IMG/VR virus record: IMGVR_UViG_2563366856_000003 | Coordinates: 1 to 35,867 of that record | Source of the DNA: a virus | Lineage: Duplodnaviria > Heunggongvirae > Uroviricota > Caudoviricetes | DNA: 35,867 nucleotides | Reading direction: 5' to 3' (one strand) | Shown here: positions 1-35,867 of the stretch, piece by piece | How the letters are laid out: every line of letters begins with the position of its first letter | How positions within the stretch are numbered: the stretch's first letter is position 1 | Program-made: the position numbers and the translations under genes | The notes under the pieces: generated by a model | The model's database searches: none | The model's input: only the letters and a program-made list of their open reading frames with translations | What the model was told of the DNA's origin: nothing

Positions 1-1362
1 ATGTTTAAACCGGAACTCCTTTCCCCGGCGGGAACGCTGAAAAATATGCGTTACGCTTTCGCTTATGGCGCAGATGCTGTTTATGCGGGCCAGCCGCGTT
101 ACTCCCTGCGTGTGCGCAACAACGAATTCAACCACGAAAATCTTCAGCTCGGCATCAATGAAGCCCACGCACTGGGGAAAAAGTTTTATGTCGTGGTCAA
201 CATTGCACCGCACAACGCCAAGCTGAAAACCTTTATCCGTGACCTGAAACCGGTGGTGGAAATGGGGCCGGATGCGCTGATTATGTCCGATCCAGGGCTG
301 ATTATGCTGGTACGTGAGCACTTCCCGGAGATGCCAATCCACCTCTCGGTACAGGCTAACGCCGTAAACTGGGCGACGGTGAAATTCTGGCAGCAAATGG
401 GTCTGACCCGCGTGATCCTCTCTCGCGAACTGTCACTGGAAGAGATTGAAGAGATCCGCAATCAGGTGCCGGATATGGAGATCGAAATCTTCGTTCACGG
501 CGCGCTGTGCATGGCCTACTCCGGTCGCTGCCTGCTCTCTGGCTATATCAACAAGCGCGACCCGAACCAGGGCACCTGCACCAACGCCTGCCGCTGGGAG
601 TACAACGTCCAGGAAGGGAAAGAAGATGACGTTGGCAACATCGTACACAAGTACGAGCCGATTCCGGTGCAAAATGTTGAGCCGACGCTGGGTATCGGCG
701 CGCCAACCGACAAAGTGTTTATGATCGAAGAAGCCCAGCGTCCGGGCGAGTATATGACCGCGTTTGAAGATGAGCACGGCACTTACATCATGAACTCGAA
801 AGATCTGCGCGCCATCGCCCATGTTGAACGCCTGACCAAAATGGGCGTGCATTCGCTGAAAATCGAAGGCCGTACCAAATCTTTCTACTATTGCGCACGC
901 ACCGCGCAGGTTTACCGTAAAGCTATCGATGACGCCGCTGCGGGCAAACCGTTCGATACCAGCCTGCTGGAAACTCTGGAAGGTCTGGCGCATCGTGGCT
1001 ATACCGAAGGTTTCCTGCGTCGTCATACTCACGACGATTATCAGAACTACGAATACGGTTATTCAGTTTCTGACCGCCAGCAGTTTGTTGGTGAGTTTAC
1101 CGGTGAGCGCAAGGGGGACCTCGCGGCGGTAGCGGTGAAAAATAAATTCTCCGTTGGCGACAGCCTTGAGCTAATGACGCCGCAAGGCAACATTAACTTT
1201 ACCCTTGAGCACATGGAAAACGCCAAAGGTGAAGCTATGCCGGTCGCACCAGGCGATGGTTATACTGTGTGGCTCCCGGTGCCGCAGGATCTTGAGCTAA
1301 ATTACGCGCTGCTGATGCGTAATTTCTCCGGGGAAACCACGCGTAACCCCCACGGTAAGTGA
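1..1362 (+). CDS. yegQ: Peptidase U32 family protein YegQ (tRNA hydroxylation protein TrhP)
   Basis: 453-aa ORF starting at window base 1 (MFKPELLSPAGTLKNMRYAF...), recognised as E. coli YegQ; host flank upstream of cyaR. Confidence 0.9.
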   Translation: MFKPELLSPAGTLKNMRYAFAYGADAVYAGQPRYSLRVRNNEFNHENLQLGINEAHALGKKFYVVVNIAPHNAKLKTFIRDLKPVVEMGPDALIMSDPGLIMLVREHFPEMPIHLSVQANAVNWATVKFWQQMGLTRVILSRELSLEEIEEIRNQVPDMEIEIFVHGALCMAYSGRCLLSGYINKRDPNQGTCTNACRWEYNVQEGKEDDVGNIVHKYEPIPVQNVEPTLGIGAPTDKVFMIEEAQRPGEYMTAFEDEHGTYIMNSKDLRAIAHVERLTKMGVHSLKIEGRTKSFYYCARTAQVYRKAIDDAAAGKPFDTSLLETLEGLAHRGYTEGFLRRHTHDDYQNYEYGYSVSDRQQFVGEFTGERKGDLAAVAVKNKFSVGDSLELMTPQGNINFTLEHMENAKGEAMPVAPGDGYTVWLPVPQDLELNYALLMRNFSGETTRNPHGK

Positions 1363-1393
1363 TTAATTTCGATTATTTTTCCCGGATGGAAAA

Positions 1394-1415
1394 TTCTTAG
1401 AAACCGATCACATAC
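1394..1415 (+). promoter_or_regulatory. Putative CRP site and -10 element of the cyaR promoter
   Basis: Perfect TCACA half-site at 1408-1412 centred about -42 from the cyaR 5' end, with TATCAT -10 at 1434-1439; left half-site is poor; cyaR is known to be CRP-activated. Confidence 0.4.
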
Positions 1416-1446
1416 AGCTGCATTTATTAAGGTTATCATCCGTTTC

Positions 1447-1533
1447 GCTGAAAAACATAACCCATAAAATGCTAGCTGTACCAGGAACCACCTCCTTAGC
1501 CTGTGTAATCTCCCTTACACGGGCTTATTTTTT
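1447..1533 (+). ncRNA. cyaR: CyaR (RyeE) Hfq-dependent small RNA
   Basis: Sequence GCTGAAAAACATAACCCATAAAATGCTAGCTGTACCAGGAACCACCTCCTTAGCCTGTGTAATCTCCCTTACACGGGCTTATTTTTT matches recalled CyaR, ending in a stem-loop plus U-run. Confidence 0.85.
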
Positions 1534-1534
1534 A
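1508..1534. other. attL: Prophage attL core (27-bp P2-type att core overlapping cyaR 3' end)
   Basis: AATCTCCCTTACACGGGCTTATTTTTT is repeated with one mismatch at 35196-35222 next to int; its reverse complement matches the recalled P2 27-bp core. Confidence 0.7.
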
Positions 1535-1597
1535 CGCGTAATACAATGAAATAAAAGGATTTATTTCTGGTCACGTCCACACATTGACCACATCGAC

Positions 1598-1621
1598 AAA
1601 AAAGCCCCTCGACTGAGGGGC
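1598..1621 (-). terminator. Intrinsic terminator downstream of ogr
   Basis: On minus strand: stem AGCCCCTC / GAGGGGCT with 4-nt loop followed by TTTTTT, immediately after the ogr stop. Confidence 0.6.
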
Positions 1622-1634
1622 TTCCTGTTTGTAA

Positions 1635-1853
1635 TTACATCCACATAATTTGCTGCCCTGACGGCAACGGGTGCGGTCTTACGGCGTGGACTTCTCCCGG
1701 CTTCACGATGTATCGCTGTACCGACTCATAAGTGATGAACGTGGCGCTGCAATTCACGTTCTGACACTGGTGATAACGCTCTTTTGTCGTGTCAGTGATA
1801 TAGCGGCTTGTACGCGCATGTGCGGCATGCTGGCATAAAGGACAATGAAACAT
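1635..1853 (-). CDS. ogr: Late gene transcriptional activator Ogr (C4 zinc finger)
   Basis: 72-aa product MFHCPLCQHAAHARTSRYITDTTKERYHQCQNVNCSATF... from internal ATG of the 93-aa ORF; matches P2 Ogr. Confidence 0.9.
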   Translation of the reverse strand: MFHCPLCQHAAHARTSRYITDTTKERYHQCQNVNCSATFITYESVQRYIVKPGEVHAVRPHPLPSGQQIMWM

Positions 1854-1934
1854 CGCGAGCACCTCTTCCGGTTTTGTTGATGGTGCCATTTTAGTTAATT
1901 TATTCTTATAAAACAAACAGATAAAATAAAAACA

Positions 1935-3098
1935 TCACTCATCATCTTCTGTTTCGTACTCCACATCAGAAAGCCTGACCTCAAGCTCCAAGGACGTCGT
2001 GAAGCCGCTATTATTCAGAAAATGTGTCACCTTAGTGATTGTCCAGTCCTGCTCGTCTATGACGCGCTTAAAGCCTGACACTTTAACCGGTGTTTCCGTG
2101 TAAATATCAGCACGACCGGTAGCCAGACTGATGGAGAACTCCGCAACGCCCCGTTGCAGCTTATCCCACTTCGCCTGAGCGGCGCGCATGGCCTGCGCTT
2201 TCGTGGCATATACCGTGGTCAGGGCAAAAACGTTGTCAGCCTCACCGGCCATGTATTCACCTTCACGCGCTTCCGGTACTTTAGGCGCTTTCTTCTGCCT
2301 GACCGGTTTCGCTTTCGGGTGCTCCAGTGCGCGCAGGTGTTTCTCTTTCTTTTTGCGTTTCAGTTTTACCTTCTGCTTTTGCGGTTTCGGGTCTTTGGTG
2401 TGTAACCACTTTGCCGTTACGCCTGTATAGGCTCCGCGGTCAGCAATCGCAAAATGATGACGGTCGCCGTCGCTGCGGGTGATGGTAATCTGCGGGATTT
2501 TTTTACCGCTGGCCGTCACCCCCTGCCCCGCTTTGAGAAACAGCAGTTTTCCCATTTTTACCGACACCTCACCGCCGTTGCGTTCAGCAAGACGGGTCAG
2601 GAATTTCGCATCAGACTCCTGCGACTGGTCGATGTGCGGGATTTTAATTCCTGCCAGTGACGGCGCGACACTGGCTTCCAGCCTGTTACGGGAGGCTATC
2701 GCCTCAACAATCGCACCGAGCGTGGTGTCATGCCATGAGCCTTCACGGCGGGAATTGAGCGTCCCGCGAAAATCTGCACTCCGGGCGCGGATGGTGACCA
2801 CATCCGGTGCGCCCCGGTGTTCAACCTCATCAACGGTGAATTTCCCTTTGCATACCAGGGCAAAACCTTTCCAGCCGATATACACCGTCAGGACAGCGCC
2901 ACGAACCGGCAGCCCGACCTGCCCGTCGGCATCGTTCAGTTCAATATCAAGCTGGTCAGCCTCAAAGCCCCGGTTATCCGTCAGGGTCATACTCATCAGA
3001 CGGTCGCTGATATTGCCGGTAATATCCCTGCTGTCGAGCATCAGCATGTAATCCGGCGTCAGCGTACTGCCTGCATCAAATGTCAGCGCATCCAGCAT
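1935..3098 (-). CDS. D: Tail protein D
   Basis: 387-aa ORF, same length and N-terminus as P2 gpD; position ogr-proximal. Confidence 0.95.
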   Translation of the reverse strand: MLDALTFDAGSTLTPDYMLMLDSRDITGNISDRLMSMTLTDNRGFEADQLDIELNDADGQVGLPVRGAVLTVYIGWKGFALVCKGKFTVDEVEHRGAPDVVTIRARSADFRGTLNSRREGSWHDTTLGAIVEAIASRNRLEASVAPSLAGIKIPHIDQSQESDAKFLTRLAERNGGEVSVKMGKLLFLKAGQGVTASGKKIPQITITRSDGDRHHFAIADRGAYTGVTAKWLHTKDPKPQKQKVKLKRKKKEKHLRALEHPKAKPVRQKKAPKVPEAREGEYMAGEADNVFALTTVYATKAQAMRAAQAKWDKLQRGVAEFSISLATGRADIYTETPVKVSGFKRVIDEQDWTITKVTHFLNNSGFTTSLELEVRLSDVEYETEDDE

Positions 3099-3577
3099 TA
3101 TTCCGCCCCCGTCATCCCCGTGAATTTAGTCGCCATACTGCCAGCCTTACCGATGAGCGATTCTGCCTGTTTACCGATATCGCCATAAAGCGCGGCCAGT
3201 GATTCATCCACGCGGGTGAGTGACAGCGTAAAATCAATTTTCCGGGGTGTGCCGTCTGCAAAGAAAATACTCCCTGTTTCACTCACCCTGCTGATGACAT
3301 ACATGCCGTAAATCATGCCTGTGCCATCCAGCAACGGCCACGCCCGGCCTTCCTCTGCCATCAGTCTGAGCGTGGTCATCGTCAGCTTGCCGCCGGTCAG
3401 TTCGGGATAAAGCACACCGGCAAGCGTCATGTTTTCCTCACCAACGCCGAGAAACTGGTAGGCATCCCGTTTACCGATACGGGAATTTGACGGCCAGCGA
3501 TAATCTGATTCACGCTGCATGGTCTGGTGTGGCAGCGTCTGGCGCATAAAAACAAACATACCTAACGCGAGCATCAT
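3098..3577 (-). CDS. U: Tail protein U
   Basis: 159-aa ORF matching P2 gpU; stop/start overlap with D. Confidence 0.95.
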   Translation of the reverse strand: MMLALGMFVFMRQTLPHQTMQRESDYRWPSNSRIGKRDAYQFLGVGEENMTLAGVLYPELTGGKLTMTTLRLMAEEGRAWPLLDGTGMIYGMYVISRVSETGSIFFADGTPRKIDFTLSLTRVDESLAALYGDIGKQAESLIGKAGSMATKFTGMTGAE

Positions 3578-3591
3578 TTTTCGTCACCTCC

Positions 3592-6039
3592 TTAACCGTC
3601 ATGCATCATGCTGGCACGGGCGCGCGCACGTTTATCCCGCTCGTATTTTTCGAGCGCATCCTGTAACTGGCGGTCAAGCTGTGTCCCCGGTGCAGTACCA
3701 CCCGTCAGGCTGATGTGATATTCGTTTTTACTCTGGTCCACATAAGAGCGGCCAGCCGGTGCCGTGACCGGCTGATAAGCCTGATAACCTGCATAAGAGC
3801 TGGTCGCCGGAATATAACCACCGCTGCCATACGTGGCGGCTTGAGTTCTGGCGGCGGTCTGGTCAAGTGTGTCTGACTCTTTGTTGATAACACCGAGTTT
3901 TTCCAGTACCCAGTCAATACCACTGCGCAGTTTGTTGAACGCATTAAGCGGCAGCATCAGCGCGTCAGCCAGTGCCTGCCCGAACATGACGCCCGTGTCA
4001 CGGCAACGGTTCAGGGTGTCCTGGGTAGCTTTGACCGGGGCAATCAGGTTTTTAAACCACTGCCACGCGGCCTGTAACTTTTCACCCAGCCAGTCAAACA
4101 CCGGCTTAAGTGGCGTGAACAGTTCCCCCACTGGCGCAAATGCTGCTTTCAGCCCTTCAACCACACCGCCAAAGAATGCGCTGACAGGCTCCCAGTATTT
4201 ACGGATAAGCAACGCCCCGGCGACAATGGTGGCCACCACGGCCACAACCGGCCAGCTAATCGCCCCGATGGCGGTCATAACAGCACTGCCAACCGTCGTG
4301 AAGACTGCCCCCATTGCGCCTGCTGCCGCGATGATGGCATTAATGCCGGTGATAACCGGCCAGGCTACAAGACCAATTGCACCGATGATGCCAGTAAGCG
4401 CCAGTGCACCACCGACAATAAGGCCGATGGTTGACGCCAGTGATTTGTTTTTCTGGATCCAGCCGTCGAGTTTTAACACATACTTTGTGGCCGTCTGCGT
4501 GAGCTTACGCAGTGCGCCTTCCTGCTGGTCAAACAGGTCAGTCCCCACCGCCTCATAAGCGGACTGAAACTCCTTAAAGTCACCGCCGAGGTTGTCCTGC
4601 ATGATATTTACCAGCTCTGCGCTCTTTCCGTCTGAGGCTTTAAACGCAGCGGTCAGTTTGTCCAGCTTTCCGGTTGAGGCGGCAGTCATCAGCACGGCGG
4701 CGGCTGAACTGGCCTCCTCCCCGAAAATGGTTTTCATGTATTCAGCCTGCTGGGCAGTACCGAGCCGGTTTTTCTCAAAGCTGGCCTGCATTTCTTTCAG
4801 AATGGTAAATACTGGCCGGGTGTTTCCCTTACTGTCTGAGGTTTTCACGCCAAGCTCTTTCAGTGCATCCCATGCTTTTCCCGTCGGTGCCTGCAGGCGG
4901 CTTAACACGGCACGGCTTCCCGTCCCCGCCATTGAACCGGTAATTTTTGCATCATGCAGCGCCCCGACCATTGCGGCGGTTTCTTCAATGCTGACACCAG
5001 CATTTTTTGACACAGGTGCGGCATAGGTCAGCGCATCGCTCATGCCATCAAAATCGGCGGCGGTTTTGTTCATCGTCATGGAGAGAACATCCCCGATATG
5101 AGCGACCTTATCGTTTGAAAGCTGAAAGGCGGATTTCATCCCCATCAGCAGGGCGGCGTTTTCTTCCATCGTGCGGCGGTTCGCCAGCGCCATGTTCAGC
5201 GTGACCGGCGTTGCCGCCTGAATGGCATCAACATCCCCACCCGCTTTCGCGATGATAATCTGTGCACCGGCTGCATCATCTGCCGAGGCGGCGGTATTGT
5301 CGCCGAGCTGGCGCGCCTGCTTGCGTAGCGCGGCCATTTCGGCAGAGTCTTTTTCCACACCGAGCACGGCCTGTAATTCTGAGTTTTTCTGCGCAAACTC
5401 ATAACCGGGCATCAGCAGCTTAACTCCGGCCATCGTTCCCGCCGCCGCAATACCCACACCGGCAGCGCCCACCGAGGCCATATTTCCGGCCAGTTCCTTT
5501 CCGACCTGATAACGCTGTTTTACTGCATTAAGTTTTGCCTGTTGCGCACTGACACGCGCCAGCGCATCACGCTGACGGTTAAGCTGTGTGGTGGTTTCGC
5601 TGATACGATTTTTCAGCCCTCGTTCATCATGCGCCAGATTACGGGTATTAATACCCGCCTGACTCAATTCCTGACGCTGGCGCTGTACCGACAATCTCAG
5701 GCTGTTATATTTCGCCTGTAACTCAGACGCGTTTTTACGCGCGGCTTCCATTGCCTTTGCCTGTGCATTTGTCGGTCGTTCAGTATTTGTAAACTGGACA
5801 GCCAGAGCTGCGGCTTCCTGTCTGGCTTTTTTCAGTTCCTGACCAGTCACGGCTAGCTGTGCACTGGTCTTGCGGAATCCCTCAATACGGGATGCGTGAC
5901 CGTTCAGCTCGCGCAGCGATTTTTGTGTTTCCCGGATGTCCCCCGACAGCGACTTACTCGCTGTGCGGATGGATTTAAACGGGCGGGATGCCTGGTCAAC
6001 AGCCCTGAGCAATACCTTTAATTTTACATTGTTACTCAT
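3592..6039 (-). CDS. T: Tail tape measure protein T
   Basis: 815-aa ORF, coiled-coil N-terminus, Gly/Ala-rich hydrophobic middle; same length as P2 gpT. Confidence 0.95.
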   Translation of the reverse strand: MSNNVKLKVLLRAVDQASRPFKSIRTASKSLSGDIRETQKSLRELNGHASRIEGFRKTSAQLAVTGQELKKARQEAAALAVQFTNTERPTNAQAKAMEAARKNASELQAKYNSLRLSVQRQRQELSQAGINTRNLAHDERGLKNRISETTTQLNRQRDALARVSAQQAKLNAVKQRYQVGKELAGNMASVGAAGVGIAAAGTMAGVKLLMPGYEFAQKNSELQAVLGVEKDSAEMAALRKQARQLGDNTAASADDAAGAQIIIAKAGGDVDAIQAATPVTLNMALANRRTMEENAALLMGMKSAFQLSNDKVAHIGDVLSMTMNKTAADFDGMSDALTYAAPVSKNAGVSIEETAAMVGALHDAKITGSMAGTGSRAVLSRLQAPTGKAWDALKELGVKTSDSKGNTRPVFTILKEMQASFEKNRLGTAQQAEYMKTIFGEEASSAAAVLMTAASTGKLDKLTAAFKASDGKSAELVNIMQDNLGGDFKEFQSAYEAVGTDLFDQQEGALRKLTQTATKYVLKLDGWIQKNKSLASTIGLIVGGALALTGIIGAIGLVAWPVITGINAIIAAAGAMGAVFTTVGSAVMTAIGAISWPVVAVVATIVAGALLIRKYWEPVSAFFGGVVEGLKAAFAPVGELFTPLKPVFDWLGEKLQAAWQWFKNLIAPVKATQDTLNRCRDTGVMFGQALADALMLPLNAFNKLRSGIDWVLEKLGVINKESDTLDQTAARTQAATYGSGGYIPATSSYAGYQAYQPVTAPAGRSYVDQSKNEYHISLTGGTAPGTQLDRQLQDALEKYERDKRARARASMMHDG

Positions 6040-6459
6040 TCGTGTTTCCGCTTCGCCGGAGCGCCTTTTCGCGCCATGTGATGAGTTCGCTCAGACTCAT
6101 GGGATACAGTTCTGATGGCGGCCAGTGAAATATCACTGCCACATCCGCCATCAGGTCATCGACCGACAGATTTTTCGGAAACGTCACTGCACCGAGTTCG
6201 GCGACAAAAAACCGACCACCTTACCGGCCAGCGCCACAAGGTCAGGCAGTTCCAGCGCGGCGACTTCCTGCTCGGTCAGCATCGGTGCCGTCATGCGCGG
6301 CAGCACTTTAATCAGTGCATCGACTTCGGAGTTTGCGACCGCAGCCAGACTGACACCGCGCAGCGTCCCGGCATTGGGTTTCATCAGCGTGACCTGTTCG
6401 ATGACCTGCTCACCACGCTTGACCGGATTGTCCAGGGTAATCACATTTTCTTTGTTCAT
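6032..6459 (-). CDS. E+E': Tail assembly chaperone E+E' (programmed -1 frameshift extension of E)
   Basis: Slippery heptamer TTTTTTG on minus strand (plus 6205-6211) near the 3' end of E; the -1 frame is open from there to a TAA at 6032-6034, giving about 142 aa, as in P2 E+E'. Confidence 0.75.
6184..6459 (-). CDS. E: Tail assembly chaperone E
   Basis: 91-aa ORF MNKENVITLDNPVKRGEQVIEQV... matching P2 gpE. Confidence 0.9.
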   Translation of the reverse strand: MNKENVITLDNPVKRGEQVIEQVTLMKPNAGTLRGVSLAAVANSEVDALIKVLPRMTAPMLTEQEVAALELPDLVALAGKVVGFLSPNSVQ

Positions 6460-6516
6460 GGTTTTCTCACTTCTGAATCGGGGGTTAACCGGTCAGCCTG
6501 GCTGACCGGATGAAAA

Positions 6517-7035
6517 TCACAGGCCGATATTGCGGCGGTGTTGCTCCAGCCGGTCGACGCCGTTCACCTTCTCAATCATGTTGATGGTGTCAATTTCGAC
6601 CAGCTCCTTACCGTCCATCGTCAGCCGGAAATAGGTGCAGACCACGGAGATTTTCGACTCGGTGTCTTCTCCCTGCTTACCCTCGCCGGTGTCGATTTCT
6701 TTCTGACGTCCACGCATGACCACTTCGACGGCCACCGTTTCGCCGGTATCGTCGCGCTGGTAAGAGCCTGCAAAACGAATCGGCACGGCATCCACACCGG
6801 TTGCGGCGTAAAGCTCCCAGATAACCGAATCCGGGAATCCACCGAGCGACCACTCCATTGACAGCGCATCGTCATCAAGGCCGAGGTCTACCGGTGCGCT
6901 GCCGTTCATCCCCGCACCGCGATAGTTTTCGAGCTTACGGGTCAGTTTTGGCAGCGTGACGGACTTTGCAACGCCCTGATAGCTGTAGCCGTTCAGAAAG
7001 ACGTTCATTAACTTGAGTTTGCGCGGCATTGCCAT
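6517..7035 (-). CDS. FII: Tail tube protein FII
   Basis: 172-aa ORF matching P2 gpFII. Confidence 0.95.
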   Translation of the reverse strand: MAMPRKLKLMNVFLNGYSYQGVAKSVTLPKLTRKLENYRGAGMNGSAPVDLGLDDDALSMEWSLGGFPDSVIWELYAATGVDAVPIRFAGSYQRDDTGETVAVEVVMRGRQKEIDTGEGKQGEDTESKISVVCTYFRLTMDGKELVEIDTINMIEKVNGVDRLEQHRRNIGL

Positions 7036-7047
7036 CGGTCAGGCTCC

Positions 7048-8238
7048 TTAATTGCTGTTAACCGAGGTAACCAGACTTGCCAGGTATCTGGAAGTAATAC
7101 GCTGGCGCAGGGTCAGGTTTTCGAGAGGAGGCACCGGGGTATAGTCGTAGTCGATATACAGTTTTCCGGCCTTGAGGGTTTCCGCATCATTGGCTTCTTC
7201 ACTGAACCAGCATGTGCCATCCACGATATAACCGTTGTTTTTCAGTTCGCGGAATTTGGCATTAATGCCATCAATGATGTCACGAATCAGCGTTGCGGTA
7301 ATTGGCTTATCAATAGCCCACATGTGCGCCTCGGCCATCGTGTCGGCCAGTACCTGCGCGGTGCGGGTGTAGCTTTCAAAGAGGAACAGCGGGTCATCAG
7401 AGCAGGTACGGTTACCCCAGAAGCGGAAGCCGTCGCGGCGAATCAGCGTAGTGATGCCTGACTCGTTAAGCAGGTCAGCATCAGTGCCGGACTTCTGCAA
7501 ATCCCAGAATACAGAGGCGCTGATGCCGGTAACACCATTTACCCCGACGTTGGACAGCGTTTTATGCCAGCCCTGCTCCTGGTCGATTTTGGCACGCAGC
7601 CCCAGCGCACGGGCGGTGGCATACGCGGTGGCAGTGGTACTGGTAACCGTATCCCATGCGAGGAAATCCGGCCAGATGACCATCAGCTCACGCTGGCTGA
7701 AATTCTGACGGTAGGCTTTTGCCTCGGAAATGGTTTTACAGCCCCATGAGCTGATATACCCGAATGCATTCAGTTCCTGGCATACCGATGCCAGTGCGAC
7801 GGCAACCTCTTTGGTATCCAGCCCCGGCACACCAAGAATGCGCGGTTTAACGCCGGTAACCGACTCAGCCCCCATCAGGGCTTTCAGTCCGGTGTACTGA
7901 CCGTTTTCGTCAGTGGTGCCGATGATATTGGAAACGGTCTGCGCGAGTTTCGTTTCCTCGTCGTCGCCGGTGCCGTCTTCCACACGCACGACAACAGTGA
8001 CCGGTTTTGACTGGTCGGCGATAGCCTGCAACGACGCCGCCAGCGTGCCTTTTTTACCGGCCTTTGCAATTGCGCTCTGTACATTGGTAATCAGCACCGG
8101 TTTATTGACGGGGAAGGTTTCCGCATCCGCATCGCTGGCCGTGCAGACCATGCCGACAATGGCCGTGGATACGGTGGAAATGACGCGGGTGCCGTCGTTA
8201 ATCTCCAGCACCTGCACGCCGTGATGATAGTCACTCAT
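7048..8238 (-). CDS. FI: Tail sheath protein FI
   Basis: 396-aa product from internal ATG (MSDYHHGVQVLEINDGTRV...) of the 446-aa ORF; matches P2 gpFI start and length. Confidence 0.9.
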   Translation of the reverse strand: MSDYHHGVQVLEINDGTRVISTVSTAIVGMVCTASDADAETFPVNKPVLITNVQSAIAKAGKKGTLAASLQAIADQSKPVTVVVRVEDGTGDDEETKLAQTVSNIIGTTDENGQYTGLKALMGAESVTGVKPRILGVPGLDTKEVAVALASVCQELNAFGYISSWGCKTISEAKAYRQNFSQRELMVIWPDFLAWDTVTSTTATAYATARALGLRAKIDQEQGWHKTLSNVGVNGVTGISASVFWDLQKSGTDADLLNESGITTLIRRDGFRFWGNRTCSDDPLFLFESYTRTAQVLADTMAEAHMWAIDKPITATLIRDIIDGINAKFRELKNNGYIVDGTCWFSEEANDAETLKAGKLYIDYDYTPVPPLENLTLRQRITSRYLASLVTSVNSN

Positions 8239-8851
8239 CCGTTTAACTCCGTGGTTAATGGGTGCAACTATTTTCTGTTGTGCGAAGCATGAGACGCTAT
8301 TTGACCTGGCTGGGCAGTGGATGAAACAACAGATAAAGAAAAAGTGGGCAACTTGCCCGCCTCTATTTATTGCGGTATACCCAGCCATTCAGGATTTGTT
8401 GCTACTCATAATTACCTGCAAAGAAACAAAGAAAAGATGAAAATACAAGCTGTCTGGTACAAAGAAATCCATCAGACTTCCAACACCCCATACATGTGCC
8501 CCCACCACGGTATGCTGCTCCGCTTCCCTTTGCGGATATTTTCTATCCATCGATTTTCAGCCAGGATATGCACGTGCGCGATGAAGAATGTCACACTACT
8601 ATTGCCTTGTAAGCCCAGTTCCCGGTAAGAATAGCAACCAGCATCTGCGCTGCTACAGCACAAAGCGAGTGTATATTTGGGGGGAATATCCTTCATAAAC
8701 TGTTCGACGAAACCACGCTGTGGTTTCTCTTGTTATCAAACCGAGTGGCATTATCACTAGTTTTACTAAATTACCAACTTCACTGTGAATGATATGCATG
8801 ATAGAATCAGAAAATTAAATTATACAGATCTTAATCAATTCCGCGTTTTAT

Positions 8852-8877
8852 GCCCGTTGCTTCCACGGGCTTTTTTT
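8852..8877 (+). terminator. Intrinsic terminator (plus strand) inside the FI-H cargo island
   Basis: GCCCGT-TGCTTCC-ACGGGC hairpin followed by TTTTTTT. Confidence 0.5.
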
Positions 8878-8972
8878 AAAAAATCACCTAAAATAAATAA
8901 TTATATTCACTTTTATTCTAATACAGAATAGAATATGAAATCGTCAATTTGTACCATTAATTTTCAAATCTT

Positions 8973-9002
8973 CCCCGCCTTCGAGAGAATGCGGGGCTTT
9001 TT
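8973..9002 (+). terminator. Possible second intrinsic terminator (plus strand)
   Basis: CCCCGC / GCGGGG stem with a long 12-nt loop followed by CTTTTT; weaker than the first. Confidence 0.3.
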
Positions 9003-9150
9003 ACATGAGTACAACTTCACATTAACTATTTTTATACTTATAATTTGCTTTGCTTAAAAATGTTCAAAATGTACGCCAACATATTTAATTATGCTGATTT
9101 TATCACCAACAAAACTATCACCATGCAAACAATCCCTCGTGTTAGTTATA

Positions 9151-9166
9151 CTGCAATGCATTGCAG
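9151..9166. promoter_or_regulatory. 16-bp perfect palindrome upstream of the phase-variable ORF (candidate regulator binding site)
   Basis: CTGCAATGCATTGCAG is its own reverse complement; lies about 115 bp upstream of the ATG at 9281; a TATAAT hexamer is at 9212-9217. Confidence 0.35.
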
Positions 9167-9280
9167 CATGATGTGCTGATGACTTCATTAAATCATGTCA
9201 CAATGTTCAGATATAATGCTTCATGTTATGAGATAGCATTCTGAATATTCATAAACATTATTAACGTTAGAGGTTGCATA

Positions 9281-9515
<235 letters not shown>

Positions 9516-9544
<29 letters not shown>

Positions 9545-10649
9545 TTGCCCTTATTATACTATAAAAGGCAATACTATAAAAGGCAACACTAAAAAAGAAA
9601 ACATTTCATCTTCTGCTGTTTTAACAACAGCCCTGCATACTTCTCTTCTAAAAATCACAACGGTAATTAATGAAATTAATTCTATTTATCCCTTTGATGT
9701 CTCAGTTGTTATTCCGGTTCACAACCGAGAAACCCTTATTCTCGAATGCATTAAATCTTTAAACAATCAGACTATAGATAAAAATTGTTTTGAAGTTATT
9801 TTCATTGATGACTGTTCCACTGACAGGAGCATTGCCGCCATTGAATATAACATTTCGAGAGAAATAAATTATCGTATTATCCGTAGAGCAGTTGGTTCAG
9901 GGAATGCATCAGCGCCGCGAAATGAGGGAATAAAATCCGCAAAAGGTCGCTATGTGTTTTTCTTAGACTCTGATGATTCCATTCACTCTGACTTACTGTC
10001 CGATGGTATTCAGATGGCTTATAAAAACAATAGTGACATTGTATATTTCAAGCAGGTTTCCTCTACAGGGAGAGGGGTTCCTGTACGCCCATTTAAGGCA
10101 GACACGAATAAAGCAGATATTATAAAAAACCATCTTTTTAGATCATTAAAAATCTTCAAGTTCTTTAAAAGAGAGTTGCTAATCAATAACAACATCTTAT
10201 TTAACCCATCAATTTCAGTCTATGAGGATATGCTTTTTTCTTGCCAGAGCCTAACTGTAGCTAATACGATATCTATACTGGCAAGAAAGGGCTACTACTC
10301 TCTGAATCGCCATGAAGAACCACATCTATCTAAAACATCTTTCTCCATTAAACAAAGAGCCTTGGTATTACAAACAGGTTTGATTTATATCTTATCAAGC
10401 AATAAAAATGAAGCAGAAATAGTAAAAATGTTTAATGCATGGCTGGTTATTTGCGTTGAGCACTTGGCATCCATATTATCCAAAAAAAGTTTAACAACTA
10501 ATGAGAAGTCTCACGTTTTTAACTTGATACATAAATCACTCTTACCATATACAGGGCTTGTAAATGAGTCCCAAATATATCCCGCACAAAGAGAGCTTGT
10601 CAGTTGCTTAATCTGTGGAGATTATTCTTCTTTTTGCGAAAAAATATAA
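9516..10649 (+). CDS. Family 2 (GT-A fold) glycosyltransferase, probable surface-polysaccharide-modifying lysogenic-conversion gene
   Basis: 377-aa ORF with VVIPVHNRE...IFIDDCSTDRS and DSDD (DXD) motifs typical of GT2; the annotated start is a GTG immediately after the repeat with no usable RBS and there is no in-frame ATG upstream of the domain; AT-rich. Confidence 0.8.
9558..9602. repeat. 15-bp tandem repeat (about 2.5 copies) in the glycosyltransferase 5' region
   Basis: ACTATAAAAGGCAAT / ACTATAAAAGGCAAC / ACTAAAAAAGAAAAC, encoding TIKGN-TIKGN-TKKEN. Confidence 0.8.
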
Positions 10650-10688
10650 AAACACTTAACTACAGATACTCCTAACTTTGTATCTGAC

Positions 10689-10718
10689 GCCCCTCACCCT
10701 AAATTAAGGGTGAGGGGC
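10689..10718. other. Perfect 11-bp GC-rich hairpin between the convergent glycosyltransferase and tail-fibre genes
   Basis: GCCCCTCACCC-TAAATTA-GGGTGAGGGGC followed by A8 on plus strand; not a canonical terminator for either strand (U-run precedes the hairpin on the minus strand). Confidence 0.6.
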
Positions 10719-10860
10719 AAAAAAAATAATTATTTGATGTTATATTTATATGCCATCACATCTTTTAACTCCAGTTGTTACGGGGAGGACAGTGACTCGT
10801 ATCAACTAAAGTTTGATCTGTAGATAACACTATTTTAAGCAGATACTCATTAAGGCTTGT

Positions 10861-13719
10861 TTATTCTGAAGTCTCCAACTTCATCAAACGATGATTTAAG
10901 TCAACAAAGCGTTCCATTAACAAATCCACCTGGCTGACAACAGCACATAGACACCACCAGAGAAGCTCCTCTTTCCGGAAGCGATAACGGCTTCCTGCTT
11001 CGGTTGCAGGGCGAACAAGAACCCTTTCCGCCTGTCGGGTAAGCACACGAGTTGTCCCGCTCAACAGCTCCCCTTCATCCGAATAAATCGCTGGCTGAAC
11101 CGGAATATCTTCATACTCTTCCGGTATATCTTCGTACTGTGCCTCCTCCGCTTCCCACGAATCCAGACAAAATGCGCTGTATTTCCGCCAGTCCAGACCG
11201 TGTTTCTCCATCACCGCTATCGCGGCCTGGACTGTCGGCCCGGCGTGCAGACGCGCGTCCTCGCCCTCCTCCTCAATTCTCTGTAACCAGCGCCACACGC
11301 CCGGAAGCCGTGCTATTTCTGCAAATGCCGCGTTTTCGGCTGCCGTCGCATCGCGCGGTGTATCCTTTAACGTCGCATCCGACACAACGGTCGGCGAGTT
11401 GCAGAGATACACGCTCCGGAACGCTTTGTTGGGCGCACCCAGGTCGCTGGTATTGTTAACCGATGGCCGGAATGCACCGTTAATATCTGTATCCATCTGC
11501 ATGAATGCAGTGCCGTCACTACGGGCTGCAATTACATAAGCGTCAGCAGAATCGTCATAAATACCCAGATTCCCGGCTGTTGATACCTGGAAAGCTCCCG
11601 CCTTCAGCGTGGTGCTGATGGCCATGCGCTTCTGGGTTTCGTCATCCGATTTAATATTCACGCCCTGCAGGTATGCCACATTCCAGCGATTTGGCGATGA
11701 CCCCAGATTCATTGCCTTGTCCTGGTCGGGATGAAATGCCGGCGAGACCGGACTCAATAATACAGACCAGGTCTCACTGCCATCGGTACAATAAAGCCTT
11801 GTGCGCCCCGCCGACTGAGTATCGTTCATTGAGTAAAGGTTAATCCCGCCACCGCTCAACAAATCCACGTCAGCGCGTATTTCCAGACAATCGTGCACGG
11901 TGTTCAGTCGGTGTTTCCACTGAACGAAGCGGCCTGTGTATTCTCCGGTTCGGAACGCATCCCCGTACAAACGAAAAACAGCAGCAGAAGTGTCTGTATC
12001 CGGAGCCTCCTTTCTGACCTCAAATAACGGGCGATGCGAGCGCAGATTCTGCTCATAGGCTGCCACCTGGAAGTCTTCATTGGGTGACAGGGCAATATTT
12101 ACAGCATTGGGACTCAGAAAAAGGCTAGCATGGCTGTCAGGAAACGCCACGCCGGAGTCCACCAGATAGCCTGTGCCGTCGTAAGCCTCCACGGAAACCA
12201 CAGCTTTGCTGCGTTTTGTCGCCACGCCACACGTATAAGACTTCGTGGCATCATATTTCGTTGCAGCCGCCGTTCCATATGCTGTAGGCGTCCAGTAAGA
12301 TGGATTCACCGGGGAACGGCCAGAAAAATTTGTTGCACGTGCTGCAAAGTATGCCCCCTCAAAAGAAACCACATCGGCTGTCTGACACCAGAAATCCATA
12401 TCGAGCAGATACAGTTTTCCGTTATGAAGAGCCAGCCCTTCGGCTTCCTGCAAAACGGGATACCCCAGCTCTGCATTCCCCAGCATTTTCTGGCGGCCAT
12501 ACCTGGCACGAACGCCATCCACATTGAACTGTCTGACAACTTCGCCCGTTGACAGGTTATATACAACAATGCGGTGAGTCAGAAATACGCCTGTATAACC
12601 GTAATAAGCAAACAGATAATGACCATCGCTGGCCATCCCCTGAAATGCCTGCGACACCATTGACTGGGTGGACAGATAAATCCGGTGTTTAAACGTCAGA
12701 GAAGCGCGATCGAAAACATAAACTGTGCGGCGGTCATCCCTGTTGTAATGAAGATGGACGGCTTCATTACTTGACTGAACAATCAACAGGCTTCCGTCTA
12801 CCGACAATGCCACCGTTATAATTTCATCCCCGGTAAAAAAGTCAGAGGTGAAAATCTCCGTACGGGTGACATCTGTCAGACTGGTGTCAGCCCCATTCCA
12901 GTTGATGATATTCACACCCTTGCCGTCAGCGGTCGGGGTATACAGCATCACGCGACCGTCTTCACATACAGCCCCGATACTCTGGTGACCAATATCAGCG
13001 AAAACGGGAGAAAACGAAATGACCGTCGGGTTTTCGTTTTCTCCGTCAGGGTTAAATGTCGTTTCAACAATCCTTACGCCACCCGATACAGGCTGATGCA
13101 GAAACATTCTGGTTCCCTGCGGCGTATCACAGATACAGAACCCCTGACTCATATTATCCGCACCGTCAAAAATCCCGGCGTAGTCAATATCGTGGACAAC
13201 TTTATGCTGAAGAACCACATCATCAATGACAGTACGATGAAAACTGGATATGGCTTTATCGACGTAATCCTGCGTCGCCATCACCGTGCTGGCATCAATA
13301 CTCAGCTCAACAGACGCCACGTTACTGACAATAATAACCATGCGGCAGGTCTGCGCACGCCCGGAGCCTTCAGCCAGTTCAGGCTTATAGCTTTCTGCCA
13401 TGTTAGCGACCGCAATCAGTGTTCCGGCATCGTCATACAGACCAAGTTCACGCATCCAGAAGCCGCCCACTTCTGGCGGTACAACCAGTTCAGCCACGAT
13501 ATAGTTTTTATTCTTGTTATCCACGCTGACTTTATTCAGGGCGTGACGCCAGACCTCATGCACCAGTTTCGTCTGACCAGCATCCGGCACCGGCAATTTG
13601 CCATTACCGTCACCCACGGCCATTGCAGACAGGGTTACTTTTTTCCCGCCGGGGACAGTGGCGGCTGCCAGCTTTGCGGCTCCGGCAGTAGTGATAACGG
13701 TTTTAAATTTCGTGCTCAT
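10861..13719 (-). CDS. H: Tail fibre protein: gpH-like N-terminus, non-P2 central/receptor-binding region, candidate C-terminal intramolecular chaperone domain
   Basis: 952-aa ORF; first about 150 aa match P2 gpH (MSTKFKTVITTAGAAKLAAAT...GGFWMRELGLYDDAGTLIAVANMAESYKP), the rest is unrelated; C-terminal region contains an S-D-x-x-x-K motif (SDATLKD); no gpG-like assembly gene follows. Confidence 0.85.
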   Translation of the reverse strand: MSTKFKTVITTAGAAKLAAATVPGGKKVTLSAMAVGDGNGKLPVPDAGQTKLVHEVWRHALNKVSVDNKNKNYIVAELVVPPEVGGFWMRELGLYDDAGTLIAVANMAESYKPELAEGSGRAQTCRMVIIVSNVASVELSIDASTVMATQDYVDKAISSFHRTVIDDVVLQHKVVHDIDYAGIFDGADNMSQGFCICDTPQGTRMFLHQPVSGGVRIVETTFNPDGENENPTVISFSPVFADIGHQSIGAVCEDGRVMLYTPTADGKGVNIINWNGADTSLTDVTRTEIFTSDFFTGDEIITVALSVDGSLLIVQSSNEAVHLHYNRDDRRTVYVFDRASLTFKHRIYLSTQSMVSQAFQGMASDGHYLFAYYGYTGVFLTHRIVVYNLSTGEVVRQFNVDGVRARYGRQKMLGNAELGYPVLQEAEGLALHNGKLYLLDMDFWCQTADVVSFEGAYFAARATNFSGRSPVNPSYWTPTAYGTAAATKYDATKSYTCGVATKRSKAVVSVEAYDGTGYLVDSGVAFPDSHASLFLSPNAVNIALSPNEDFQVAAYEQNLRSHRPLFEVRKEAPDTDTSAAVFRLYGDAFRTGEYTGRFVQWKHRLNTVHDCLEIRADVDLLSGGGINLYSMNDTQSAGRTRLYCTDGSETWSVLLSPVSPAFHPDQDKAMNLGSSPNRWNVAYLQGVNIKSDDETQKRMAISTTLKAGAFQVSTAGNLGIYDDSADAYVIAARSDGTAFMQMDTDINGAFRPSVNNTSDLGAPNKAFRSVYLCNSPTVVSDATLKDTPRDATAAENAAFAEIARLPGVWRWLQRIEEEGEDARLHAGPTVQAAIAVMEKHGLDWRKYSAFCLDSWEAEEAQYEDIPEEYEDIPVQPAIYSDEGELLSGTTRVLTRQAERVLVRPATEAGSRYRFRKEELLWWCLCAVVSQVDLLMERFVDLNHRLMKLETSE

Positions 13720-13729
13720 TGTTTCTCAC

Positions 13730-14260
13730 TTATCCGGGATAAACAGTAATAACATCACCATCACAGACCACACCGCCTGTATACAGATAGCCGGGAATGT
13801 CCTGGATAATGTTCAGACCGATAAGGTGGCGACTTGCGGGTTTGGCATCGGCAATCAGCCGTTCCATTTCCAGATACATCTCCTCCGTGATGCCGCTTTC
13901 CAGTACGCCGATATCAAGGCGGAATGTTCCGGGCGGGTCGTTTGTCTCCCACCATTCCTTTACGTTAATTAGATAGCCTAGCGGCTCCACCACACGCCGG
14001 ATTGCACCTATAGTGCCTTTATGACAGTGGATGAAATACGCATCGCGGATAACGGCGCGTTTTGTCGCTTCCGGCCACTTTTCATCCCATCTGTCGACCG
14101 AAAACGCCCACGCCAGCCACGGCAGCAGATTTGCCGGGCAGGTGTCCGGGTTCCACAGCTCACGAATACTGACCGGTGTTTTTTCAATTTCCGCACAGGC
14201 TTTTGCGGCGGCGACCTCAAGCGGTGATGAGCCGGTCGGCAGCAGTCGCGAATCACTCAT
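13730..14260 (-). CDS. I: Baseplate assembly protein I
   Basis: 176-aa ORF matching P2 gpI. Confidence 0.95.
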   Translation of the reverse strand: MSDSRLLPTGSSPLEVAAAKACAEIEKTPVSIRELWNPDTCPANLLPWLAWAFSVDRWDEKWPEATKRAVIRDAYFIHCHKGTIGAIRRVVEPLGYLINVKEWWETNDPPGTFRLDIGVLESGITEEMYLEMERLIADAKPASRHLIGLNIIQDIPGYLYTGGVVCDGDVITVYPG

Positions 14261-15161
14261 CCGAGCCTCCGGTCACGACGCGGTATTCAGTACAGAAAGA
14301 CGCCTGCGTGCTGTTAAGCACGATATCGGCCAGCGGTGCAGCCAGTTCGACACGCTGCACGCCTTCCACATGCAAAGCGGCATAAATGGCAGACAGACGG
14401 ATGTCGCGCCCCAGCCGGTGCTGTGCCGTGATGTACGCTTCCAGTTTTTTCACGGCAGCAGCGCGGATGGGTTCGCTTTCGGGACCAGGGTAAAGGTAAA
14501 GCGTGGCGTTTATCTGGTATTCAACAATGGCGGCAGACTGCACGGTCACGCGGTCGGCCACCGGTCTGACGTCCTCGCCATTCAGGGCGTTACGCACCAC
14601 CGCCAGCAGGTCTTCGGATGCGACACCGTTATTCTCACGTGACAGCACAGAGATGGTGACGCAGGCCGGAGACGGACTGGTGACAGAGATATCCGCGACA
14701 CGCCCGTCAGCACTGCGACCATGATACTGATAGGCACCCACCGACCCGGCGACGCTTAAACCTTCAAACGCCTGCTGAATACGCAGACGATAATCGGTAT
14801 CAGATTCCATCACTGCCGGTGTCGGCGGGATAGTCGAATCATCTGCCGGGGTGATAGTCAGACGCGTGGTGTTGTAATTGGCACCAATCACATCAAGGTC
14901 ATTACCCGCGGCACAGGCCAGCATCACCGCCCGTGCGGCCTCATTCACACGCTGACGCCAGATAAGCTCACGATAAGCATTTTCCTCCAGCAATTTGACG
15001 AGAGGCTCGGATTCCAGCGTCAGGGTACGGGCGACCGCCTCCTGCTGGGCTTCCGGGTAAAGGGAAATCAGTGTCGCCTTGCGTTCGGCGAGAATGGTTT
15101 CAAAGTCCAGCTCCTCGACCACATCCGGTGCGGGTAGCTGGTTCAGGTCGATAATCGGCAT
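14253..15161 (-). CDS. J: Baseplate assembly protein J
   Basis: 302-aa ORF matching P2 gpJ; overlaps I start. Confidence 0.95.
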   Translation of the reverse strand: MPIIDLNQLPAPDVVEELDFETILAERKATLISLYPEAQQEAVARTLTLESEPLVKLLEENAYRELIWRQRVNEAARAVMLACAAGNDLDVIGANYNTTRLTITPADDSTIPPTPAVMESDTDYRLRIQQAFEGLSVAGSVGAYQYHGRSADGRVADISVTSPSPACVTISVLSRENNGVASEDLLAVVRNALNGEDVRPVADRVTVQSAAIVEYQINATLYLYPGPESEPIRAAAVKKLEAYITAQHRLGRDIRLSAIYAALHVEGVQRVELAAPLADIVLNSTQASFCTEYRVVTGGSDE

Positions 15162-15165
15162 GGTT

Positions 15166-15513
15166 TCAACTCACAGGGATGGTTAACGAAAGTGGCTGGC
15201 CGGTGTCGTTGTGCTGGCCGGTTAAGGTGACCGTCATTCGCCCGTCAAAACTGCGCTCAGTGGTGACGGATGACAGGGTGACGCGGGGTTCCCATTTCAG
15301 CACCGCCATGTAACAGGCGACCTTAATCTGCAACTCAAGCGCCGGGGTCTGCGGCTGGTCAATCATTGACGCCAGCAACGAGCCGTAATCACGACGCATC
15401 ACCCGCGAGCCGACCGGTGTGCGCAGGATATCGCCGATACTCTGGCTGATATGCTCAAGGTCAGTGACAGTCAGGCCATCACTGCAATTCATTCCGAGAT
15501 AACGCGCTGTCAT
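15166..15513 (-). CDS. W: Baseplate protein W
   Basis: 115-aa ORF matching P2 gpW. Confidence 0.95.
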   Translation of the reverse strand: MTARYLGMNCSDGLTVTDLEHISQSIGDILRTPVGSRVMRRDYGSLLASMIDQPQTPALELQIKVACYMAVLKWEPRVTLSSVTTERSFDGRMTVTLTGQHNDTGQPLSLTIPVS

Positions 15514-16145
15514 AGAGGGCTCCCGGTTGTGCCGCCGCTGTCGCCGGGGTGTTTATGGGTATGCAGTACCTTACCGTTTGATGAGAGTTCACCGCCGGTG
15601 TGTTCAATGTTGCCGCGCATCGTCCCGCCCTTCTGCACTTCCAGCGTGCCGGTAATCAGCCTGTTGGTGCAAACCACCTCCGGTGTGTCCAGGGTGACGC
15701 GGGTTGATGCTTTCACCATGACCACCGGCACCGTGGCAGTAACAGAATCAGAAGCCGTCACGCTGGCCGTTTTAATTCCGCTTACCGTGAGTGCACTGGT
15801 TTCGGGTTCATACTCAATCACCGCCCCGTCAGGGAAACGGATATGCAGGGCATCCGCCGACGCAGACGGCGCGGGGTTATCGCCGGAATAAATCCCCGGC
15901 AGAACGAACGCCGTGTCGAGTTCACCGCCCACAGCCAGAATCAGCACCTGTTCCCCCACGGAAGGTGCCCACCATGTGCGCGAACGTCCGGCACGATGGG
16001 TCAGCCACTGAAGCCAGTCAGTGCACATGCCACCGGTCTGCACACGGCAGCGACCGGCTTTAAGGTTGGTTTCGACGACAAGGCCGGTACGAATCATGTT
16101 GCGCAGTGCGCGCGCGAGTTCCTGAATATTTGCGAGAGTGTTCAT
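15510..16145 (-). CDS. V: Baseplate spike protein V
   Basis: 211-aa product from ATG at 16143-16145 (MNTLANIQELARALRNMIRTG...) matching P2 gpV; the ORF-track start 16163 is probably too long. Confidence 0.9.
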   Translation of the reverse strand: MNTLANIQELARALRNMIRTGLVVETNLKAGRCRVQTGGMCTDWLQWLTHRAGRSRTWWAPSVGEQVLILAVGGELDTAFVLPGIYSGDNPAPSASADALHIRFPDGAVIEYEPETSALTVSGIKTASVTASDSVTATVPVVMVKASTRVTLDTPEVVCTNRLITGTLEVQKGGTMRGNIEHTGGELSSNGKVLHTHKHPGDSGGTTGSPL

Positions 16146-16228
16146 GCGTGTGAGATTGCACAATATATAAAAGTTATGCTATCTGGATTCATTTGTAGAA
16201 CGACCATACAACATTCGAGGAGAGCGTA

Positions 16229-17014
16229 ATGTTCAGTGATAATGTGACTAATGCGTGGTGGTTTATCTCTTTGTATCTATTTTTATTAATAGCATTAACA
16301 TTTATTACCTTTGGTAAAAGTAATCTTATGAGGTTTATTGCACATCATTTCAATTTTGAGTATTCAGACAGAAAGTTAAAAATGCTCGACAAAAAATGGC
16401 GCGACATTCAACTATTTAAAATAATTAACGGAATCAATGTATCAGGCATCGAAGATGTGAGAATGATACAGCAGGGGCTGATTGATGGAAAACTAAAAAC
16501 ATCGTATTTTTTTCTTACTCGCTTCTGGGGTGACATAACAAAACCACCACACATAATTAAAACAATAATTGTAATTCTGTCCAGCATTATTTATATTCTC
16601 TTCGCATGTTATATACACAACAAACAATCCGCTATAGTAAGAGATGCCATAGGCATACCATATAAAAATATGATGTACTATGTTTATAGTGACAAAGTTC
16701 TTTTATCCTTCAACAATAAAACAGTTGAATTCAATAAAACTTATAGCCTTGCCGATTGCAAGAGGCTACGAAACATATTTATAAAAGACACACTTCCTGA
16801 GATCGCCTGCAATAAGCTCTTACAGCTAAACGAGGAGGACTCGGAATGGTTAAGTCAGGAGATTAAAGATAATAACAGCCAAAAAAAAGCATTATTAATA
16901 ATATCCCTCATCTATTTCATTTCAGGTCTGGTTATATTCCTGTCATATACAAAATTCCTTTACGCCAATAAGAAGGTTGTAGAATACAAAGCATCAAATA
17001 AAAATCACTCATAA
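16229..17014 (+). CDS. Hypothetical membrane protein (three predicted TM helices), AT-rich moron opposite to the late genes
   Basis: 261-aa ORF with strong GGAGAG Shine-Dalgarno; hydrophobic segments at N-terminus, middle and C-terminus; lysine/asparagine-rich; occupies the P2 orf30 position between V and S. Confidence 0.7.
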   Translation: MFSDNVTNAWWFISLYLFLLIALTFITFGKSNLMRFIAHHFNFEYSDRKLKMLDKKWRDIQLFKIINGINVSGIEDVRMIQQGLIDGKLKTSYFFLTRFWGDITKPPHIIKTIIVILSSIIYILFACYIHNKQSAIVRDAIGIPYKNMMYYVYSDKVLLSFNNKTVEFNKTYSLADCKRLRNIFIKDTLPEIACNKLLQLNEEDSEWLSQEIKDNNSQKKALLIISLIYFISGLVIFLSYTKFLYANKKVVEYKASNKNHS

Positions 17015-17019
17015 GCCTC

Positions 17020-17056
17020 TAAACATTGAGCGACCAGCATGGCCGCTCAATGTTTA
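17020..17056. other. 13-bp perfect inverted repeat between the convergent moron and S genes
   Basis: TAAACATTGAGCG ... CGCTCAATGTTTA with 11-nt loop; no flanking U-run. Confidence 0.6.
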
Positions 17057-17085
17057 ATTGCGCATCAGCCTCTGCCTGGATAAAA

Positions 17086-17538
17086 CTAACGCTCAAGGTG
17101 AGCCAGGATAATCTCTTCAATCATCTGCACATCCTCACCGGTAAAGCCGAGCAGAGGACGCGCCGGATAATCAATTTTCTTACCGTCTTTCCGGGTTTCT
17201 TCCGACAGACCGAACTGATGCACACTGGCGATTTTCGGCGACTTCCCGCCGTAAAATTCCATTGATGCCTGTTCCGGGCTGGCGCGGATATGCAAAAAAC
17301 GACTGGTAATAAGTTTCGCAAACATTTTTCGCTTAACGCGACCGGTCTTTTTTCTGGCGCTCTGCTGCTGACGTGGCGCGTAGGGGGTGCCGTCCGGGGC
17401 TTTCTGTGCCATCACCCGACGCTGCTGACTCTGACGCAGACGTTTCGCCAGTTCGGCGCTCAGTCGCCGACGCCCTGACGGTGACAGCGATTCAATCAGC
17501 CCGGTCAGCCGGTCTTCAAAACGCTTAAACTCATTCAT
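17086..17538 (-). CDS. S: Tail completion protein S
   Basis: 150-aa ORF matching P2 gpS. Confidence 0.95.
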   Translation of the reverse strand: MNEFKRFEDRLTGLIESLSPSGRRRLSAELAKRLRQSQQRRVMAQKAPDGTPYAPRQQQSARKKTGRVKRKMFAKLITSRFLHIRASPEQASMEFYGGKSPKIASVHQFGLSEETRKDGKKIDYPARPLLGFTGEDVQMIEEIILAHLER

Positions 17539-17998
17539 CCCACTTACTCACCAGTTCGCCATTGATATAAAGCTCCATCGGGCGGGTGACCGGCTCCGGC
17601 GGCGGGGGTTCCGGGATATTCTTCACATGCAGCGCGCCGCCCACCTCACTGACCAGCGTGCGTTCGGTCAGCATCAGGCTGATACTGATATCAAAGCTGC
17701 TGTCATTGTTGATGTCTGCATAAAACGTGAAGCCTTTTTTCTGGCCTTCGTCGGTGGTCATGATGTCGGGCTGATTTTCCCGCAGCCACGCCAGCACCGG
17801 CACGATGAGCAGGTCAAAATCACCGGTAAAATCGGTCACAATGACATTGAGCGTGTAACGCTTTTCGAATGACAGCGACGTCGCCAGTGTGGAGGCAATA
17901 CTCCCGTTATCCACGAATATCCGAAGCATATCGGGGTTAGTTTTCAGCACCGTGACGGCATCAGTCAGCGCCCTGCGCAGGCTGTCGGGTTTGAGCAT
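17531..17998 (-). CDS. R: Tail completion protein R
   Basis: 155-aa ORF matching P2 gpR. Confidence 0.95.
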   Translation of the reverse strand: MLKPDSLRRALTDAVTVLKTNPDMLRIFVDNGSIASTLATSLSFEKRYTLNVIVTDFTGDFDLLIVPVLAWLRENQPDIMTTDEGQKKGFTFYADINNDSSFDISISLMLTERTLVSEVGGALHVKNIPEPPPPEPVTRPMELYINGELVSKWDE

Positions 17999-18251
17999 CG
18001 TTTTCGTCCTGACAGTGTTTAATCATTTTTACCTGGCTGGCACAGCGTGCCAGCGCGTTCTCAAGCTGCCGGATATCGGCACTTAAATCGCCGTTCGTCT
18101 GCGGGTCACTGCCCGGCATCGGGCAAAGACTCACTTTCGGGCAGGCGTTGTGGACAATCACTGGCGTCGGTGCAGGCGGGGCGCTGGTGCAACCGGCGCA
18201 CAGCATCAGGCAGGTCAGCGCCATACCAGCGGCGGAAATCTTCGTTTTCAT
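17961..18251 (-). CDS. lysC: Outer-membrane spanin lipoprotein LysC (Rz1-like), nested in lysB in a different frame
   Basis: Internal ATG at 18249-18251 gives MKTKISAAGMALTCLMLCAGC... with lipobox, proline-rich; embedded in the 3' part of lysB. Confidence 0.8.
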   Translation of the reverse strand: MKTKISAAGMALTCLMLCAGCTSAPPAPTPVIVHNACPKVSLCPMPGSDPQTNGDLSADIRQLENALARCASQVKMIKHCQDENDAQTRQPAQGAD

Positions 18252-18531
18252 TGAGTAATCTCGTGATGGTTTTCTCGCGCTGAGCTTCACGCTTCGCGGC
18301 GTTTTCCAGTTCCTGACGCAGTGCCACCTGCGCCAGCTCGTTTTTGTCTGCCCTGGTGAGCGCAACATGAAGCTGATTTTTCAGCATGGTGATGGTCGCC
18401 TGTTGCTCGCTGGCTACGTTGTTTGCCCTGTCCAGTGAGGTGCGCAGGCTGGCGTTTTTATGCTTCGCCAGAAACAGACCCGCCACCGCCAGCGATAACA
18501 ACACGACCAGCACAATCATCAGCCTTGACAT
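18106..18531 (-). CDS. lysB: Inner-membrane spanin LysB (Rz-like)
   Basis: 141-aa ORF with N-terminal TM helix and coiled coil; matches P2 LysB. Confidence 0.9.
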   Translation of the reverse strand: MSRLMIVLVVLLSLAVAGLFLAKHKNASLRTSLDRANNVASEQQATITMLKNQLHVALTRADKNELAQVALRQELENAAKREAQREKTITRLLNENEDFRRWYGADLPDAVRRLHQRPACTDASDCPQRLPESESLPDAGQ

Positions 18532-18944
18532 GGTTCCCGCCCCTCAAAACGCTGACGGCAGGCCGTACGTATCAGCCGGAAGAACACCGATGCCACGAGA
18601 TAAATCAGCGCGGTAAAAATCCACCCGGCAGCGACCAGCGAGATAAATGTCGCCACCATCACCACCAGAGCTACTGCCCGTCTGCGCCACGGCACCGGCT
18701 GCAAAAACAGCGACGTGACAATCTTCACGGCCAGCGATTCCGGCGGCAGCTCCCGTCCGTAGCGTTCCAGTACATACTCAGTGGCATACACACCGACACC
18801 ACCGGCAACCACACAGATAACCGTCGCCAGAATCGCCCAGGTGGCGACAAAACTGACGGCCACGCTCTGCGGGTAAATCAGGGACAGTGCCAGCATCAGC
18901 GCCAGCGACACGTTCAGCATCTGTGAAAGGGATAATTTCTTCAT
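18519..18944 (-). CDS. lysA: Lysis regulatory membrane protein LysA
   Basis: 141-aa multi-TM ORF matching P2 LysA. Confidence 0.9.
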   Translation of the reverse strand: MKKLSLSQMLNVSLALMLALSLIYPQSVAVSFVATWAILATVICVVAGGVGVYATEYVLERYGRELPPESLAVKIVTSLFLQPVPWRRRAVALVVMVATFISLVAAGWIFTALIYLVASVFFRLIRTACRQRFEGREPCQG

Positions 18945-18958
18945 GGTGTTTACTCCGT

Positions 18959-19456
18959 TTAAGCCGGTACGCCGCCAGCGGTACGCCAGACGGTGACCAG
19001 TTTTTCCAGTGAATGCTCACGCTGACCGTAACCGGCACCCGGCAGGGACGCCCAGATATTGCGACAGCGTGAAATGGCGCGCTCAATGCGTCCCGCCCGG
19101 ATGTCATCCAGTGCACCGCGTTCGCGGATCAACTGAATGGCGAGCCTGTCCTGTGACAACGGACTGAAATCCGGCAGGGCAAGCTGTTTGCGGTAGTGCG
19201 GCCAGAACAGGTAAAGCTGCTGATAGCGACCGGAGGCCGTGGATTTTTCACCGCGACGGTTAAACACCTTCGCCGGTCGGCCATGCGCGAACGGGTGGTC
19301 ACTGTAGTCGGTGAAAATTTCCGGCTTTCCGTCCAGTCCGGTGACTATCACGTCATAGCCCCGGTTTTTCGTCAGCGGATGATTCGCCGTCCCTTCGGAC
19401 ACGGCCAGCATGTCGAGAAAGGCGGCGATATTCTGATGCGTGTTAATTACCGGCAT
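18959..19456 (-). CDS. K: Endolysin K (lysozyme)
   Basis: 165-aa ORF matching P2 gpK. Confidence 0.95.
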   Translation of the reverse strand: MPVINTHQNIAAFLDMLAVSEGTANHPLTKNRGYDVIVTGLDGKPEIFTDYSDHPFAHGRPAKVFNRRGEKSTASGRYQQLYLFWPHYRKQLALPDFSPLSQDRLAIQLIRERGALDDIRAGRIERAISRCRNIWASLPGAGYGQREHSLEKLVTVWRTAGGVPA

Positions 19457-19737
19457 TACGGTTTCCCCCTGCCCTTAAAGCGGCGCTGAATGGCAATCTC
19501 AATCACCTGATAACCGGCGATACCCAGCATGGAGCCGATGCCGCACACCGCAGGCAGTGACAGGTCAGGAAACTGCACCAGAACAACACCGGCAACCATC
19601 GAGACAAAACCACCGAGCAACATGCGCCCGATAAACAGACGCGGGGTGATGGGTTCACCACCGGCAAGCACCTTGCCGACAACAATCAGCACCCCAATCA
19701 TGAAAAGCGACAGGACGCTTTTTTCTTCTGCTGTCAT
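19456..19737 (-). CDS. Y: Holin Y
   Basis: 93-aa ORF with TM helices matching P2 gpY. Confidence 0.95.
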   Translation of the reverse strand: MTAEEKSVLSLFMIGVLIVVGKVLAGGEPITPRLFIGRMLLGGFVSMVAGVVLVQFPDLSLPAVCGIGSMLGIAGYQVIEIAIQRRFKGRGKP

Positions 19738-19740
19738 GCG

Positions 19741-19944
19741 TTACTCCCACAGATTGACAGTTTCAGCCACGGGCGCGGTCTGAACGTCGGGCAGTTCGAC
19801 GGCGGTGCCGTGTGGCAGCACCGCGCCCAGTTCAGCCAGTCCCGGATTTGCGGCGAGCACGGTCTCGACCACGCCCTCAGTGCGCCCGTAATACCGGACA
19901 CAAATGGCGTCGAGCGTGTCGCCCTGTAGCGCAAAGGTCTTCAT
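19741..19944 (-). CDS. X: Tail protein X
   Basis: 67-aa product from internal ATG (MKTFALQGDTLDAICVRYYGRTEG...) matching P2 gpX. Confidence 0.9.
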   Translation of the reverse strand: MKTFALQGDTLDAICVRYYGRTEGVVETVLAANPGLAELGAVLPHGTAVELPDVQTAPVAETVNLWE

Positions 19945-20453
19945 CAGATTTGACTCACAATGCAGCGCGGCTTGTCCTGGATACGCGCCACCGCCCAGCG
20001 CATATCCCGCCACAGTTCATCAATGGTGCTGTCAATGCTGTCGGCCTTCTTGTCGCCTTTCGCACTGGCATCCACGCCGCGATAACGCTCATAAAGCGAC
20101 GCGGTCGCCATCGCACACACGGCGCGCTCGTAGTAAAAAACTTTGATGCTTTCACCGTCGATGTCGTCCGCCGGAACGTCCGCCAGACGCGTAAAACCGG
20201 CGGCAATTTTCTGTTCGCGGTACTCGTACAGCTCCGCATTCGTCTCCGCCATGCCTGACTTGATGGCCTCACGCAGACGGGCGGGGGCGACGGTCTGCTC
20301 AAGGCGCATACGTTCCCGGACGCGCTTCGGGTCGATATCGGGAAAAAAGAACGTGTTTTTAATCACCGGCTCGTCGCCTGCCGGTTGCGGGATGACCACC
20401 GTACCCTCACCGGACACGGGAGCCTCCTTTCGCGGAATAATCAGCGTCATCAT
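19944..20453 (-). CDS. L: Capsid completion protein L
   Basis: 169-aa product from internal MMTLIIPRKEAP... matching P2 gpL. Confidence 0.9.
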   Translation of the reverse strand: MMTLIIPRKEAPVSGEGTVVIPQPAGDEPVIKNTFFFPDIDPKRVRERMRLEQTVAPARLREAIKSGMAETNAELYEYREQKIAAGFTRLADVPADDIDGESIKVFYYERAVCAMATASLYERYRGVDASAKGDKKADSIDSTIDELWRDMRWAVARIQDKPRCIVSQI

Positions 20454-20552
20454 GACTACCTCTGAAAAGTCGGGCGGTGGACGCCGGTGCAGTGTCAGGT
20501 GATTCACCCTCACTGACCGGCGTGCCGCCCTGGCGCGGGGCGCATTCGGTTG

Positions 20553-21296
20553 TTAACTGGCTTTCTTTTTCGGGCGTCCACGTTTTGCCGGTGTCACGCT
20601 CCGGGTCTTACGCGGGGCGCGGGTGACCGCTTTTGGCTGCGGCTCCGGCTTCGGTTTCAGCTCCCGCTCCAGTCGTTCAATCTCTTTTTTGACGCCTGCC
20701 TGACAGTCGAGCTGTGTCGCACGTTGCAGGTGAGCCAGCGCACCGGCGGCATCACCAGCGTCACGCAGAAACAGACCGGTGATTTTGTGCAGCTTTGCGC
20801 GCACTTCATCAGGCATGTCAGCCGTGGCGGTCAGTTCAAGGGTCTCCGTCAGCAGGCGGATATCCACAGATTCACCGGCAGCGTGAGCGCGCATGGCCGC
20901 GAGTGCGACCTCCTCGGTGAACATGTACGGCGGGGTGCGGCGGTGTTTACCCGGCATGGTCAGACCGTACTTCAGGGCATAACGGGCAATCTCCAGCGCA
21001 CCGGCAATATCGCCGGTATCCAGACGCCACAGCATGACCGTCATCAGAATGTCATCCTGTGCACCTTTGCCCTGCTCCAGCACACCGTTCACCCACGGCA
21101 ACCAGAACGGCAGCAGTTCGCGCTTTTTCGCGGCCTTAAGCTCTTTTGAATAAATCGCTTTCAGTGTGCGCTGGTCTGCGGCCAGCTTGACCAGCATCTG
21201 CTCATAGACAGTTGCATGTCGCAGCGGGGCGGCTTCCCGCTGCGCGGTCATCGCTGCCGAGACCCGCATCATGTGGCGCTGTGCGGGACTCGTCAT
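20553..21296 (-). CDS. M: Terminase small (endonuclease) subunit M
   Basis: 247-aa ORF matching P2 gpM. Confidence 0.95.
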   Translation of the reverse strand: MTSPAQRHMMRVSAAMTAQREAAPLRHATVYEQMLVKLAADQRTLKAIYSKELKAAKKRELLPFWLPWVNGVLEQGKGAQDDILMTVMLWRLDTGDIAGALEIARYALKYGLTMPGKHRRTPPYMFTEEVALAAMRAHAAGESVDIRLLTETLELTATADMPDEVRAKLHKITGLFLRDAGDAAGALAHLQRATQLDCQAGVKKEIERLERELKPKPEPQPKAVTRAPRKTRSVTPAKRGRPKKKAS

Positions 21297-21299
21297 CGG

Positions 21300-22373
21300 T
21301 TACGCTCCCGGCTCTGCGGTCGCCTTAGCCGGTGTGGAGAAATCACCGACCTTGATTTTTTCCACCAGACAACCGGCGGCGTAGTCTTCCACCACGTAAT
21401 CAATGTTCATTGACTCGTAGTTCTCCACGCGGTCGAGTTTCGGGTTTTCCACAATCACGCGGCGATGGCTGTCATCCATGTAGTAGATGGACAGGTTTTC
21501 CAGCTTCGTGATGAGCATCGCATCCGCCGGGAAGTACGGGACGCGTACCGCTGGCAGGTTACCGATGCGTTTCTGGCTGATGATGACGTCAGCGGCCAGC
21601 ATTTCGCTGTTGTCCTGCTCCTTGTTAACGATGGGGAAATACTTGTCCGCCAGTAGCTGACGCCCCACAATCACCACAAGGTCAGGGTCTTCCTGATACC
21701 ACGGTTCAATCAGGTTGTTGGTCGCATCCATCACCAGTGCGTCGAGGCTTACATAATCACCGCCCTTACCCACGCGGATAACCTCAGAGGTGGTGTGCCC
21801 TTCCTCGTCAGTGACCTTGCTCATCACGCGCGCCGGGGCTTCATTGCGGTATTTCTGCAGCCAGCCGACCGCCACATCCTGCAGCATCGGATTGCTGCTG
21901 CGGTCAGAGGTTTCGGCACGCTTCACGCCGTTAAAACCGGCCATGATTAAATCAAGGGACTGGCGTTTGATAATGGCGTTACGGACACGGAGCTGGAAAT
22001 CCTGATAACGCGCCCACAGGTCCAGCGTTTTGTAGCGGATATAAAAATCGAAGTTAATCTGGTCGCATTCGTACTTGTTTGACGCCAGCTTCGAGAAGTC
22101 CTTCGGCTGACGCTCGGTGCCACCGGCGGTGTCGGTGGTGCTGGCGATGGAGCCGGTGACACCGATGCCAATTTTTTCCCCTTTCATTTCGCTGACCGGC
22201 ACAATGTTGATGCGGGTCAGAAAGTCAGAGGACTCCTGCATGGTGTTCATCAGGGTCTGGGTGACCGACGGTTCAACGGTGAATTTTTTCGACACATCAC
22301 CGGCGTCGATGCCGTTCAGTTCGGCAACACGGGACAGGTAGGCATTAAATTTAAAGCGGGTTTCCTGGCGCAT
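21300..22373 (-). CDS. N: Major capsid protein N
   Basis: 357-aa ORF matching P2 gpN. Confidence 0.95.
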   Translation of the reverse strand: MRQETRFKFNAYLSRVAELNGIDAGDVSKKFTVEPSVTQTLMNTMQESSDFLTRINIVPVSEMKGEKIGIGVTGSIASTTDTAGGTERQPKDFSKLASNKYECDQINFDFYIRYKTLDLWARYQDFQLRVRNAIIKRQSLDLIMAGFNGVKRAETSDRSSNPMLQDVAVGWLQKYRNEAPARVMSKVTDEEGHTTSEVIRVGKGGDYVSLDALVMDATNNLIEPWYQEDPDLVVIVGRQLLADKYFPIVNKEQDNSEMLAADVIISQKRIGNLPAVRVPYFPADAMLITKLENLSIYYMDDSHRRVIVENPKLDRVENYESMNIDYVVEDYAAGCLVEKIKVGDFSTPAKATAEPGA

Positions 22374-22431
22374 AGTTTTTCCTGAAATTAAGGGTTAATC
22401 GTGAAGGTTTTCCCGGACTGACTGACGCCGG

Positions 22432-23286
22432 TCAGCAGTTCGTCATCAGGGCGTCACCGCCACCACCGGTGGCCTTGCTGCGGCGCTGCTGGGTCAGACT
22501 TTCGGTGTGGTCGAGACTGTTTTTCAGGCGGGTGAATGCCTGGCTGGTTTCATCCGCCCTGTCAGTCACATCCTGCTTAAGTGCGGAAAAAGCGGTTTCC
22601 ATCTCAGCGAGGCGCTGCTCAGTGGCGCTCAGTTTTTCCTGCACATGTTCAGCAACAGCGGTCACCGCTTCATGCACGTCATTCAGACGGGCGTCATCGC
22701 TGGCCTGTTTGCGGCCAAAAATGGACTTCACCTTTTCGGTCAGGGCGGTGAACACGGTTTCAGGCAGGTCTTCAAATTCCAGCTCAACGGGCGTTGCCAC
22801 TGAAATCAGGTTTTCAGGGCTTAATTTGAAGCGGTTCAGGGGGTTGTGTTTTGCCGTGCGGCAGAATTCCAGGTATTCCGTGCCGAGGCTTGCCGGGTCA
22901 TCGGTGACGGCCAGACCCACCAGATAACATTTGCCTGTATTGGCAAAGTTCGGCTGAATTTCCATTGAGGTATAGACCTTCTGCGCGGCCTTGTTCATCG
23001 CGATAAGGTCATCGGTCGGGGTGATTTTCGCAAACAGCGCCCATTTGCCTTTCAGCGCCGAATCATCGTCAATCTTTTCGGCCTTCAGTTCGACCACATC
23101 GCCATAACGCTTAAAAATACCGTCAGGCAGGACGCCGCGCAGATGTTCCAGGTTAATGCGGCAACCATAGACTCGCGGGTCAAAGGTTTCGGCCATTTCC
23201 TGAATATCCTGCGCACTGATGACACGCCCGTCACAGGTGTCACCCTCAACGCCGATACGAAAGAATTTTGAGACTTTTTTTGCCAT
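22432..23286 (-). CDS. O: Capsid scaffolding protein O
   Basis: 284-aa product from internal MAKKVSKFFRIGVEGDTCDGR... matching P2 gpO. Confidence 0.9.
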   Translation of the reverse strand: MAKKVSKFFRIGVEGDTCDGRVISAQDIQEMAETFDPRVYGCRINLEHLRGVLPDGIFKRYGDVVELKAEKIDDDSALKGKWALFAKITPTDDLIAMNKAAQKVYTSMEIQPNFANTGKCYLVGLAVTDDPASLGTEYLEFCRTAKHNPLNRFKLSPENLISVATPVELEFEDLPETVFTALTEKVKSIFGRKQASDDARLNDVHEAVTAVAEHVQEKLSATEQRLAEMETAFSALKQDVTDRADETSQAFTRLKNSLDHTESLTQQRRSKATGGGGDALMTNC

Positions 23287-23459
23287 TGTCAGGAGTCCTG
23301 AATAGTGATTAGAGGAGTCACATGTCGGCATCAGTTTCCCGACGATGCGCATCCTCCGCCATCAGTCCCGGATGGCTTATCACTGACACAACAGCACCTT
23401 AGCGAATCGCGGGGCGCGACTCAGTAGCCTTGCCGTGTATTCATCACGGCGAGGTATTC
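23287..23459. promoter_or_regulatory. Divergent late promoter region between O and P (expected Ogr-dependent promoters)
   Basis: Intergenic region between divergently oriented O and P, position equivalent to P2 late promoters; individual promoter elements not resolved by eye. Confidence 0.4.
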
Positions 23460-25232
23460 ATGACCATCACCACAGACACCACTCTTTTACACGACCCGCG
23501 TCGTCAGGCGGCGCTGCTGTACTGGCAGGGGTTTTCCGTGCCGCAGATTGCCGCCATGTTGCAGATGAAACGCCCGACGGTGCAGAGCTGGAAACAGCGC
23601 GACGGCTGGGACAGCGTTGCCCCCATCAGCCGTGTCGAAATGAGTCTGGAAGCGCGGCTGACCCAGCTCATCATCAAACCGCAGAAAACCGGCGGTGACT
23701 TCAAGGAAATTGACCTGCTGGGACGCCAGATTGAACGGCTGGCGCGGGTCAACCGCTACAGTCAGACCGGCAACGAGGCAGACCTTAATCCGAACGTCGC
23801 TAACCGCAACAAAGGCGGGCGTCGCAAACCGAAAAAGAATTTTTTCAGTGATGAGGCCATCGAAAAGCTGGAGCAGATTTTCTTTGAGCAGTCTTTCGAC
23901 TATCAGTTGCACTGGTATCGCGCCGGGCTTGAGCACCGCATCCGCGATATCCTGAAATCCCGCCAGATTGGCGCGACGTTTTATTTTTCCCGCGAGGCGC
24001 TGCTGCGCGCCCTGAAAACCGGTCATAACCAGATTTTTCTGTCGGCCAGTAAAACGCAGGCGTATGTGTTCCGCGAATACATCATCGCCTTTGCCCGGCT
24101 GGTTGACGTTGACCTGACCGGTGACCCGATTGTCCTGGGCAATAACGGCGCAAAACTGATTTTTCTCGGCACCAACTCCAACACCGCGCAGAGCCATAAC
24201 GGCGACCTGTACGTCGATGAGATTTTCTGGATCCCGAATTTTCAGGTACTGCGTAAGGTGGCATCAGGTATGGCCTCACAGAGTCACCTGCGCTCGACCT
24301 ATTTCTCCACCCCGTCCACGCTGGCGCACGACGCCTATCCGTTCTGGTCGGGTGAACTGTTCAACCGGGGACGCGCCAGCGCCGCCGAACGCGTGGAAAT
24401 CGACGTCAGTCATAACGCCCTTGCCGGTGGGCTTCTCTGTGCGGACGGCCAGTGGCGGCAGATTGTCACCATTGAGGACGCCCTGAAAGGTGGCTGCACG
24501 CTGTTCGACATTGAGCAGCTTAAACGCGAAAACAGCGCCGACGATTTTAAAAACCTGTTCATGTGTGAATTTGTTGACGACAAGGCGTCGGTATTCCCGT
24601 TCGAGGAGCTGCAACGCTGCATGGTCGACACGCTGGAAGAATGGGAAGACTATGCGCCGTTTGCCGCGAATCCGTTCGGCTCCCGCCCGGTCTGGATTGG
24701 TTACGACCCGTCACACCGTGGCGACAGTGCCGGATGCGTGGTGCTGGCACCGCCGGTGGTGGCCGGTGGCAAATTCAGAATACTTGAGCGTCACCAGTGG
24801 AAAGGCATGGACTTTGCCACCCAGGCTGAATCCATCCGCAAACTCACCGAAAAATACAACGTCGAATACATCGGTATTGATGCCACCGGCCTCGGTGTCG
24901 GCGTGTTCCAGCTCGTGCGCTCGTTCTATCCCGCCGCGCGCGACATCCGCTACACGCCGGAAATGAAAACCGCAATGGTGCTCAAGGCAAAAGACGTCAT
25001 CCGCCGTGGCTGTCTGGAATACGACGTCAGCGCCACCGACATCACCAGCTCGTTTATGGCTATCCGCAAGACCATGACCAGCAGCGGACGCAGTGCCACC
25101 TATGAAGCTAGCCGCAGCGAGGAAGCCAGCCACGCCGACCTCGCCTGGGCGACCATGCACGCCCTGTTAAATGAGCCACTCACCGCCGGTATCAGCACCC
25201 CGCTGACATCCACCATTCTGGAGTTTTACTGA
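23460..25232 (+). CDS. P: Terminase large (ATPase) subunit P
   Basis: 590-aa product from ATG at 23460 (MTITTDTTLLHDPRRQAALLYWQGF...) preceded by GAGG; matches P2 gpP. Confidence 0.9.
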   Translation: MTITTDTTLLHDPRRQAALLYWQGFSVPQIAAMLQMKRPTVQSWKQRDGWDSVAPISRVEMSLEARLTQLIIKPQKTGGDFKEIDLLGRQIERLARVNRYSQTGNEADLNPNVANRNKGGRRKPKKNFFSDEAIEKLEQIFFEQSFDYQLHWYRAGLEHRIRDILKSRQIGATFYFSREALLRALKTGHNQIFLSASKTQAYVFREYIIAFARLVDVDLTGDPIVLGNNGAKLIFLGTNSNTAQSHNGDLYVDEIFWIPNFQVLRKVASGMASQSHLRSTYFSTPSTLAHDAYPFWSGELFNRGRASAAERVEIDVSHNALAGGLLCADGQWRQIVTIEDALKGGCTLFDIEQLKRENSADDFKNLFMCEFVDDKASVFPFEELQRCMVDTLEEWEDYAPFAANPFGSRPVWIGYDPSHRGDSAGCVVLAPPVVAGGKFRILERHQWKGMDFATQAESIRKLTEKYNVEYIGIDATGLGVGVFQLVRSFYPAARDIRYTPEMKTAMVLKAKDVIRRGCLEYDVSATDITSSFMAIRKTMTSSGRSATYEASRSEEASHADLAWATMHALLNEPLTAGISTPLTSTILEFY

Positions 25233-26266
25233 TGAGCAAGAAAAAAGGGAAAACACCGCAACCTGCGGCAAAAAAAATGACCGCCAGCGCCCCGAAAATG
25301 GCGGCATTCACCTTTGGTGAGCCGGTGCCGGTACTCGACCGCCGTGATATTCTGGATTACGTCGAGTGCATCAGTAACGGCAGATGGTATGAGCCACCGG
25401 TCAGCTTTACCGGTCTGGCAAAAAGCCTGCGTGCTGCCGTGCATCACAGCTCACCGATTTACGTCAAACGTAATATTCTGGCCTCAACGTTTATCCCGCA
25501 CCCGTGGCTTTCCCAGCAGGATTTCAGCCGCTTTGTGCTGGATTTTCTGGTGTTCGGTAATGCGTTTCTGGAAAAGCGTTACAGCACTACCGGTAAGGTC
25601 ATCAGACTGGAAACCTCACCGGCAAAATATACCCGCCGTGGGGTGGAGGAGGATGTTTACTGGTGGGTGCCGTCCTTCAACGAGCCGACACCTTTCACGC
25701 CCGGCTCCGTGTTTCACCTGCTGGAGCCGGATATTAATCAGGAGCTGTACGGCCTGCCGGAATATCTCAGCGCCCTTAACTCTGCCTGGCTGAATGAGTC
25801 GGCCACGCTGTTCCGCCGCAAGTATTACGAAAACGGCGCACATGCCGGATACATCATGTACGTCACTGATGCCGTGCAGGATCGCAACGATATCGAAATG
25901 CTTCGCGAAAACATGGTGAAGTCGAAAGGCCGCAACAACTTTAAAAACCTGTTTCTCTATGCCCCACAGGGAAAAGCCGACGGCATTAAAATTATCCCGC
26001 TCAGTGAAGTGGCGACGAAGGACGATTTTTTTAATATCAAAAAAGCCAGTGCCGCAGACCTGCTGGACGCGCACCGCATCCCCTTTCAGTTGATGGGCGG
26101 CAAGCCGGAGAACGTCGGGTCGCTGGGTGATATTGAGAAAGTGGCAAAGGTCTTTGTCCGCAATGAGCTTATCCCGTTACAGGACAGGATCCGTGAGATA
26201 AACGGCTGGCTCGGTCAGGAGGTCATCCGCTTTAAAAACTACTCACTGGACACTGACAACGGCTGA
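25232..26266 (+). CDS. Q: Portal protein Q
   Basis: 344-aa ORF matching P2 gpQ; start overlaps P stop. Confidence 0.95.
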   Translation: MSKKKGKTPQPAAKKMTASAPKMAAFTFGEPVPVLDRRDILDYVECISNGRWYEPPVSFTGLAKSLRAAVHHSSPIYVKRNILASTFIPHPWLSQQDFSRFVLDFLVFGNAFLEKRYSTTGKVIRLETSPAKYTRRGVEEDVYWWVPSFNEPTPFTPGSVFHLLEPDINQELYGLPEYLSALNSAWLNESATLFRRKYYENGAHAGYIMYVTDAVQDRNDIEMLRENMVKSKGRNNFKNLFLYAPQGKADGIKIIPLSEVATKDDFFNIKKASAADLLDAHRIPFQLMGGKPENVGSLGDIEKVAKVFVRNELIPLQDRIREINGWLGQEVIRFKNYSLDTDNG

Positions 26267-26271
26267 ACATC

Positions 26272-26293
26272 GCCGCCTGCGGGCGGCTTTTTT
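26272..26293 (+). terminator. Intrinsic terminator after Q
   Basis: GCCGCC-TGCG-GGCGGC hairpin followed by TTTTTT directly after the Q stop. Confidence 0.55.
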
Positions 26294-26434
26294 ACACCCC
26301 GTCATCACGCCCTCACACGCTCACCACCGCACAAAACACCCCGCAGACACACCAACGCCCCGGCGCACAATCTAAACGCCATCACGACGCGCTGAGACGC
26401 TAAAAAATAAAATCAGCACCACCGCCAGCGCGCA

Positions 26435-26453
26435 GTGCTTTCCCCGCCTCGCC
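26435..26453. other. cos: cos site (19-nt cohesive end of P2-type phages)
   Basis: GTGCTTTCCCCGCCTCGCC is the reverse complement of the recalled P2 cohesive end GGCGAGGCGGGGAAAGCAC; located after Q as in P2. Confidence 0.7.
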
Positions 26454-26595
26454 CGCCCGCTTCGTGGGGCGGTTTTAATGCAGATGCATTATGAGCCCTG
26501 AGCTGCGCCTAACGTGACACAGTTCACGAGAAAAATAGGAATTATCAAATGCAATTTCATGCAGATAGAGAGGCATGAGATCCCGAAGCATATAT

Positions 26596-27948
26596 TCAAC
26601 CCTCTGCCGAAATATTTCTTTGGAGAAATGCTCTAATTTTTTGCCTGAAAGCCTCACATTCATCAGGCTTTAACCTCTCAAGGTATTCAAAAACCCTAGT
26701 TTCATCCCAGCCGTTGTTATAGGTTTTCACTACCCCTCGATAAACTTGCTTATCAAGTTTATCGTTACCTCTAGTTGTAACTCTCGGGATCGATTCATCT
26801 TGGCCGTATGCTTGATAGAAATCCTTCTCAACGCTTTGGAAAGGTATGCATAAAATATTTTCACCTCGAGCATGCCTTTGACCTAATTGATCTCCGTCTA
26901 ACACTGAGATCACATTCTGTTGAGTCGTGAGAAAGCTCTCTCTCTCATTACGACGCATTAAATCAATGACATTAGTTCCTCCACCAACATATATTATTTT
27001 ATATTCGTAGAAGTAATCATTCCCAGGAGCATTAATTATATATTCTAAGAAATTTTGCAGAACTTCATCTTCAGTAAGAATGTACTTATCCCATCCTTTA
27101 AATCCAAAAAGCGTACTTTTTATATAATTATATGATCGATTTGTAATTGTAGTTCCAGCATCACCTTCGCACATATAGTACAATTCATCATCATTCAGCG
27201 TTTGCATTAAAGCAAGTGAATGTGTTGTGAATACAATATTCACCGAGTGTCTCTGACAATATTTCCTTAGCACTGCTATAAGATGGACTTGCGCCGAAGA
27301 GTCTAGTGATATATCTATCTCATCTATGACAATGAATTTTCTTTTGAGCTCAATCATTCTAAATAAATTCAAAATAAAATACTCACCCGAGCTAAAGTAA
27401 TCCTCCCTTATGTATGTTCCGTTCTCATTCAATCTGAAATAGAAAATTTCATTTTTTACAGAAAATGCTTTAAGATTATTGTAAGAAGAAGACTGATATA
27501 CCTCATTGAGTATATTTATCAAATCCTCGGGAACGCTATAGCTTTCAAACGCAATACTTTTTCTAAGTTCAGTATCAATTTTACTAAGTGTTGGGAAGTT
27601 ATTGAACCTCATTCCATGAGGAATGGGCAACTCGACATAAAGATTGGATTTTATATCTGCTGGAATTATTTGCTTAGTATCTATTACCTTCAAATTCTCA
27701 TCATAGACATATACTATATCTTGATCATTAATATTATATACTATACTACTGTCAGGATTGAATATATATCTAGAAGATGTCTTTATGAATGTATCTGCTG
27801 ATTGTAAATTTTTAATTGCTTTGATTAGCGTTGTCTTTCCAGCACCGTTCTTTCCTACAATGCAAGTCAGTTTATTTTCAGAAAGATCAATAGCAAATGA
27901 CATATGTTCAACATGCTGGATTTTCGAGATCTCAATGTTTATTTTCAT
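26596..27948 (-). CDS. OLD-like ABC-type ATPase with C-terminal Toprim-like region (candidate effector of RT-associated defence system)
   Basis: 450-aa ORF: Walker A GKNGAGKTT, signature-like SSGEYF, Walker B FIVIDEID, H-loop TTHS, then TEDE ... VLDGDQ resembling Toprim Glu and DxD; ATG one base after the RT stop; AT-rich. Confidence 0.8.
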   Translation of the reverse strand: MKINIEISKIQHVEHMSFAIDLSENKLTCIVGKNGAGKTTLIKAIKNLQSADTFIKTSSRYIFNPDSSIVYNINDQDIVYVYDENLKVIDTKQIIPADIKSNLYVELPIPHGMRFNNFPTLSKIDTELRKSIAFESYSVPEDLINILNEVYQSSSYNNLKAFSVKNEIFYFRLNENGTYIREDYFSSGEYFILNLFRMIELKRKFIVIDEIDISLDSSAQVHLIAVLRKYCQRHSVNIVFTTHSLALMQTLNDDELYYMCEGDAGTTITNRSYNYIKSTLFGFKGWDKYILTEDEVLQNFLEYIINAPGNDYFYEYKIIYVGGGTNVIDLMRRNERESFLTTQQNVISVLDGDQLGQRHARGENILCIPFQSVEKDFYQAYGQDESIPRVTTRGNDKLDKQVYRGVVKTYNNGWDETRVFEYLERLKPDECEAFRQKIRAFLQRNISAEG

Positions 27949-27949
27949 T

Positions 27950-28939
27950 TTAATTTACATTCTTGTAAAAAAGCATATCGACAATCGTATTTCCGTATTT
28001 TCTCTTTAGCTTATCGAGATAACTCTTATCAATTGTGTTTATATGATTCAAAAGACCAGAAACTGTATTAATGCCCTTTTCCAAGATCTCACTATCATTC
28101 AATCCGCTAGTTTTAACCTTAGGATCTTTTATTATAGAATCTATAAATTTATCTTTATCCGTTACATAAAAATGAATCAAATGCTCAAGCTTTCTTTTTA
28201 TTTTAATATCAACAGAGACTATCTGAGACGGTAAAATAACCATCCCCAGCAGCTTAATCTTACTGCCTTTTTTAATCAATTTAGTTTTTGCTGAGTTTAG
28301 TTTGAAATGTCCCTTCCCAAACTCACCCAGCAGGTCACTTACTACAGAATGAATATTCTCAAAGCCCTCATCATTTTCAGAGGAAATAATAATATCATCT
28401 GAATAGCGTGTGAATATATATTCATGGTTAATACAATATTGCTGCATCTCAACATCAAAGTCATATAAACATGCATTGCTGAAAGCTGGTGATGTCGGGA
28501 ACCCTACAGGCAACGAATTATCGATAATAATATAATCTAAAATTTTATCCAAGTGTATATTTAAATCGGAAATGGGAACGTTCGATAAGTTATCAACTAA
28601 AACTGATCGTGCATATTCACGAGTTATCGATGGGAAAAAGCTTTTAATATCAGTATTGAAGAATATCTTACTACAGGCGTGAAGTTTTACTGCATCATAA
28701 GTGCTGCTTCCTTTTCTATACGAAAACACAACATCCTTATTTACTTTCAAGTATGAAAGAACAAATTCATTTATGAATTTGTGATACTCTTTTAGTTTAG
28801 AAGTGGGCTCAGCAATTAACCTTTCATCAAAGGTTATAAATTTAGTTTGTTGAAATGGTTCAAACGAAAGAAAGTTTTGAAAGGAATCTTTTTCGAAGAA
28901 TGCAATATTGAAGGCTTTTTCGAGACTAAGGGGTTTCAT
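27950..28939 (-). CDS. Reverse transcriptase, retron-type size
   Basis: 329-aa ORF with RT motifs NTDIKSFFPSI (motif A-like), LPVGFPTSPAFSNACL (motif B'), YSDD (YxDD catalytic motif C); AT-rich; sits at the P2 old/tin position. Confidence 0.85.
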   Translation of the reverse strand: MKPLSLEKAFNIAFFEKDSFQNFLSFEPFQQTKFITFDERLIAEPTSKLKEYHKFINEFVLSYLKVNKDVVFSYRKGSSTYDAVKLHACSKIFFNTDIKSFFPSITREYARSVLVDNLSNVPISDLNIHLDKILDYIIIDNSLPVGFPTSPAFSNACLYDFDVEMQQYCINHEYIFTRYSDDIIISSENDEGFENIHSVVSDLLGEFGKGHFKLNSAKTKLIKKGSKIKLLGMVILPSQIVSVDIKIKRKLEHLIHFYVTDKDKFIDSIIKDPKVKTSGLNDSEILEKGINTVSGLLNHINTIDKSYLDKLKRKYGNTIVDMLFYKNVN

Positions 28940-29265
28940 CGTTGGCTGAGCTTTTGTTTTTTGAGTTGAATGGATTCTAAGATGAATGCTTTAACTCTCA
29001 GTCTTTCCTCACCCCAGACACCCTCCCTTCGCAGACTTTACTTCTTGTACATACCTTCTCTCGAAAGAGAAGGCAGTACAAGAGCAACACTATATAAAGG
29101 CCTGTAGAGGCCAACATTTATGACTGGAGATGCTCCTAGTCGTTGGCATAAAAACACTTTAAACCAGATTATGAGCATTTACAACATTTCAAGCCGTCGA
29201 ACGCAGCCCCAATCAGAAAAGAACTCACACGGCCATCATAACATCATGATTTAGATGGATATAAA
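28940..29265 (-). ncRNA. Candidate retron non-coding RNA (msr-msd) region upstream of the RT
   Basis: Non-coding 326 bp between A stop and RT start on the RT strand with several stable stem-loops: composite 15-bp stem 29044-29082 with 4-nt loop (UUCG on the RT strand), hairpins at 29099-29112 and 29110-29147; a1/a2 terminal repeats not identified. Confidence 0.45.
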
Positions 29266-31536
29266 TCACCCTTCATGCTTCACCCACTCGTCCGCTATCG
29301 GGTATACAAATCTTTTTTCGCCATAAACCACTATTCCGCCACGAGCCAGCGCCTGAAGTTCCCACCGCTGCGGCGTGATACCCTGCTGCGCCAGTTCGAA
29401 GCGGATGCGCGGAATCTGAGCCCTCTCGGCTTTTGTCATTCGCCCTGATGGTGCTATCTGATGCGGTTTTAATGGCTCATCGCTTCTTTGCTGTCGATTT
29501 TGCTGCGGCGCGCCGTGTTTTAATGCACTCCTGAGCACCGTCACAACTTCGGGGTCATCCCATGCAATAACCCCATCATCGACAAGATTTAGCACCGCTG
29601 CCGCATGCTCAGACGGCGTAGGTGTCATAACTGGATCGCCACCGTCGGCAAGCTTTCCACAGTTATTGACAGGACTCCGAGGCGCGGCGATGCCGCTTTT
29701 TAAAGTCAAAGGCTCAACGACCGGAACTTTCGGCACAATGCGCCAGTCCGTCGTTCTGGTGATATGAATATGACGCGCGCCGAGATGCGGCGCGTAAATG
29801 CCGACCACTCTCTCGACTTCTTCCTCGTACTCGTTAACGTCATCCGACGGGCTACGGGCAACCCTGACAGTCTGACAATCGCGCGGGACATTTGCCCCAC
29901 CCTGCGCGCTGATATACAACGCAAAATCACCACTGTCTGCGGCAGCACGAGCAGCCTCGACGCGTTCGTCAAACTCATCAGCAATACTGACGCCGCGAGG
30001 CAATTTGCGTAGTTCACGGTAAGCCCCCATTGTCGGCAGTCCAACCGTTTTAAATTGCGGGATGCGCCACGTTGACGCCCATGCGGTAACAGCCGCGGCA
30101 GTATCTTTCAGCGGCCTGCCGGTATCGTTATCGAGCTGCCCATCCAGTGCATAGCCGTCGATATTTTTTGAGATATATTTCGCGATATACCCCGCAGCAC
30201 CGCCCCGGTTAAGATGTTTTGCCTGAAAACGGTTTCGCGCGGCTCCTCTTTCGTCGCCATCCTCTTTGAGCGCATAGCGACGCATGATTTCGATAATCTG
30301 GTTACGCTGGCGTGGATTACAAAAAAGCATCATATGCCAGTGCGGCGTTCCGTCGTGGTGTGGCTCGACGACACGCAAACCGTAGACCTGTAAATCATTA
30401 TCCTTGAATGCCGTGCGCATCAGGCTCCAGATACGGCAGAGATAACGCTGCGCATCCTTTGGATTAAATGCCTCATCGTTCCAACCGTGATTAAGCTGCA
30501 CGGTTTTACTTTCGCCTTTTCCGACCTGACGTGTCGGGTGATACTTTGACGGCGCGGTCAGCGTGATAAACATCCCCACATCACCCTCTGCAGCGGCGTA
30601 ACGCTCAATACCGGCAATGGTGTTCATCAGCTCCATCCGGCGAATTTCAGGATTAGAAATACTGCCCATCACCTTACTGATAAGGTCGATGCGCTCGCCG
30701 GTTTCCCTGTTTTCAAGGTCACACGATTTAAGAAACTCCAGATTTGCCTGGCGGCGCGCACGCACATCACGAATGGCATGTTTACTGGCATAAGGTGAAC
30801 GGTCTTTATTGACCTCCCCGACAGCAATCAGTAACGCTTCATGCCAGCGCATACGCTGGCCTTTAAGCTGATGAGTCCACCACTCATCGTTAAACAGACG
30901 GGCAATGGCAGAATATGCCTGCCTCGTGGTCATCTGCCCTTTACGGTATTTTTTCCAGTAGAGAGGGGAAATATTGAAAGCACGTGCAGCGCCAGCAACA
31001 TGACCATAGAGGTGAGCCTGCGCCTCATCCGTAAACAGCGATTCTTTTTCGCCATGCGCATCCACCCAGGCATCGCTGAGTTCCTCATACATCATGAAAA
31101 GCTGCGATGAGATACGGGCAGCAAACTTTTTCAGCTCCTTGTCATTCATTCCCGGCAGGCGCGCATAGTGGTCACGCTCTGCCAGAAACAGTAACGACGC
31201 GTCGGTGTTCATTTCATGGCGCTGATTCACACGCTCAATGCGCGGCCATAAACGACGCTGAAAAGTGGATGTGAGGAAATAAAACCCGTGTACCGGGCTT
31301 TTATTGCGCCGGATGTAGTCATAGCGTGAAGTAAACAGCGAGCGCAAAAAGTAAGGCAGGCGGTTAATCGTGGATAAAACACCTTGCACCTGACGCATCT
31401 CGTCACGTGTAAGGGGTCTTTCGCGCCCGACGGCCTCGCGTGGCGCGTTCCATGCATAAGCACCGGTAAACGCCTTACCGGTGCCTGCAGCAAATGCTGA
31501 AGGAGGGACAAAACGCCCGGAGGCTTTAACGGCCAT
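29266..31536 (-). CDS. A: Replication initiation protein A (rolling-circle nickase)
   Basis: Matches P2 gpA from MAVKASGRFVPPSAFAAGTGK...; start set to the internal ATG at 31534-31536 corresponding to the P2 start (the ORF-track start 31578 adds 14 aa); C-terminal about 100 aa diverge from P2. Confidence 0.9.
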   Translation of the reverse strand: MAVKASGRFVPPSAFAAGTGKAFTGAYAWNAPREAVGRERPLTRDEMRQVQGVLSTINRLPYFLRSLFTSRYDYIRRNKSPVHGFYFLTSTFQRRLWPRIERVNQRHEMNTDASLLFLAERDHYARLPGMNDKELKKFAARISSQLFMMYEELSDAWVDAHGEKESLFTDEAQAHLYGHVAGAARAFNISPLYWKKYRKGQMTTRQAYSAIARLFNDEWWTHQLKGQRMRWHEALLIAVGEVNKDRSPYASKHAIRDVRARRQANLEFLKSCDLENRETGERIDLISKVMGSISNPEIRRMELMNTIAGIERYAAAEGDVGMFITLTAPSKYHPTRQVGKGESKTVQLNHGWNDEAFNPKDAQRYLCRIWSLMRTAFKDNDLQVYGLRVVEPHHDGTPHWHMMLFCNPRQRNQIIEIMRRYALKEDGDERGAARNRFQAKHLNRGGAAGYIAKYISKNIDGYALDGQLDNDTGRPLKDTAAAVTAWASTWRIPQFKTVGLPTMGAYRELRKLPRGVSIADEFDERVEAARAAADSGDFALYISAQGGANVPRDCQTVRVARSPSDDVNEYEEEVERVVGIYAPHLGARHIHITRTTDWRIVPKVPVVEPLTLKSGIAAPRSPVNNCGKLADGGDPVMTPTPSEHAAAVLNLVDDGVIAWDDPEVVTVLRSALKHGAPQQNRQQRSDEPLKPHQIAPSGRMTKAERAQIPRIRFELAQQGITPQRWELQALARGGIVVYGEKRFVYPIADEWVKHEG
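29666..29685 (-). other. ori: Probable origin of replication (A-protein nick site) inside gene A
   Basis: Minus strand reads GCGCCTCGGAGTCCTGTCAA, matching the recalled P2 ori nick-site sequence located within the A coding region. Confidence 0.5.
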
Positions 31537-31801
31537 ATAAGCCAAAAGCCTCTGAACAACGCCTGCTGAGTTGCTCAACCTGCGCGTTTAAATCAGCAAA
31601 AGACTTTGCGCTTCCGGTCAGAATATCGTGATGCATCAGGCCGGAAACGAGCTGGCTTAATTTCGGATAATAACCAACCACCGCCAGCCATTCCTGACCG
31701 GCGTTTTTACCGCTTTCCGCTCTCTTTTTCTCGTGGAGAATAAACTGAAAGCTGTCACTGGTAACGACATAACGTTCGCCAATTTCAATACGAATACTCA
31801 T
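31526..31801 (-). CDS. Hypothetical early-operon protein (P2 orf83 position)
   Basis: 91-aa ORF immediately upstream of A in the early operon; function unknown. Confidence 0.6.
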   Translation of the reverse strand: MSIRIEIGERYVVTSDSFQFILHEKKRAESGKNAGQEWLAVVGYYPKLSQLVSGLMHHDILTGSAKSFADLNAQVEQLSRRCSEAFGLYGR

Positions 31802-32022
31802 GCCGTTCTCCGGTAATGTTTGTTTTTTGCTTCAAAGACTGACTGGCAGGAAACACAACGCGTGGCTGACGGATAGGCCGCACGACGGGCAGCAGGTATT
31901 GGCGCGTCACACTCTTCGCAAACCAGCGCAGAAGCTCCGCAATGTTTTACCCTTGCCGCGTTAATCTGACGCTCCAGTAATTCAGCCTGTTGTTCCTGAA
32001 TAAAATCTACGTTGTCCGGCAT
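31798..32022 (-). CDS. DksA/TraR-family C4 zinc-finger protein
   Basis: 74-aa ORF with CxxC-17-CxxC arrangement (CEECDAPIPAARRAAYPSATRCVSCQ) typical of TraR/DksA. Confidence 0.75.
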   Translation of the reverse strand: MPDNVDFIQEQQAELLERQINAARVKHCGASALVCEECDAPIPAARRAAYPSATRCVSCQSVFEAKNKHYRRTA

Positions 32023-32327
32023 TACCAGCTCCTTTTGTCGTTAAGTTTTTTAAATTCATCAGCGCAATAGCTGGCAATTTCTGTCGTTAATTTCGTCAGT
32101 TCATCCACGGAGGAGATTTGCTTGTGAAATACAGCGCGTTTAACAAGTAAATTGACCACATCAGACAGGAGATTTAATTCGTTCTGATAAATCGCGATAA
32201 CAGACTCAGTTATTTCGCGTTTTTCTTTATCAAGACCAAGTTGAATAAGAGATAGATCGCCATTTTTCATAACGGTGATTTTTAAGGCGTTATTCAGTAA
32301 TACAACTGAACGAGAACAGGACATCAA
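32022..32327 (-). CDS. Hypothetical early-operon protein (P2 orf81 position)
   Basis: 101-aa ORF, stop/start overlap with neighbours. Confidence 0.55.
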
Positions 32328-32581
32328 AGCACCTCCCCGCGAGACAATCCGATATTGTGAAATTTTTCCGACTCCTGACTGAGCAGCTCGACTATCTCTA
32401 CGCGGGATAACTCCGCCTTTGTGATGTGGCGAATCATGGCGTCAAGATGAGAAGAAAAGCGCGTCGCTGCGTCGGCCTGTGCTTCGGTTCTGGCCTGTTG
32501 CAGCAGTAATGCGTATTTACCGCACTGATTTTCAGAAACTGTATGCATGACTTTCTCCAGGCAAAAAGAAGCCCCGCACAA
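32324..32581 (-). CDS. Hypothetical early-operon protein (P2 orf80 position)
   Basis: 85-aa ORF between B and the orf81-like gene. Confidence 0.55.
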
Positions 32582-32611
32582 TTAAGTGCGTTAAAAACTC
32601 TGGTTAATTAC

Positions 32612-33112
32612 TTAATGCAGATATTGCTCTGGTTTTACCGACGTCAGAATTGTCGGTGCATACTCAAACAGGCTGAATAATTCACGTAATGCACGGAATA
32701 AGGCATCACGCCAGTAACATGATTCTTCATTAATTCGCCAGTATGGCTGGTTGAATTCTTTTTCAGTCAATCCGGCATGCATAAATAAAGTACGGCGCTG
32801 ACTGACAGTTAAAAAGCTAATATATGCATACTCACTTGCACCGACCTGACGGCGTTTTGAGAATGCCCCACGCAGTTCATCAATTGCACAAACCAGCCGT
32901 TCACGTTCGACGTCGTTCATTTCTTCAAAACGCATCGTTGCGTGACGCTGTTTTAACTGCGCATGGAAGCAAACCGTTAGCCGTTCGCGTTCCATCATCT
33001 GATTATAATAATCGCATGTCTCCTGCCAGCGAGGGACGGCCAGATGCTTACCAATTATCCGGCGCATAGCTGCTGGCTGTTTTTCAACGAGATTGAGCGT
33101 CATCACTGTCAT
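32612..33112 (-). CDS. B: Replication protein B (helicase loader)
   Basis: 166-aa ORF matching P2 gpB in length and sequence. Confidence 0.9.
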   Translation of the reverse strand: MTVMTLNLVEKQPAAMRRIIGKHLAVPRWQETCDYYNQMMERERLTVCFHAQLKQRHATMRFEEMNDVERERLVCAIDELRGAFSKRRQVGASEYAYISFLTVSQRRTLFMHAGLTEKEFNQPYWRINEESCYWRDALFRALRELFSLFEYAPTILTSVKPEQYLH

Positions 33113-33303
33113 TTCCAGACCCTCCGGCTTTTCAGAAAGGTCAGAGCCTTTTTTAACGGACTCTGTTTTTTGGTGCGGATAATGATTCCCTTACGCCCCT
33201 TACCGTGGGTGATGGTGAAGTCAATCGCCCTGGGGCTTTCGTTACGCAATAACTGAGCAATACAACGAGGCTCATTCATACGGTTCTCCTTAACGTGGTT
33301 CAC
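33109..33303 (-). CDS. Hypothetical small basic protein (P2 orf78 position)
   Basis: 64-aa ORF between cox and B, overlapping both. Confidence 0.5.
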   Translation of the reverse strand: MNHVKENRMNEPRCIAQLLRNESPRAIDFTITHGKGRKGIIIRTKKQSPLKKALTFLKSRRVWK

Positions 33304-33565
33304 CGAGACCTAACCACATCAACCAGCCGTCACGAATCTCTTTAGGACGGCTTTCATAAGCCAGTTTTAGTCCGTTATTCCATGCCGGAAGGTATACCCA
33401 ATATTCACCAGCACGCCCCGATACTGACTGAGGGTCAGTAATCTCAATAACTGGTAATTTCCCTTTCTCAATCATGCCCCTTACAGCTCTTGGAGTTTTA
33501 CCAATGAGTTTTGCAAACTCCTGATAAGGCACGGCATCAGTCACGCTTACAAGCTGTCTATTCAT
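33290..33565 (-). CDS. cox: Cox (excisionase and transcriptional regulator)
   Basis: 91-aa ORF matching P2 Cox length; first gene of the early operon, divergent from C. Confidence 0.9.
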   Translation of the reverse strand: MNRQLVSVTDAVPYQEFAKLIGKTPRAVRGMIEKGKLPVIEITDPQSVSGRAGEYWVYLPAWNNGLKLAYESRPKEIRDGWLMWLGLGEPR

Positions 33566-33686
33566 CTGCTACGATTCTCCCTTAGTGCTTCTAATGGCTC
33601 CTAATGGCTAATTATTGCCTAAAAGGATAACTCCAGAAGCACAACATTTCACACTATCAGCAAGAAATTACGCAATCGGAGTAATT
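33566..33686. promoter_or_regulatory. Immunity switch region (divergent Pe/Pc promoters with candidate C operators)
   Basis: Intergenic region between divergent cox and C; direct repeats CTAATGGCT at 33591-33599 and 33601-33609 (10-bp phasing) resemble P2-type direct-repeat operators. Confidence 0.45.
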
Positions 33687-33986
33687 ATGTCAATAGACGT
33701 TTCGGAGAAGTTGAAGCTAATCCGTGAATCTGAAAGGTTAAACCGTAAAGAATTCAGTGAATTAACTGGTGTAGCCTACAGCTCACTTTCGAGCTATGAG
33801 AGCCGGTCAAAAAACGCTGGAGTTGAAGCCATAATGAAGGTCTTACAACATCCTAGATTTACTAAATATACTTTGTGGTTCATGACTGATCAGGTAGCTC
33901 CAGAAGCCGGGCAAATTGCGCCCGCTCTCGCACACTTTGGGCAAAACGAAACAACGTCGCCCCACTCCGGTCAAAAGACTGGTTAA
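33687..33986 (+). CDS. C: Immunity repressor C
   Basis: 99-aa product from ATG at 33687 (MSIDVSEKLKLIRESERLNRKEF...); C-terminus matches P2 C (...FTKYTLWFMT...QIAPALAHFGQNETTSPHSGQKTG); HTH in N-terminus. Confidence 0.9.
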   Translation: MSIDVSEKLKLIRESERLNRKEFSELTGVAYSSLSSYESRSKNAGVEAIMKVLQHPRFTKYTLWFMTDQVAPEAGQIAPALAHFGQNETTSPHSGQKTG

Positions 33987-34101
33987 CAATTTATCGTGAA
34001 TATATTCATCACAAGTGCCTACTATTGGTGGCTAAATTTCAGCCACCACGAAAAAAGCGATTAGTAGTAGCAAAAAAAAGTACCACTCGGAGGGTTTTCT
34101 G

Positions 34102-35115
34102 ATGGCAATCAAAAAACTCGATGATGGTCGATATGAAGTGGACATCCGCCCTACTGGACGTAACGGAAAACGCATCCGTAGGAAGTTTGATAAGAAAAGC
34201 GAAGCTGTCGCTTTCGAAAAATACACGTTGTACAACCACCACAATAAAGAATGGCTATCAAAACCAACAGACAAACGACGTCTGTCGGAACTGACACAGA
34301 TCTGGTGGGATTTAAAGGGTAAACACGAAGAGCATGGGAAATCTAATCTTGGAAAAATTGAAATCTTCACAAAAATAACGAATGACCCATGCGCATTTCA
34401 AATCACGAAATCCCTTATCAGCCAGTACTGCGCCACCCGAAGAAGTCAGGGTATTAAACCTTCGAGTATCAATCGTGATTTAACATGTATTAGCGGCATG
34501 TTTACAGCCCTGATTGAAGCGGAGTTATTCTTTGGTGAGCACCCTATCAGAGGGACAAAGAGGCTTAAGGAGGAAAAACCAGAAACAGGCTATCTCACAC
34601 AGGAAGAAATTGCCTTACTGCTTGCAGCACTTGACGGCGACAATAAAAAGATTGCGATTCTTTGCCTGAGTACAGGAGCACGTTGGGGAGAAGCAGCTCG
34701 TTTGAAAGCAGAAAATATCATCCATAACCGCGTCACGTTTGTTAAAACGAAAACAAACAAACCACGCACCGTCCCGATTTCAGAGGCTGTTGCCAAAATG
34801 ATCGCGGATAACAAACGAGGTTTTTTATTCCCTGATGCTGATTACCCTCGCTTCAGACGAACAATGAAAGCAATAAAACCGGATTTGCCAATGGGGCAAG
34901 CCACACATGCACTAAGGCACAGCTTTGCCACTCATTTCATGATTAATGGAGGAAGTATTATCACGCTACAACGGATACTAGGTCACACGCGGATTGAGCA
35001 AACTATGGTTTACGCTCATTTTGCGCCAGAGTACCTTCAGGACGCCATTTCTCTTAATCCGCTAAGAGGTGGTACTGAGGCCGAGAGTGTCCACACAGTG
35101 TCCACAGTAGAGTAA
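34102..35115 (+). CDS. int: Tyrosine integrase
   Basis: 337-aa ORF matching P2 Int; catalytic-domain motifs (R...HxLRH...Y) present. Confidence 0.95.
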   Translation: MAIKKLDDGRYEVDIRPTGRNGKRIRRKFDKKSEAVAFEKYTLYNHHNKEWLSKPTDKRRLSELTQIWWDLKGKHEEHGKSNLGKIEIFTKITNDPCAFQITKSLISQYCATRRSQGIKPSSINRDLTCISGMFTALIEAELFFGEHPIRGTKRLKEEKPETGYLTQEEIALLLAALDGDNKKIAILCLSTGARWGEAARLKAENIIHNRVTFVKTKTNKPRTVPISEAVAKMIADNKRGFLFPDADYPRFRRTMKAIKPDLPMGQATHALRHSFATHFMINGGSIITLQRILGHTRIEQTMVYAHFAPEYLQDAISLNPLRGGTEAESVHTVSTVE

Positions 35116-35195
35116 CGTTTAAGGGCTTTCAGTGGTAATTTATGCCGCTCAAACCCGCATTGTACCGTTGAAAGCCCCTACTGGTGACACCCTAA

Positions 35196-35222
35196 ATCTC
35201 CCTTACACAGGCTTATTTTTTA
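35196..35222. other. attR: Prophage attR core (27-bp direct repeat of attL)
   Basis: AATCTCCCTTACACAGGCTTATTTTTT, one mismatch to 1508-1534; about 80 bp downstream of the int stop. Confidence 0.7.
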
Positions 35223-35549
35223 TGCATAAGCCCTATCCCTGGTCACCGTCTTCCATTGACCACATCGATAGAATCTCCCTTAATAGCACGATGCCTTTCA
35301 CTTATCGACATCGTGCTCGCACAGGTTCCGGTTACGCACAGCCAGAACGCGCATGTTTGACGCTTACCAAAAAATAAACCTAAAGCATTGGAATATTTTT
35401 GACATCATTTTCTGATGGCTGCATAAAATAAAAATTCTGCTTTAGTTTCATCTATCTGTTTGTCATTATTACTCACATTCAATAATGGTGTTGAAGAATA
35501 TCCCATCACAGATAAAATAAATATGTGCATGGTAGTCTTGAATCTATTC

Positions 35550-35867
35550 TCACTCTCCACATTTGAATGTCAGACGAGCAACGCCATGTAATCCTGCACC
35601 TTCTGTCTTCAGGTCAACTATCTGCATTTTTTTGCCCTGAGTAACACAGAAATGAGTTGCATCATTTTTTACTATATTTTCTGCACCAGATATTCTACCC
35701 CTGGCTAAAGAAGCTTCGGCTTCGGTGTAGTATTGGTTATCGAGTTTACGCTGAATATTACTTTTATATGCAAGGCCAAATTTACCGATACTTGTCTCAT
35801 CATTATGCACAGCACAACCAGACATAAGAAAAACACTAATTAATGATATAGCAGCTATCTTTTTCAC
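35550..35867 (-). CDS. yegR: Lipoprotein YegR (host flank); start codon at window edge
   Basis: 105-aa ORF with signal peptide and lipobox (LMSGC); first codon is GTG at the last three bases of the window, so the true start may lie beyond the window. Confidence 0.7.
   Translation of the reverse strand: MKKIAAISLISVFLMSGCAVHNDETSIGKFGLAYKSNIQRKLDNQYYTEAEASLARGRISGAENIVKNDATHFCVTQGKKMQIVDLKTEGAGLHGVARLTFKCGE

Follow-up and report, generated by a model that had tools for sequence, protein, structure and literature searches.

Morons, as described by Hendrix and co-workers, are said to be AT-rich genes that carry their own promoter and terminator and are inserted between phage transcription units. 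In the biology of P2, the convergent cargo and late units differ in the state in which they are expressed (lysogeny versus lytic growth), and Rho acts on the late operons, whose polarity is suppressed by P4 Psu. REP elements are dispersed, multi-copy intergenic palindromes, which can block 3' exonucleases and stabilise the upstream mRNA. In the annotation of phage P2 (AF063097; AF063097.1), a hairpin at positions 9397–9433, between S and orf30, is labelled "putative rho-independent terminator for O operon." The classical moron sites of P2-like phages are fun(Z), orf30, and TO (PMC6823313). Neither terminators nor hairpins are mentioned in the paper on P2 hotspots (PMC9122126) or in a 2026 paper on the diversity of P2-like phages. 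In E. coli, Rho-dependent 3' ends were found to lie just downstream of stable stem-loops; the stem-loops of Rho-dependent transcripts have a low U content, no upstream A-tract, and a mild excess of C over G downstream, and they protect the 3' ends against PNPase and RNase II (Dar and Sorek, 2018; PMC6061677).

Here, we describe two hairpins in a stretch of viral DNA of 35,867 nucleotides (IMG/VR record IMGVR_UViG_2563366856_000003), which is referred to below as the window. The hairpins had been pointed out in an earlier sequence-only reading of the window. At roughly even odds (a probability of about 0.5), both can be regarded as transcript-end stem-loops that may block exonucleases and define 3' ends where morons abut the P2 late operons, and that would be inefficient as intrinsic terminators. 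According to our best reading, they are at most weak terminators and ordinary structures, and they do not represent a novel type of element. Hairpin 2 corresponds to the putative feature annotated in P2, and hairpin 1 adds a new example to a class that is already known.

Genomic setting of the hairpins

The whole window represents a P2-like prophage with the gene order D-U-T-E-FII-FI, an island, H-I-J-W-V, a second island, S-R...O, P-Q, a third island, and A...int. The closest genomes were those of E. coli B-type strains (REL606, 99.4% identity) and a few others. The G+C content of the phage genes was 0.52–0.60 versus 0.30–0.44 in three AT-rich islands, and these islands are the classical P2 moron sites fun(Z), orf30, and TO. 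Each hairpin lies between convergent genes, namely an AT-rich cargo gene and a late structural gene (GT and H for hairpin 1, orf30 and S for hairpin 2), and this setting in a P2-like prophage had been recognised correctly in the sequence-only reading. The coordinates of all features are given in Table 1.

Table 1. Positions of the hairpins, flanking genes, and related features in the window (d, terminator discriminant).
Feature	Position	Strand	Description
AT-rich islands (three)	~8400–10850; ~16200–17080; ~26400–29200		From the G+C profile
Canonical-type V-operon terminator	8344–8360	-	GCGGGCA-AGT-TGCCCAC, then TTTTTCTTTATCTG; terminator scan
GT2-family glycosyltransferase (GT), cargo	9516–10649	+	Pfam PF00535, E = 1.7e-28; G+C 0.35–0.36
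Weak second inverted repeat CAGATAC/GTATCTG	10663–10686		Adjoins hairpin 1 on the GT side; -6 to -7 kcal/mol
Hairpin 1	10689–10718	both	GCCCCTCACCC (10689–10699), 8-nt loop TAAATTAA, GGGTGAGGGGC (10708–10718)
A8 run	10719–10726	+	Directly 3' of hairpin 1; equals U8 located 5' of the hairpin on the - strand
Gene in H position, final gene of late V operon	10861–13719	-	Pfam PF12571 and PF13884
orf30-type moron	16229–17014	+	261 aa, three hydrophobic (TM) segments; P2 orf30 match; G+C 0.33–0.41
Extended interrupted lower stem around hairpin 2	17007–17069	- (S-sense)	-34.3 kcal/mol
Hairpin 2	17020–17056	both	TAAACATTGAGCG (17020–17032), 11-nt apical part, CGCTCAATGTTTA (17044–17056)
Gene S (tail completion), final gene of late O operon	17086–17538	-	Pfam PF05069, E = 4.9e-44; P2 annotation
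Hairpin 3, without U-run	29044–29083		Seventh among local folds; -22.6 kcal/mol; d = -58 and -70

The cargo gene next to hairpin 1 encodes a glycosyltransferase (GT), in which no transmembrane segments were predicted. A tetranucleotide repeat, (AGCC)n, precedes the GT gene and switches its frame; this repeat near hairpin 1 is a more interesting feature than either hairpin. The gene in the H position joins the N-terminal domain of P2 gpH to a Pollock-like tailspike with an S74 chaperone domain. Its P2-type homology is restricted to positions 13258–13800 (the N-terminal 150 residues), and positions 10949–13226 have a DNA identity of 76% with the tail spike of the Schitoviridae phage Pollock. The G gene is absent after the H-position gene. 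The cargo gene next to hairpin 2, orf30, is called nonessential in the P2 annotation, and positions 16000–17300 of the window are 93% identical to phage P2. The Pfam scan covered seven ORFs.

Structure of the hairpins

The 11-bp stem of hairpin 1 is perfect, and it extends to 12 bp with a 6-nt loop if a T-A pair of the loop is included. As RNA, hairpin 1 has a folding energy of -28 kcal/mol for each of the two strands (z = -5.6 and -5.8), a value that none of 200 shuffles equalled. It is located 39 nt past the GT stop and 142 nt past the H stop. The stem of hairpin 2, a perfect 13-bp one with three additional apical pairs (CCA/TGG), folds at -24 kcal/mol on the + strand (z = -3.2) and at -34 kcal/mol on the - strand (z = -4.6), and it begins 5 nt past the orf30 stop and 29 nt past the S stop. 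The designation of both hairpins as GC-rich applies to hairpin 1, in which 9 of the 11 pairs are G-C, but not to hairpin 2, which has five G-C pairs in 13 bp.

In the whole window, four perfect inverted repeats with a stem of at least 11 bp and a loop of 3–12 nt were found, compared with a mean of 0.08 in 200 dinucleotide shuffles, which is an approximately 50-fold excess. The two hairpins are the first and third longest inverted repeats in the window; both are real at the positions where they had been reported, with the perfect stems described, and far exceed chance. Among the 44-nt local folds on the two strands of the window, hairpins 1 and 2 ranked fourth and sixth, respectively, with ranks 1–3 and 5 taken by the tetranucleotide repeat and by G+C-rich coding sites. 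A search of positions 8000–18000 against Rfam 15 returned nothing at the gathering score, and the matches below the threshold were generic hairpins such as mir-9256 (30 versus 80 bits).

Terminator properties

The discriminant d of d'Aubenton-Carafa, which adds a U-tail score to the hairpin energy per nucleotide, was negative for both hairpins: -33 (+ strand) and -21 (- strand) for hairpin 1, -45 (+) and -49 (-) for hairpin 2, and -35 for the extended S-sense stem of the latter; its absolute values are approximate because modern folding energies were used. The weak repeat adjoining hairpin 1 had d values of -62 and -89. In contrast, the controls were positive: +7 for the P2 V-operon terminator, +13 and +33 for the two strands of the Pollock terminator, +13 for positions 8852–8870 of the window, and +35 for the terminator following G in cargo-less phages. 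No U-tract was present on either strand at the foot of the perfect stems of hairpins 1 and 2, where the tails were AAAAAAAAUAAUUAU and GUCAGAUACAAAGUU (hairpin 1) and AUUGCGCAUCAGCCU and GAGGCUUAUGAGUGA (hairpin 2), and the terminator scan of the window called neither hairpin. Thus, both hairpins have the stable stem-loop of an intrinsic terminator and lack its U-rich tract and positive d. The A8 run at hairpin 1 is misplaced for a terminator of either orientation.

In the sequence-only reading, both the lack of a canonical U-run and a role as non-canonical bidirectional terminators had been put forward. The former was borne out for the perfect stems on the two strands, with the qualifier that, on the S-sense strand, hairpin 2 has a weak extended stem and UUUUUAUUU (17004–16996) begins 2 nt beyond it. 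The latter is not supported by the sequence, in view of the d values and the missing U-tracts, as well as of the absence of A/U-tract symmetry: a bidirectional terminator has an A-tract 5' and a U-tract 3' of the stem, hairpin 1 has no 5' A-tract on the + strand, and hairpin 2 has neither tract. This A/U pattern was present in the Pollock terminator and in a chance match (L202).

The canonical V-operon terminator was found elsewhere, where the island borders on FI, a short distance upstream of the pF promoter region. Its homologue in cargo-less P2-like phages, AGGCGGGC-TGAT-TGCCCGCCT followed by TTTCTTTATCTG, lies at most 4 nt after the tail-fibre assembly gene G, with the pF promoter next. 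The homology of the window to other P2-like phages stops at 8362. The retained terminator and the end of homology indicate that the cargo was inserted between the last late gene and its terminator. Between the H stop and this element, the scan called no canonical terminator on the - strand. Its location 2.3 kb beyond hairpin 1 suggests that hairpin 1 does not end the V operon, and, with the V terminator on the far side of the cargo, the GT island is probably traversed in the antisense direction by late transcription. In P2, the V-operon terminator is a canonical hairpin with a T-run between G and fun(Z), and only the 3' arm of the ancestral terminator is left at the FI-side edge. Both the terminator at the other edge of the island and the P2 annotation of hairpin 2 had been missed in the sequence-only reading.

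It is nonetheless conceivable, if unlikely, that the hairpins are weak or non-canonical intrinsic terminators, hairpin 2 serving the O operon and hairpin 1 the V operon and/or the GT transcript, possibly with help from NusA, NusG, or collisions of converging polymerases. Both hairpins sit at the positions expected for operon terminators, comparable to that of the canonical P2 terminator between G and fun(Z), and hairpin 2 bears the P2 annotation. A further point in favour is the sequence that follows two of the stems: in the L119 allele of hairpin 1, the stem is immediately followed by UUU in the GT sense, and UUUUUAUUU lies within 2 nt of the extended S-sense stem of hairpin 2. This extended stem together with UUUUUAUUU could act as a weak intrinsic terminator, and this counts against our preferred reading. 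However, the absence of a U-tract at the perfect stems, the uniformly negative d values in contrast to the positive controls, the result of the scan, the misplaced A8 run, and the retention of the canonical V-operon terminator all argue against this alternative. Since the cargo and late units are active in different states, polymerase collision is unlikely as a normal mechanism. As for the P2 label of the O-operon hairpin as a "rho-independent terminator," it is not supported by a U-tract and is best treated as unproven.

Distribution and sequence variation

Hairpin 2 is identical to the annotated P2 hairpin (37/37 nt). A search of 5,426 complete E. coli genomes placed the hairpin 2 region in 464 of them, at 477 places (median 1, maximum 2 per genome), and among the 12 matches listed, all adjoin S. 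In 19 distinct orf30-type alleles, 0 of 29 sites were variable in the spacer between the S stop and hairpin 2, 1 of 26 in the stem arms, and 4 of 11 in the apical part, compared with 156 of 786 (19.8%) in the orf30 coding sequence; the difference between spacer plus stem arms (1/55) and orf30 was significant (Fisher p = 2e-4). This pattern of variability would fit a stem under selection. The hairpin 2 alleles contained no compensatory changes, and uncompensated stem changes are present in some E. coli alleles.

Comparison of the S-V interval in 72 related viral contigs revealed three forms, a 66-nt form (50 loci), a 940-nt form with orf30 (20 loci), and a 1040-nt form (2 loci), which are swapped exactly at the S stop and V start codons. 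The 66-nt form has no cargo gene and contains an unrelated hairpin without a U-run, GCCGCCGG-TATGAC-CCGGCGGC, located 31 nt past the S stop versus 29 nt for hairpin 2. The presence of a hairpin even in this cargo-less form indicates that a hairpin ~30 nt past S belongs to the end of the O operon.

The pattern scan detected one copy of hairpin 1 in the window, even at 3 mismatches. Of the 5,426 complete E. coli genomes, 29 contain the 231-nt interval that holds it, at one place each, and a few viral and metagenome contigs contain this interval as well. Every copy, whether in E. coli, viral, or metagenome sequences, has this GT on one side and the 3' end of this tailspike on the other; neither the 29 E. 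coli genomes nor the related contigs of viral or metagenome origin had hairpin 1 beside any other cargo or tail gene. The hairpin 1 module, consisting of the Pollock-like tailspike H and the GT2 glycosyltransferase, is a rare, acquired one. Scans with the hairpin 1 pattern covered the window, viral contigs, species-representative genomes, and metagenomes and returned, outside the module, only chance matches, either in organisms of high G+C content or at unrelated terminators. No equivalent of hairpin 1 exists in P2. A dispersed repeat family (REP/ERIC-like) was considered and rejected, as hairpins 1 and 2 are tied to one locus each. A 10-mer, TATCTGACGC, shared by hairpin 1 and the G-proximal hairpin of L125 was also dismissed as a sign of homology, the match being short and in the opposite orientation.

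Three alleles of hairpin 1 were compared, and all of them fold, at -26, -17, and -16 kcal/mol in the GT sense and at -26, -16, and -13 kcal/mol in the H sense. Among the stem differences between the alleles, one is a compensatory replacement of G-C by A-T, and several others produce wobble pairs or mismatches. The adjacent A-run is polymorphic, with 6–10 A in other genomes and TTTCATAAAAA in its place in L119, the most divergent allele, of 94% identity. Divergence from L119 was ~3–7% over most of GT, with higher values at the GT 5' end beside the repeat, then 11–12% around hairpin 1, and 1–2% from ~10768 into H. On the GT side as far as ~10768, hairpin 1 included, the difference amounts to ~5–12%. 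Because the divergence tracks the GT side and not H, the history of hairpin 1 is that of the GT cassette and not that of H. Hairpin 1 varies more than its flanks, which argues against strong constraint. Covariation was near-absent at both hairpins, whose sequences are too similar for a real test.

Some of these data would agree with the hairpins being functionless leftovers, either decayed imported terminators whose U-tract was lost or misplaced or neutral palindromes. Thus, hairpin 1 gathers uncompensated stem changes, diverges more than its flanks, and adjoins a run that ranges from 6 to 10 A, and little covariation was observed at either hairpin. We nevertheless consider this explanation quite doubtful. 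Perfect stems of 11–13 bp exceed chance ~50-fold in the window; the stem of hairpin 2 is conserved relative to its loop and to orf30 in the 19 alleles, in a region shared by 464 E. coli genomes; unrelated analogous hairpins occupy the same positions in other P2-like phages; and the three diverged alleles of hairpin 1 retain folds of -16 kcal/mol or better in the GT sense.

Hairpins and cargo boundaries in P2-like phages

P2-like phages repeatedly display one arrangement, in which the final late gene is followed by a hairpin that lacks a U-run and then by variable cargo. In phages with a 175-aa G, ~90 nt past the G stop are conserved and end in TGGCACAGAG...CTCTGTGCCA and GTCCGCTC...GAGCGGAC, neither with a U-run, and unrelated cargo starts within ~10 nt past these conserved hairpins. 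Where G is 200 aa long, its stop is followed after 9 nt by a strong hairpin that lacks a U-run and shows one compensatory pair. In the window, hairpin 3 borders the third AT-rich island. A large ORF (29266–31578), which by position is the replication gene A, ends ~180 nt upstream of hairpin 3, whose region had no match in the phage collection. At hairpin 2, conservation spans the interval from the S stop through the stem, and orf30 is fast-evolving from the foot of the hairpin.

The adjacency of cargo and hairpins raises an explanation at the DNA level, in which the hairpins, as cruciform- or hairpin-prone sites, would be marks or substrates of illegitimate or site-specific recombination during the exchange of cargo cassettes. 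The three AT-rich islands correspond to the three classical P2 moron sites (PMC6823313), and several boundaries fall near hairpins: the cargo of G-bearing phages diverges ~10 nt beyond the conserved hairpin foot, the FI-side edge of the island coincides with the terminator hairpin at which homology ends and of which P2 has the 3' arm only, conservation stops at the orf30-side foot of hairpin 2, and the divergence step nearest to hairpin 1 is ~50 nt away on its H side. However, the S-V cassettes are swapped at the S stop and V start codons, 29 nt from hairpin 2 and not at it. The junction of the hairpin 1 island with the P2 backbone is inside H, near 13258, that is, 2.5 kb away, and hairpin 1 never accompanies another cargo or tail gene. 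No sequence is common to the hairpins of the three islands or to those of other P2-like phages, both hairpins are single-copy, and no recombinase was noticed beside them among the seven ORFs scanned against Pfam; the shared core and recombinase that characterise attC, dif/cer, and IS-end sites were not found in this scope. Moreover, selection by itself would be expected to leave boundaries at the last functional element of the backbone. A dedicated recombination role, in support of which we found nothing specific, is therefore improbable. It is less probable still that the hairpins without a U-run located behind the final gene of the late or early P2 operons (1, 2, 3, and the G-proximal ones) guide an exchange of moron cassettes among P2-like prophages, with the boundaries placed at their feet by mechanism and not by selection alone.

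The proposal of the sequence-only reading that the hairpins mark the junctions of acquired cargo can accordingly be retained loosely for hairpin 2, where conservation ends at the stem, but it is weak for hairpin 1, whose island joins the backbone inside H. The comparison of cargo boundaries suggested there showed that cargo does adjoin hairpins in P2-like phages, but that the S-V swaps occur at codons. The simplest reading of the adjacency is that the hairpin is the last selected element of the backbone, so that everything beyond it is free to vary. In practice, the recurrent hairpin without a U-run may serve as a landmark for delimiting moron and defence hotspots.

Proposed role at transcript ends

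Hairpins 1 and 2 match the class of stem-loops of Dar and Sorek and, on this basis, are read as protective stem-loops at 3' ends. RNA polymerase would read beyond the hairpin and make untranslated RNA, antisense and C-rich in the case of the cargo transcripts. Past the hairpin, transcription would be ended by Rho, or the RNA would be cleaved in the AU-rich flank; 3'-to-5' exonucleases would then trim the RNA to the hairpin foot and be blocked there, leaving a defined, stable 3' end. As the stem is a near-perfect palindrome, it could act on the transcript of either strand. Termination itself would be the task of Rho or of sites farther downstream. We infer Rho involvement, trimming, and read-through from features of the sequence.

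The two hairpins may differ in the transcripts that they serve. Hairpin 2 would most likely act first on the O-operon (S) message and possibly, in second place, on the orf30 message. Hairpin 1 most likely serves the GT mRNA and would be carried with the GT cassette, while late V-operon transcription probably passes it, antisense over the cargo, up to the canonical V-operon terminator. The C/G ratio downstream of the hairpins was 1.38 in the orf30-sense RNA after hairpin 2, and 0.94 at 100 nt and 1.13–1.25 at 200–300 nt in the GT-sense RNA after hairpin 1; in the late-operon-sense RNAs, it was 0.65–0.88. With the late-sense ratios below 1, the Rho signature fits the cargo-sense transcripts only. 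Little would change for phage biology, as hairpin 2 is annotated and hairpin 1 is another transcript-end stem-loop.

Comparison with known systems

Like the members of the class of Dar and Sorek, hairpins 1 and 2 are stable 3' UTR stem-loops without a U-tail or an A-tract, and the host is E. coli. The 3' ends of that class were mapped, whereas hairpins 1 and 2 were recognised in the sequence. In our judgement, hairpin 1 exceeds a typical member in both stability and G+C content.

The P2 feature described as the O-operon terminator is identical to hairpin 2, and the label is a prediction for a stem with no U-tract at its foot. The terminator that follows the homologous tailspike in Pollock resembles hairpin 1 in being a G+C-rich stem-loop between convergent stops. 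In Pollock, however, the hairpin is preceded by an A-rich tract (AAAATAA) and followed by TTTTTATTA, whereas at hairpin 1 the A8 run comes after the + strand stem and there is no U-tract. The two hairpins share with REP elements the character of intergenic palindromes, but each is single-copy and confined to one locus.

The GT and orf30 islands agree with the reported moron architecture in that they are AT-rich, lie at classical sites, are transcribed against the late genes, and end in a hairpin. The differences are that the 3' hairpin is non-canonical here, and that hairpin 2 and its spacer, unlike a moron, are conserved in the manner of the phage backbone.

Locations of the features in the window
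Feature	Position	Strand	Description
Canonical terminator	8344-8360	(-)	FI-side edge of the cargo island
N-terminal ORF	9281-9544		ATG start; precedes the glycosyltransferase frame
(AGCC)19 tetranucleotide repeat	9436-9511		Between the N-terminal ORF and the GT2 frame
GT2 glycosyltransferase frame	9516-10649		
Chimeric gene at the H position	10861-13719	(-)	
Perfect inverted repeat	13007-13044		13-bp stem, 12-nt loop; within the H coding sequence
S-V interval	16146-17085		L036-L115 in related phages
orf30	16229-17014	(+)	Membrane moron
Perfect inverted repeat	26738-26764		11-bp stem, 5-nt loop; within a 450-aa ORF, TO island
Third stable hairpin without a U-run	29044-29083		-22.6 kcal/mol; d (d'Aubenton-Carafa terminator score) -58 and -70

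Additional hairpins and the terminator bordering the cargo island

In addition to the hairpins at 10689-10718 and 17020-17056, the window contained a third stable hairpin lacking a U-run, as well as two further perfect inverted repeats located within coding sequences. The third hairpin was situated approximately 180 nt downstream of the stop codon of a large ORF (29266-31578), which is gene A by its position, and bordered the third AT-rich island, of the type of TO, the third classical P2 moron site. The 400 nt surrounding this hairpin matched nothing in the phage collection. The FI-side border of the cargo island in the window has kept the canonical terminator that lies directly 3' of G in cargo-less P2-like phages. 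In P2 (L034, about 5010-5050), this terminator was reduced to the 3' arm and the T-run; thus, the junction of the fun(Z) cargo lies inside the old terminator.

Variation of the S-V interval

Comparison of the P2-like phages demonstrated that the forms of the S-V interval, at least three in number (66, 940, and 1040 nt), are mutually exclusive and that the limits of their exchange are exactly the stop codon of S and the start codon of V. The 66-nt form carried a G+C hairpin approximately 12 nt before the ATG of V, at the expected position of the pV promoter. Among 19 alleles of orf30, 19.8% of the sites were variable, and the changes were distributed nearly evenly across the codon positions (54/40/62), which suggests that purifying selection on this membrane moron is weak.

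Chimeric tailspike and the glycosyltransferase repeat

The product of the gene at the H position was chimeric: its N-terminal 150 aa corresponded to P2 gpH and were joined to a tailspike, the coding sequence of which shared 76% DNA identity with that of the tail spike of Pollock, a phage of the Schitoviridae. A Peptidase_S74 intramolecular chaperone was present in this gene, and the tail-fibre assembly gene G was absent after it. The pairing of the tailspike gene with a surface-sugar glycosyltransferase gene suggests a receptor-plus-seroconversion module.

The number of AGCC copies preceding the glycosyltransferase frame varied between the compared genomes (5, 10, 11, 19, and 23). Fusion of the ATG-initiated ORF with the glycosyltransferase frame requires a copy number divisible by three, and the ORF was truncated at all five of these copy numbers. 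The glycosyltransferase CDS of E. coli CUVM3 is annotated as 1353 nt, which implies 15 copies. Judging from the sequences, the repeat looks like a site of slipped-strand phase variation of the prophage glycosyltransferase in E. coli. A single literature search found no description of such phase variation; the putative switch is similar in style to the phase variation of Haemophilus or Neisseria, although the host here is E. coli.

Follow-up and report, generated by a model that had tools for sequence, protein, structure and literature searches.

Organization of the fibre locus

The window (the whole stretch of viral DNA analysed here, 35,867 nucleotides, IMG/VR record IMGVR_UViG_2563366856_000003) is a P2-like (Peduoviridae) prophage of Escherichia coli, inserted beside yegQ and cyaR. 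The gpH position is occupied by a minus-strand, ATG-start open reading frame of 952 aa (10861..13719), a chimeric tail-fibre/tail-spike gene that PHROG 19921, “tail spike protein”, matches end to end. Its upstream neighbor is the baseplate gene gpI (13730..14260, minus strand; PF09684 Tail_P2_I, E = 2.3e-55), and the P2 backbone downstream includes the tail sheath gene gpFI (7048..8388, minus strand), which carries Phage_sheath domains. DNA homology to the P2-like phage L-413C is present over 1546-8362, is absent over 8363-13257, and, going downstream from the fibre gene, returns at 8362. The non-homologous interval contains a low-GC (~35%) moron (8666..10923) in the gpG/Z-fun slot between H and FI, delimited by its composition profile and by breakpoints against two related loci, L014 and L015.

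The fibre gene occurs in about 86 complete E. coli genomes out of 5,426 examined, and the intact reading frame is kept at 99.9% identity across many genomes and lineages. The copy in E. coli B (REL606 ECB_RS10545, WP_000104717.1) is likewise 99.9% identical to the window protein and lies inside a deleted, defective prophage, so that fibre activity in E. coli B itself is moot. No specific description of the fibre was found in the literature on E. coli B and P2-like prophages; subscription papers lay mostly outside the scope of this search, and the absence of a description is therefore weak evidence of novelty.

A P2 anchor joined to a foreign distal region

The N-terminus (aa 1-151; 13267..13719, minus strand) is a P2 gpH-type baseplate-attachment domain of the tail-collar fibre N-terminal family (PF12571, E = 1.3e-57). 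By BLASTP, aa 1-163 are 93% identical to gpH of L-413C, and past aa 163 there is no significant match to that protein. At the nucleotide level the homology to L-413C stops at position 13258, corresponding to nucleotide 462 of the gene and to aa ~154. The preliminary description had held that the first 150 or so residues alone resemble P2 gpH, and both the domain boundary and the DNA breakpoint agree with it; its further statement that an 800-aa distal region is unrelated to gpH stands as to relatedness, while the length is nearer to 790 aa.

Between the anchor and the rest of the protein lies a recombination junction or linker (aa 152-169; 13213..13266, minus strand), which ends just before the start of a conserved module at LQHKVVHDIDY (aa ~170). 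In an alignment of homologues with different anchors, the onset of conservation at aa ~170 is sharp.

The central region as a predicted propeller and tower

An AlphaFold2 (AF2) model of the central region (pLDDT 88), which is a monomer model whereas such proteins work as trimers, consists of a propeller and beta-sandwiches. The predicted five-bladed beta-propeller “platform” spans approximately aa 170-450 (12370..13212, minus strand) and is presumed to be the receptor-binding domain. It is followed by an all-beta, “tower”-like region at approximately aa 451-700 (11620..12369, minus strand), assigned from the strand pattern of the model and the span of the Foldseek alignments, which run to ~580-595 columns against the receptor-binding proteins (RBPs) of phi11, 80alpha, and P68 and so extend past the propeller. 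The tower region is conserved among relatives up to about aa 700. The best structural matches of the central model are the phi11, 80alpha, P68, and NF5 RBPs, with the platforms of phi11 Gp45 and the NF5 RBP as the top two, followed by generic five-bladed propellers. At the sequence level, the fibre scores 11.6 bits against PF21311 (Phage_RBD_prop), below the cut-off of 23.7, and 11 of 53 family members match this profile at E<=0.01 (best 1e-6); the fibre is thus a remote relative of the family and not a curated member.

Five residues of the propeller are invariant across the family: H245, Q360, E425, E427, and W444. These His, Gln, Glu, and Trp side chains presumably line a pocket, an idea drawn solely from their spread over the propeller strands of the model.

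The central region had been proposed to be either receptor-binding or tailspike-like. The models favor the first of these, a receptor-binding platform with a tower, and the second fails in its beta-helix form: a beta-helix depolymerase tailspike was rejected on the AF2 fold, with no beta-helix protein among the top matches listed. An endosialidase (GH58) reading was also rejected, as PF12219 (End_tail_spike) reaches 15.1 bits against a cut-off of 25 and covers aa 660-686 only, five-bladed folds fit best, and the phi92 endosialidase ranks 31st. Alternatively, the propeller might act enzymatically on host surface polysaccharide, degrading or modifying it as a glycosidase, lyase, or deacetylase in the manner of endosialidase propellers and tailspikes, instead of serving as a passive lectin-like platform. 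We regard this as the less probable reading, although a serious one: the structure search ranks the platforms of phi11 Gp45 and the NF5 RBP first, the fibre matches no glycoside-hydrolase Pfam family, and its identity to the enzymes is 5-14%. Gp45 recognises GlcNAc on wall teichoic acid, and the phi11 structure paper, in which the word “enzymatic” is absent, proposes only that it binds this ligand (PMC4901313). A binding platform is the reading we carry forward.

The distal tip and the C-terminal chaperone

The pre-cleavage distal tip (aa 701-779; 11383..11619, minus strand) is homologous by phmmer to the tip of pb1, the L-shaped tail fibre of T5. The alignment to the T5 structure (PDB 4uw8, E 9.7e-16) starts at aa 710 and continues to aa 868, with aa 710-779 covering the pb1 tip.

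Directly after the tip comes a putative cleavage site with a candidate catalytic Ser-Lys dyad, S780-D-A-T-L-K785 (11365..11382, minus strand). It is the sole SDxxxK motif in the fibre, sits in the context VVSDATLKD with canonical spacing, and has 172 residues after S780, as the preliminary description had noted in pointing to an SDATLKD motif with about 170 aa behind it. In the alignments, S780 and K785 occupy the same columns as the dyads of 7y5s, 6eu4, and 9vvr (SDxxxK), and the corresponding columns of 4uw8 and 3gw6, in which Ala stands in place of the Ser. Six solved fibres were matched by sequence, and the PDB sequence matches are S74-bearing fibres only. Among the related proteins, 58 have a Ser aligned with S780, and one relative (P0042) has Cys.

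The remainder of the protein (aa 780-952, 173 aa; 10864..11382, minus strand) is assigned to the Peptidase_S74 intramolecular chaperones, with release predicted after trimer folding. PF13884 matches aa 780-842 with 38.0 bits (cut-off 22, E 2e-9). A monomer AF2 model of aa 690-952 has a pLDDT of 84.4, exceeding 90 over most of aa 780-952, and all 10 of its Foldseek PDB matches at E<=1e-3 are the chaperone domains 4uw8, 3gw6, or 3gud. The top match is 4uw8 and 3gw6 matches with E 3.5e-10; the significant matches thus comprise the chaperone domains of T5 pb1, the K1F endosialidase, and phi29 gp12, with the MyRF ICA domain next. The Lys five residues after the Ser, the predicted fold, and the C-terminal position after a fibre or stalk segment are further traits shared with S74 domains. 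Together with dN/dS of ~0.1-0.18 across the chaperone region, the above-threshold profile match, the dyad columns, and the modelled fold support a Peptidase_S74-type intramolecular chaperone at the C-terminus, so that the S74-like domain and fold suggested earlier find backing in both the profile search and the structure prediction.

The extreme 3' end of the gene has a separate origin. Homology to L014 and L015 ends at 10924, and the last 21 codons (10861..10923, minus strand), which encode the terminal helix of the chaperone, are supplied by the low-GC moron (GC 0.33, against 0.54 for the 300 nt before them). The window fibre also ends in a C-terminal peptide that differs from those of the L014 and L015 alleles. 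The moron-derived helix could in principle impair the chaperone of this allele, which raises the alternative that the S74-like domain is a folding and trimerisation module that stays uncleaved, or that it is inactive here owing to the replaced helix. The Cys of P0042 in place of the nucleophile, indicating some plasticity at the site, would fit such a view, as would the foreign codons themselves. We nevertheless consider it quite unlikely. The Ser and Lys are intact in their canonical setting, the region of the ARxHxG motif can be aligned with homologues that cleave, the chaperone region evolves at the low dN/dS given above, the replaced tail is still modelled with high confidence as one long helix, and the same allele persists nearly unchanged in many lineages. 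A putatively self-cleaving S74 chaperone remains the preferred assignment.

The domain is carried by 26 of 53 family members. Two relatives that have the propeller module and no S74 domain (P0044 and P0045) indicate that the propeller and tower are evidently able to fold with other help.

No separate assembly gene

The preliminary description reported no separate tail-fibre assembly gene, and the searches bear this out. Six-frame tblastn of the window with gpG of L-413C returned noise (best E 0.29), and no tail-fibre-assembly family of Pfam or PHROGs was found among the open reading frames of all window segments that are not syntenic with L-413C. That gpG might have moved elsewhere in the prophage was rejected once all non-P2 DNA had been mapped and its reading frames scanned with Pfam, PHROGs, and PADLOC. 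Apart from the fibre and the remnant described below, this DNA encodes a GT2 enzyme, a type I-B retron (RT and ATPase-Toprim), a PHROG 2407 protein, a repressor-like regulator, and small open reading frames. At the Rfam gathering threshold, CyaR was the sole match and no retron ncRNA model matched.

One short reading frame of 74 aa (8472..8696, minus strand) is a diverged remnant of a small membrane protein of PHROG 1443 (E = 3.2e-7). It has 68-70% DNA identity to intact genes in L014 and L015, where the open reading frames (94-95 aa) start 3 nt past the stop codon of the spike; the contexts with such a gene directly after the spike are an ST131 P2-like prophage and a Mu-like prophage. This placement lends some weight to the idea that the fibre still needs a separate helper, either the PHROG 1443 protein or an unrecognised reading frame, and that the window fibre is non-functional without it, since the window retains only the diverged remnant, with the moron between it and the spike. 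By sequence appearance, however, PHROG 1443 proteins have two transmembrane segments, whereas tail-fibre assembly proteins are soluble; no Pfam or PHROG assembly family was matched; and phage Pollock has a homologous spike without a PHROG 1443 gene after it. A hidden chaperone in this reading frame was deemed unlikely on these grounds, and we judge the dependence on any separate helper to be very unlikely. The predicted cis-acting chaperone offers the better account of the missing gpG.

A phase-variable glycosyltransferase beside the fibre

The next gene, described previously as a convergent glycosyltransferase, is indeed a plus-strand GT2 enzyme (9281..10649; PF00535, E = 1.7e-28), also matched by PHROG 22739, “GtrB-like O-antigen conversion” (E = 1.3e-31). 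It is split by a tetranucleotide tract, (CAGC)x19.8, in its 5' region (9435..9513, plus strand; Tandem Repeats Finder, 100% matches), leaving an 87-aa stub (9281-9544) and a glycosyltransferase reading frame (9516-10649), which is a phase-OFF state. Near-identical loci have 7, 18, 19, 21, 34, 35, or 45 CAGC units, and the frame is fused only if the unit count is divisible by 3; ON alleles are annotated in other genomes as single genes of 453-485 aa. The glycosyltransferase is therefore phase-variable via the (CAGC)n tract. Switching by tetranucleotide repeats is typical of Haemophilus, Neisseria, and Campylobacter and is rare in E. coli. Nothing specific on this phase-variable gene appeared in the literature searched, again with subscription papers mostly outside its scope.

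The two genes might form a functional pair, in which the GT2 enzyme would place a sugar on the glycan receptor of the propeller, which would itself be the first phi11-type platform characterised in a phage of Gram-negative hosts and might be catalytic. We hold this joint reading to be unlikely. If it were true, lysogens would flip between receptor-masked and receptor-exposed states, a phase-variable kind of lysogenic conversion and superinfection exclusion.

Mobility and selection of the distal module

The closest parallel to the distal region lies outside the Peduoviridae. Residues 161-949 of the fibre are 77% identical to aa 157-944 of gp75 of Escherichia phage Pollock (YP_009152176.1), and the DNA of the two modules is ~80% identical over 1.7 kb. 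In this plaque-forming phage, an annotated terminator follows the spike directly and is in turn followed by lysis genes on the opposite strand, with no assembly gene between. An exhaustive search with representative sequences was productive for relatives, and a profile search of the protein database with a trimmed alignment added only two distant ones, because E. coli fragments dominated its candidates. Across the window fibre and its relatives, the distal module is seen on at least 5 N-terminal anchors: P2 gpH, PF18668 (Pollock), T7-type PF03906, Mu-like, and diverged P2-like.

The distal module is under purifying selection: its propeller, tip, and chaperone parts have dN/dS values of 0.10-0.25. 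The ST131 allele combines a diverged anchor (dN 0.31) with a nearly unchanged module (dN 0.003). A host-range module swap, as first surmised from the window, is supported and directly visible in the breakpoint at aa ~154 and in the sharing of one distal module by different anchors.

A probable mosaic receptor-binding protein

We consider it very probable that the protein is a mosaic receptor-binding protein, in which a gpH anchor is joined to an imported host-recognition cassette with its own S74 chaperone, hence the lack of gpG. The anchor, the first ~150 residues, would dock the trimer onto the P2 baseplate. Beyond aa ~160-170, horizontal exchange appears to have substituted, for the gpH shaft, tip, and gpG, a self-contained cassette consisting of the putative propeller platform (~170-450), the tower (~450-700), the T5-pb1-like tip (~700-779), and the S74 chaperone (780-952). 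The propeller presumably binds a surface glycan in the pocket of invariant residues. By analogy with the K1F endosialidase, T5 pb1, and phi29 gp12, three chaperone domains would nucleate and register the trimer, after which the S780/K785 dyad is expected to cut the chain at Ser780, freeing a ~20-kDa fragment, so that ~779 aa would remain in the mature fibre. No gpG would be needed because the cassette brings its own intramolecular chaperone.

With its exactly mapped breakpoints, the locus illustrates how a P2-type phage can change host range in one step, since a cassette with its own folding helper removes the usual constraint that the fibre tip and its assembly protein must match. The cassette circulates among Peduoviridae, Mu-like prophages, T7-type anchors, and N4-like podophages of E. 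coli, which makes it a convenient, chaperone-independent building block for host-range engineering of phages and tailocins. The phi11-type five-bladed platform has, to our knowledge, so far been solved only for staphylococcal phages, and the models would extend it to coliphages. The fibre is a clear but ordinary case of host-range part exchange that involves no new mechanism; replacement of an assembly protein by a cis chaperone and modular exchange of RBPs are both established, and current concepts are thus unchanged.

Comparison with known systems

The fibre resembles gpH of P2 and L-413C in its N-terminal 150-160 residues, with a PF12571 domain, and in its genomic place directly after gpI. 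It departs from the gpH-gpG pair in everything distal, since the shaft and tip are unrelated, a downstream gpG (Caudo_TAP) is absent, and the S74 domain would give folding help in cis.

With phi11 Gp45 (PDB 5efv) and the 80alpha, P68, and NF5 RBPs, it shares the predicted five-bladed beta-propeller platform at an identity of just 11-14%. Gp45 has a triple coiled-coil stem N-terminal to its platform and no S74 chaperone in cis, and these RBPs belong to phages of Gram-positive hosts, whereas the fibre described here has a gpH anchor in place of the stem and an S74 domain at its C-terminus.

The C-terminus of T5 pb1 (4uw8) is the best solved relative by sequence; like the window fibre, it has a pre-cleavage tip followed by an (S/A)DxxLK site and a helical chaperone. 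T5 pb1 differs in being a long fibre that lacks a propeller platform, and the window fibre has a chaperone that extends further at its C-terminus. T5 pb1 binds polymannose O-antigen. The K1F endosialidase endoNF (3gw6) follows the same logic of virion anchor, propeller head, stalk, and self-cleaving Ser-Lys chaperone, although the propeller modelled here fits five-bladed folds best.

The nearest system overall is gp75 of Pollock, an N4-like podophage of the Schitoviridae, which shares the whole distal module of propeller, tower, tip, and S74 chaperone. It differs from the window fibre in its anchor, which is of the PF18668 Tail_spike_N type, in belonging to a lytic phage, and in having no moron after the gene.

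The P2-derived anchor and its boundary

The fibre gene occupies 10861..13719 on the minus strand and encodes 952 aa from an ATG start, as placed in the preliminary description. It lies in a P2-type late operon, between the upstream genes gpV, gpW, gpJ and gpI (16163-13730) and the FI sheath gene downstream, within a backbone that is, with few exceptions, 94% to 98% identical in DNA to the complete genome of the P2-like reference phage L-413C. The largest gap in this match, 8363-13257, takes in the distal 85% of the fibre gene together with all DNA from there to the FI promoter region; homology stops at 13258 (gene nucleotide 462, aa ~154). Compared as proteins, the fibre and L-413C gpH are 93% identical over aa 1-163, with nothing past that, and aa 1-151 match the Pfam tail-collar fibre N-terminal domain PF12571 (E = 1.3e-57). 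Likeness to gpH is thus limited to the N-terminus, as had been proposed.

PHROG 19921, "tail spike protein", covers the fibre protein end to end, and E. coli B strains including REL606 carry the same gene at 99.9% identity, so the protein is already in databases, under generic names only; a literature search found no paper on it. The REL606 prophage copy (locus L001, 2097251-2116109) is heavily deleted, with portal, tube and gpD as pseudogenes, and is adjoined by an ABC-three-component system. Its spike gene and glycosyltransferase moron are kept intact.

The central propeller

An exhaustive HMMER search with aa 160-780 against 1.84 billion cluster representatives returned 144 at E <= 1e-3, a modest family, most of whose members are 25% to 35% identical and span aa ~182-700. 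By Foldseek, the central region resembles the receptor-binding protein of 80alpha (6v8i, E = 5.4e-11) and the tail fibre of P68 (6iab, E = 3.2e-10). The Pfam platform model PF21311 scores 11.6 bits on the fibre, below its threshold of 23.7; taken one by one, 11 of the 53 family members do match (best E = 1e-6), and Peptidase_S74 is present in 26 of the 53. These frequencies argue that a propeller platform plus a cis chaperone is a recurrent natural architecture. Two relatives, P0044 and P0045, have propeller and tower without S74 and end in a short unrelated C-terminus. At the P0045 locus (L009, 5001-7585), the stop codon is overlapped by a 68-aa ORF of PHROG 33685, a possible substitute acting in trans.

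Prominent among the few residues invariant down to ~25% identity are H245, Q360, E425, E427 and W444, which sit on different propeller strands. Such a spread would be expected if these residues line one axial pocket. Such a propeller could serve either binding or catalysis; binding is favoured, since binding platforms are what it most resembles in structure.

A C-terminal intramolecular chaperone

The preliminary description had pointed to an SDATLKD motif followed by about 170 aa, and to an S74-like chaperone domain to be sought by HMM search and structure prediction; the motif is present, and both computational checks gave a positive result. S780-D-A-T-L-K785 is the sole SDxxxK in the protein and is followed by 172 residues, and over aa 780-842 the Pfam family PF13884 (Peptidase_S74, "chaperone of endosialidase") reaches 38 bits, where the curated cut-off is 22. 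When every chain in the PDB was searched by sequence, the only matches were S74-bearing fibres and spikes: 4uw8 (the T5 L-shaped tail fibre pb1, E ~1e-15), 7y5s, 6eu4, 9vvr, 3gw6 (K1F endosialidase chaperone) and 3gud (phi29 gp12). In the alignments S780 and K785 share columns with the SDxxxK of 7y5s, 6eu4 and 9vvr, and the same columns in 4uw8 and 3gw6 hold (A)-x4-K, the Ala presumably being an engineered Ser-to-Ala substitution.

For aa 690-952, AF2 gave a model with a mean pLDDT of 84.4, and with values >90 across most of the chaperone. In a Foldseek search of the PDB, its 10 matches at E <= 1e-3 all fall on intramolecular chaperone domains (4uw8, 3gw6, 3gud); the eukaryotic MyRF ICA domain, already recognised as related, comes next. 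Among the collected related proteins the dyad position is Ser in 58 and Cys in one, the T7-anchored P0042, where a natural Cys at residue 889 (APTIVCDARLK) replaces the nucleophilic Ser; its close relatives P0121 and P0267 keep Ser. By analogy with the chaperones it resembles, we infer that the fibre's domain would autocleave.

A module carried on several anchors

In relatives with other N-termini, alignment conservation begins abruptly at LQHKVVHDIDY (aa ~170). The module that starts here is anchored by P2 gpH in this window and by a diverged P2-type N-terminus in ST131 strains (L014). Elsewhere it follows a Mu-like fibre N-terminus encoded after Mu Gp45-48 or YmfQ baseplate genes (P0001, with 609 member sequences; L011; L015), the Tail_spike_N domain PF18668 in the N4-like lytic podophage Pollock and its relatives, or the T7 tail-fibre domain PF03906 (P0042, P0121). 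Pollock gp75 is 77% identical to the fibre across aa 161-949. Together with the homology break at aa ~154, this range of anchors upholds the earlier proposal of a host-range module swap. By the Nei-Gojobori method, the ST131 allele differs from that of the window with a dN of 0.31 in the anchor and 0.003 in the module, and dN/dS is 0.10-0.25 in the propeller/tower, tip and chaperone parts. Of 5,426 complete E. coli genomes, 87 carry the distal module, all of them on the chromosome.

No separate assembly gene

When L-413C gpG was searched against all six frames of the entire window, only noise came back. The segments not shared with L-413C (8363-13257, 16146-17083, 26490-29283, 33281-34087, 34227-34887 and the host flanks) encode the GT2 glycosyltransferase, a PHROG 2407 protein, a type I-B retron pair, a repressor-like regulator and small ORFs, and no tail-fibre assembly family is represented among them, small ORFs included. 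The suggestion that a gpG gene is missing therefore stands. In Pollock an annotated terminator comes directly after the homologous spike, and beyond it lie lysis genes on the opposite strand, an arrangement that independently supports a fibre that needs no separate assembly gene.

The 3' end of the spike gene

Homology to other spike alleles ends at 10924, 63 nt before the stop codon. GC drops from 0.54 to 0.33 at this point, and the last 21 residues (10861-10923) are unlike the ending of the ST131 and Mu-like alleles. Insertion of the low-GC moron (~8666-10923) thus rewrote the end of the terminal helix of the chaperone, which AF2 continues to predict as a single long helix.

In the ST131 (L014, 6337-6621) and Mu-like (L015, 6328-6615) settings, two unrelated prophage contexts, a 94-95-aa ORF of PHROG 1443 begins 3 nt past the spike stop codon. 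A 74-aa remnant, 68% to 70% identical, lies beyond the moron in this window (8472-8696, minus strand). Judged by sequence, the protein resembles a two-TM protein; we do not think that it is a chaperone, and regard it as an unexplained companion of the module.

A phase-variable glycosyltransferase beside the spike

The convergent GT2 glycosyltransferase (9281-10649, plus strand; PF00535; PHROG "GtrB-like O-antigen conversion") contains in its 5' region a perfect (CAGC)x19.8 tract (9435-9513). Translation from the ATG at 9281 would read through into the GT domain only if the number of units is a multiple of 3. Among near-identical loci, the gene is ON in CPww7 (18 units), ATCC 11303 (21) and B-DolR (45), and OFF in REL606 (7), this window (19), B-RalR (34) and B (35); the differences include those among lines derived in the laboratory from a single E. 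coli B stock (B-RalR, B-DolR). Alleles with counts divisible by 3 appear in RefSeq as single genes of 453-485 aa. Variation in unit number with a frame open only at multiples of 3 points to slipped-strand phase variation, with the window in the OFF state. Tetranucleotide-repeat phase variation is uncommon in E. coli, and a literature search found no paper on this case. Just downstream lies a second tandem repeat (9556-9597), an in-frame 15-bp unit, ATACTATAAAAGGCA, present x2.8. ORF lengths in other genomes, 454 aa with 18 CAGC units and 453 aa with 21, imply variation in the copy number of this repeat as well.

The moron is found in ~29 genomes and adjoins the spike in every case inspected. 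Outside Enterobacteriaceae, the closest relatives of an ON allele (L004, 1119-2483) are GT2 proteins of Campylobacter coli and related species and of Psychrobacter (~430-440 aa, ~47% identity over 70%), which fits a foreign, low-GC origin. Possibly, the enzyme modifies the receptor of the adjacent spike.

Other elements in the window

Next to the portal gene, a low-GC (31%) moron carries the type I-B retron pair (26596-28939, minus strand; PADLOC RT_I-B, 4.5e-110, and ATPase-Toprim_I-B, 3.4e-179), in which Rfam at the gathering threshold found no family. The 261-aa PHROG 2407 protein (16229-17014, plus strand) is encoded by a low-GC moron between gpV and gpS that also occurs in the REL606 prophage copy. 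The CyaR/RyeE sRNA (1445-1530, plus strand; RF00112, 100.7 bits) sits between yegQ and the start of P2 homology at 1546, and its position probably marks the attachment site.

Comparison with known receptor-binding proteins

The evidence supports the fibre as a P2-type receptor-binding protein of mosaic build, with a mobile cassette in place of the distal fibre and gpG. It is a clean, well-delimited case of known parts joined by a known evolutionary route. The cassette itself is best supported as a phi11-type propeller platform combined with a C-terminal chaperone of the same type as those of T5 and K1F, for which self-cleavage is predicted.

Follow-up and report, generated by a model that had tools for sequence, protein, structure and literature searches.

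The orf30 cassette at the S-V junction of a P2-like prophage: a predicted inner-membrane protein with a candidate role in phage exclusion

The S-V junction and its single-gene cassette

The window analysed here is the whole stretch of 35,867 nucleotides of the virus record IMGVR_UViG_2563366856_000003 and holds a prophage whose attachment site is cyaR. Between two of its late genes, V (baseplate spike; positions 15510..16145, minus strand, annotation transferred from P2) and S (tail completion; 17086..17538, minus strand, from the ORF list and the P2 annotation), lies a single ORF on the plus strand (16229..17014, stop codon included). V, whose homologues in related loci are matched by the Pfam models Phage_base_V and Phage_spike, is transcribed away from this ORF, and S converges with it. 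The ORF starts with ATG, codes for 261 aa and is preceded by a strong Shine-Dalgarno sequence, GAGGAGAG (16217..16224, plus strand, by direct reading), with 6 nt from the GGAG core to the ATG and a position that is kept in P2 and in locus L018. Its GC content is 0.32 (0.35 at third codon positions), against 0.57-0.60 in the flanking 400-nt windows and 0.50 in the whole window, and the predicted protein is rich in lysine (10.0%) and asparagine (7.3%). Given the local base composition, the probability of a 261-codon open frame arising by chance is about 8e-10. Length, ribosome-binding site, orientation opposite to the flanking late genes and deviant composition all agree with a preliminary description of this locus, made from the letters alone.

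This ORF is, with near certainty, the orthologue of orf30 of bacteriophage P2, which codes for a membrane protein. Its product aligns with the phrog_2407 profile over the entire length (1-261/261, E-value 1.8e-143) and shares 84% aa identity (92.4% at the nucleotide level) with P2 orf30 (AF063097, 9439-10224), the differences between the two alleles being found mainly in the membrane helices; the nearest allele is that of Peduovirus P24A7b (99.6% aa identity). Alignment of the P2 features to the window revealed the same synteny, between V and S on the opposite strand, and the two genes also agree in length (786 bp), in the 83-bp spacer that contains the pV activator site and in the terminator hairpin. 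The preliminary description, which recognised no known family, was mistaken in this respect: orf30 is a long-known gene, already annotated in P2 (as 'nonessential' in AF063097), and is not new. Orf30 has been listed as 'unknown', and P2-like phages have been described as having three variable regions, of which its site is one (PMC3091744). Our literature searches retrieved no functional study of orf30, and recent hotspot studies do not treat the S-V/orf30 locus.

The V start codon (16143-16145, P2 annotation transfer) is separated from orf30 by 83 bp, the distance given in the preliminary description, which had also placed the 5' region of the ORF over the V promoter region. This overlap is corroborated by the P2 record, where the misc_feature 10239-10266 reads 'activator binding site; activation of pV promoter'. 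Transferred to the window, it yields a putative activator (Ogr) binding site of the V late promoter (16187..16214, minus strand) that ends 15 nt before the orf30 ATG; the V promoter regions of the window and P2 are 97% identical over a 161-nt alignment. The ACAAC half-site of the activator is kept in all related loci, and in the four loci that share an 82-83-bp V-orf30 spacer it stands 3-5 nt before the ribosome-binding site. A tool scan and our own scan (14 loci) found no convincing sigma-70-like promoter for orf30 upstream on the plus strand (best score, 8/13), and no promoter-like element is conserved among the four loci with the 82-83-bp spacer. Expression of orf30 in the lysogen is therefore an assumption. 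With its 32% GC, the AT-rich gene is also a likely target of H-NS silencing.

On the other side, a hairpin (17020..17056) begins 6 nt past the orf30 stop codon, between the convergent orf30 and S. It contains the inverted repeat of 13 perfect bp noticed earlier (17020-17032/17044-17056), and can be extended to 17-nt arms with one mismatch (94% complementary) and a 3-nt loop. Its folding energy is -23.3 kcal/mol on the plus strand (z -4.8) and -29.0 kcal/mol on the minus strand (z -5.7). Rfam scans returned only spurious miRNA-like matches, which fell on the hairpin, and a clean U-tract after the stem is absent on both strands. The P2 record names the same hairpin 'putative rho-independent terminator for O operon', and it is probably a bidirectional terminator.

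Comparison with related phages delimits the cassette precisely. The S-V gap is only 66 bp in Wphi, fiAA91-ss, pro147, P22H4 and P22H1 ('empty sites'). In an ungapped comparison, identity to Wphi ends at 16145/16146, just past the V ATG, and resumes at about 17083; homology to the empty-site relatives stops precisely at the V ATG and, on the other side, 3 nt short of the S stop codon. The entire S-V intergenic region of the empty-site phages is replaced by a cassette of 937 bp (16146..17082) that comprises orf30 with the V promoter region on one side and the hairpin on the other. Of the E. coli S-V junctions in a spread sample, about 31% hold orf30 and about 9% other AT-rich single genes, while about 60% are empty. 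Since about 60% of the close relatives do without it, the gene is dispensable. Absence from close relatives and deviant base composition are both features of a moron in the sense of Juhala and Hendrix, as summarised in PMC3594210, and the hairpin would supply the terminator of its own that belongs to the same definition. The definition further includes a promoter of its own that is active in the repressed prophage, for which the upstream scan of orf30 gave the best score of 8/13 mentioned above. The reading of orf30 as a moron, put forward in the preliminary description, is therefore well supported by the empty sites, the exact breakpoints, the AT-rich composition, the terminal hairpin and the share of empty junctions. 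We conclude that this AT-rich cassette between two late operons, with orf30 as its single gene, is non-essential and horizontally mobile. Its position next to V may reflect the fact that operon boundaries are among the few insertion-tolerant places. The S-V site of P2-like phages also holds alternative single-gene cassettes, the orf30 family being the dominant one; the S/V ORFs of R18C, L032 and L033, as well as an extra ORF of L002, are unrelated to it according to the family HMM.

Protein architecture, divergence and selection

Three hydrophobic segments were called in the orf30 protein by Kyte-Doolittle hydropathy with a 19-residue window: TM1 (aa 9-29, 16253..16315; peak 2.14), TM2 (aa 108-130, 16550..16618; peak 2.49) and TM3 (aa 220-241, 16886..16951; peak 2.58), all encoded on the plus strand. 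The three-helix, Lys/Asn-rich protein of the preliminary description is thereby recovered. Structure and topology prediction, named there as ways of checking the proposal, gave an AF2 model with a pLDDT of 83.8 and a pTM of 0.74, in which TM1 lies within helix 4-40, TM2 coincides with helix 109-134 and TM3 lies within a long helix, 202-260. Topology and conservation were assessed on a family set of 26 members. None of the 26 has a lysine or arginine in the N-terminus, and loop 1 is net positive in all of them (net +4.8), while loop 2 is approximately neutral. The protein is thus strongly predicted to be an integral inner-membrane protein with three membrane helices in an N-out/C-in arrangement, the short N-terminus, free of positive charge, facing outward and the basic C-terminal tail after TM3, which contains N247 and K254, lying in the cytoplasm.

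The same prediction, equally strong, makes loop 1 a 78-residue, net-positive, helical cytoplasmic loop carrying the family motif. Its aa 58-104 (16400..16540, plus strand), predicted to be cytoplasmic and helical, form the most conserved segment of the family in alignment A3, with the highest mean pairwise BLOSUM score (1.9), against 0.05-0.85 for the membrane helices, which are the least conserved parts. The motif reads D59-x-Q61-L-F-(K/R)-x-x-N-G68-I-N-V ... D76 ... G87 ... F94; G68, D76 and G87 do not vary, and 92% of the sequences have Q61. Loop 2 (about 89 residues; aa 131-219), where the AF2 model has strands at 141-173 and helices at 174-198, is likewise strongly predicted to be a periplasmic alpha/beta domain, held by a conserved pair of cysteines. 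Exactly two cysteines occur in loop 2 of 26/26 members, the mean for loop 1 being 0.3. They correspond to Cys177, found in 88% of the family, and the invariant Cys194 (codons 16757-16759 and 16808-16810, within 16757..16810, plus strand) and, to judge from this conservation, are probably joined in a disulphide.

Among P2-type phages the gene is under selection as a coding sequence. Eight of them have a frame of exactly 786 bp, and dN/dS against seven ranges from 0.33 to 0.54. Purifying selection acts on the soluble loops, with a pN/pS ratio of 0.26-0.34, while the membrane helices, with a ratio of 0.89-1.08, drift almost neutrally.

Close copies of orf30 are present in 460 of 5426 complete E. 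coli genomes (approximately 8%), including the laboratory B strains (REL606 and its relatives). The family as a whole is small and confined to Enterobacterales, where relatives that are 17-40% identical occur across at least 8 genera and have the three-helix topology, the motif and the Cys pair in common. In 11 of the 14 lineages examined, the gene lies between V and S on the opposite strand. Across nine P2-like prophages of different genera, the median identity is 74% for J, 66.5% for V and 58% for S, compared with 28% for the orf30-like gene, and we read this divergence at a locus that is kept in 11/14 lineages as the signature of a conflict. Stand-alone members are found in Enterobacter chromosomes, and three Enterobacter loci were detected by a scan with a 6-sequence alignment; a Serratia member is located near an integrase. 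In E. cloacae a copy is found between yegQ and yegS, about 150 bp past cyaR and unaccompanied by other phage genes, i.e. at the attachment site used by the prophage of the window. This yegQ-cyaR-yegS cluster is represented in more than 200 E. cloacae contigs; a search for att-like direct repeats around the copy found none.

Searches for relatives of known function

Pfam, NCBIfam and PADLOC scans of the orf30 protein yielded only sub-threshold noise, such as DUF6535 (19.8 bits, cutoff 23.9) and an antiporter subunit. No match was obtained in a profile search of PDB sequences, and no significant one in fold comparison. The clear homology to a housekeeping or structural protein that the preliminary description had named as speaking against its proposal did not emerge from these searches, in which no characterised homologue of orf30 was found. 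No family of PADLOC-DB v2 matched the orf30 protein itself, and its 26 family members gave three isolated weak matches (best E-value, 0.0067).

The most substantial lead is PF19723 (DUF6216), an uncharacterised family. The model is matched by P0028, a family member from the S/V site of Sodalis, with 28.9 bits against a cutoff of 27.3, and the alignment is colinear and full-length (residues 10-255 against 10-265 of the 270 profile positions); weak DUF6216 matches were obtained for 10 of the 26 members. The orf30 protein gave no match to the model (gathering threshold, 27.3 bits). By these sequence comparisons it is a remote relative of DUF6216 and not a member by the Pfam criterion. Since DUF6216 has no known function, this link provides a name and no mechanism.

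Three further identities were considered and rejected. A SLATT lead came from the UniRef name of a Rahnella S/V-site member (P0090) only; the Pfam models SLATT_1-6, NCBIfam and the PADLOC CBASS effectors matched no member at E <= 1. The CorA/ZntB/Mrs2 identity was discarded because the GMN motif is absent from the sequence and the alpha/beta domain is predicted to be periplasmic and not cytoplasmic. For P22 SieA (types A-C), the hhalign probability was 0.2%, and the motif FxRYPxEAxxFNK is absent.

Exclusion at the inner membrane and competing explanations

We tentatively propose, at somewhat less than an even chance, that orf30 is a prophage-expressed inner-membrane exclusion protein. In the lysogen, with the V late promoter silent, the protein would be produced and, acting alone at the inner membrane, would stop the genome of an incoming phage from crossing the envelope, with P22 SieA and HK97 gp15 as models for its mode of action. 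Its soluble domains would do the work, the membrane helices serving only as anchors, and an arms race with the excluded phages would explain why the gene diversifies rapidly while keeping its locus. The stand-alone chromosomal copies, the purifying selection on the soluble loops and the fast diversification at a fixed locus together favour a self-sufficient function that benefits the host. Against exclusion, besides the failure to find a promoter, the likely H-NS silencing and the dispensability of the gene, a convincing PADLOC match is found in 0/26 family members, and hhalign detects no homology to SieA.

[quoted passage not shown] The likeness to orf30 is thus in being prophage-borne, in the three TM segments, in the orientation opposite to a late virion gene, in divergent types with conserved topology and a conserved cytoplasmic motif, and in acting alone. 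However, SieA is smaller, has no large periplasmic domain and shares no detectable homology with orf30, and exclusion, which has been demonstrated for SieA, would extend to orf30 by analogy. Gp15 of HK97 (YebO-like), the archetypal moron of a tail gene cluster, inserts in the inner membrane and prevents genome entry; in Enterobacteriaceae, homologues also exist outside prophages (PMC3594210). Unlike orf30, it is described as a small protein.

Instead of acting on genome entry, orf30 could be a lysogenic-conversion membrane protein that confers immunity to a membrane-targeting bacteriocin or tailocin, or modulates an envelope or transport function to the advantage of the lysogen in its niche. 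Such a role would fit the stable retention of stand-alone copies in bacterial chromosomes, as in the E. cloacae cluster, and the presence of a surface-modifying glycosyltransferase in the Z/fun island of the same prophage. It would also fit the fact that the membrane helices evolve fastest (pN/pS of about 1): in immunity proteins to pore-forming colicins, specificity is located in the membrane and the helices evolve fast. One family member even matches the colicin-K immunity family weakly (E-value 0.11), but a single match among 26 members is at noise level, and no partner toxin gene adjoins an orf30-like gene in the loci examined. Moreover, at two to three times the size of known immunity proteins, the orf30 protein contains two conserved soluble domains of considerable size. 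We consider this role unlikely. Quite unlikely, too, is a single-gene abortive-infection or suicide effector that, once a sensor domain detects infection, oligomerises into a SLATT-like or CorA-like membrane pore or channel and depolarises the cell. This possibility is raised by the UniRef name of P0090 ('SMODS and SLOG-associating 2TM effector domain-containing protein') and by the AF2 model, in which TM3, as in CorA, prolongs a long helix that leaves the alpha/beta domain. Yet the SLATT models are matched by no member tested, the GMN motif is missing and a CorA-like alpha/beta domain would in orf30 stand on the periplasmic side, while low conservation and near-neutral drift of the membrane helices are unexpected for a pore lining.

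The association with V raises a different question, namely whether orf30 is expressed with the late genes and has an accessory role in the lytic cycle, in lysis timing, in protection of producing cells from re-adsorption by progeny or in tail/baseplate assembly at the membrane. The gene almost always adjoins V and shares its promoter region, with a fixed 82-83-bp spacer in four loci, and in P2 it is positioned just downstream of the lysis genes and of R and S. Nevertheless, its strand is opposite to that of all late operons, and the activator site has its centre about 25 bp before the ATG, where it cannot serve a promoter transcribing the whole ORF under the -55 activator geometry assumed for P2 late promoters. 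Being nonessential in P2, absent from about 60% of close relatives, which are viable phages, and maintained without a phage in chromosomes, orf30 is very unlikely to act in this way. That the cassette is a non-functional or purely selfish AT-rich insert, with an ORF that yields no useful protein, would agree with the failure to find a promoter or a known domain and with the dispensability of the gene. Such an insert would, however, have to account for an open frame far too long for chance, a 786-bp length invariant in eight phages, constrained loops, a strong Shine-Dalgarno sequence, a confident AF2 model, and topology, motif and Cys pair kept in relatives 17-40% identical, which makes it extremely improbable.

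Returning to exclusion, a broader version of the proposal can be formulated, which we regard as doubtful. The orf30/DUF6216-like proteins would form a new class of single proteins that span the inner membrane and have remained genetically coupled to V across P2-like phages of Enterobacterales. The fast-evolving periplasmic disulphide domain might recognise incoming tail-tip or DNA-conduit proteins, and the conserved cytoplasmic domain might execute the block or the signal. The S-V gap would then be an overlooked third anti-phage hotspot, and the stand-alone copies would be what survived, in domesticated form, when their prophages decayed.

Among the genes of the model phage P2, orf30 is one of the few that still lack a function; a diverged family with a kept position, a defined topology and few invariant residues makes this a testable question. 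Should orf30 prove to act in exclusion or defence, a third defence locus would be added to those of P2-like phages, together with a new membrane-level mechanism; if not, the most obvious guess about a very common prophage gene would be eliminated. Many recognised defence systems are found in the tin/old and Z/fun hotspots of P2-like phages (PMC9122126), which resemble the S-V site in carrying AT-rich, swappable cargo at operon boundaries; the S-V site differs in that none of the cargo found there matches a known defence family. In the prophage of the window, these two hotspots correspond to its two other AT-rich islands, one with a type I-B retron and the other, the Z/fun island, with a glycosyltransferase, i.e. 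defence or conversion cargo.

The gene between V and S and its signals

The preliminary description had placed an AT-rich open reading frame of 261 codons on the plus strand at 16229-17014, encoded against the flanking late genes V and S, and this is borne out. The frame begins with ATG, has a chance probability of about 8e-10 at its own base composition, and is preceded by the ribosome-binding site GAGGAGAG, which ends 4 nt 5' of the start codon and corresponds to the Shine-Dalgarno sequence that had been noted. Its deviant composition is equally real (GC 32%, GC3 35%, against 57-60% in 400-nt windows on either side), as are the richness of the product in Lys (10% of residues) and Asn (7.3%) and its three predicted transmembrane helices (aa 9-29, 108-130 and 220-241; 19-residue hydropathy window). 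The statement that the gene belongs to no known family had to be abandoned. The gene is the orthologue of orf30 of bacteriophage P2: over the 1-kb region, nucleotide identity reaches 92.4% with P2 (AF063097) and 99.8% with Peduovirus P24A7b, and the protein matches PHROG 2407 across all 261 positions. The feature is thus real and was correctly described, yet a model phage was already known to carry the gene, which is labelled 'Orf30, nonessential' in the P2 record. Close copies of the allele in the window are carried by 460 of 5426 complete E. coli genomes, B strains among them. Orf30 has been listed as 'unknown' and its position as one of three foreign-gene regions in P2-like phages (PMC3091744; Orf30 or its position as a variable region is also treated in PMC6823313 and PMC13366799). 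The recent defence-hotspot papers retrieved in our literature search cover tin/old, Z/fun and a site near the repressor, and the orf30 site is absent from them.

The perfect 13-bp inverted repeat reported 3' of the stop codon is likewise present, and extends into a hairpin (17020-17056) with 17-nt arms, one mismatch and a 3-nt loop. Its folding energy, -23.3 kcal/mol on the orf30 strand and -29.0 on the other, is far better than that of shuffled sequences, and the stem is closed by A/T-rich base pairs on both strands, with AAACAUU and AAUGUUU stretches within the 17-nt arms. The P2 record labels this element 'putative rho-independent terminator for O operon' and so assigns it to the opposite-strand late operon whose last gene is S. 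Lying between the convergent orf30 and S, the hairpin probably terminates transcripts from both.

At the opposite end, the 83-bp spacer between V and orf30 was confirmed by transfer of the P2 annotation. It holds the 'activator binding site; activation of pV promoter' that the P2 record puts between the two genes; transferred to the window, this site occupies 16187-16214 and ends 15 nt before the orf30 ATG. The V start codon (minus strand) falls at ATG 16143-16145, on the strength of the 97%-identical P2 alignment and of a homology breakpoint with phage Wphi; a TTG at 16163, proposed by a mechanical ORF list, was rejected on the same two grounds. The V-operon transcription start in the P2 record coincides with the base at which the V ATG begins, so that the V mRNA would be leaderless.

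In the four loci with a P2-type spacer (the window, P2, the metagenome contig L018 and the Enterobacter MAG L002), the spacer measures 82-83 bp despite protein identities of 32-38%, and the conserved half of the activator site, ACAAC(A)T, is found 3-5 nt 5' of the ribosome-binding site. Since this half-site abuts the ribosome-binding site, any orf30 mRNA must start inside the V promoter region and cross the activator site. No sigma-70-type promoter was found 5' of orf30 on its own strand, and our scan of 14 loci returned weak candidates only. P2 late promoters require Ogr bound near -55, which is consistent with the recorded transcription start at the V ATG. Given this requirement and the overlap of the promoter regions, transcription of orf30 and of V would be expected to interfere, and orf30 may be made while the V late promoter is off, through mutual interference with V transcription.

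A conserved position and a rapidly diverging family

The arrangement between S and V, on the opposite strand of a P2-like prophage, recurs in 11 of the 14 lineages examined for context: the window, P2, Enterobacter (L002), E. coli (L005), Yersinia (L013-15), Pectobacterium (L016), the metagenome contig (L018), Sodalis (L020), Gibbsiella (L021), Rahnella (L029) and Cronobacter (L030). Where the gap holds extra genes, these lie mostly on the S side, and include an ORF6N protein with a weak match to PDC-S05 of the defence-system library PADLOC (Pectobacterium, L016 4300-4932), a 445-aa DUF4062 protein (Gibbsiella, L021 4377-5714) and a 273-aa orphan (Enterobacter, L002 6945-7766). The Cronobacter gap holds two small plus-strand genes as well, DUF7480 among them (L030 2965-3899). 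The locus is kept while its product diversifies: pairwise comparison of nine of these prophages gives medians of 74% identity in J, 66.5% in V and 58% in S, but the orf30-like protein reaches only 28%. Within a set of eight close P2-type phages, dN is 0.03-0.12 and dN/dS 0.33-0.54 for orf30, compared with a dN of at most 0.018 and a dN/dS of 0.0-0.21 for W, V, S and R.

In Wphi, fiAA91-ss, pro147, P22H4 and P22H1, S and V are separated by just 66 bp. Identity between the window and Wphi reaches the V ATG, ends at the next base (16146) and returns 3 nt short of the S stop codon, at about 17083. These exact limits define a 937-bp cassette (16146-17082) that is exchanged as a unit and brings with orf30 the hairpin and a V promoter region particular to this phage. 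A survey with 1 kb of each flank as query found both flanks in 1445 E. coli genomes. Sixty of these were taken as a spread sample: about 31% of junctions have the 940-bp orf30 gap, in agreement with 460 of 1445, about 60% are empty (66 or 72 bp) and about 9% hold other cargo. The latter consists of unrelated, AT-rich (32-36% GC) single genes in P2-like prophages (L032 1084-1827, L033 1111-2154, L034 1078-1818 and L007 2624-3364), whose products comprise a 247-aa soluble orphan, a 347-aa protein with two C-terminal membrane helices and a 246-aa HNH-like protein common to phage R18C; none matched a known defence family.

A word-indexed search of 5.8 billion clusters retrieved only five clusters of the family, and an exhaustive HMMER search of 1.84 billion representatives yielded 41 proteins (E <= 0.001), of which about 25 span the full length, at 250-271 aa, and are 17-33% identical. 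All named members come from Enterobacterales (Escherichia, Enterobacter, Yersinia, Pectobacterium, Cronobacter, Serratia, Sodalis, Rahnella and Gibbsiella). Ten of the 26 aligned members match Pfam DUF6216 weakly, and one, from a Sodalis prophage (P0028), exceeds the threshold with a colinear, full-length match; the protein in the window does not reach it. From the matches of its members, the family is therefore a remote branch of the uncharacterised DUF6216. The UniRef name of the Rahnella ecdela member (P0090, L029 4001-4768), 'SMODS and SLOG-associating 2TM effector domain-containing protein', was rejected, as no SLATT profile of Pfam, NCBIfam or PADLOC matches it or any relative.

Some copies lie outside recognizable P2-like prophages. 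In two Enterobacter chromosomes a member forms a lone islet of 33-35% GC, flanked by an ECF sigma-factor operon and a chemoreceptor gene, and a Serratia copy lies near an integrase. An E. cloacae copy (P0039, L012 6769-7765, JAWNFA010000013.1; about 20-26% identical) sits about 150 bp 3' of cyaR, with yegQ on one side, yegS on the other and no further phage gene at the locus, and is present on more than 200 contigs. The window itself starts with yegQ (1-1362; 92% amino acid identity to the E. cloacae peptidase U32 gene), followed by the cyaR sRNA gene (1445-1530; 100.7 bits). The prophage, integrated at cyaR and about 33.7 kb long, is flanked by two copies of a 35-nt stretch from the 3' end of cyaR (1507-1541 and 35195-35229, 91% identical); the E. 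cloacae copy, just after cyaR, therefore occupies the attachment site of this prophage. The simplest reading is that a P2-like prophage decayed there until this gene alone was left, as a domesticated remnant; we infer this rather than state it because no att repeats were found around the copy.

Predicted structure, topology and selection

A single architecture runs through all 26 aligned sequences. G68, D76, G87, C194 and I212 are invariant, and Q61, K254, C177 and N247 nearly so. The AlphaFold2 model built with this alignment is confident (pLDDT 83.8, pTM 0.74) and consists of a helix at 4-40 holding TM1, three short helices (48-94), a helix at 109-134 holding TM2, a four-stranded sheet (141-173) with two helices (174-198), and a long helix at 202-260 holding TM3. 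Foldseek found nothing significant for it among PDB and viral models. The N-terminus lacks Lys and Arg in all 26 members; the TM1-TM2 loop, 78 residues long in nearly every member, is net positive (12.5 K/R against 7.8 D/E); the TM2-TM3 loop is about neutral; and the C-terminal tail is basic. The second loop has exactly two cysteines in every member, against a mean of 0.3 in the first, and paired cysteines are typical of periplasmic domains. Because of these cysteines and the positive-inside rule, the predicted topology places the N-terminus outside, loop 2 in the periplasm, and both loop 1 and the tail on the cytoplasmic side.

Conservation peaks in the cytoplasmic loop (aa 58-95, mean pairwise BLOSUM 1.9) and is lowest in TM2 (0.05) and TM3 (0.23). 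When close alleles are compared, pN/pS reaches 0.89-1.08 for membrane helices but stays at 0.26-0.34 for loops, a contrast that is suggestive, not conclusive (Fisher p 0.025-0.096 per pair). Taken together, these patterns indicate that the soluble domains carry the function and the helices behave as anchors.

Possible functions and the other AT-rich islands

A single gene encoded against the late operons, orf30 is dispensable for phage growth, persists without a phage, and specifies a predicted inner-membrane protein with domains on both faces that outpaces its neighbours in diversifying while its locus is kept. The prophage that carries it has a type I-B retron and a glycosyltransferase in its other AT-rich islands, which also bears on function. 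By analogy, the known behaviour that fits best, tentatively and short of an even chance, would be that of an inner-membrane prophage exclusion protein. SieA of P22 also has three TM helices, lies on the opposite strand adjoining the ejection gene 16, and occurs in types less than 30% identical that share a conserved cytoplasmic motif (PMC10883804); gp15 of HK97, a moron of the tail operon, prevents entry of the genome and also has homologues outside phages (PMC3594210). Homology of the orf30 protein to SieA was sought and none was detected.

Another lysogenic-conversion role at the envelope, immunity to a toxin included, appears unlikely, though it is the strongest of the competitors to exclusion. 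Somewhat less probable still is a pore-forming abortive-infection effector. An accessory role in the lytic cycle, for a gene nonessential in P2 and placed against the late operons, is improbable, and a gene so long open and so constrained in its loops is very hard to credit with no function at all. What is new here concerns the family: its remote link to DUF6216, a position conserved across genera, the topology and the residues that never vary, the pattern of selection, and a copy standing alone at a P2 attachment site.

The prophage carries two other AT-rich islands. One, at the tin/old position, contains a type I-B retron (26596-28939, minus strand), with ORFs matching PADLOC RT_I-B (27950-28939, E 7.6e-110) and ATPase-Toprim_I-B (26596-27948, E 2.2e-178); Rfam detected no msr/msd RNA in it at gathering score. 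The other, at the Z/fun position, encodes a 377-aa family-2 glycosyltransferase (9516-10649, plus strand; PF00535, E 1.7e-28), and a perfect tetranucleotide repeat, (CAGC)x19.8 (9435-9513), ends 2 nt before its GTG start. The layout resembles a slipped-strand switch for phase variation of a surface-modifying lysogenic-conversion gene, an arrangement unusual for E. coli.

Follow-up and report, generated by a model that had tools for sequence, protein, structure and literature searches.

Three gene architectures are distinguished among two-component spanins (PMC6139136). [quoted passage not shown] P2 is the paradigm of the overlapped class (Fig. 1b legend and the entry 'ovl' in the supplementary table of PMC6139136; PMC3091744), and its LysB and LysC form an experimentally tested pair with the lipobox LCAG and with two periplasmic cysteines in LysB and four in LysC (PMC6139136). 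In the P2 reference genome (NC_001895; lysB 7922-8347, lysC 8202-8492) the two products comprise 141 and 96 aa, lysC is in the +1 frame of lysB, the two genes share 146 nt, and the 3' end of lysC overlaps gene R by 38 nt.

The DNA that we analysed, called the window in the following, is a stretch of 35,867 nt. One of its ends holds a U32 peptidase gene of the host together with the CyaR sRNA, and an integrase gene is located at the opposite end. With a probability of about 96%, the region described here encodes the two-component spanin LysB/LysC of a P2-like (Peduovirus) prophage. Its features are collected in Table 1. The ORF in the alternative frame extends from 17961 to 18368 on the minus strand, and from the ATG that is homologous to the P2 start it encodes a LysC of 96 aa (MKTKISAAGMALTCLMLCAG/CTSAPPAPTPV..., the slash marking the predicted cleavage site), which begins with MKTKISAAGMALTCLMLCAGCTSAPPAPTPVIV. 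Since this ATG is offset by 280 nt from the start of lysB, lysC is read in frame +1 relative to its partner. Based on the DNA letters alone, the original prediction had proposed a lipoprotein ORF that starts inside lysB in a different frame and runs past its end, and this is what we found, with 146 nt of lysC inside lysB and 145 of its 291 nt beyond the lysB stop. The limits of the proposed span, 17961 and 18531, are precisely the stop of lysC and the start of lysB, and the strand, which had not been given, is the minus strand throughout. The architecture had been called embedded, with lysC nested in lysB as in Rz/Rz1. There is indeed a spanin pair with an o-spanin start inside lysB, but the locus has the overlapped (P2-type) and not the embedded architecture, as lysC continues for 145 nt, half of its length, past the lysB stop and into R. 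PGAP, too, describes the genes of this locus as 'substantially overlapping although not fully embedded'.

Table 1. Features of the lysis region; positions are those of the window.
Feature	Position	Strand	Details
Holin Y	19456..19737	minus	Pfam PF04550, 143.6 bits
Endolysin K	18959..19456	minus	PHROG 90 endolysin
lysA	18519..18944	minus	PHROG 162
Upstream lysis cassette (Y, K, lysA)	18519..19737	minus	gene order as in P2
lysB, i-spanin (inner-membrane subunit), 141 aa	18106..18531	minus	start ATG
LysB N-terminal transmembrane segment, about residues 4-22	18466..18522	minus	LMIVLVVLLSLAVAGLFLA; Kyte-Doolittle
Weak Shine-Dalgarno sequence GAGA, 7 nt upstream of the lysC ATG	18259..18262	minus	GAGG in P2 and most relatives
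lysC, o-spanin (outer-membrane lipoprotein subunit), 96 aa	17961..18251	minus	+1 frame of lysB
Dual-coding stretch, 146 nt	18106..18251	minus	LysB residues 94-141 and LysC residues 1-49
LysC signal peptide, residues 1-20	18192..18251	minus	n-region MKTK, h-region ISAAGMALTCLML
LysC lipobox L-C-A-G/C	18189-18203	minus	Cys21 is the predicted lipidated residue
Perfect 8-bp hairpin inside lysC	18036..18054	minus	GCUGGCAC-GCU-GUGCCAGC; 'putative transcription attenuator' in P2, NC_001895 8399..8417
Overlap of lysC 3' end and gene R start, 38 nt	17961..17998	minus	same in P2
Tail-completion gene R	17531..17998	minus	PF06891 GpR

On the minus strand the order is holin Y, endolysin K, lysA, lysB and lysC, followed by the tail-completion genes R and S (PF06891, PF05069). 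The pair is thus part of a lysis cassette with holin and endolysin (Y, K, lysA, lysB, lysC), which is a mark of the spanin class. The comparison with lysB and lysC of P2, which had been suggested as a check, revealed the same geometry base for base, including the lengths of both products, the frame and the two overlaps, at an identity of 96% for LysB and 95% for LysC. The cassette order Y-K-lysA-lysB-lysC-R, the lipobox LCAG/CTS, the cysteines (two periplasmic ones in LysB, four in LysC) and the hairpin inside lysC are shared with P2 as well. Compared with P2, LysB of the window carries six substitutions and LysC five (R2K, F6S, T10M, V11A, P34H). Taken in its entirety, the window represents a P2-like prophage, and the nearest phage, closer than P2, is Yersinia phage P37 with 99.9% nucleotide identity.

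Both proteins are firmly placed by profile searches. LysB matches the NCBIfam equivalog TIGR03495 phage_LysB over residues 7-140 with 171.9 bits (cutoff 92.75) and PHROG 89, Rz-like spanin, with 7e-60. A Pfam search of LysB returned only DUF5937 below threshold, and it was NCBIfam and PHROG that placed the protein. LysC scores 128.4 bits against the NCBIfam equivalog NF038368 P2_Rz1 and 63.5 bits against Pfam PF23793 LysC (cutoff 27 in both cases), and also belongs to PHROG 456. A sequence search of the PDB recovered no relatives of LysB and only a chance match for LysC (E = 0.24). A sceptical reading would take the lysC frame for a chance ORF in GC-rich DNA, with lysB as the sole gene, or, in a milder form, would accept only a 52-aa piece of LysC as real. 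Indeed, long alternative-frame ORFs are frequent here: the six frames of the whole window contain 77 ORFs of at least 90 aa, and the length of lysC alone is therefore within chance. Several phage records in GenBank and RefSeq, too, contain no lysC or only 159 nt of it. We nevertheless give this reading practically no credence. The profile scores of LysC are far above the curated cutoffs, and the 52-aa form would have no signal peptide. Besides, when we applied a relaxed rule for lipoprotein signals (Met, a basic residue, an uncharged stretch, and then Gly, Ala or Ser directly before Cys), it picked out two ATG-started ORFs in the whole window, compared with 0.43 on average in shuffles of matched composition, which lifts the N-terminus of LysC beyond chance.

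What decides against a chance ORF is comparison, namely the profile matches and the likeness to P2 described above, and the other relatives add to it. We extracted both genes from 12 further phages, among them P2, the Eganvirus group (Salmonella SW9, Erwinia EtG, Klebsiella RCIP0057), Burkholderia PhiBP82.2 and Pseudomonas phiCTX, so that together with the window 13 phages from E. coli to Pseudomonas phiCTX were compared. LysC identity across this set spans 37-99%. The lysC frame is open and +1 to lysB in all 13, and the overlapped layout is kept throughout, with the lysC start 146-170 nt before and its end 94-157 nt after the lysB stop. The lipobox cysteine is aligned in every LysC, three periplasmic cysteines occur in 13 of 13, and the fourth is missing only in phiCTX. 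Even at 37-45% identity, in the Burkholderia, Klebsiella and Pseudomonas phages, the frame has remained open and the start, the lipobox cysteine and at least three further cysteines are retained. We also compared the P2 group with the Eganvirus group for divergence by codon position. In the part of lysC that is free of any overlap (codons 50-84) it amounts to 0.23, 0.17 and 0.49 at positions 1, 2 and 3, and for lysB the divergence at third positions is 0.54 outside the overlap and decreases to 0.24 within it. This drop is expected, since the wobble sites of lysB are second positions of lysC. Together, the coding signature in the lysC frame and the suppressed wobble of lysB indicate that both frames are under purifying selection. 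From the profile matches, the conservation and the codon-position patterns we conclude that lysC is a real gene; gene geometry, homology, conserved motifs and selection on two frames are what the analysis itself shows.

An internal ATG lacking a ribosome-binding site had been named as a finding that would refute the original prediction. A Shine-Dalgarno sequence is present, but it is weak. The change from GAGG in P2 to GAGA in the window is a single G-to-A exchange that is synonymous in lysB (AGG to AGA, Arg), and the predicted duplex with the anti-Shine-Dalgarno sequence at the lysC ATG reaches -3.0 kcal/mol here versus -6.6 kcal/mol in P2. With 35% of all ATGs in the window scoring as well, an ATG picked at random would have a site just as good. 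This does not count as evidence against the gene, since the ORFs whose position and size led us to assign them to FI, J, S and T of P2 are equally weak (-2.2 to -3.5 kcal/mol) and relatives carry GAGG at that position. Applied strictly, the check would mislead, and the evidence from homology stands.

The same allele raises the question of where LysC begins. The substitution T10M relative to P2 creates a second in-frame ATG at 18224, and according to PGAP translation would start there (87 aa, MALTCLMLCAGC...) or at 18206 (81 aa, MLCAGC...); the 87-aa form is called in identical E. coli DNA and the 81-aa form in other alleles. The weak Shine-Dalgarno sequence at 18251 would agree with a later start, as would the ATG at 18224, which exists only through T10M. 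On the other hand, the shorter starts have even weaker Shine-Dalgarno sequences (-1.0 and -1.5 kcal/mol), and products of 87 or 81 aa would be deprived of the basic n-region and of most or all of the hydrophobic core and hence could be neither exported nor lipidated. Moreover, a start of the form M-K/R-x-K/R with GAGG or GGAG upstream is conserved at the corresponding position in the 12 relatives, the 96-aa start is used in the P2 RefSeq record and in the SpaninDB table, and the match to NF038368 begins already at residue 5 of the 96-aa protein. We therefore consider a start at 18224 or 18206 very unlikely and retain the ATG at 18251. An allele that combines GAGA with the T10M ATG might yield less LysC, or some N-terminally truncated and non-exportable LysC, and would then represent a naturally attenuated o-spanin. 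This idea is improbable; if true, the stoichiometry of the spanin or the timing of lysis would be changed. The GAGA sequence is also found in phage P37, which does not have T10M.

The predicted properties of LysB are those of an i-spanin, and LysC shows several features expected of an o-spanin. For LysB, the highest Kyte-Doolittle mean over 19 residues (2.99) starts at residue 4. An AF2 model calculated from the single sequence consists of one long helix from residue 2 to 104 (pLDDT 80-95), in which the transmembrane segment is helical, followed by a tail of low confidence in which C120 and C126 are located. The stretch that LysB shares with lysC comprises this tail together with the final part of the helix. 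LysB is thus predicted to possess the single N-terminal transmembrane domain and the helical periplasmic domain that define an i-spanin. For comparison, the non-periplasmic N-terminal part of P2 LysB is listed with 22 residues in Kongari's table (PMC6139136 supplement). The signal peptide of LysC combines a basic n-region (K2, K4) with a 13-residue h-region and A-G at positions -2 and -1, followed by Cys21 and then Thr-Ser. The LMLCAGC string and the proline-rich region on which the original prediction was built are both present, the former at residues 15-21 and the latter in the mature protein of 76 aa, which contains nine prolines, eight of them within its first 30 residues. Besides Cys21, mature LysC has four periplasmic cysteines (C37, C43, C70, C80). 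According to the +2 rule of Lol sorting, lipoproteins without Asp at this position are directed to the outer membrane, and the N-terminus C-T-S of mature LysC is without Asp at +2.

The prediction of a lipoprotein signal, also put forward as a check, gave a divided answer. The lipobox LCAG/C does not fit PROSITE PS51257 or the DOLOP consensus. A third and stricter pattern, which we take to be the Kongari rule, is not matched either. In each case the reason is the cysteine at -3, and strict patterns consequently miss the whole P2/Eganvirus clade. The same has been recorded for P2 LysC itself, whose lipobox 'LCAG' has a LipoP cleavage site between residues 20 and 21 with an alternative between 17 and 18, and is annotated with 'No hit by Prosite' (PMC6139136 supplement). 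Cys21 aligns with the lipobox cysteine of the 12 homologues. In distant relatives the aligned lipobox reads TLSG/C, LLAG/C or TLCA/C, and Leu takes the place of the -3 cysteine of LysC. By homology, then, Cys21 is the predicted site of lipidation. Because the aligned cysteine is conserved and the failure is known from P2 LysC, we do not regard the missing pattern match as a refutation; also in this case strict use of the check would have been misleading. The cysteine at -3, which is found in the whole P2/Eganvirus clade, could allow an alternative processing of LysC at Cys18.

The remark that such a gene is easily missed by ORF callers turned out to be well founded, as lysC is annotated in public records with 96, 87, 81 or 52 aa or not at all. 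Apart from the two 96-aa entries mentioned above, PGAP assigns the right name to lysC in E. coli genomes but places its start too far downstream (87 or 81 aa). Five records (NC_070905, which is another P2 record, SW9, EtG, RCIP0057 and MHG54) have only a 159-nt piece of 52 aa that begins with MPGSDP and has no signal peptide, and the gene is wholly absent from the records of phage P37, YenM_31.17 and Klebsiella 4LV2017. Judging from their sequences, the 87-, 81- and 52-aa forms could not be exported, and a truncated product would escape recognition as a lipoprotein. The locus is common: a 701-nt stretch matches 83 phage records and is found in 1,604 of 5,426 complete E. coli genomes (about 30%). 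Only 22-26 of the roughly 1,600 matching E. coli records are at least 99% identical to this stretch, and at least eight E. coli genomes are 100% identical, with lysB and lysC already annotated. The P2-type pair described here is thus an already known, ordinary textbook spanin pair that adds little new biology. Its practical value concerns annotation, given that the true 96-aa lysC is often truncated or omitted in public records.

In the P2 RefSeq notes and in many phage records, the genes are described differently, namely as 'lysis regulatory protein; nonessential, affects timing of lysis'. Taken literally, LysB and LysC would be regulators of lysis timing rather than spanins that disrupt the outer membrane. 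Against this regulator-only view, lysB together with lysC is reported by Markov et al. (2004) to complement lambda Rz/Rz1 null mutants. The predicted topology features of both proteins also fit a periplasm-spanning complex. Furthermore, a timing phenotype in shaken cultures is what a spanin defect looks like, since shear breaks the spherical cells, and P2 is counted among the experimentally tested two-component spanins (PMC6139136). A purely regulatory role is accordingly extremely unlikely, and we keep to the spanin reading. The hairpin inside lysC, which is labelled a putative transcription attenuator in P2, is identical in the window, the P2 reference, P37 and E. coli AREA_502 and is lost in Salmonella SW9. 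The fold of the 66 nt around it is not unusual (z = -0.69), and it was missed by our terminator scan because no U-tract follows the hairpin. The scan for terminators and promoters between 16900 and 19900 revealed no promoter-like site. Rfam searches had no hit in the lysis region and no match for a retron ncRNA.

The way in which the pair may act, from lipidation and sorting through complex formation and disulfide linkage to membrane fusion, is deduced from the work on P2 and lambda (for the spanin mechanism, see PMC6139136 and PMC3091744). LysB would be a type II protein of the inner membrane, having an N-terminal transmembrane helix, a long periplasmic alpha-helix and a flexible tail containing cysteines. 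Translation of LysC would begin at the internal ATG, which is in frame +1 relative to lysB. Its signal peptide would direct the export of the protein, Cys21 would receive the lipid, and signal peptidase II would make the cut. With Thr at +2 and Ser at +3, and hence no Asp at +2, it would be sent by the Lol system to the inner leaflet of the outer membrane. LysB and LysC would bind each other via their periplasmic ends and form a bridge across the periplasm that is probably stabilised by disulfides. Once the peptidoglycan has been removed through holin Y and endolysin K, the complexes could move and change their shape, which would result in fusion of inner and outer membrane and in release of the phage.

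Compared with other known systems, the pair resembles Rz-Rz1 of lambda and phage 21, which likewise pairs a type II inner-membrane protein whose periplasmic domain is helical with a small, proline-rich outer-membrane lipoprotein, the latter encoded in the +1 frame with its start inside the partner gene, and which acts in the last step of lysis (PMC6139136). Unlike lysC, which extends 145 nt beyond lysB, Rz1 lies wholly inside Rz, and LysC is longer (76 versus 40 aa in the mature form), less rich in proline and equipped with four periplasmic cysteines instead of one. The mature N-terminus of Rz1 is also C-T-S. Using phage 21 Rz as a stand-in for lambda Rz, BLASTP with LysB gave E = 0.32 over 12 residues and thus no detectable similarity, and no match to a Pfam Rz or Rz1 family was obtained at E <= 0.01. 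Given this lack of detectable similarity, the mechanism is transferred to LysB/LysC on the grounds of analogy, together with the complementation reported for P2. By this analogy, LysB/LysC would work like Rz/Rz1 while standing outside the Rz sequence family. Other spanins have the class in common with the pair: PseT.3/PseT.2 of T4, whose genes are 'separated' and do not overlap, and gp11 of T1, a unimolecular system made of a single protein, belong to the same function class, in which the outer membrane is disrupted by a periplasm-spanning, lipoprotein-anchored system (PMC6139136).

Public annotation systematically shortens lysC, whose full product comprises 96 aa including its signal peptide. 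In E. coli genomes the PGAP models give only 87 or 81 aa, and in many phage records the gene is either reduced to 52 aa or omitted entirely, so that the signal peptide is lost in every shortened or missing annotation. The neighboring lysis genes carry conflicting labels: endolysin K is named glycoside hydrolase family 24 protein by PGAP, while our search found no Pfam-A or NCBIfam match for it at E <= 0.01, and lysA is called 'endolysin' in the PHROG-derived RefSeq phage annotation, although it is a membrane protein and, according to the literature, an antiholin. These conflicts are naming inconsistencies only.

Within lysC lies a hairpin to which P2 annotation assigns the role of 'putative transcription attenuator' for the O operon. 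The hairpin is identical in the window, the P2 reference, Yersinia phage P37 and E. coli AREA_502, and it is lost in Salmonella phage SW9. No U-tract is present at the hairpin, and the local fold around it is ordinary (z = -0.69).

Table. Features of the window and shortened lysC annotations in comparison records (L-numbers; coordinates local to each record)
Feature	Coordinates	Strand	Details
Host flank	1-1530		U32 peptidase gene, then CyaR/RyeE sRNA
U32 peptidase gene	1-1362		Host flank
CyaR/RyeE sRNA	1445-1530		Rfam, 100.7 bits; directly at prophage end
AT-rich island	8400-10860		~36% GC; between tail-fibre gene and FI, at P2 Z/fun position
Glycosyltransferase ORF in this island	9516-10649	(+)	Family-2; PF00535, 100 bits
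Tail-fibre protein H	10861-13719	(-)	952 aa
261-aa ORF	16229-17014	(+)	Between S and V, in an island of 36% GC; position of P2 orf30
Hairpin within lysC	18036-18054	(-)	Perfect 8-bp stem, 3-nt loop
lysA	18519-18944	(-)
Endolysin K	18959-19456	(-)
AT-rich cargo pair	26596-28939	(-)	31-32% GC; P2 old/tin hotspot, adjoining replication gene A
Gap at cargo pair	28940-29265		326 nt
Integrase gene	34102-35115		Opposite prophage end from CyaR/RyeE
Shortened lysC, L013	1562-1825
Shortened lysC, L014, L015, L016	201-446
Shortened lysC, L001	1562-1720
Shortened lysC, L004-L007	1033-1191

Outside the lysis cassette, the AT-rich cargo pair consists of a reverse transcriptase gene (PADLOC RT_I-B, 365.9 bits) followed by that of an ATPase-Toprim protein (ATPase-Toprim_I-B, 594.7 bits); together they make up a type I-B retron-like defence system. 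As there was no Rfam match for msr at the pair, the msr/msd RNA expected 5' of the reverse transcriptase was not located. The pair is missing from the 50,697 phage records, where the sole match is an 88-nt flank; among 5,426 complete E. coli genomes, 10 carry it.

The ORF at the orf30 position, which runs on the strand opposite to S and V, scores 477.7 bits against PHROG 2407, a family of unknown function, received no assignment from Pfam, NCBIfam or PADLOC, and shows hydrophobic stretches when its translation is read by eye. For the tail fibre, the C-terminal end of H is formed by a Peptidase_S74 intramolecular-chaperone domain (residues 780-842), and a distinct ORF for a G-like tail-fibre assembly protein is not apparent between H and the AT-rich island. 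The glycosyltransferase ORF in this island is oriented opposite to the tail genes and could be a moron that modifies surface polysaccharides; the island occurs in 30 of the 5,426 E. coli genomes, derivatives of E. coli B and C among them.

At the host flank, the U32 peptidase gene is yegQ-like, and the region is a known P2-like attachment region.

What the first reader, a model, noticed from the sequence alone, without database searches (positions are those of the whole stretch)
26596..29265. Reverse transcriptase plus OLD-like ATPase/Toprim cassette with structured upstream RNA replaces P2 old/tin next to cos: probable retron-type anti-phage system
Between cos and gene A, where P2 carries old and tin, there is a two-gene AT-rich operon on the minus strand. 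The first gene encodes a compact 329-aa reverse transcriptase with recognisable RT motifs (DIKSFF, LPVGFPTSPAFSNACL, YSDD). The second encodes a 450-aa ABC-type ATPase (GKNGAGKTT, FIVIDEID) with a Toprim-like C-terminus (TEDE, DGD), and its ATG sits one base after the RT stop. Upstream of the RT is a 326-bp non-coding region rich in stable stem-loops. RT size, OLD-family partner and upstream structured RNA fit a retron of the RT plus ATPase-Toprim class. Replacement of the ancestral Old nuclease by an RT-guarded OLD-like nuclease at the same hotspot is notable, and this specific pairing may be uncharacterised.
Basis: partly seen in the sequence, partly recalled or inferred. Interest (0 to 1): 0.9.

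Follow-up and report, generated by a model that had tools for sequence, protein, structure and literature searches.

The report
Type I-B1 retron in P2 prophage
A P2-like prophage of E. coli carries, in its known cargo hotspot next to cos, a reverse transcriptase, an OLD-type ATPase-nuclease and a structured RNA that together match a predicted but experimentally untested retron subtype (I-B1), most likely an anti-phage suicide system.

Summary
Two intact minus-strand genes (RT 27950-28939, ATPase-Toprim 26596-27948, 1 nt apart) and a 326-nt structured leader sit in an AT-rich island between gene A and cos of a P2-like prophage.

The retron interpretation is largely right, but this is a known kind. 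PADLOC profiles RT_I-B (366 bits) and ATPase-Toprim_I-B (595 bits) match full length. The EDxxL and DxD motifs and the RT-then-effector order define Mestre type I-B1, equal to OLD class 3B. It is not the Eco8 type (I-B2).

The pair is conserved in 68 of 80 related loci. I mapped the ncRNA to 29149-29032. It has a covarying stem P1, an invariant hairpin P2, a CYCUAS motif and a long hairpin. A covariance model scores it at 72.8 bits.

The P2 hotspot is already known to hold retrons, and this RT accession is listed in the published hotspot table.

What remains open is mechanism. No I-B1 retron has been shown to defend. The family lacks canonical a1/a2 end-pairing. The two I-B1 retrons assayed elsewhere gave no RT-DNA on gels.

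Verdict: new member of a known kind, moderate interest.

The parts
29156..29184 (-). Predicted sigma-70 promoter of the ncRNA: -35 TTGTAA (29184-29179), 17-nt spacer, -10 TAAAGT (29161-29156). The predicted +1 is the A at 29149.
   Evidence: This is inferred. A TAnnnT hexamer lies 6-7 nt upstream of the conserved AUG/AUA start of the RNA motif in essentially every related locus, in both orientations. The match to consensus is weak (8/12), so the simple scan did not list it.
29032..29149 (-). Retron ncRNA (msr/msd-like). P1 5' strand 29147-29142. Invariant G 29141. P2 hairpin 29141-29122. P1 3' strand 29115-29110. Conserved CUCUAC 29109-29104. Outer helix 29104-29100 with 29036-29032. Long hairpin 29087-29038 with a UUCG loop.
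   Evidence: The covariance model R1 hits the window once, at 29095-29151(-), 72.8 bits, E 4e-22, and hits 66 related loci. P1 covaries: no shuffle out of 500 reached the observed score, and GC/AU/UA/UG swaps are seen. The fold has z = -5.5. No Rfam family matches.
28940..29031 (-). Spacer between the ncRNA and the RT start. It includes a GA-rich tract (about 29030-28990). There is no obvious Shine-Dalgarno sequence before the ATG at 28939.
   Evidence: Read directly from the sequence. It is conserved only with the closest relative L001. Related loci carry CU-rich or tandem-repeat tracts at this position.
27950..28939 (-). Retron reverse transcriptase, 329 aa, catalytic motif YSDD (RT clade 1, type I-B1).
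   Evidence: PADLOC RT_I-B 4.5e-110, full length. Pfam RVT_1 8e-19. The best solved relatives are retron RTs: 22et, Ec78/Eco7 and Ec83. Eco8 RT scores only 4.5e-8. The group II intron model scores 44.7 bits against a cut-off of 300.
26596..27948 (-). Effector: OLD-family ABC ATPase (about residues 1-280) plus Toprim nuclease (about 283-385) plus C-terminal helical bundle. This is OLD class 3B.
26435..26453 (.). P2-type cos site (19-nt cohesive-end sequence). The cargo boundary on this side lies at about 26484-26547.
   Evidence: The sequence is identical to the reverse complement of the P2 cosR end. Homology to other P2-like prophages stops at about 26527. Homology to the Erwinia cassette stops at 26547.
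29266..31578 (-). P2 gene A (replication endonuclease). It forms the other border of the hotspot.
   Evidence: Pfam Phage_GPA 7e-124. About 96-97% DNA identity to P2-like phages, which carry other cargo between A and Q.

Best explanation
This is a type I-B1 retron, whose effector is a class 3B OLD nuclease. It is carried as exchangeable cargo in the cos-proximal (gpA-gpQ) hotspot of a P2-like prophage integrated next to cyaR in E. coli.

The module has three parts. First, a self-contained ncRNA of about 118 nt with its own promoter. Second, a compact clade-1 retron RT. Third, a translationally coupled OLD-family ATPase-Toprim nuclease.

The most likely mechanism is inferred from the solved Eco8 (I-B2) and Ec78/Ec83 (I-A) systems. 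The RT binds the P1/P2 handle of the ncRNA and copies the long hairpin into DNA. The RT, RNA and DNA complex then holds the ATPase-nuclease in an inactive state. A phage product or process disturbs that nucleic acid or complex. The Toprim nuclease is released and cuts nucleic acid. The infected lysogen dies before the competing phage completes its cycle (abortive infection), which protects the prophage's clonal hosts.

Shown here: identity and intactness of all three parts, conservation of their linkage, covariation in the RNA, and the OLD fold. Inferred: cDNA synthesis, sequestration, the trigger, the substrate (DNA or tRNA), and defence itself.
For: Full-length, very strong matches to the two I-B profiles. 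The effector carries Mestre's I-B1 signature, Toprim motif IV EDxxL (TEDEVL) and motif V DxD (DGD), and lies downstream of the RT as in class 3B. RT and effector are adjacent in 68 of 80 related loci from Gamma-, Beta- and Epsilonproteobacteria, Bacteroidota and Firmicutes MAGs. All ATPase and Toprim catalytic residues are invariant in 36 homologues. The OLD fold is confirmed. A conserved, covarying RNA lies next to the RT in 66 loci and once in the window. The flanks are 96-97% identical to P2-like phages that hold other cargo at this site, and that site is a published defence hotspot that includes retrons. The cassette is 99.7-99.9% identical and intact in nine complete E. coli genomes and 97.6% identical in a tenth, out of 5,426. 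For mechanism by analogy, Eco8 forms an RT-msDNA-OLD tetramer that is autoinhibited until phage SSB binds the msdDNA.
Confidence: 0.8

Rival explanations
1. The module is a genuine RT + ncRNA + OLD defence system, but not a canonical msDNA retron. The ncRNA would be a stand-alone unit without a1/a2. Its cDNA would be a near full-length, low-abundance or infection-induced copy, primed in a way other than the classical branched G next to an end-to-end stem.
For: The 5' end pairs locally in P1 (cognate-versus-non-cognate mean rank 0.14), and not with anything 60-300 nt downstream (mean rank about 0.5). In 13 loci the ncRNA is on the strand opposite to the RT, and conservation stops at the 3' base of the long hairpin. 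The census reports '0 by PAGE' for I-B1 retron Mestre-308. It also reports a sequenced 116-nt RT-DNA that runs from the hairpin's 3' base to the first nucleotide of P1, reading through the invariant G.
Against: There is a single experiment, in a heterologous construct without the effector and with a re-arranged operon. An RT-DNA invisible on gels could be background. Mestre et al. state that a consensus IB1 msr/msd structure with the usual features exists, but I could not see the figure. An invariant G directly follows a 6-nt 5' stem strand, much like the G8 that primes in type I-A.
Confidence: 0.3
2. The Toprim effector acts on tRNA rather than on DNA. It would stop translation instead of degrading genomes.
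For: Recent papers report that P2 Old cuts the anticodon arm of tRNAs (PMC12445682, title and abstract). They also report that the AriB Toprim of PARIS is a tRNA nuclease (PMC12409363). AriB and OLD Toprim domains are both structural neighbours of this C-terminal domain.
Against: The closest functionally studied retron OLD, Eco8, degrades phage and host DNA. The nearest structural matches, TsOLD and BpOLD, are described as DNA nucleases. No substrate test is possible with these tools.
Confidence: 0.3
3. The cassette is an inactive remnant, or a non-defence cargo of the prophage.
For: It is rare (10 of 5,426 complete genomes). The RT start has no clear ribosome-binding site. No RT-DNA was seen on gels for relatives.
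Against: Both ORFs are intact and all catalytic residues are kept. The genes show translational coupling. The RNA keeps every invariant position of the family. Near-identical copies occur in unrelated strains from humans, pig, baboon and otter.
Confidence: 0.05
4. The RT belongs to another RT lineage, such as a group II intron, an Abi/DRT (UG) RT or a DGR. Alternatively, the pair is a type I-A (Septu-like) retron that lost its HNH gene.
For: P2-like phages are known to carry Abi-P2-type RTs in variable loci (Odegrip 2006, cited). The ATPase also hits PtuA/Septu profiles weakly.
Against: RT_I-B scores 366 bits, against 141 bits for RT_I-A. Drt2 and Drt3a score 40-42 bits and the group II model 44.7 bits, all far below their cut-offs. 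No group II intron RNA was found. The effector has its own Toprim nuclease. cos follows directly, leaving no room for an HNH gene.
Confidence: 0.02

Closest known systems
Retron type I-B1 (Mestre et al. 2020, RT clade 1 + cluster 22_2), equal to class 3B OLD systems (Dot et al. 2023, as cited in PMC10568477)
   Same: The gene order is ncRNA, RT, ATPase-Toprim. The Toprim motifs are EDxxL and DxD. The RT is nearest to clade-1 retron RTs. PADLOC I-B profiles match full length.
   Different: I found no difference. This is a member of the type. The subtype itself has no described or tested representative in Mestre's Table 1. It has only negative gel data for RT-DNA.
Retron-Eco8 (type I-B2, class 3A OLD)
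   Same: It is a three-part system of RT, ncRNA and an OLD-family ATPase-Toprim effector. Defence requires the RT YADD motif, the branching G, Walker B and the Toprim DxD. It is an abortive-infection system triggered by phage SSB binding the msdDNA.
   Different: In Eco8 the effector lies upstream of the ncRNA and RT, the RT is clade 3, and Toprim motif IV reads EGxxE. Sequence similarity is marginal: the RT scores E 4.5e-8 and the effector is not found by phmmer. The Eco8 OLD chain in the PDB is 738 residues, against 450 aa here.
Type I-A retrons Ec78/Eco7 and Ec83/Eco4 (RT + PtuA ATPase + PtuB HNH)
   Different: The nuclease there is a separate HNH protein, whereas here a Toprim is fused to the ATPase. 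[quoted passage not shown]
P2 Old (class 1 OLD) and the P2 old/tin hotspot
   Same: The genomic slot is the same, between gene A and cos. The domain architecture is also the same overall, ABC ATPase plus Toprim.
   Different: P2 Old is a 586-aa single-gene system. Profile comparison aligns only the Walker B segment, with probability 51%. There is no evidence of descent from Old.

Membership tests
Retron (general) | The RT belongs to the retron RT lineage. | tested here: met
   PADLOC RT_I-B scores 366 bits, and all further hits are retron RT profiles. All top PDB hits are retron RTs. The group II intron and DRT models score far below their cut-offs.
Retron (general) | Retron RT signature motifs NAxxH and VTG. 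| tested here: inconclusive
   The NAxxH position reads DAVKLH. A83 is nearly invariant and H87 invariant, but N is not kept. The VTG position reads LLG, with only G232 (and L231) invariant in 22 homologues.
Retron (general) | An adjacent ncRNA with short msr hairpin(s) and a long msd hairpin. | tested here: met
   The P1/P2 domain plus a long hairpin is present. The covariance model scores 72.8 bits in the window and hits 66 related loci. P1 covaries. The fold has z = -5.5.
Retron (general) | Terminal inverted repeats a1/a2 that enclose msr and msd, with a conserved branching G at the end of a1. | tested here: not met
   An invariant G (29141) follows the 5' stem strand. Its partner strand, however, lies 25 nt downstream, before the long hairpin. 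There is no cognate-specific complementarity to sequence 60-300 nt downstream (mean rank about 0.5, against 0.14 for P1).
Retron (general) | Production of branched multicopy msDNA. | not testable with these tools
   From the literature only: two I-B1 retrons gave '0 by PAGE', and one gave a sequenced 116-nt RT-DNA (PMC10849725 supplement).
Retron type I-B1 / OLD class 3B | The effector is an ABC ATPase plus Toprim with motif IV EDxxL and motif V DxD, encoded downstream of a clade-1 RT. | tested here: met
   TEDEVL (E293, D294) and D351-G-D353 are present and conserved. The effector ATG lies 1 nt after the RT stop. The definitions come from PMC7736814 and PMC10568477.
Retron type I-B2 (Eco8-like) / OLD class 3A | The effector lies upstream of the ncRNA and RT, the RT is clade 3, and Toprim motif IV reads EGxxE. 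| tested here: not met
   The gene order is opposite and the motif is EDxxL. The second PADLOC RT_I-B profile, PDLC02938, scores 115 bits against 366 for PDLC02937. Eco8 RT scores E 4.5e-8.
OLD family nuclease | An N-terminal ABC ATPase with Walker A, signature, Walker B and H-loop. | tested here: met
OLD family nuclease | A C-terminal Toprim catalytic domain. | tested here: met
Retron type I-A (Septu-like) | A separate HNH nuclease gene (PtuB) downstream of the ATPase. | tested here: not met
   The only ORF after the effector is a 62-aa ORF that overlaps its end and has no family hit. cos begins 143 nt downstream.
P2 cos-proximal defence hotspot cargo | Located between gpA and cos/gpQ of a P2-like phage, with conserved flanks and variable content. 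| tested here: met
   The flanks are 96-97% identical to many Peduovirus genomes that carry other genes in this position. The cassette itself is absent from 50,697 phage records. The hotspot is described in PMC9122126.

The most novel reading that the evidence does not exclude
Type I-B1 'retrons', this one included, may not make classical msDNA. Their ncRNA is an autonomous unit with its own promoter, and it can sit in either orientation relative to the RT. Its 5' end is locked into a local stem rather than an end-to-end a1/a2 stem. The only cDNA recorded for the subtype is a gel-invisible, near full-length copy of the whole RNA. If that holds, cDNA synthesis could be primed differently, and could be rare or switched on by infection. 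That would be a distinct way of coupling an RT to an OLD nuclease.
Probability: 0.3. Interest if true: 0.65.

Novelty: new member of a known kind. Interest (0 to 1): 0.4.

Why it matters
This locus gives an E. coli, prophage-borne, natural-promoter example of the one OLD-retron subtype that has never been tested. It sits in a host and phage background (P2 lysogens) where exclusion assays are classical. It would allow a direct comparison of two independent marriages of a retron RT with an OLD nuclease, I-B1 against Eco8/I-B2. It would also show whether the odd RNA topology changes how the DNA sensor is made. For genome annotation, the RefSeq names 'AAA family ATPase' and 'reverse transcriptase family protein' can be replaced by 'retron I-B1 effector' and 'retron I-B1 RT', and the ncRNA can now be annotated.

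Tried and rejected
- Rfam, both evalue mode on 28800-29400 and gathering mode on the whole window: no retron, group II or other family matches at the locus.
- Pfam on the isolated C-terminal 168 aa: no hit.
- HMM profile of the C-terminal domain against PDB sequences: no hit.
- hhalign of the family profile against P2 Old: only the Walker B region aligns.
- phmmer of the effector against the PDB: only generic ABC ATPases; Eco8 OLD is not found.
- BLAST of the cassette against 50,697 phage records: no match.
- Search for a canonical a2, in three ways: RNAduplex with shuffles, cognate versus non-cognate with hairpin-defined flanks, and fixed windows with a P1 positive control. All were negative for end-to-end pairing.
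- I also looked for a helix between the segment after CYCUAS and the segment after the hairpin. It is plausible in individual loci (L001, L007, L017, L027, L031), but it is not significant family-wide.
- I considered a branching G in the UUUAK/UUGAU loop 5' of the hairpin. I rejected it as a family rule because L007 and the L011 group have no G there.
- The 62-aa ORF 26475-26663 that overlaps the effector end has no family hits and is treated as spurious.
- The supplements of Mestre et al. 2020, which hold the IB1 structure figure, are not held.
Full report
**Observation.**
The RT is 27950..28939(-), 329 aa. The ATPase is 26596..27948(-), 450 aa. A single base separates the RT stop from the effector ATG. 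Every quoted motif is present. The cassette is an AT-rich island, with GC 0.31-0.40 against about 0.55 around it. The 326-nt leader folds better than all 100 shuffles, z = -2.7.

The flanks are P2-like. A GPA-family replication endonuclease lies at 29266-31578(-). Terminase and portal genes lie at 23430-26266(+). The 19-nt P2 cos sequence lies at 26435-26453. In P2 itself this slot holds orf91, tin and old. P2-like phages match both flanks at 96-97% identity but carry other genes in between, including ParB, VbhT, DUF4238, ParaMORC3+Dcm and DUF4209. None of 50,697 phage records contains this cassette. It occurs intact in 10 of 5,426 complete E. coli genomes. Nine copies are 99.7-99.9% identical and one is 97.6% identical. 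They are annotated only as 'AAA family ATPase' and 'reverse transcriptase family protein'. One example is a complete prophage in strain A30.

**What the proteins are.**
The RT matches PADLOC RT_I-B over its full length (4.5e-110, 366 bits). The next best profiles are other retron RTs. Pfam gives RVT_1. NCBIfam's retron St85 model gives 177 bits, while the group II intron, Drt2 and Drt3a models give 40-45 bits, far below their cut-offs. The nearest solved proteins are retron RTs of clade 1: 22et, Ec78/Eco7 and Ec83, at E 3e-22 to 1e-16. Eco8 RT reaches only 4.5e-8.

The second protein matches PADLOC ATPase-Toprim_I-B end to end (3.4e-179, 595 bits). It also matches Pfam AAA_21, AAA_15 and ABC_tran. 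In 36 homologues the following are invariant:
- the Walker A lysine K38
- the ABC signature S187-G-E189
- Walker B D209/E210
- the H-loop H243
- E293 in LTEDxxL
- D351-G-D353

**Testing the Toprim domain.**

**Classification.**
Mestre et al. 2020 split RT + ATPase-Toprim retrons into two subtypes. I-B1 has an RT of clade 1, effector cluster 22_2 and Toprim motif IV EDxxL, with no described member. I-B2 has an RT of clade 3, cluster 159_1 and motif EGxxE. The OLD review equates I-B2 with class 3A, where OLD lies upstream and Eco8 is the example. It equates I-B1 with class 3B, where OLD lies downstream of the RT. The window has TEDEVL, DGD, a clade-1-like RT and the effector downstream. It is therefore I-B1 / class 3B, not Eco8-like.

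The linkage is conserved. An alignment-driven scan of one genome per species returned 80 loci. In 68 of them a homologue of the effector starts a few to about 45 nt after the RT, or of the RT fragment where the contig is cut. These loci come from Gamma-, Beta- and Epsilonproteobacteria, Bacteroidota and Firmicutes MAGs. Only one other locus, from Shewanella, has a gpA homologue nearby. The module therefore moves between contexts.

**The RNA.**
Anchoring the upstream regions on a shared GACUAGGAG motif revealed a common plan. In order, the elements are:
- a TAnnnT -10-like hexamer
- 6-7 nt of spacer
- AUG or AUA
- a 6-nt stem strand (P1)
- an invariant G that opens an almost invariant hairpin, GACUAGGAG-NNN-CUCCAGUC (P2)
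- a 5-7-nt linker
- the P1 partner strand
- a conserved CYCUAS motif
- a semi-conserved U-rich segment
- a long, sequence-variable hairpin whose base is typically UUAC...GUAA

P1 covaries, with GC, AU, UA and UG swaps. Across the P1 and P2 pairs 93.8% of cells pair, and no shuffle out of 500 reached the observed covariation. Sliding the partner strand drops pairing to 18-45%. A covariance model built on this domain hits the window once, at 29095-29151(-), 72.8 bits, E 4e-22. It hits 66 related loci.

In window coordinates on the minus strand:

| Element | Coordinates |
|---|---|
| Predicted +1 | 29149 |
| P1 | 29147-29142 with 29115-29110 |
| Invariant G | 29141 |
| P2 | 29141-29122 |
| CUCUAC | 29109-29104 |
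| Long hairpin | 29087-29038 |
| Outer helix | 29104-29100 with 29036-29032 |

The 120-nt RNA folds at -46 kcal/mol, z = -5.5.

In 13 loci the RNA lies on the strand opposite to the RT. Among those loci, conservation ends at the 3' base of the hairpin. The RNA is thus an autonomous transcription unit. This supports the promoter inference, and it shows that nothing in the RT leader is required in cis.

**What does not fit the textbook retron.**
In canonical retrons the 5' end (a1) pairs with the 3' end (a2) beyond the msd. Here the 5' strand pairs with a segment before the long hairpin. I ran a cognate-versus-non-cognate duplex test. The 8-18 nt before the invariant G show no preference for their own downstream 60-300 nt (mean rank about 0.5). 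The P1 control gives mean rank 0.14, with 27 of 61 loci in the best decile. Two other formulations were also negative.

The only experimental data I found for the subtype are in the supplement of the retron census (PMC10849725). Two I-B1 retrons were expressed as RT + ncRNA, and both gave RT-DNA '0 by PAGE'. For one of them, Mestre-308 from Pseudomonas/Atopomonas hussainii, a sequenced RT-DNA of 116 nt is listed. Its effector is 50% identical to the window's. That RT-DNA is the complement of the RNA from the hairpin's 3' base (GUAAAAAA) through CUCUAG and P2 to the first nucleotide of P1. It therefore covers exactly the conserved RNA and reads through the invariant G. The second construct lacked P1/P2 and gave nothing.

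I cannot say how that cDNA is primed. The geometry of a short 5' stem strand followed by an invariant G resembles type I-A, where G8 primes. In I-A, however, the 5' and 3' ends do pair.

**How it most likely works.**
The model is by analogy and is marked as inference. In Eco8, the RT, the msrRNA-msdDNA and the OLD effector form an autoinhibited tetramer. Phage SSB binding to the msdDNA opens the nuclease, which degrades phage and host DNA and kills the cell. Type I-A retrons likewise assemble RT, RNA, DNA, an SMC-like ATPase and a nuclease into one complex. I expect the same logic here: an RT-made nucleic acid acts as a leash and sensor on an ATPase-Toprim nuclease, and the outcome is abortive infection that benefits the P2 lysogen. 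The trigger is unknown. The substrate could be DNA, as for Eco8 and TsOLD. It could also be tRNA, as recently reported for P2 Old and for the AriB Toprim.

**Novelty.**
The kind is known and is recognised by standard tools. The hotspot is known to hold retrons. The arrangement 'RVT_1 + AAA_21', with RT accession WP_024248662, appears in Rousset et al.'s Table S5A. That is the accession RefSeq gives the 99.9% identical copy. It does not appear among the curated or tested systems I could read there. I found no paper reporting defence, structure or biochemistry for any I-B1 / class 3B system.

I therefore rate this a new member of a known kind. It has one loose end of real interest, the non-canonical RNA topology and the elusive msDNA.

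Noticed in passing
window 1445-1530 (+): A CyaR/RyeE sRNA gene (Rfam RF00112, 100.7 bits) lies at the left end of the window. The P2-like prophage therefore sits next to cyaR. In strain A30 the other side of the near-identical prophage abuts yegS. No tRNA gene is present in the window.
   Followed up: partly
window 8500-11000: A second AT-rich island (GC 0.34-0.40) lies between the tail sheath gene (7048-8388, -) and the tail fibre gene (10861-13719, -). It holds a family-2 glycosyltransferase ORF (9516-10649, +; Pfam Glycos_transf_2, 1.7e-28), possibly a surface-modification or seroconversion cargo. An 87-aa ORF (9281-9544) has a weak resemblance to a type III methyltransferase. There is no PADLOC system hit.
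   Followed up: partly
window 16164-17085: A third AT-rich island (GC 0.33) lies between baseplate gene V (15510-16163, -) and virion morphogenesis gene S (17086-17538, -). It holds ORFs of 128 aa (15843-16229, +) and 261 aa (16229-17014, +) with no Pfam or PADLOC family. In the otherwise near-identical prophage of E. coli A30, this slot carries a Pycsar system, a cyclase plus an effector.
   Followed up: partly
L010, L018, L019, L026, L034, L037, L042, L047, L049, L050, L051, L067, L073 (about 50-230 nt upstream of the RT start in each locus): In these 13 related loci, mostly Betaproteobacteria, the conserved retron RNA is encoded on the strand opposite to the RT-effector operon. It is transcribed divergently from its own -10 box.
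   Followed up: yes
L031 and L020, just 3' of the long hairpin; window 29030-28990 (-): Low-complexity tracts follow the hairpin. Many loci have CU-rich runs. L031 has tandem (CUCCAG)n and L020 has (CACUCUCAG)n. The window and Erwinia L001 instead have a GA-rich tract. The RT ATG at 28939 lacks an obvious Shine-Dalgarno sequence. I did not determine the function of these tracts; translational control of the RT is one possibility.
   Followed up: no
window 26475-26663 (-): A 62-aa ORF overlaps the 3' end of the effector gene and runs towards cos. It has no Pfam, PADLOC or NCBIfam hit and is probably not a gene.
   Followed up: partly
window 29266-29352 versus L001 1312-1400: A blastn alignment between the window cassette and the Erwinia locus L001 extends about 87 nt past the leader into the 3' end of gene A, although L001 shows no gpA homologue by tblastn. 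This could be a remnant of a P2-like border carried along with the cassette, or a weak alignment extension.
   Followed up: no

Follow-up and report, generated by a model that had tools for sequence, protein, structure and literature searches.

The 326-nt gap between replication gene A and a reverse transcriptase (RT) gene in a P2-like prophage of E. coli probably contains, at ~29184-29032 on the minus strand, the noncoding RNA (ncRNA) gene of a type I-B1 retron that works by the mechanism proposed below. The window, that is, the whole stretch of viral DNA that we analysed (IMGVR_UViG_2563366856_000003), is 35,867 nt long. Retrons of this kind are already known and have been little studied, and the window adds a further member. 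The analysis puts a name to a 120-nt RNA gene that had gone unannotated in the defence cassette of a prophage, and its comparative boundaries can be used directly for correct expression of the RNA. It also raises the question of how DNA synthesis is primed without terminal repeats or an invariant G. The non-classical layout, the invertible RNA gene and the priming puzzle are properties of the subtype and are not peculiar to the window.

A prophage cassette assigned to retron type I-B1

In the window, a P2-like E. coli prophage, the minus strand reads gene A, the 326-nt gap, the RT and a 450-aa ATPase (Table 1). Portal and large terminase genes of P2 type lie beyond the effector on the plus strand, and the cargo is flanked by gpA, terminase and portal. 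Homology to P2-type phages resumes at ~26489; the cargo therefore occupies the P2-like variable region, a known retron cargo site (PMC9122126), and the retron sits there between replication gene A and cos/portal. The same cassette is present in 10 complete E. coli genomes at 97.6-99.9% identity, where its only labels are 'reverse transcriptase family protein' and 'AAA family ATPase'; no feature was annotated under the gap match in any of the 10. A 62-aa ORF (26475-26663, minus strand) overlaps the end of the effector gene and reaches the cargo edge; PADLOC gave no match for it.

The best PADLOC model for the RT was RT_I-B, and the next-best were all retron RT models. Its relatives in the PDB were likewise retron RTs, though it is unlike every retron RT of solved structure (best match 83 bits). 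Two motifs given as retron-specific in the available part of the 2020 classification, NAxxH and VTG (PMC7736814), are missing in the window RT, which has NACLY and LGM in their places. These variants also appear in the consensus of 37 RT homologues, and the catalytic YSDD is invariant in all 37. The effector carries a Walker A motif (GKNGAGKT) and the Toprim motifs EDEVL and DGD. According to the same part of that classification, subtype I-B1 comprises loci where a clade-1 RT precedes an ABC-ATPase + Toprim protein carrying EDxxL and DxD, and the type had no described member in 2020 (PMC7736814). Because EDEVL and DGD correspond to this signature and the gene order, RT then OLD, matches the class 3B OLD / I-B1 layout, the locus is assigned by its sequence to type I-B1, with an ncRNA gene, an RT and an OLD-family ATPase-Toprim effector. 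Against the PDB, the effector matched generic ABC ATPases only and no retron OLD; PDB searches found no solved structure of a type I-B1 RT or effector, and we found no defence assay of type I-B1 retrons in the literature searched.

Table 1. Features of the retron locus, in window coordinates.
Feature	Position	Strand	Remarks
Gene A replication endonuclease	29266-31578	minus	Phage_GPA 7e-124; stop codon at 29266
Junction, gpA stop codon to retron module	29200-29265	minus	unconserved, outside the conserved RNA
Putative sigma-70 promoter of the ncRNA gene	29156-29184	minus	-35 TTGTAA 29184-29179, 17-nt spacer, -10 TAAAGT 29161-29156
Conserved 5' (msr-like) domain, 49 nt	29105-29153	minus	leader (U)AU, P1, invariant bulged hairpin, junction, P1 3' strand, CCUCUA
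P1 5' strand GCCAAC	29142-29147	minus	pairs with 29115-29110
Nearly invariant hairpin GACU-A-GGAG CAU CUCC AGUC	29122-29141	minus	4+4 bp, bulged A, 3-nt loop
P1 3' strand GUUGGC	29110-29115	minus	pairs with 29147-29142
Single-stranded motif CCUCUA	29105-29110	minus	directly after P1; C, C, U invariant and A nearly so (61 sequences)
Linker CAGGCCUUUAUAUAGUG, 17 nt	29088-29104	minus	family length ~16-19 nt, CUA to UUAC
Long hairpin (msd-like template), 22 bp	29038-29087	minus	UUCG loop 29065-29062; base UUGCU/AGUAA
GUCUG, candidate 3' strand of closing helix	29032-29036	minus	pairs with CAGGC 29104-29100; in core MFE
Spacer, conserved RNA to RT start codon	28940-29031	minus	conserved only among close relatives
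Promoter-like site CTGAGA-16-TAGAAT	28974-29001	minus	pattern scan; between long hairpin and RT start
Retron reverse transcriptase (RT), 329 aa	27950-28939	minus	Pfam RVT_1 8e-19; PADLOC RT_I-B 4.5e-110; catalytic motif YSDD
Effector, OLD-family ABC-ATPase + Toprim nuclease, 450 aa	26596-27948	minus	PADLOC ATPase-Toprim_I-B 3.4e-179

A conserved core within the gap

A sequence-only reading of the gap had described three stem-loops on the RT strand and proposed 28940-29265 as a candidate msr-msd with uncertain boundaries. All three stem-loops lie where that reading placed them. The composite long hairpin has an outer CUUGUAC/GUACAAG stem and an inner CCUUCUCU/AGAGAAGG stem with a UUCG loop, and the bulged 6+7-bp hairpin consists of the GCCAAC/GUUGGC helix (P1) enclosing the nearly invariant hairpin. 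The third, GGCC UCUACA GGCC (29112-29099), is present in the sequence and is not conserved in relatives. Its 5' half is part of helix P1 and of the conserved CCUCUA, and the hairpin competes with P1 and with the CAGGC/GUCUG helix; we regard its flagging as terminator-like as incidental.

Folding of the minus strand, proposed in that reading as a check, showed the whole 326 nt to be more stable than shuffled sequences (z = -2.7, 0/100 shuffles). The 120-nt core at 29149-29030 gave z = -5.5 (0/200 shuffles). The proposal of an msr-msd upstream of the RT drew support from the RT and effector types, the covariance model, the msd-like hairpin and the cDNA of a homologue. The extent is narrower: the conserved RNA covers only ~29149-29032 of the 326 nt, and the conserved element with the promoter included only ~29184-29032. 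Homology to the loci of Erwinia (RT 88% identical) and Kluyvera (86%) sets in only at ~29199. An Rfam scan of 26000-30500 at E <= 10 returned two chance-level matches (E >= 2.5), both to unrelated eukaryotic families.

A covarying 5' domain and its predicted promoter

We assembled 89 related RT loci, 80 from one genome per species and nine from assemblies; an effector homologue directly follows the RT in 89/89. Most loci share one order of elements directly upstream of the RT: TTG...TAnnnT, CAU, a strand of 5-7 nt, Y-GACUAGGAG-YAK-CUCCRGUC, a variable stretch of 4-8 nt, a strand complementary to the one of 5-7 nt, C(U/C)CUA, a linker of near-fixed length, UUAC, the long hairpin and GUAA. The hairpin consensus is GACUAGGAG-YAU-CUCCAGUC, set inside the covarying P1 and followed by CCUCUA. 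Among 61 distinct sequences, all six pairs of P1 have changed on both sides. The inner hairpin is paired in 97.7% of cells in the same sequences, with G, A, C, the bulged A and several stem bases invariant. Taken together, P1 and the inner hairpin are paired in 92% of cells, as against 20-45% when the partner is slid, and the observed covariation was reached by 0/500 shuffles. We presume that the nearly invariant hairpin is the RT recognition element. A pairing of CCUCUA with the CUAGGAG of this hairpin was considered and rejected, the two being complementary only with a bulge; because both are invariant, covariation cannot test it.

In all lineages, TTG and TAnnnT elements stand at a fixed distance upstream of CAUG and P1, often with an extended -10 (TGnTAnaaT). 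This arrangement predicts an ncRNA promoter at 29184-29156 in the window and a transcript start at ~A29149. The window promoter matches the consensus at only 8/12 bases, which accounts for its absence from the pattern-scan list.

The sequence GCCAACGA occurs twice on the minus strand, at 29147-29140 (the P1 5' strand plus GA) and at 28947-28940, where its last letters are those of the RT start codon. Each copy is complementary to GUUGGC, the 3' strand of P1, so the start of RT translation could be covered by an alternative pairing. This feature is kept in the close relatives L001, L081 and L088 and absent in L083-L085; GUUAAC in L002 would still pair through G-U. A role for the direct repeat as a template-jump or a2-like element was dropped as a family feature because only close relatives retain the repeat.

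A long hairpin that varies in sequence and keeps its pairing

The long hairpin reaches beyond the earlier reading, to UUGCU/AGUAA, and is present in both the MFE and the centroid folds. In an alignment of 12 Enterobacterales (RT 56-88% identical), RNAalifold predicted P1, the inner hairpin and the 22-bp hairpin; the 22 pairs of the latter were 97.3% paired, and eight of them had changed on both sides. Conservation in this alignment ends a few nt past AGUAA. Most of the 66 co-oriented loci analysed have a hairpin of 12-29 bp in this position, as have the divergent loci. Across the family its sequence and length vary, its position is fixed, and its base has the consensus YUAC...GUAR. By these alignments, the long hairpin evolves as an msd template stem does, free in sequence and constrained in pairing. 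The resemblance to an msd stem that had been noticed from the window sequence is thus borne out by fixed position, free sequence and compensatory changes across relatives. A retron RNA is expected to place one to three msr hairpins ahead of a long, stable msd stem-loop, and P1 with the invariant hairpin, followed by the 22-bp hairpin, agrees with that pattern.

Around the base of the hairpin, CAGGC/GUCUG is a candidate for an internal, a1/a2-like closing helix, which is suggestive and not general. It is 64.6% paired in the Enterobacterales alignment. Some relatives have a longer version, CAGGCC/GGCCUG (6 bp) in L002, UACAGGCC/GGCCUGUA (8 bp) in L088 and 7 bp in L021, and the helix is also found in L081 (6-7 bp), L019 and L011. 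Over the family, it beats shuffles in only 11/62 loci (p <= 0.05), with a mean z of -0.29. In the Photorhabdus loci L003-L006 and L087, the 10-nt sequence ACGAGCCUUU stands once in the linker and a second time ~20 nt after the long hairpin; this direct repeat is exact in L003 and near-exact in the others.

Across the family, a spacer of 16-434 nt separates the RNA from the RT. Short tandem repeats make up this spacer at some loci, among them L019 with (CTCCAG)n, L030 with (CACTCTCAG)n and L084 with (CAAATAGG)n.

The RNA module accompanies the RT and can be inverted

We built a covariance model, R1, of the 49-nt 5' domain. Its single strong match in the 35.9-kb window was at 29153-29105 on the RT strand (69.8 bits, E 1.3e-15). 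A second match inside gene A (30837-30865, plus strand; 18.2 bits, E 0.016) had large deletions and is probably due to chance. Among the related loci, R1 gave one match beside the RT in 87/89, plus two weak matches. There was exactly one match in each of the 60 building loci, and 21/23 loci outside model building were matched at >= 41.9 bits, besides two weak matches. In the reverse test, the invariant 20-mer was found in 15 IMG/VR viral contigs, 14 of which had an I-B1 RT within ~70-420 nt; the fifteenth was a context-free match inside a 588-aa ORF. Essentially no relative has the RT and the OLD-type effector without the RNA module.

[quoted passage not shown] The viral contig L094 also has an inverted RNA gene. 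Each of the 18 has a -10-like TAnnAT box 5-7 nt before CAUG. The inverted loci have the same domain, linker and hairpin, and their conservation ends abruptly at GUAGA; in both orientations, it stops at the 3' base of the hairpin. An RNA gene that runs opposite to the RT in 18 relatives must have its own promoter, and its inversion leaves no place for an a2 at or inside the RT gene. The comparison thus describes the RNA gene as a self-contained unit with a predicted promoter of its own that can work as a separate transcript. Since the protein genes of inverted-RNA loci must be transcribed independently, the promoter-like site at 28974-29001 in the window may drive the protein genes separately from the RNA gene. 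Opposite-strand RNAs are not mentioned in the available part of the text of Mestre et al. (PMC7736814).

Terminal repeats and candidate priming sites

From the window sequence alone, a1/a2 repeats could not be identified by eye, and a search for them and for a priming G had been suggested. The caution was justified. Terminal a1/a2 repeats enclosing msr and msd were not found, and complements of the 5' end downstream of the hairpin occurred at chance level only, the sporadic ones being due to loci with a palindromic CUAG in P1. The partner of the 5'-terminal strand is the P1 3' strand, which lies upstream of the long hairpin.

Nor did right-aligned linkers from 72 loci contain an invariant unpaired G. 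The position just before the hairpin (-1) is a G in 37/72 loci; most of the remainder have UUACG. In the window, G29088 and G29090 are the only unpaired G residues near the hairpin base, and we name them as low-confidence priming candidates. The best candidates for a priming helix are the hairpin base or the weak CAGGC/GUCUG pairing, with G29088 or G29090 as primer. G29141 is invariant, yet its equivalent is copied in the cDNA of a homologue.

Published RT-DNA from type I-B1 homologues

Khan et al. included two I-B1 retrons in their census, and both were scored '0 by PAGE', with no RT-DNA band (PMC10849725). For one of them, Terminal 308 of Pseudomonas (Atopomonas) hussainii, sequencing recovered an RT-DNA of 116 nt (PMC10849725). 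This product has its start opposite the final A of AGUAAAAAA, in the 3' base of the hairpin, and its end opposite the 5' strand of P1; compared with the reference, one nucleotide is deleted in its loop (PMC10849725). The deletion marks the RT-DNA as a real copy. The native locus of Terminal 308 is our L089, and the tested RNA has exactly the architecture described here. For the other, Terminal 314 of Burkholderia pseudomallei, the RNA started after the 5' domain and gave no RT-DNA (PMC10849725); this RNA ends inside the RT gene, with a 9-bp CGGCUCUGC/GCAGAGCUG pairing (PMC10849725).

One of these RNAs includes the 5' domain and the other does not, so the published boundaries of I-B1 RNAs are inconsistent. 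Together, the two results support the long hairpin as template and its 3' base as the place where synthesis begins; production of the cDNA probably requires the 5' domain. As neither retron gave a band on gels, the sequenced cDNA may be a minor or aberrant product. The Terminal 308 product runs through the 'msr', unlike the products of classical retrons. It reads through every candidate G, which is difficult to square with a 2'-5' branch on the very molecule that is copied. We also considered the 'non-canonical' census retron Kva1 as an I-B1 member and rejected it; it is type II-A1.

Proposed mechanism

Under our proposal, the RNA would be transcribed from its own promoter, starting at ~29149, some 2 nt before P1, and the 5' domain (P1, hairpin and CCUCUA) would be the handle bound by the RT. 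DNA synthesis would start at the 3' base of the long hairpin (~A29038/A29037) and copy the hairpin, giving a cDNA of ~50-110 nt that covers plus-strand 29038 up to ~29090 or 29147. If it proceeds as in the sequenced homologue, the copy would continue through the linker and 5' domain to the P1 5' strand (29038-29147, ~110 nt). By analogy with Retron-Eco8, the RT/RNA/DNA complex would keep the OLD-family nuclease inactive until a phage factor disturbs the complex, and the released nuclease would then kill the infected cell.

A more far-reaching reading, which we advance tentatively and think may well be wrong, is that the I-B1 RNA is a rearranged retron RNA. It would have a self-closed 5' RT-binding module, a template hairpin closed by its own conserved base in place of terminal a1/a2 repeats, and an autonomous gene that can lie on either strand, and the RT may copy nearly the whole RNA including the 'msr', possibly with non-classical priming. 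Priming in trans within an oligomer is one possibility. Were this reading true, the window element would be an E. coli representative, on a P2-like prophage, on which to test it.

Alternative explanations

The order of a structured 5' part, a long hairpin and an RT resembles classical retrons, and a textbook retron RNA would have a terminal a1/a2 pair, a branching G after a1 and an RT that stops before the msr. The invariant G29141 does follow directly on the P1 5' strand, as a branching G follows a1, and good helices enclose the hairpin in L088 (8 bp), L021 (7 bp), L019 and L011. We nevertheless judge this explanation quite improbable: the 5' strand finds its partner upstream of the long hairpin, in P1, with a second, downstream complement at chance level; conservation stops at the hairpin base; inversion of the RNA gene in 18 loci excludes an a2 at or in the RT gene; and the homologue cDNA covers the equivalent of G29141 together with the whole msr-like domain. 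It is also unlikely that the RNA binds or regulates the RT/effector complex while being reverse transcribed negligibly or not at all, with type I-B1 working without abundant msDNA. Such a role would fit the missing gel band for both census I-B1 retrons, the lack of an invariant priming G and an RT without NAxxH and VTG. It sits poorly with a discrete sequenced cDNA that has structurally meaningful ends and a deletion marking it as a copy, with a catalytic YSDD kept invariant in 37 homologues, and with a long hairpin that evolves like a template stem.

Two further explanations dispense with a functional RNA or replace it with a protein. The hairpins could be transcription signals of the phage or the cargo operon, serving as terminator behind gene A or as the attenuator or leader of the RT, given that the region directly follows the last gene of the P2 early operon and that the pattern scan lists GGCCUCUACAGGCC then UUUAUAUAGU as terminator-like. 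That hairpin is unconserved, however, and its 5' half covaries with the P1 5' strand; no U tract follows the long hairpin; and the element accompanies the RT outside phages (on the Atopomonas chromosome, L089) and in inverted orientation, all of which makes this explanation very unlikely. We give almost no credence to a small protein encoded in the region: there are six overlapping ORFs of 23-46 aa, but none spans the conserved block in frame across relatives, and conservation tracks base-pairing rather than reading frames, with compensatory changes and length-variable junctions and loops. The reading that we prefer remains an ncRNA gene of a type I-B1 retron.

Relation to known systems

Among the closest known systems, Mestre-308 (Retron Terminal 308) has, like the window, the order ncRNA, RT, ATPase-Toprim, with an RT that is 45% identical. 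It shares the 5' domain (R1 65 bits), CCUCUA, the linker length and the UUAC...GUAA hairpin base. Its hairpin has another sequence and is extended by CUGG/CCAG, which the window lacks; it is chromosomal and not in a prophage, and cDNA has been sequenced for Mestre-308 only.

Retron-Eco8 (type I-B2), which consists of RT, ncRNA and OLD nuclease and is triggered by phage SSB according to the available part of its report (PMC13402713), is likewise a three-part system with an OLD-family ATPase-Toprim protein and offers the best available model for control of the effector. Its RT belongs to another clade, to which the window RT scores only 36 bits, the window effector has no match to Eco8 chains at E <= 0.001, and its RNA is of another family. 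In I-B2, the OLD gene is upstream of the RT and the Toprim motif is EGxxE, whereas in the window it is downstream, with EDxxL.

The closest solved RTs are those of Ec78/Ec83 (type I-A) and St85/Ec73 (type II-A1), of RT clade 1 (E 1e-19 to 1e-16). In their RNAs, terminal repeats of 8-11 nt flank everything and the branching G comes after UUA, whereas the 5' strand in the window finds its partner ahead of the template hairpin; their effectors, PtuAB-like or NDT proteins, are also unlike that of the window. In Terminal 6, a clade-1 type I-A RNA of the census, the template hairpin likewise follows a CUCUAAC-like motif and has G-UAA in its 3' base. P2 old, which encodes a class 1 OLD nuclease, occupies the same variable region from gene A to cos, and its product is an OLD-family ATPase-Toprim protein like the window effector. 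P2 Old acts alone, without RT or RNA, whereas the window effector is of the retron-linked class 3B type.

What the first reader, a model, noticed from the sequence alone, without database searches (positions are those of the whole stretch)
29666..29685. Conserved replication origin motif inside gene A despite a divergent A C-terminus
The minus strand within A reads GCGCCTCGGAGTCCTGTCAA, which I recall as the P2 ori nick region, while the C-terminal roughly 100 residues of A differ from P2. Together with the replaced old/tin region this suggests recombination breakpoints near the 3' end of A.
Basis: partly seen in the sequence, partly recalled or inferred. Interest (0 to 1): 0.25.

Follow-up and report, generated by a model that had tools for sequence, protein, structure and literature searches.

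The report
P2 replication origin bordering swapped cassette
The 20-base motif is the known nick site where phage P2-type replication starts, and it marks the left edge of a swappable block (the end of the replication gene plus a retron defence system) whose right edge is the packaging site cos.

Summary
GCGCCTCGGAGTCCTGTCAA occurs once, on the minus strand at 29666-29685, inside gene A (31536..29266, 756 aa) of an integrated P2-like prophage (window 1507-35222). It is identical to the stretch of the P2 record that carries the annotated ori nick (29892). All 82 P2-like loci examined have it, as do prophages of other genera whose A genes are only about 78-80% identical.

The divergent C-terminus is real. 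Residues 1-629 are 99.0% identical to P2 A, and residues 630-751 are 64.8% identical. Synonymous divergence rises from 0.10 to 1.37 at the 3' edge of the ori island, so the cause is recombination, not drift in place.

The block from just after ori to cos carries A's C-terminal domain and a type I-B retron in place of orf91/tin/old. It is nearly identical in several E. coli prophages whose flanks differ by 1-4%. It is also about 98% identical in one backbone that is 21-32% diverged on both sides.

Two further results: a GC-rich hairpin 5' of the nick is kept by compensatory changes, and the ori lies in DNA that encodes a low-confidence interdomain linker.

The origin and the hotspot are known. 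The ori-as-border detail is a modest addition, and its mechanism is unresolved.

The parts
29666..29685 (-). The 20-mer of the finding, the core of the P2-type ori nick site (GCGCCTCG|GAGTCCTGTCAA)
   Evidence: Exact and unique. Identical to P2 29885-29904, which includes the annotated nick at 29892. Present in 82 of 82 P2-like loci and in Scandinavium, Enterobacter, Pseudescherichia and Yersinia prophages.
29677..29678 (-). Inferred nick position, placed by homology with P2 29892. Whether the cut is 5' or 3' of this G was not verified.
   Evidence: P2 record feature 'nick site at ori'. PMC8537503 the experimentally determined origin. No nicking was tested here.
29651..29708 (-). Invariant ori island, about -23 to +34 from the first base of the motif
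   Evidence: Nucleotide diversity is 0.001 here, against about 0.03 upstream and 0.13 just downstream, among 79 unique P2-like sequences. It holds the longest perfect-identity run (37-46 bp) between P2 A and the A genes that are about 78-80% identical.
29684..29696 (-). GC-rich hairpin GCGGC-atc-GCCGC. Its 3' arm ends 6 nt 5' of the nick.
   Evidence: A perfect stem of at least 5 bp sits at this position in 67 of 82 unique ori regions, against 4.8% of composition shuffles and 13% of synonymous recodings. There are 20 different stems and 52 different encoded peptides.
29266..31536 (-). Gene A, the replication initiator endonuclease (756 aa)
   Evidence: Pfam Phage_GPA, E 6.8e-124. 93% identical to P2 A overall. 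HUH motif H399-W-H401 (window 30334-30342) and Y450/Y454 in YIAKY (window 30175-30189).
29626..29751 (-). Codes for A residues 596-637, a predicted flexible interdomain linker that contains the ori-encoded peptide 618-629
   Evidence: AlphaFold2 with 42 sequences gives pLDDT below 50 and no secondary structure for these residues. They are flanked by better-predicted domains.
29566..29650 (-). First divergent segment of A (+35 to +119), of unknown source
   Evidence: 68% identical to P2, 78% to L222, 86% to Scandinavium L083.
29269..29565 (-). Rest of A's C-terminal domain (+120 to the end), co-inherited with the retron
   Evidence: Positions +120 to +400 are 98% identical to L222 (E. coli A15), whose backbone is only 75% identical upstream. 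They are 70% identical to P2. Only L003 among 80 IMG/VR P2-like loci carries the same allele.
28940..29265 (-). Spacer between A and the RT gene, a candidate retron msr-msd non-coding RNA with a long hairpin at 29043-29083
   Evidence: Inverted repeats. RNA fold z-score -2.56. No Rfam match. Not verified.
27950..28939 (-). Retron reverse transcriptase, type I-B
   Evidence: PADLOC RT_I-B, E 4.5e-110. Pfam RVT_1.
26596..27948 (-). Retron-associated ATPase-Toprim effector, type I-B
   Evidence: PADLOC ATPase-Toprim_I-B, E 3.4e-179, full length.
26435..26482 (-). cosR-proximal sequence, the right edge of the exchanged block
   Evidence: 95.8% identical to the last 48 nt of P2. For the 20 cargo-sharing pairs still homologous past cos, 19 low-divergence blocks end within -87 to +69 nt of the cos end. 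The estimate for WIN-L003 is +237, but its first post-cos mismatches are at about +33 and +40.

Best explanation
The motif is the rolling-circle replication origin of a P2-type prophage. Its own product, gpA, is an HUH endonuclease with two active-site tyrosines. By homology with P2, gpA nicks the A-coding strand within CTCG|GAG, stays linked to the 5' end, and the 3'-OH primes leading-strand synthesis. These steps are inferred from P2 and were not tested here. The site consists of a short GC-rich hairpin, a spacer of 3-5 nt, and the box GGAGTYCTGTCAATAACTGT. It lies in DNA that encodes a flexible linker between the body of gpA and a C-terminal domain of about 115 residues. Because the site is held constant at the DNA level, it is the longest stretch of perfect identity between otherwise diverged A genes. 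It therefore serves as the left homologous-recombination anchor of the known gpA-gpQ defence hotspot, and the conserved cos region serves as the right anchor. The window's A gene is a chimera. It is P2-type up to +34, a patch of unknown source covers +35 to +119, and from +120 on a C-terminal domain arrived together with a type I-B retron that replaces orf91/tin/old.
For: Identity and position of the site.
Initiator motifs.
Conservation: exact 20-mer in 82 of 82 P2-like loci. Exact in prophages whose A genes are 78-80% identical. The core is kept in 7 of 8 distant Peduoviridae found by protein similarity, with A proteins 30-57% identical.
Hairpin: stem of at least 5 bp in 82% of sequences, against 4.8% of shuffles and 13% of synonymous recodings.
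Linker.
Recombination:
- Identity step at +35.
- dS 0.10 rising to 1.37.
- At least 4-5 independent alleles begin to diverge at +29 to +35.
- The ori island is the longest identity run, 37-46 bp against 32 bp or less elsewhere in A.
- The block from +52 to cos is 0.0-0.8% diverged in P2-type backbones that differ by 1-4% on both sides.
- In backbone L222 the block is 2.0% (cargo) to 5.2% (+52 to +420) diverged, while both flanks are 20-32% diverged.
- Among 39 cargo-sharing pairs the left edges lie between -174 and +534, mostly within 175 nt of the motif, and none lies further upstream.
- Right edges cluster at cos.
Against: No nicking or replication was tested, and the strand and exact phosphodiester bond come from the P2 annotation only. 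I could not obtain the primary paper. The exact donor of the window's allele was not found. The best match for the +35 to +119 patch is 86%. The 80 IMG/VR loci are the best matches to the full-length A query, so they are biased towards P2-type N-terminal parts. Pairs within a cargo group are not independent. In alignment A1 the core positions are invariant partly by construction, because loci L098 onward were retrieved with that pattern; the hairpin result is not affected. The fixed-register pair count was weak (58% paired against 53% in shuffles). Many cargo swaps have breakpoints at the very 3' end of A (+336 to +433) and not at ori, so ori is the outer limit of the variable zone and not the only junction.
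Confidence: 0.75

Rival explanations
1. The ori is an active recombination hotspot, not merely a passive homology anchor. The gpA nick (or the hairpin/cruciform), the displaced strand that starts at the nick, and the terminase cut at cos create DNA ends that start exchange. On this view the segment between the two programmed breaks is the one preferentially swapped.
For: Several cargo groups have a C-terminal allele that stays P2-like up to about +400, yet their low-divergence blocks still end near ori (-174 to +108) and not next to the cargo. Right edges lie within about 90 nt of cos. A defective prophage found in 69 of 5426 E. coli genomes has a deletion that joins orf80 to A at +31 through an AAAG microhomology, the same point as the allele junctions. 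Diversity also jumps just after ori in the independent Fels-2/PSP3-type lineage. Rousset et al. 2022 speculate that cos ends are recombination substrates and leave the second crossover unexplained.
Against: All of these patterns also fit a recombination-cold, diverged C-terminal region next to a recombination-hot, 97-99% identical upstream region, with repeated exchanges eroding the linked flanks. The deletion is a single inherited event. The crossover cannot be placed inside the invariant island, so sequence cannot show that it sits at the nick. Replication direction and the nicked strand were not verified here.
Confidence: 0.3
2. The divergent C-terminus evolved in place through relaxed or diversifying selection on a poorly constrained domain, without recombination.
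For: The segment includes a predicted disordered linker. The domain matches no Pfam family or solved fold. dN/dS is higher than in the rest of A, 0.165 against 0.047.
Against: Synonymous divergence jumps 13-fold at a sharp point. The allele is 98% identical to that of a backbone that is 25% diverged elsewhere, and is 0.0-0.8% diverged among backbones that differ by 1-4% in the flanks. The E. coli alleles are 59-72% identical to each other downstream of ori while 97-99% identical upstream.
Confidence: 0.03
3. The 20-mer is conserved only because it encodes a conserved peptide (APRSPVN), not because the DNA is a functional site.
For: The peptide AxPRSPVNNCG is nearly invariant in the protein alignment.
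Against: Third codon positions are invariant across 79 unique P2-like sequences, while neighbouring codons vary. The nucleotide core persists where the peptide changes (PRSSVNNC, PWTRGNNC). The upstream hairpin is kept by paired changes that alter the amino acids, for example G-I-A to A-S-G. The nick was mapped experimentally in P2 at this sequence, according to the record and to PMC8537503.
Confidence: 0.03

Closest known systems
Bacteriophage P2 ori / gene A system (Liu & Haggard-Ljungquist 1993, 1994; Odegrip & Haggard-Ljungquist 2001, cited in PMC3986222 and PMC8537503)
   Same: Identical 20-mer, and an identical island of about 58 nt, at the homologous codon of a gpA that is 99% identical over residues 1-629. 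It has the same HUH and YxxxY motifs and the same gene order (cox-B-orf80-83-A).
   Different: The 127 C-terminal residues of gpA are a different allele (64.8% identity), and orf91/tin/old are replaced by a retron. I found no description of the hairpin in the papers I could read. My recollection that the original papers reported no secondary structure is unverified.
P2 gpA-gpQ (old/tin, 'TO region') defence hotspot (Rousset et al. 2022, PMC9122126; iLund4u preprint 10.1101/2024.10.15.618418)
   Same: Variable cargo lies between A and cos/Q. The cargo here is a defence system, and cargo lengths among related loci range from 866 to 3859 nt.
   Different: Those papers define the hotspot at gene level, between gpA and gpQ, and name only cos as a possible recombination substrate. 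Here the variable zone reaches into A, up to the 3' edge of ori, and A's C-terminal domain travels with the cargo.
Type I-B retrons (RT plus ATPase-Toprim, the class named RT_I-B and ATPase-Toprim_I-B in PADLOC)
   Same: Both proteins match the type I-B HMMs over their full length. The gene order is RT then ATPase-Toprim, with an upstream structured spacer.
   Different: The ncRNA is not confirmed: no Rfam match, only a long hairpin. Equating it with a named retron such as Ec83 would rest on memory and was not tested.
Relaxase/HUH origins with an inverted repeat a few nt 5' of nic (such as oriT of R388 or F; from my own knowledge, not tested here)
   Same: A hairpin lies immediately 5' of the cleavage site, followed by a conserved single-stranded recognition box. 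The enzyme is an HUH endonuclease that uses tyrosine.
   Different: gpA is a Rep-type two-tyrosine initiator of phage replication, not a conjugative relaxase. The stem is only 5-7 bp. Binding of gpA to the hairpin is not known.
Origin-proximal recombination breakpoints in rolling-circle ssDNA viruses such as geminiviruses (from my own knowledge)
   Same: Recombination junctions cluster at the Rep nick site of the origin.
   Different: P2 is a dsDNA tailed phage. A causal role for the nick is not shown here.

Membership tests
P2-type (Peduoviridae) ori within gene A | Sequence match to the experimentally mapped P2 nick region | tested here: met
   20 of 20 identity, and identity across about -23 to +34.
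P2-type (Peduoviridae) ori within gene A | Located inside the initiator gene at the homologous position | tested here: met
   Codon 618 of A, in the same frame and position as in P2.
P2-type (Peduoviridae) ori within gene A | Cognate initiator with an HUH motif and two tyrosines (YxxxY) | tested here: met
   Phage_GPA E 6.8e-124; HWH at 399-401; Y450 and Y454.
P2-type (Peduoviridae) ori within gene A | Conserved at the DNA level across relatives beyond what coding requires | tested here: met
P2-type (Peduoviridae) ori within gene A | Site-specific nicking by gpA and initiation of replication at this site | not testable with these tools
   Needs an in vitro cleavage assay or in vivo origin mapping.
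P2 gpA-gpQ defence hotspot | Variable cargo between A and cos/Q in otherwise similar phages | tested here: met
P2 gpA-gpQ defence hotspot | Cargo encodes an anti-phage system | tested here: inconclusive
   The HMM assignment to retron I-B is strong. Defence activity was not tested.
Retron type I-B | Retron-clade RT with an adjacent ATPase-Toprim effector | tested here: met
   RT_I-B E 4.5e-110; ATPase-Toprim_I-B E 3.4e-179.
Retron type I-B | msr-msd non-coding RNA next to the RT gene, and msDNA production | tested here: inconclusive
   The 326-nt spacer has a long hairpin and a fold z-score of -2.56. No Rfam match. msDNA cannot be tested here.
Hairpin-plus-nic HUH origin architecture | Stem-loop adjacent to the nick, kept by compensatory changes | tested here: met
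   82% against 4.8% and 13% in the two controls, with 20 stem variants. The fixed-register count was weak because the stem register shifts between lineages.
Hairpin-plus-nic HUH origin architecture | The initiator binds the hairpin, or the hairpin is extruded in supercoiled DNA | not testable with these tools
   Needs footprinting or a structure.

The most novel reading that the evidence does not exclude
In P2-like phages the two sites of programmed DNA breakage delimit and actively drive the exchange of defence cassettes. These sites are the gpA nick at ori (with its conserved hairpin) and the terminase cut at cos. The unit of exchange includes gpA's own C-terminal domain, which explains why that domain is hypervariable. 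[quoted passage not shown] 2022 left open.
Probability: 0.25. Interest if true: 0.6.

Novelty: new member of a known kind. Interest (0 to 1): 0.35.

Why it matters
The origin and the hotspot are textbook or recently published biology, so the finding as stated is largely a correct recognition of known features. The analysis adds three points. First, the variable zone of the P2 defence hotspot does not stop at the end of gene A. It reaches the 3' edge of the replication origin, so a whole domain of the essential initiator is exchanged along with the defence cargo, even between backbones about 25% diverged. Second, the origin has a conserved hairpin just 5' of the nick. Third, the origin sits in linker-coding DNA, which helps explain why chimeras joined there remain functional. 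Together these give a concrete, testable proposal for how defence cassettes move between P2-like phages: conserved cis-acting sites serve as recombination anchors and may also start the exchange.

Tried and rejected
- The primary paper on the nick site (NAR 22:5204, PMC332061) is not held. The nick position therefore rests on the P2 record and on citing papers.
- Rfam found nothing in 26300-29900 at E up to 1.
- Folding 101 nt around ori as ssDNA gave no significant overall structure on either strand (z +1.05 and +0.89). Only the small local hairpin appears.
- A fixed-register pair count on alignment A1 was weak, because stem position and length shift between lineages. I replaced it with a per-sequence hairpin search using shuffle and synonymous-recoding controls.
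- The search for the donor of the window's C-terminal allele in one genome per species found only relatives 78-84% identical at the protein level. A near-identical copy in a divergent backbone turned up only among the E. coli genomes (L222).
- A Foldseek search of the gpA 480-756 model against the PDB gave no match better than E 1.8. The function of the C-terminal domain remains unknown.
- No other IMG/VR P2-like locus apart from L003 carries this retron.
- Rejected readings: divergence in place and conservation of the motif for coding reasons alone.
- Literature searches for an earlier description of ori as the hotspot border found none. Nilsson et al. 2004 (Mol Biol Evol 21:1) is the paper most likely to bear on this, and I did not look it up (known only from the reference list).
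Full report
**1. The observation**

The minus strand of window 29666-29685 reads GCGCCTCGGAGTCCTGTCAA. It is the only match in the window even when 3 mismatches are allowed, and none was found in 100 shuffles. It lies in frame, starting at codon 618, in a 756-codon ORF (31536..29266, minus strand). That ORF is gene A: Pfam Phage_GPA E 6.8e-124, and 93% identical to P2 gpA. The window holds a complete integrated P2-like prophage at 1507-35222, in reverse orientation. It is collinear with P2 except for three segments: 8363-13257, 26483-29283 and 33544-33856.

**2. Is it the P2 ori?**

The P2 RefSeq record carries the same 20-mer at 29885-29904 and annotates 'nick site at ori' at 29892. That is the 8th base, a G, equivalent to window 29678. 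The fiAA91-ss record annotates rep_origin over the same bases. [quoted passage not shown] It also says the nick sequence is conserved among Peduovirinae. PMC3986222 reports a near-identical ori in Vibrio phage PV94. I could not obtain the primary mapping paper. The window's gpA has the HUH motif (H399-W-H401) and the tyrosine pair Y450/Y454.

**3. Conservation and anatomy of the site**

- All 82 P2-like loci examined carry the exact 20-mer. These are P2, fiAA91-ss and 80 IMG/VR contigs found by protein similarity.
- Among 79 unique sequences, nucleotide diversity is about 0.03 upstream of the motif and 0.001 from the motif to +29. It is 0.13 from +30, then 0.06-0.24 to the end of A, and above 0.3 beyond. 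The invariant island runs from about -23 to +34.
- Four prophages of Scandinavium, Enterobacter and Pseudescherichia have A genes only about 78-80% identical, yet they carry the exact 20-mer. A fifth (Enterobacter, L087) differs at one base. The Yersinia phage with 57% protein identity also carries it exactly.
- The core CCTCGGAGTYCTGTCAATAACTGT persists in Klebsiella, 186-like and Vibrio phages whose gpA is 33-37% identical. Fels-2-type phages have a variant. Mannheimia phage 535AP1 showed no match.
- In the 82-sequence alignment A1, the invariance of the core positions is partly by construction, because loci L098 onward were retrieved with that pattern.

The region upstream of the pattern is not constrained by retrieval. 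There, 67 of 82 unique sequences have a perfect GC-rich hairpin of at least 5 bp (loop 3-6 nt) whose 3' arm ends 2-8 nt before GGA. The same is true of 4.8% of composition-preserving shuffles and 13% of synonymous-codon recodings. There are 20 different stems and 52 different encoded heptapeptides. Examples are GCGGC/GCCGC, GCGCC/GGCGC, GGACGGC/GCCGTCC and AGCAGC/GCTGCT. The complementarity is therefore maintained at the DNA level. In the window the hairpin is at 29684-29696, 6 nt 5' of the inferred nick. Folding 101 nt as ssDNA shows no larger structure. A fixed-register pair count was weak because the stem register shifts between lineages.

**4. The divergent C-terminus is a recombination product**

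- Residues 1-629 differ from P2 at 6 positions. Residues 630-751 differ at 43 positions, which is 64.8% identity.
- Nucleotide identity is about 97% up to window 29677 and about 72% from there to 29284. After that, homology to P2 ends.
- Nei-Gojobori dS is 0.10 for codons 1-628 and 1.37 for codons 629-751. dN/dS is 0.047 and 0.165 respectively. The domain is therefore still under purifying selection, but it has a much older common ancestor with P2's.
- Downstream of ori, six E. coli alleles are only 59-72% identical to each other, while upstream they are 97-99% identical.
- At least four or five independent alleles begin to diverge from the consensus at +29 to +35: the window/L003 allele, L026, L033, L069, and partly L006/L009/L011. 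Most other loci diverge at +336 to +433, at the very end of A. No breakpoint was detected upstream of the motif in the -600 to 0 stretch analysed. The 80 loci were pre-selected for similarity to the full-length query, so this point carries a bias.

**5. The unit that moved**

The cargo is a type I-B retron: RT_I-B E 4.5e-110 and ATPase-Toprim_I-B E 3.4e-179. Ten of 5426 complete E. coli genomes carry the same block from A's 3' end through the retron, at 97% identity or more.

| Comparison with the window | Upstream of about -40 | Between ori and cos | Beyond cos |
|---|---|---|---|
| L003 and four genomes with P2-type backbones | 1-4% diverged | 0.0-0.8% diverged (+52 to cos) | 1-5% diverged |
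| L222, E. coli A15, NZ_CP028759 | 21-32% diverged | perfect identity -3 to +34; 24% mismatched +35 to +119; about 2% diverged +120 to about +3200 | 20-28% diverged |

The window's A is therefore a three-part mosaic:

- Up to +34 it is P2-type.
- From +35 to +119 it is a patch of unknown source, with the best match at 86% to a Scandinavium prophage.
- From +120 on, it is a C-terminal domain co-inherited with the retron.

The right edge coincides with cos. Thirty-two cargo-sharing pairs were informative there. In 12 of them the sequence past cos is unrelated. For 19 of the other 20, the low-divergence block ends within -87 to +69 nt of the cos end.

**6. Why the junction is at ori**

Between P2 A and the 78-80% identical A genes, the longest perfect-identity run in the whole gene is the ori island. 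It is 37-46 bp long, ending at +35 to +41, and the next-longest runs are 20-32 bp. That makes it the best substrate for homologous recombination between diverged phages, and it places the visible breakpoint at the island's 3' edge, as observed.

AlphaFold2 (42 sequences, mean pLDDT 67) predicts residues 596-637 as a low-confidence, unstructured segment. The ori-encoded residues 618-629 lie within it. It sits between two better-predicted parts, and the C-terminal part (638-750) reaches pLDDT 74-92. A junction there therefore swaps a whole domain.

Among 39 informative pairs of loci that share a cargo, the left edge of the low-divergence block lies between -174 and +534. By my grouping of those pairs there are about 26 distinct edges, of which about 22 are within 175 nt of the motif. 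None lies between -1700 and -175.

**7. Passive anchor or active hotspot?**

Some observations hint at an active role for the nick:

- Several cargo groups have a C-terminal allele that is consensus-like up to about +400, yet their blocks still end near ori.
- A defective prophage present in 69 E. coli genomes has a deletion that joins orf80 to A at +31 through an AAAG microhomology.
- The Fels-2/PSP3-type lineage also shows a jump in diversity just after ori.

All of these can also be explained without the nick. The C-terminal region is diverged and so recombines poorly, the upstream region is nearly identical and recombines freely, and repeated exchanges erode the linked flanks. The deletion is a single inherited event. 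Sequence alone cannot separate the two models. I give the active model about 0.25-0.3.

**8. Relation to what is known**

The origin, gpA and the gpA-gpQ hotspot with its defence cargo are known (PMC9122126; preprint 10.1101/2024.10.15.618418). Those papers define the hotspot between genes. [quoted passage not shown] They do not mention ori or the gpA C-terminal domain.

I found no earlier description of the hairpin or of ori as the hotspot border in the texts I could search. Nilsson et al. 2004, which I did not look up, may bear on this.

**9. Verdict**

The feature is a new member of a known kind. Interest is modest (0.35), and it rests on the ori-to-cos cassette model and the conserved hairpin, both of which can be tested.

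Noticed in passing
window 26596-29265: The cargo that replaces orf91/tin/old is a type I-B retron (RT 27950-28939, ATPase-Toprim 26596-27948). The 326-nt upstream spacer has a long hairpin (29043-29083) and is likely the msr-msd RNA. No Rfam family matches it.
   Followed up: partly
L222 (E. coli A15, NZ_CP028759, 3051184-3059482): A P2-like prophage whose backbone is only about 75% identical to P2 and to the window carries the same retron plus gpA C-terminal domain, at about 98% identity. The block is bounded by ori and cos, which shows cassette transfer between diverged lineages.
   Followed up: yes
L096 3990-4000 (E. coli GYX208DH4E-2, NZ_CP104851), and 69 of 5426 E. coli genomes: A defective P2-like prophage next to cpxP has a deletion from orf80 to +31 after the first base of the ori motif, joined at an AAAG microhomology. 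The deletion removes ori and most of A. Its endpoint coincides with the allele junctions.
   Followed up: partly
window 8363-13257: There is no P2 homology across the region that corresponds to P2 13195-17524 (the end of tail-fibre gene H, G, and the Z/fun hotspot). This is a second replaced segment and I did not examine it.
   Followed up: no
window 33544-33856: There is no P2 homology in the region that corresponds to the C repressor and early-operator region, which implies a different immunity type from P2.
   Followed up: no
window 1507 and 35222: P2 homology ends at positions that correspond to the attP core (P2 24355-24382) on both sides. The window therefore holds a whole prophage with about 1.5 kb and 0.65 kb of host flank.
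   Followed up: partly
L091, L092, L102 and others (Fels-2/PSP3-type loci): A second ori type, GGGCGcttgCGCCC-CTT-GGACTCGTGGCAATAACTGT, has the same hairpin, spacer and box layout. It also shows a rise in diversity immediately 3' of the box.
   Followed up: partly
window 29666-29685 and relatives: The invariant AATAAC inside the box recalls, from my memory only, the AATAAC in the conserved 30-nt phiX174-family origin, which is nicked by a related two-tyrosine Rep. I did not check this.
   Followed up: no
proteins P0009, P0016, P0018, P0059, P0091: Several JGI entries for gpA fragments carry the source name 'large subunit ribosomal protein L30', which looks like a mis-annotation.
   Followed up: no
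L094 (Mannheimia phage 535AP1): This gpA homologue (38% identity over its catalytic part) has no recognisable P2-type ori box within 6 mismatches. Its origin may be different or located elsewhere.
   Followed up: no
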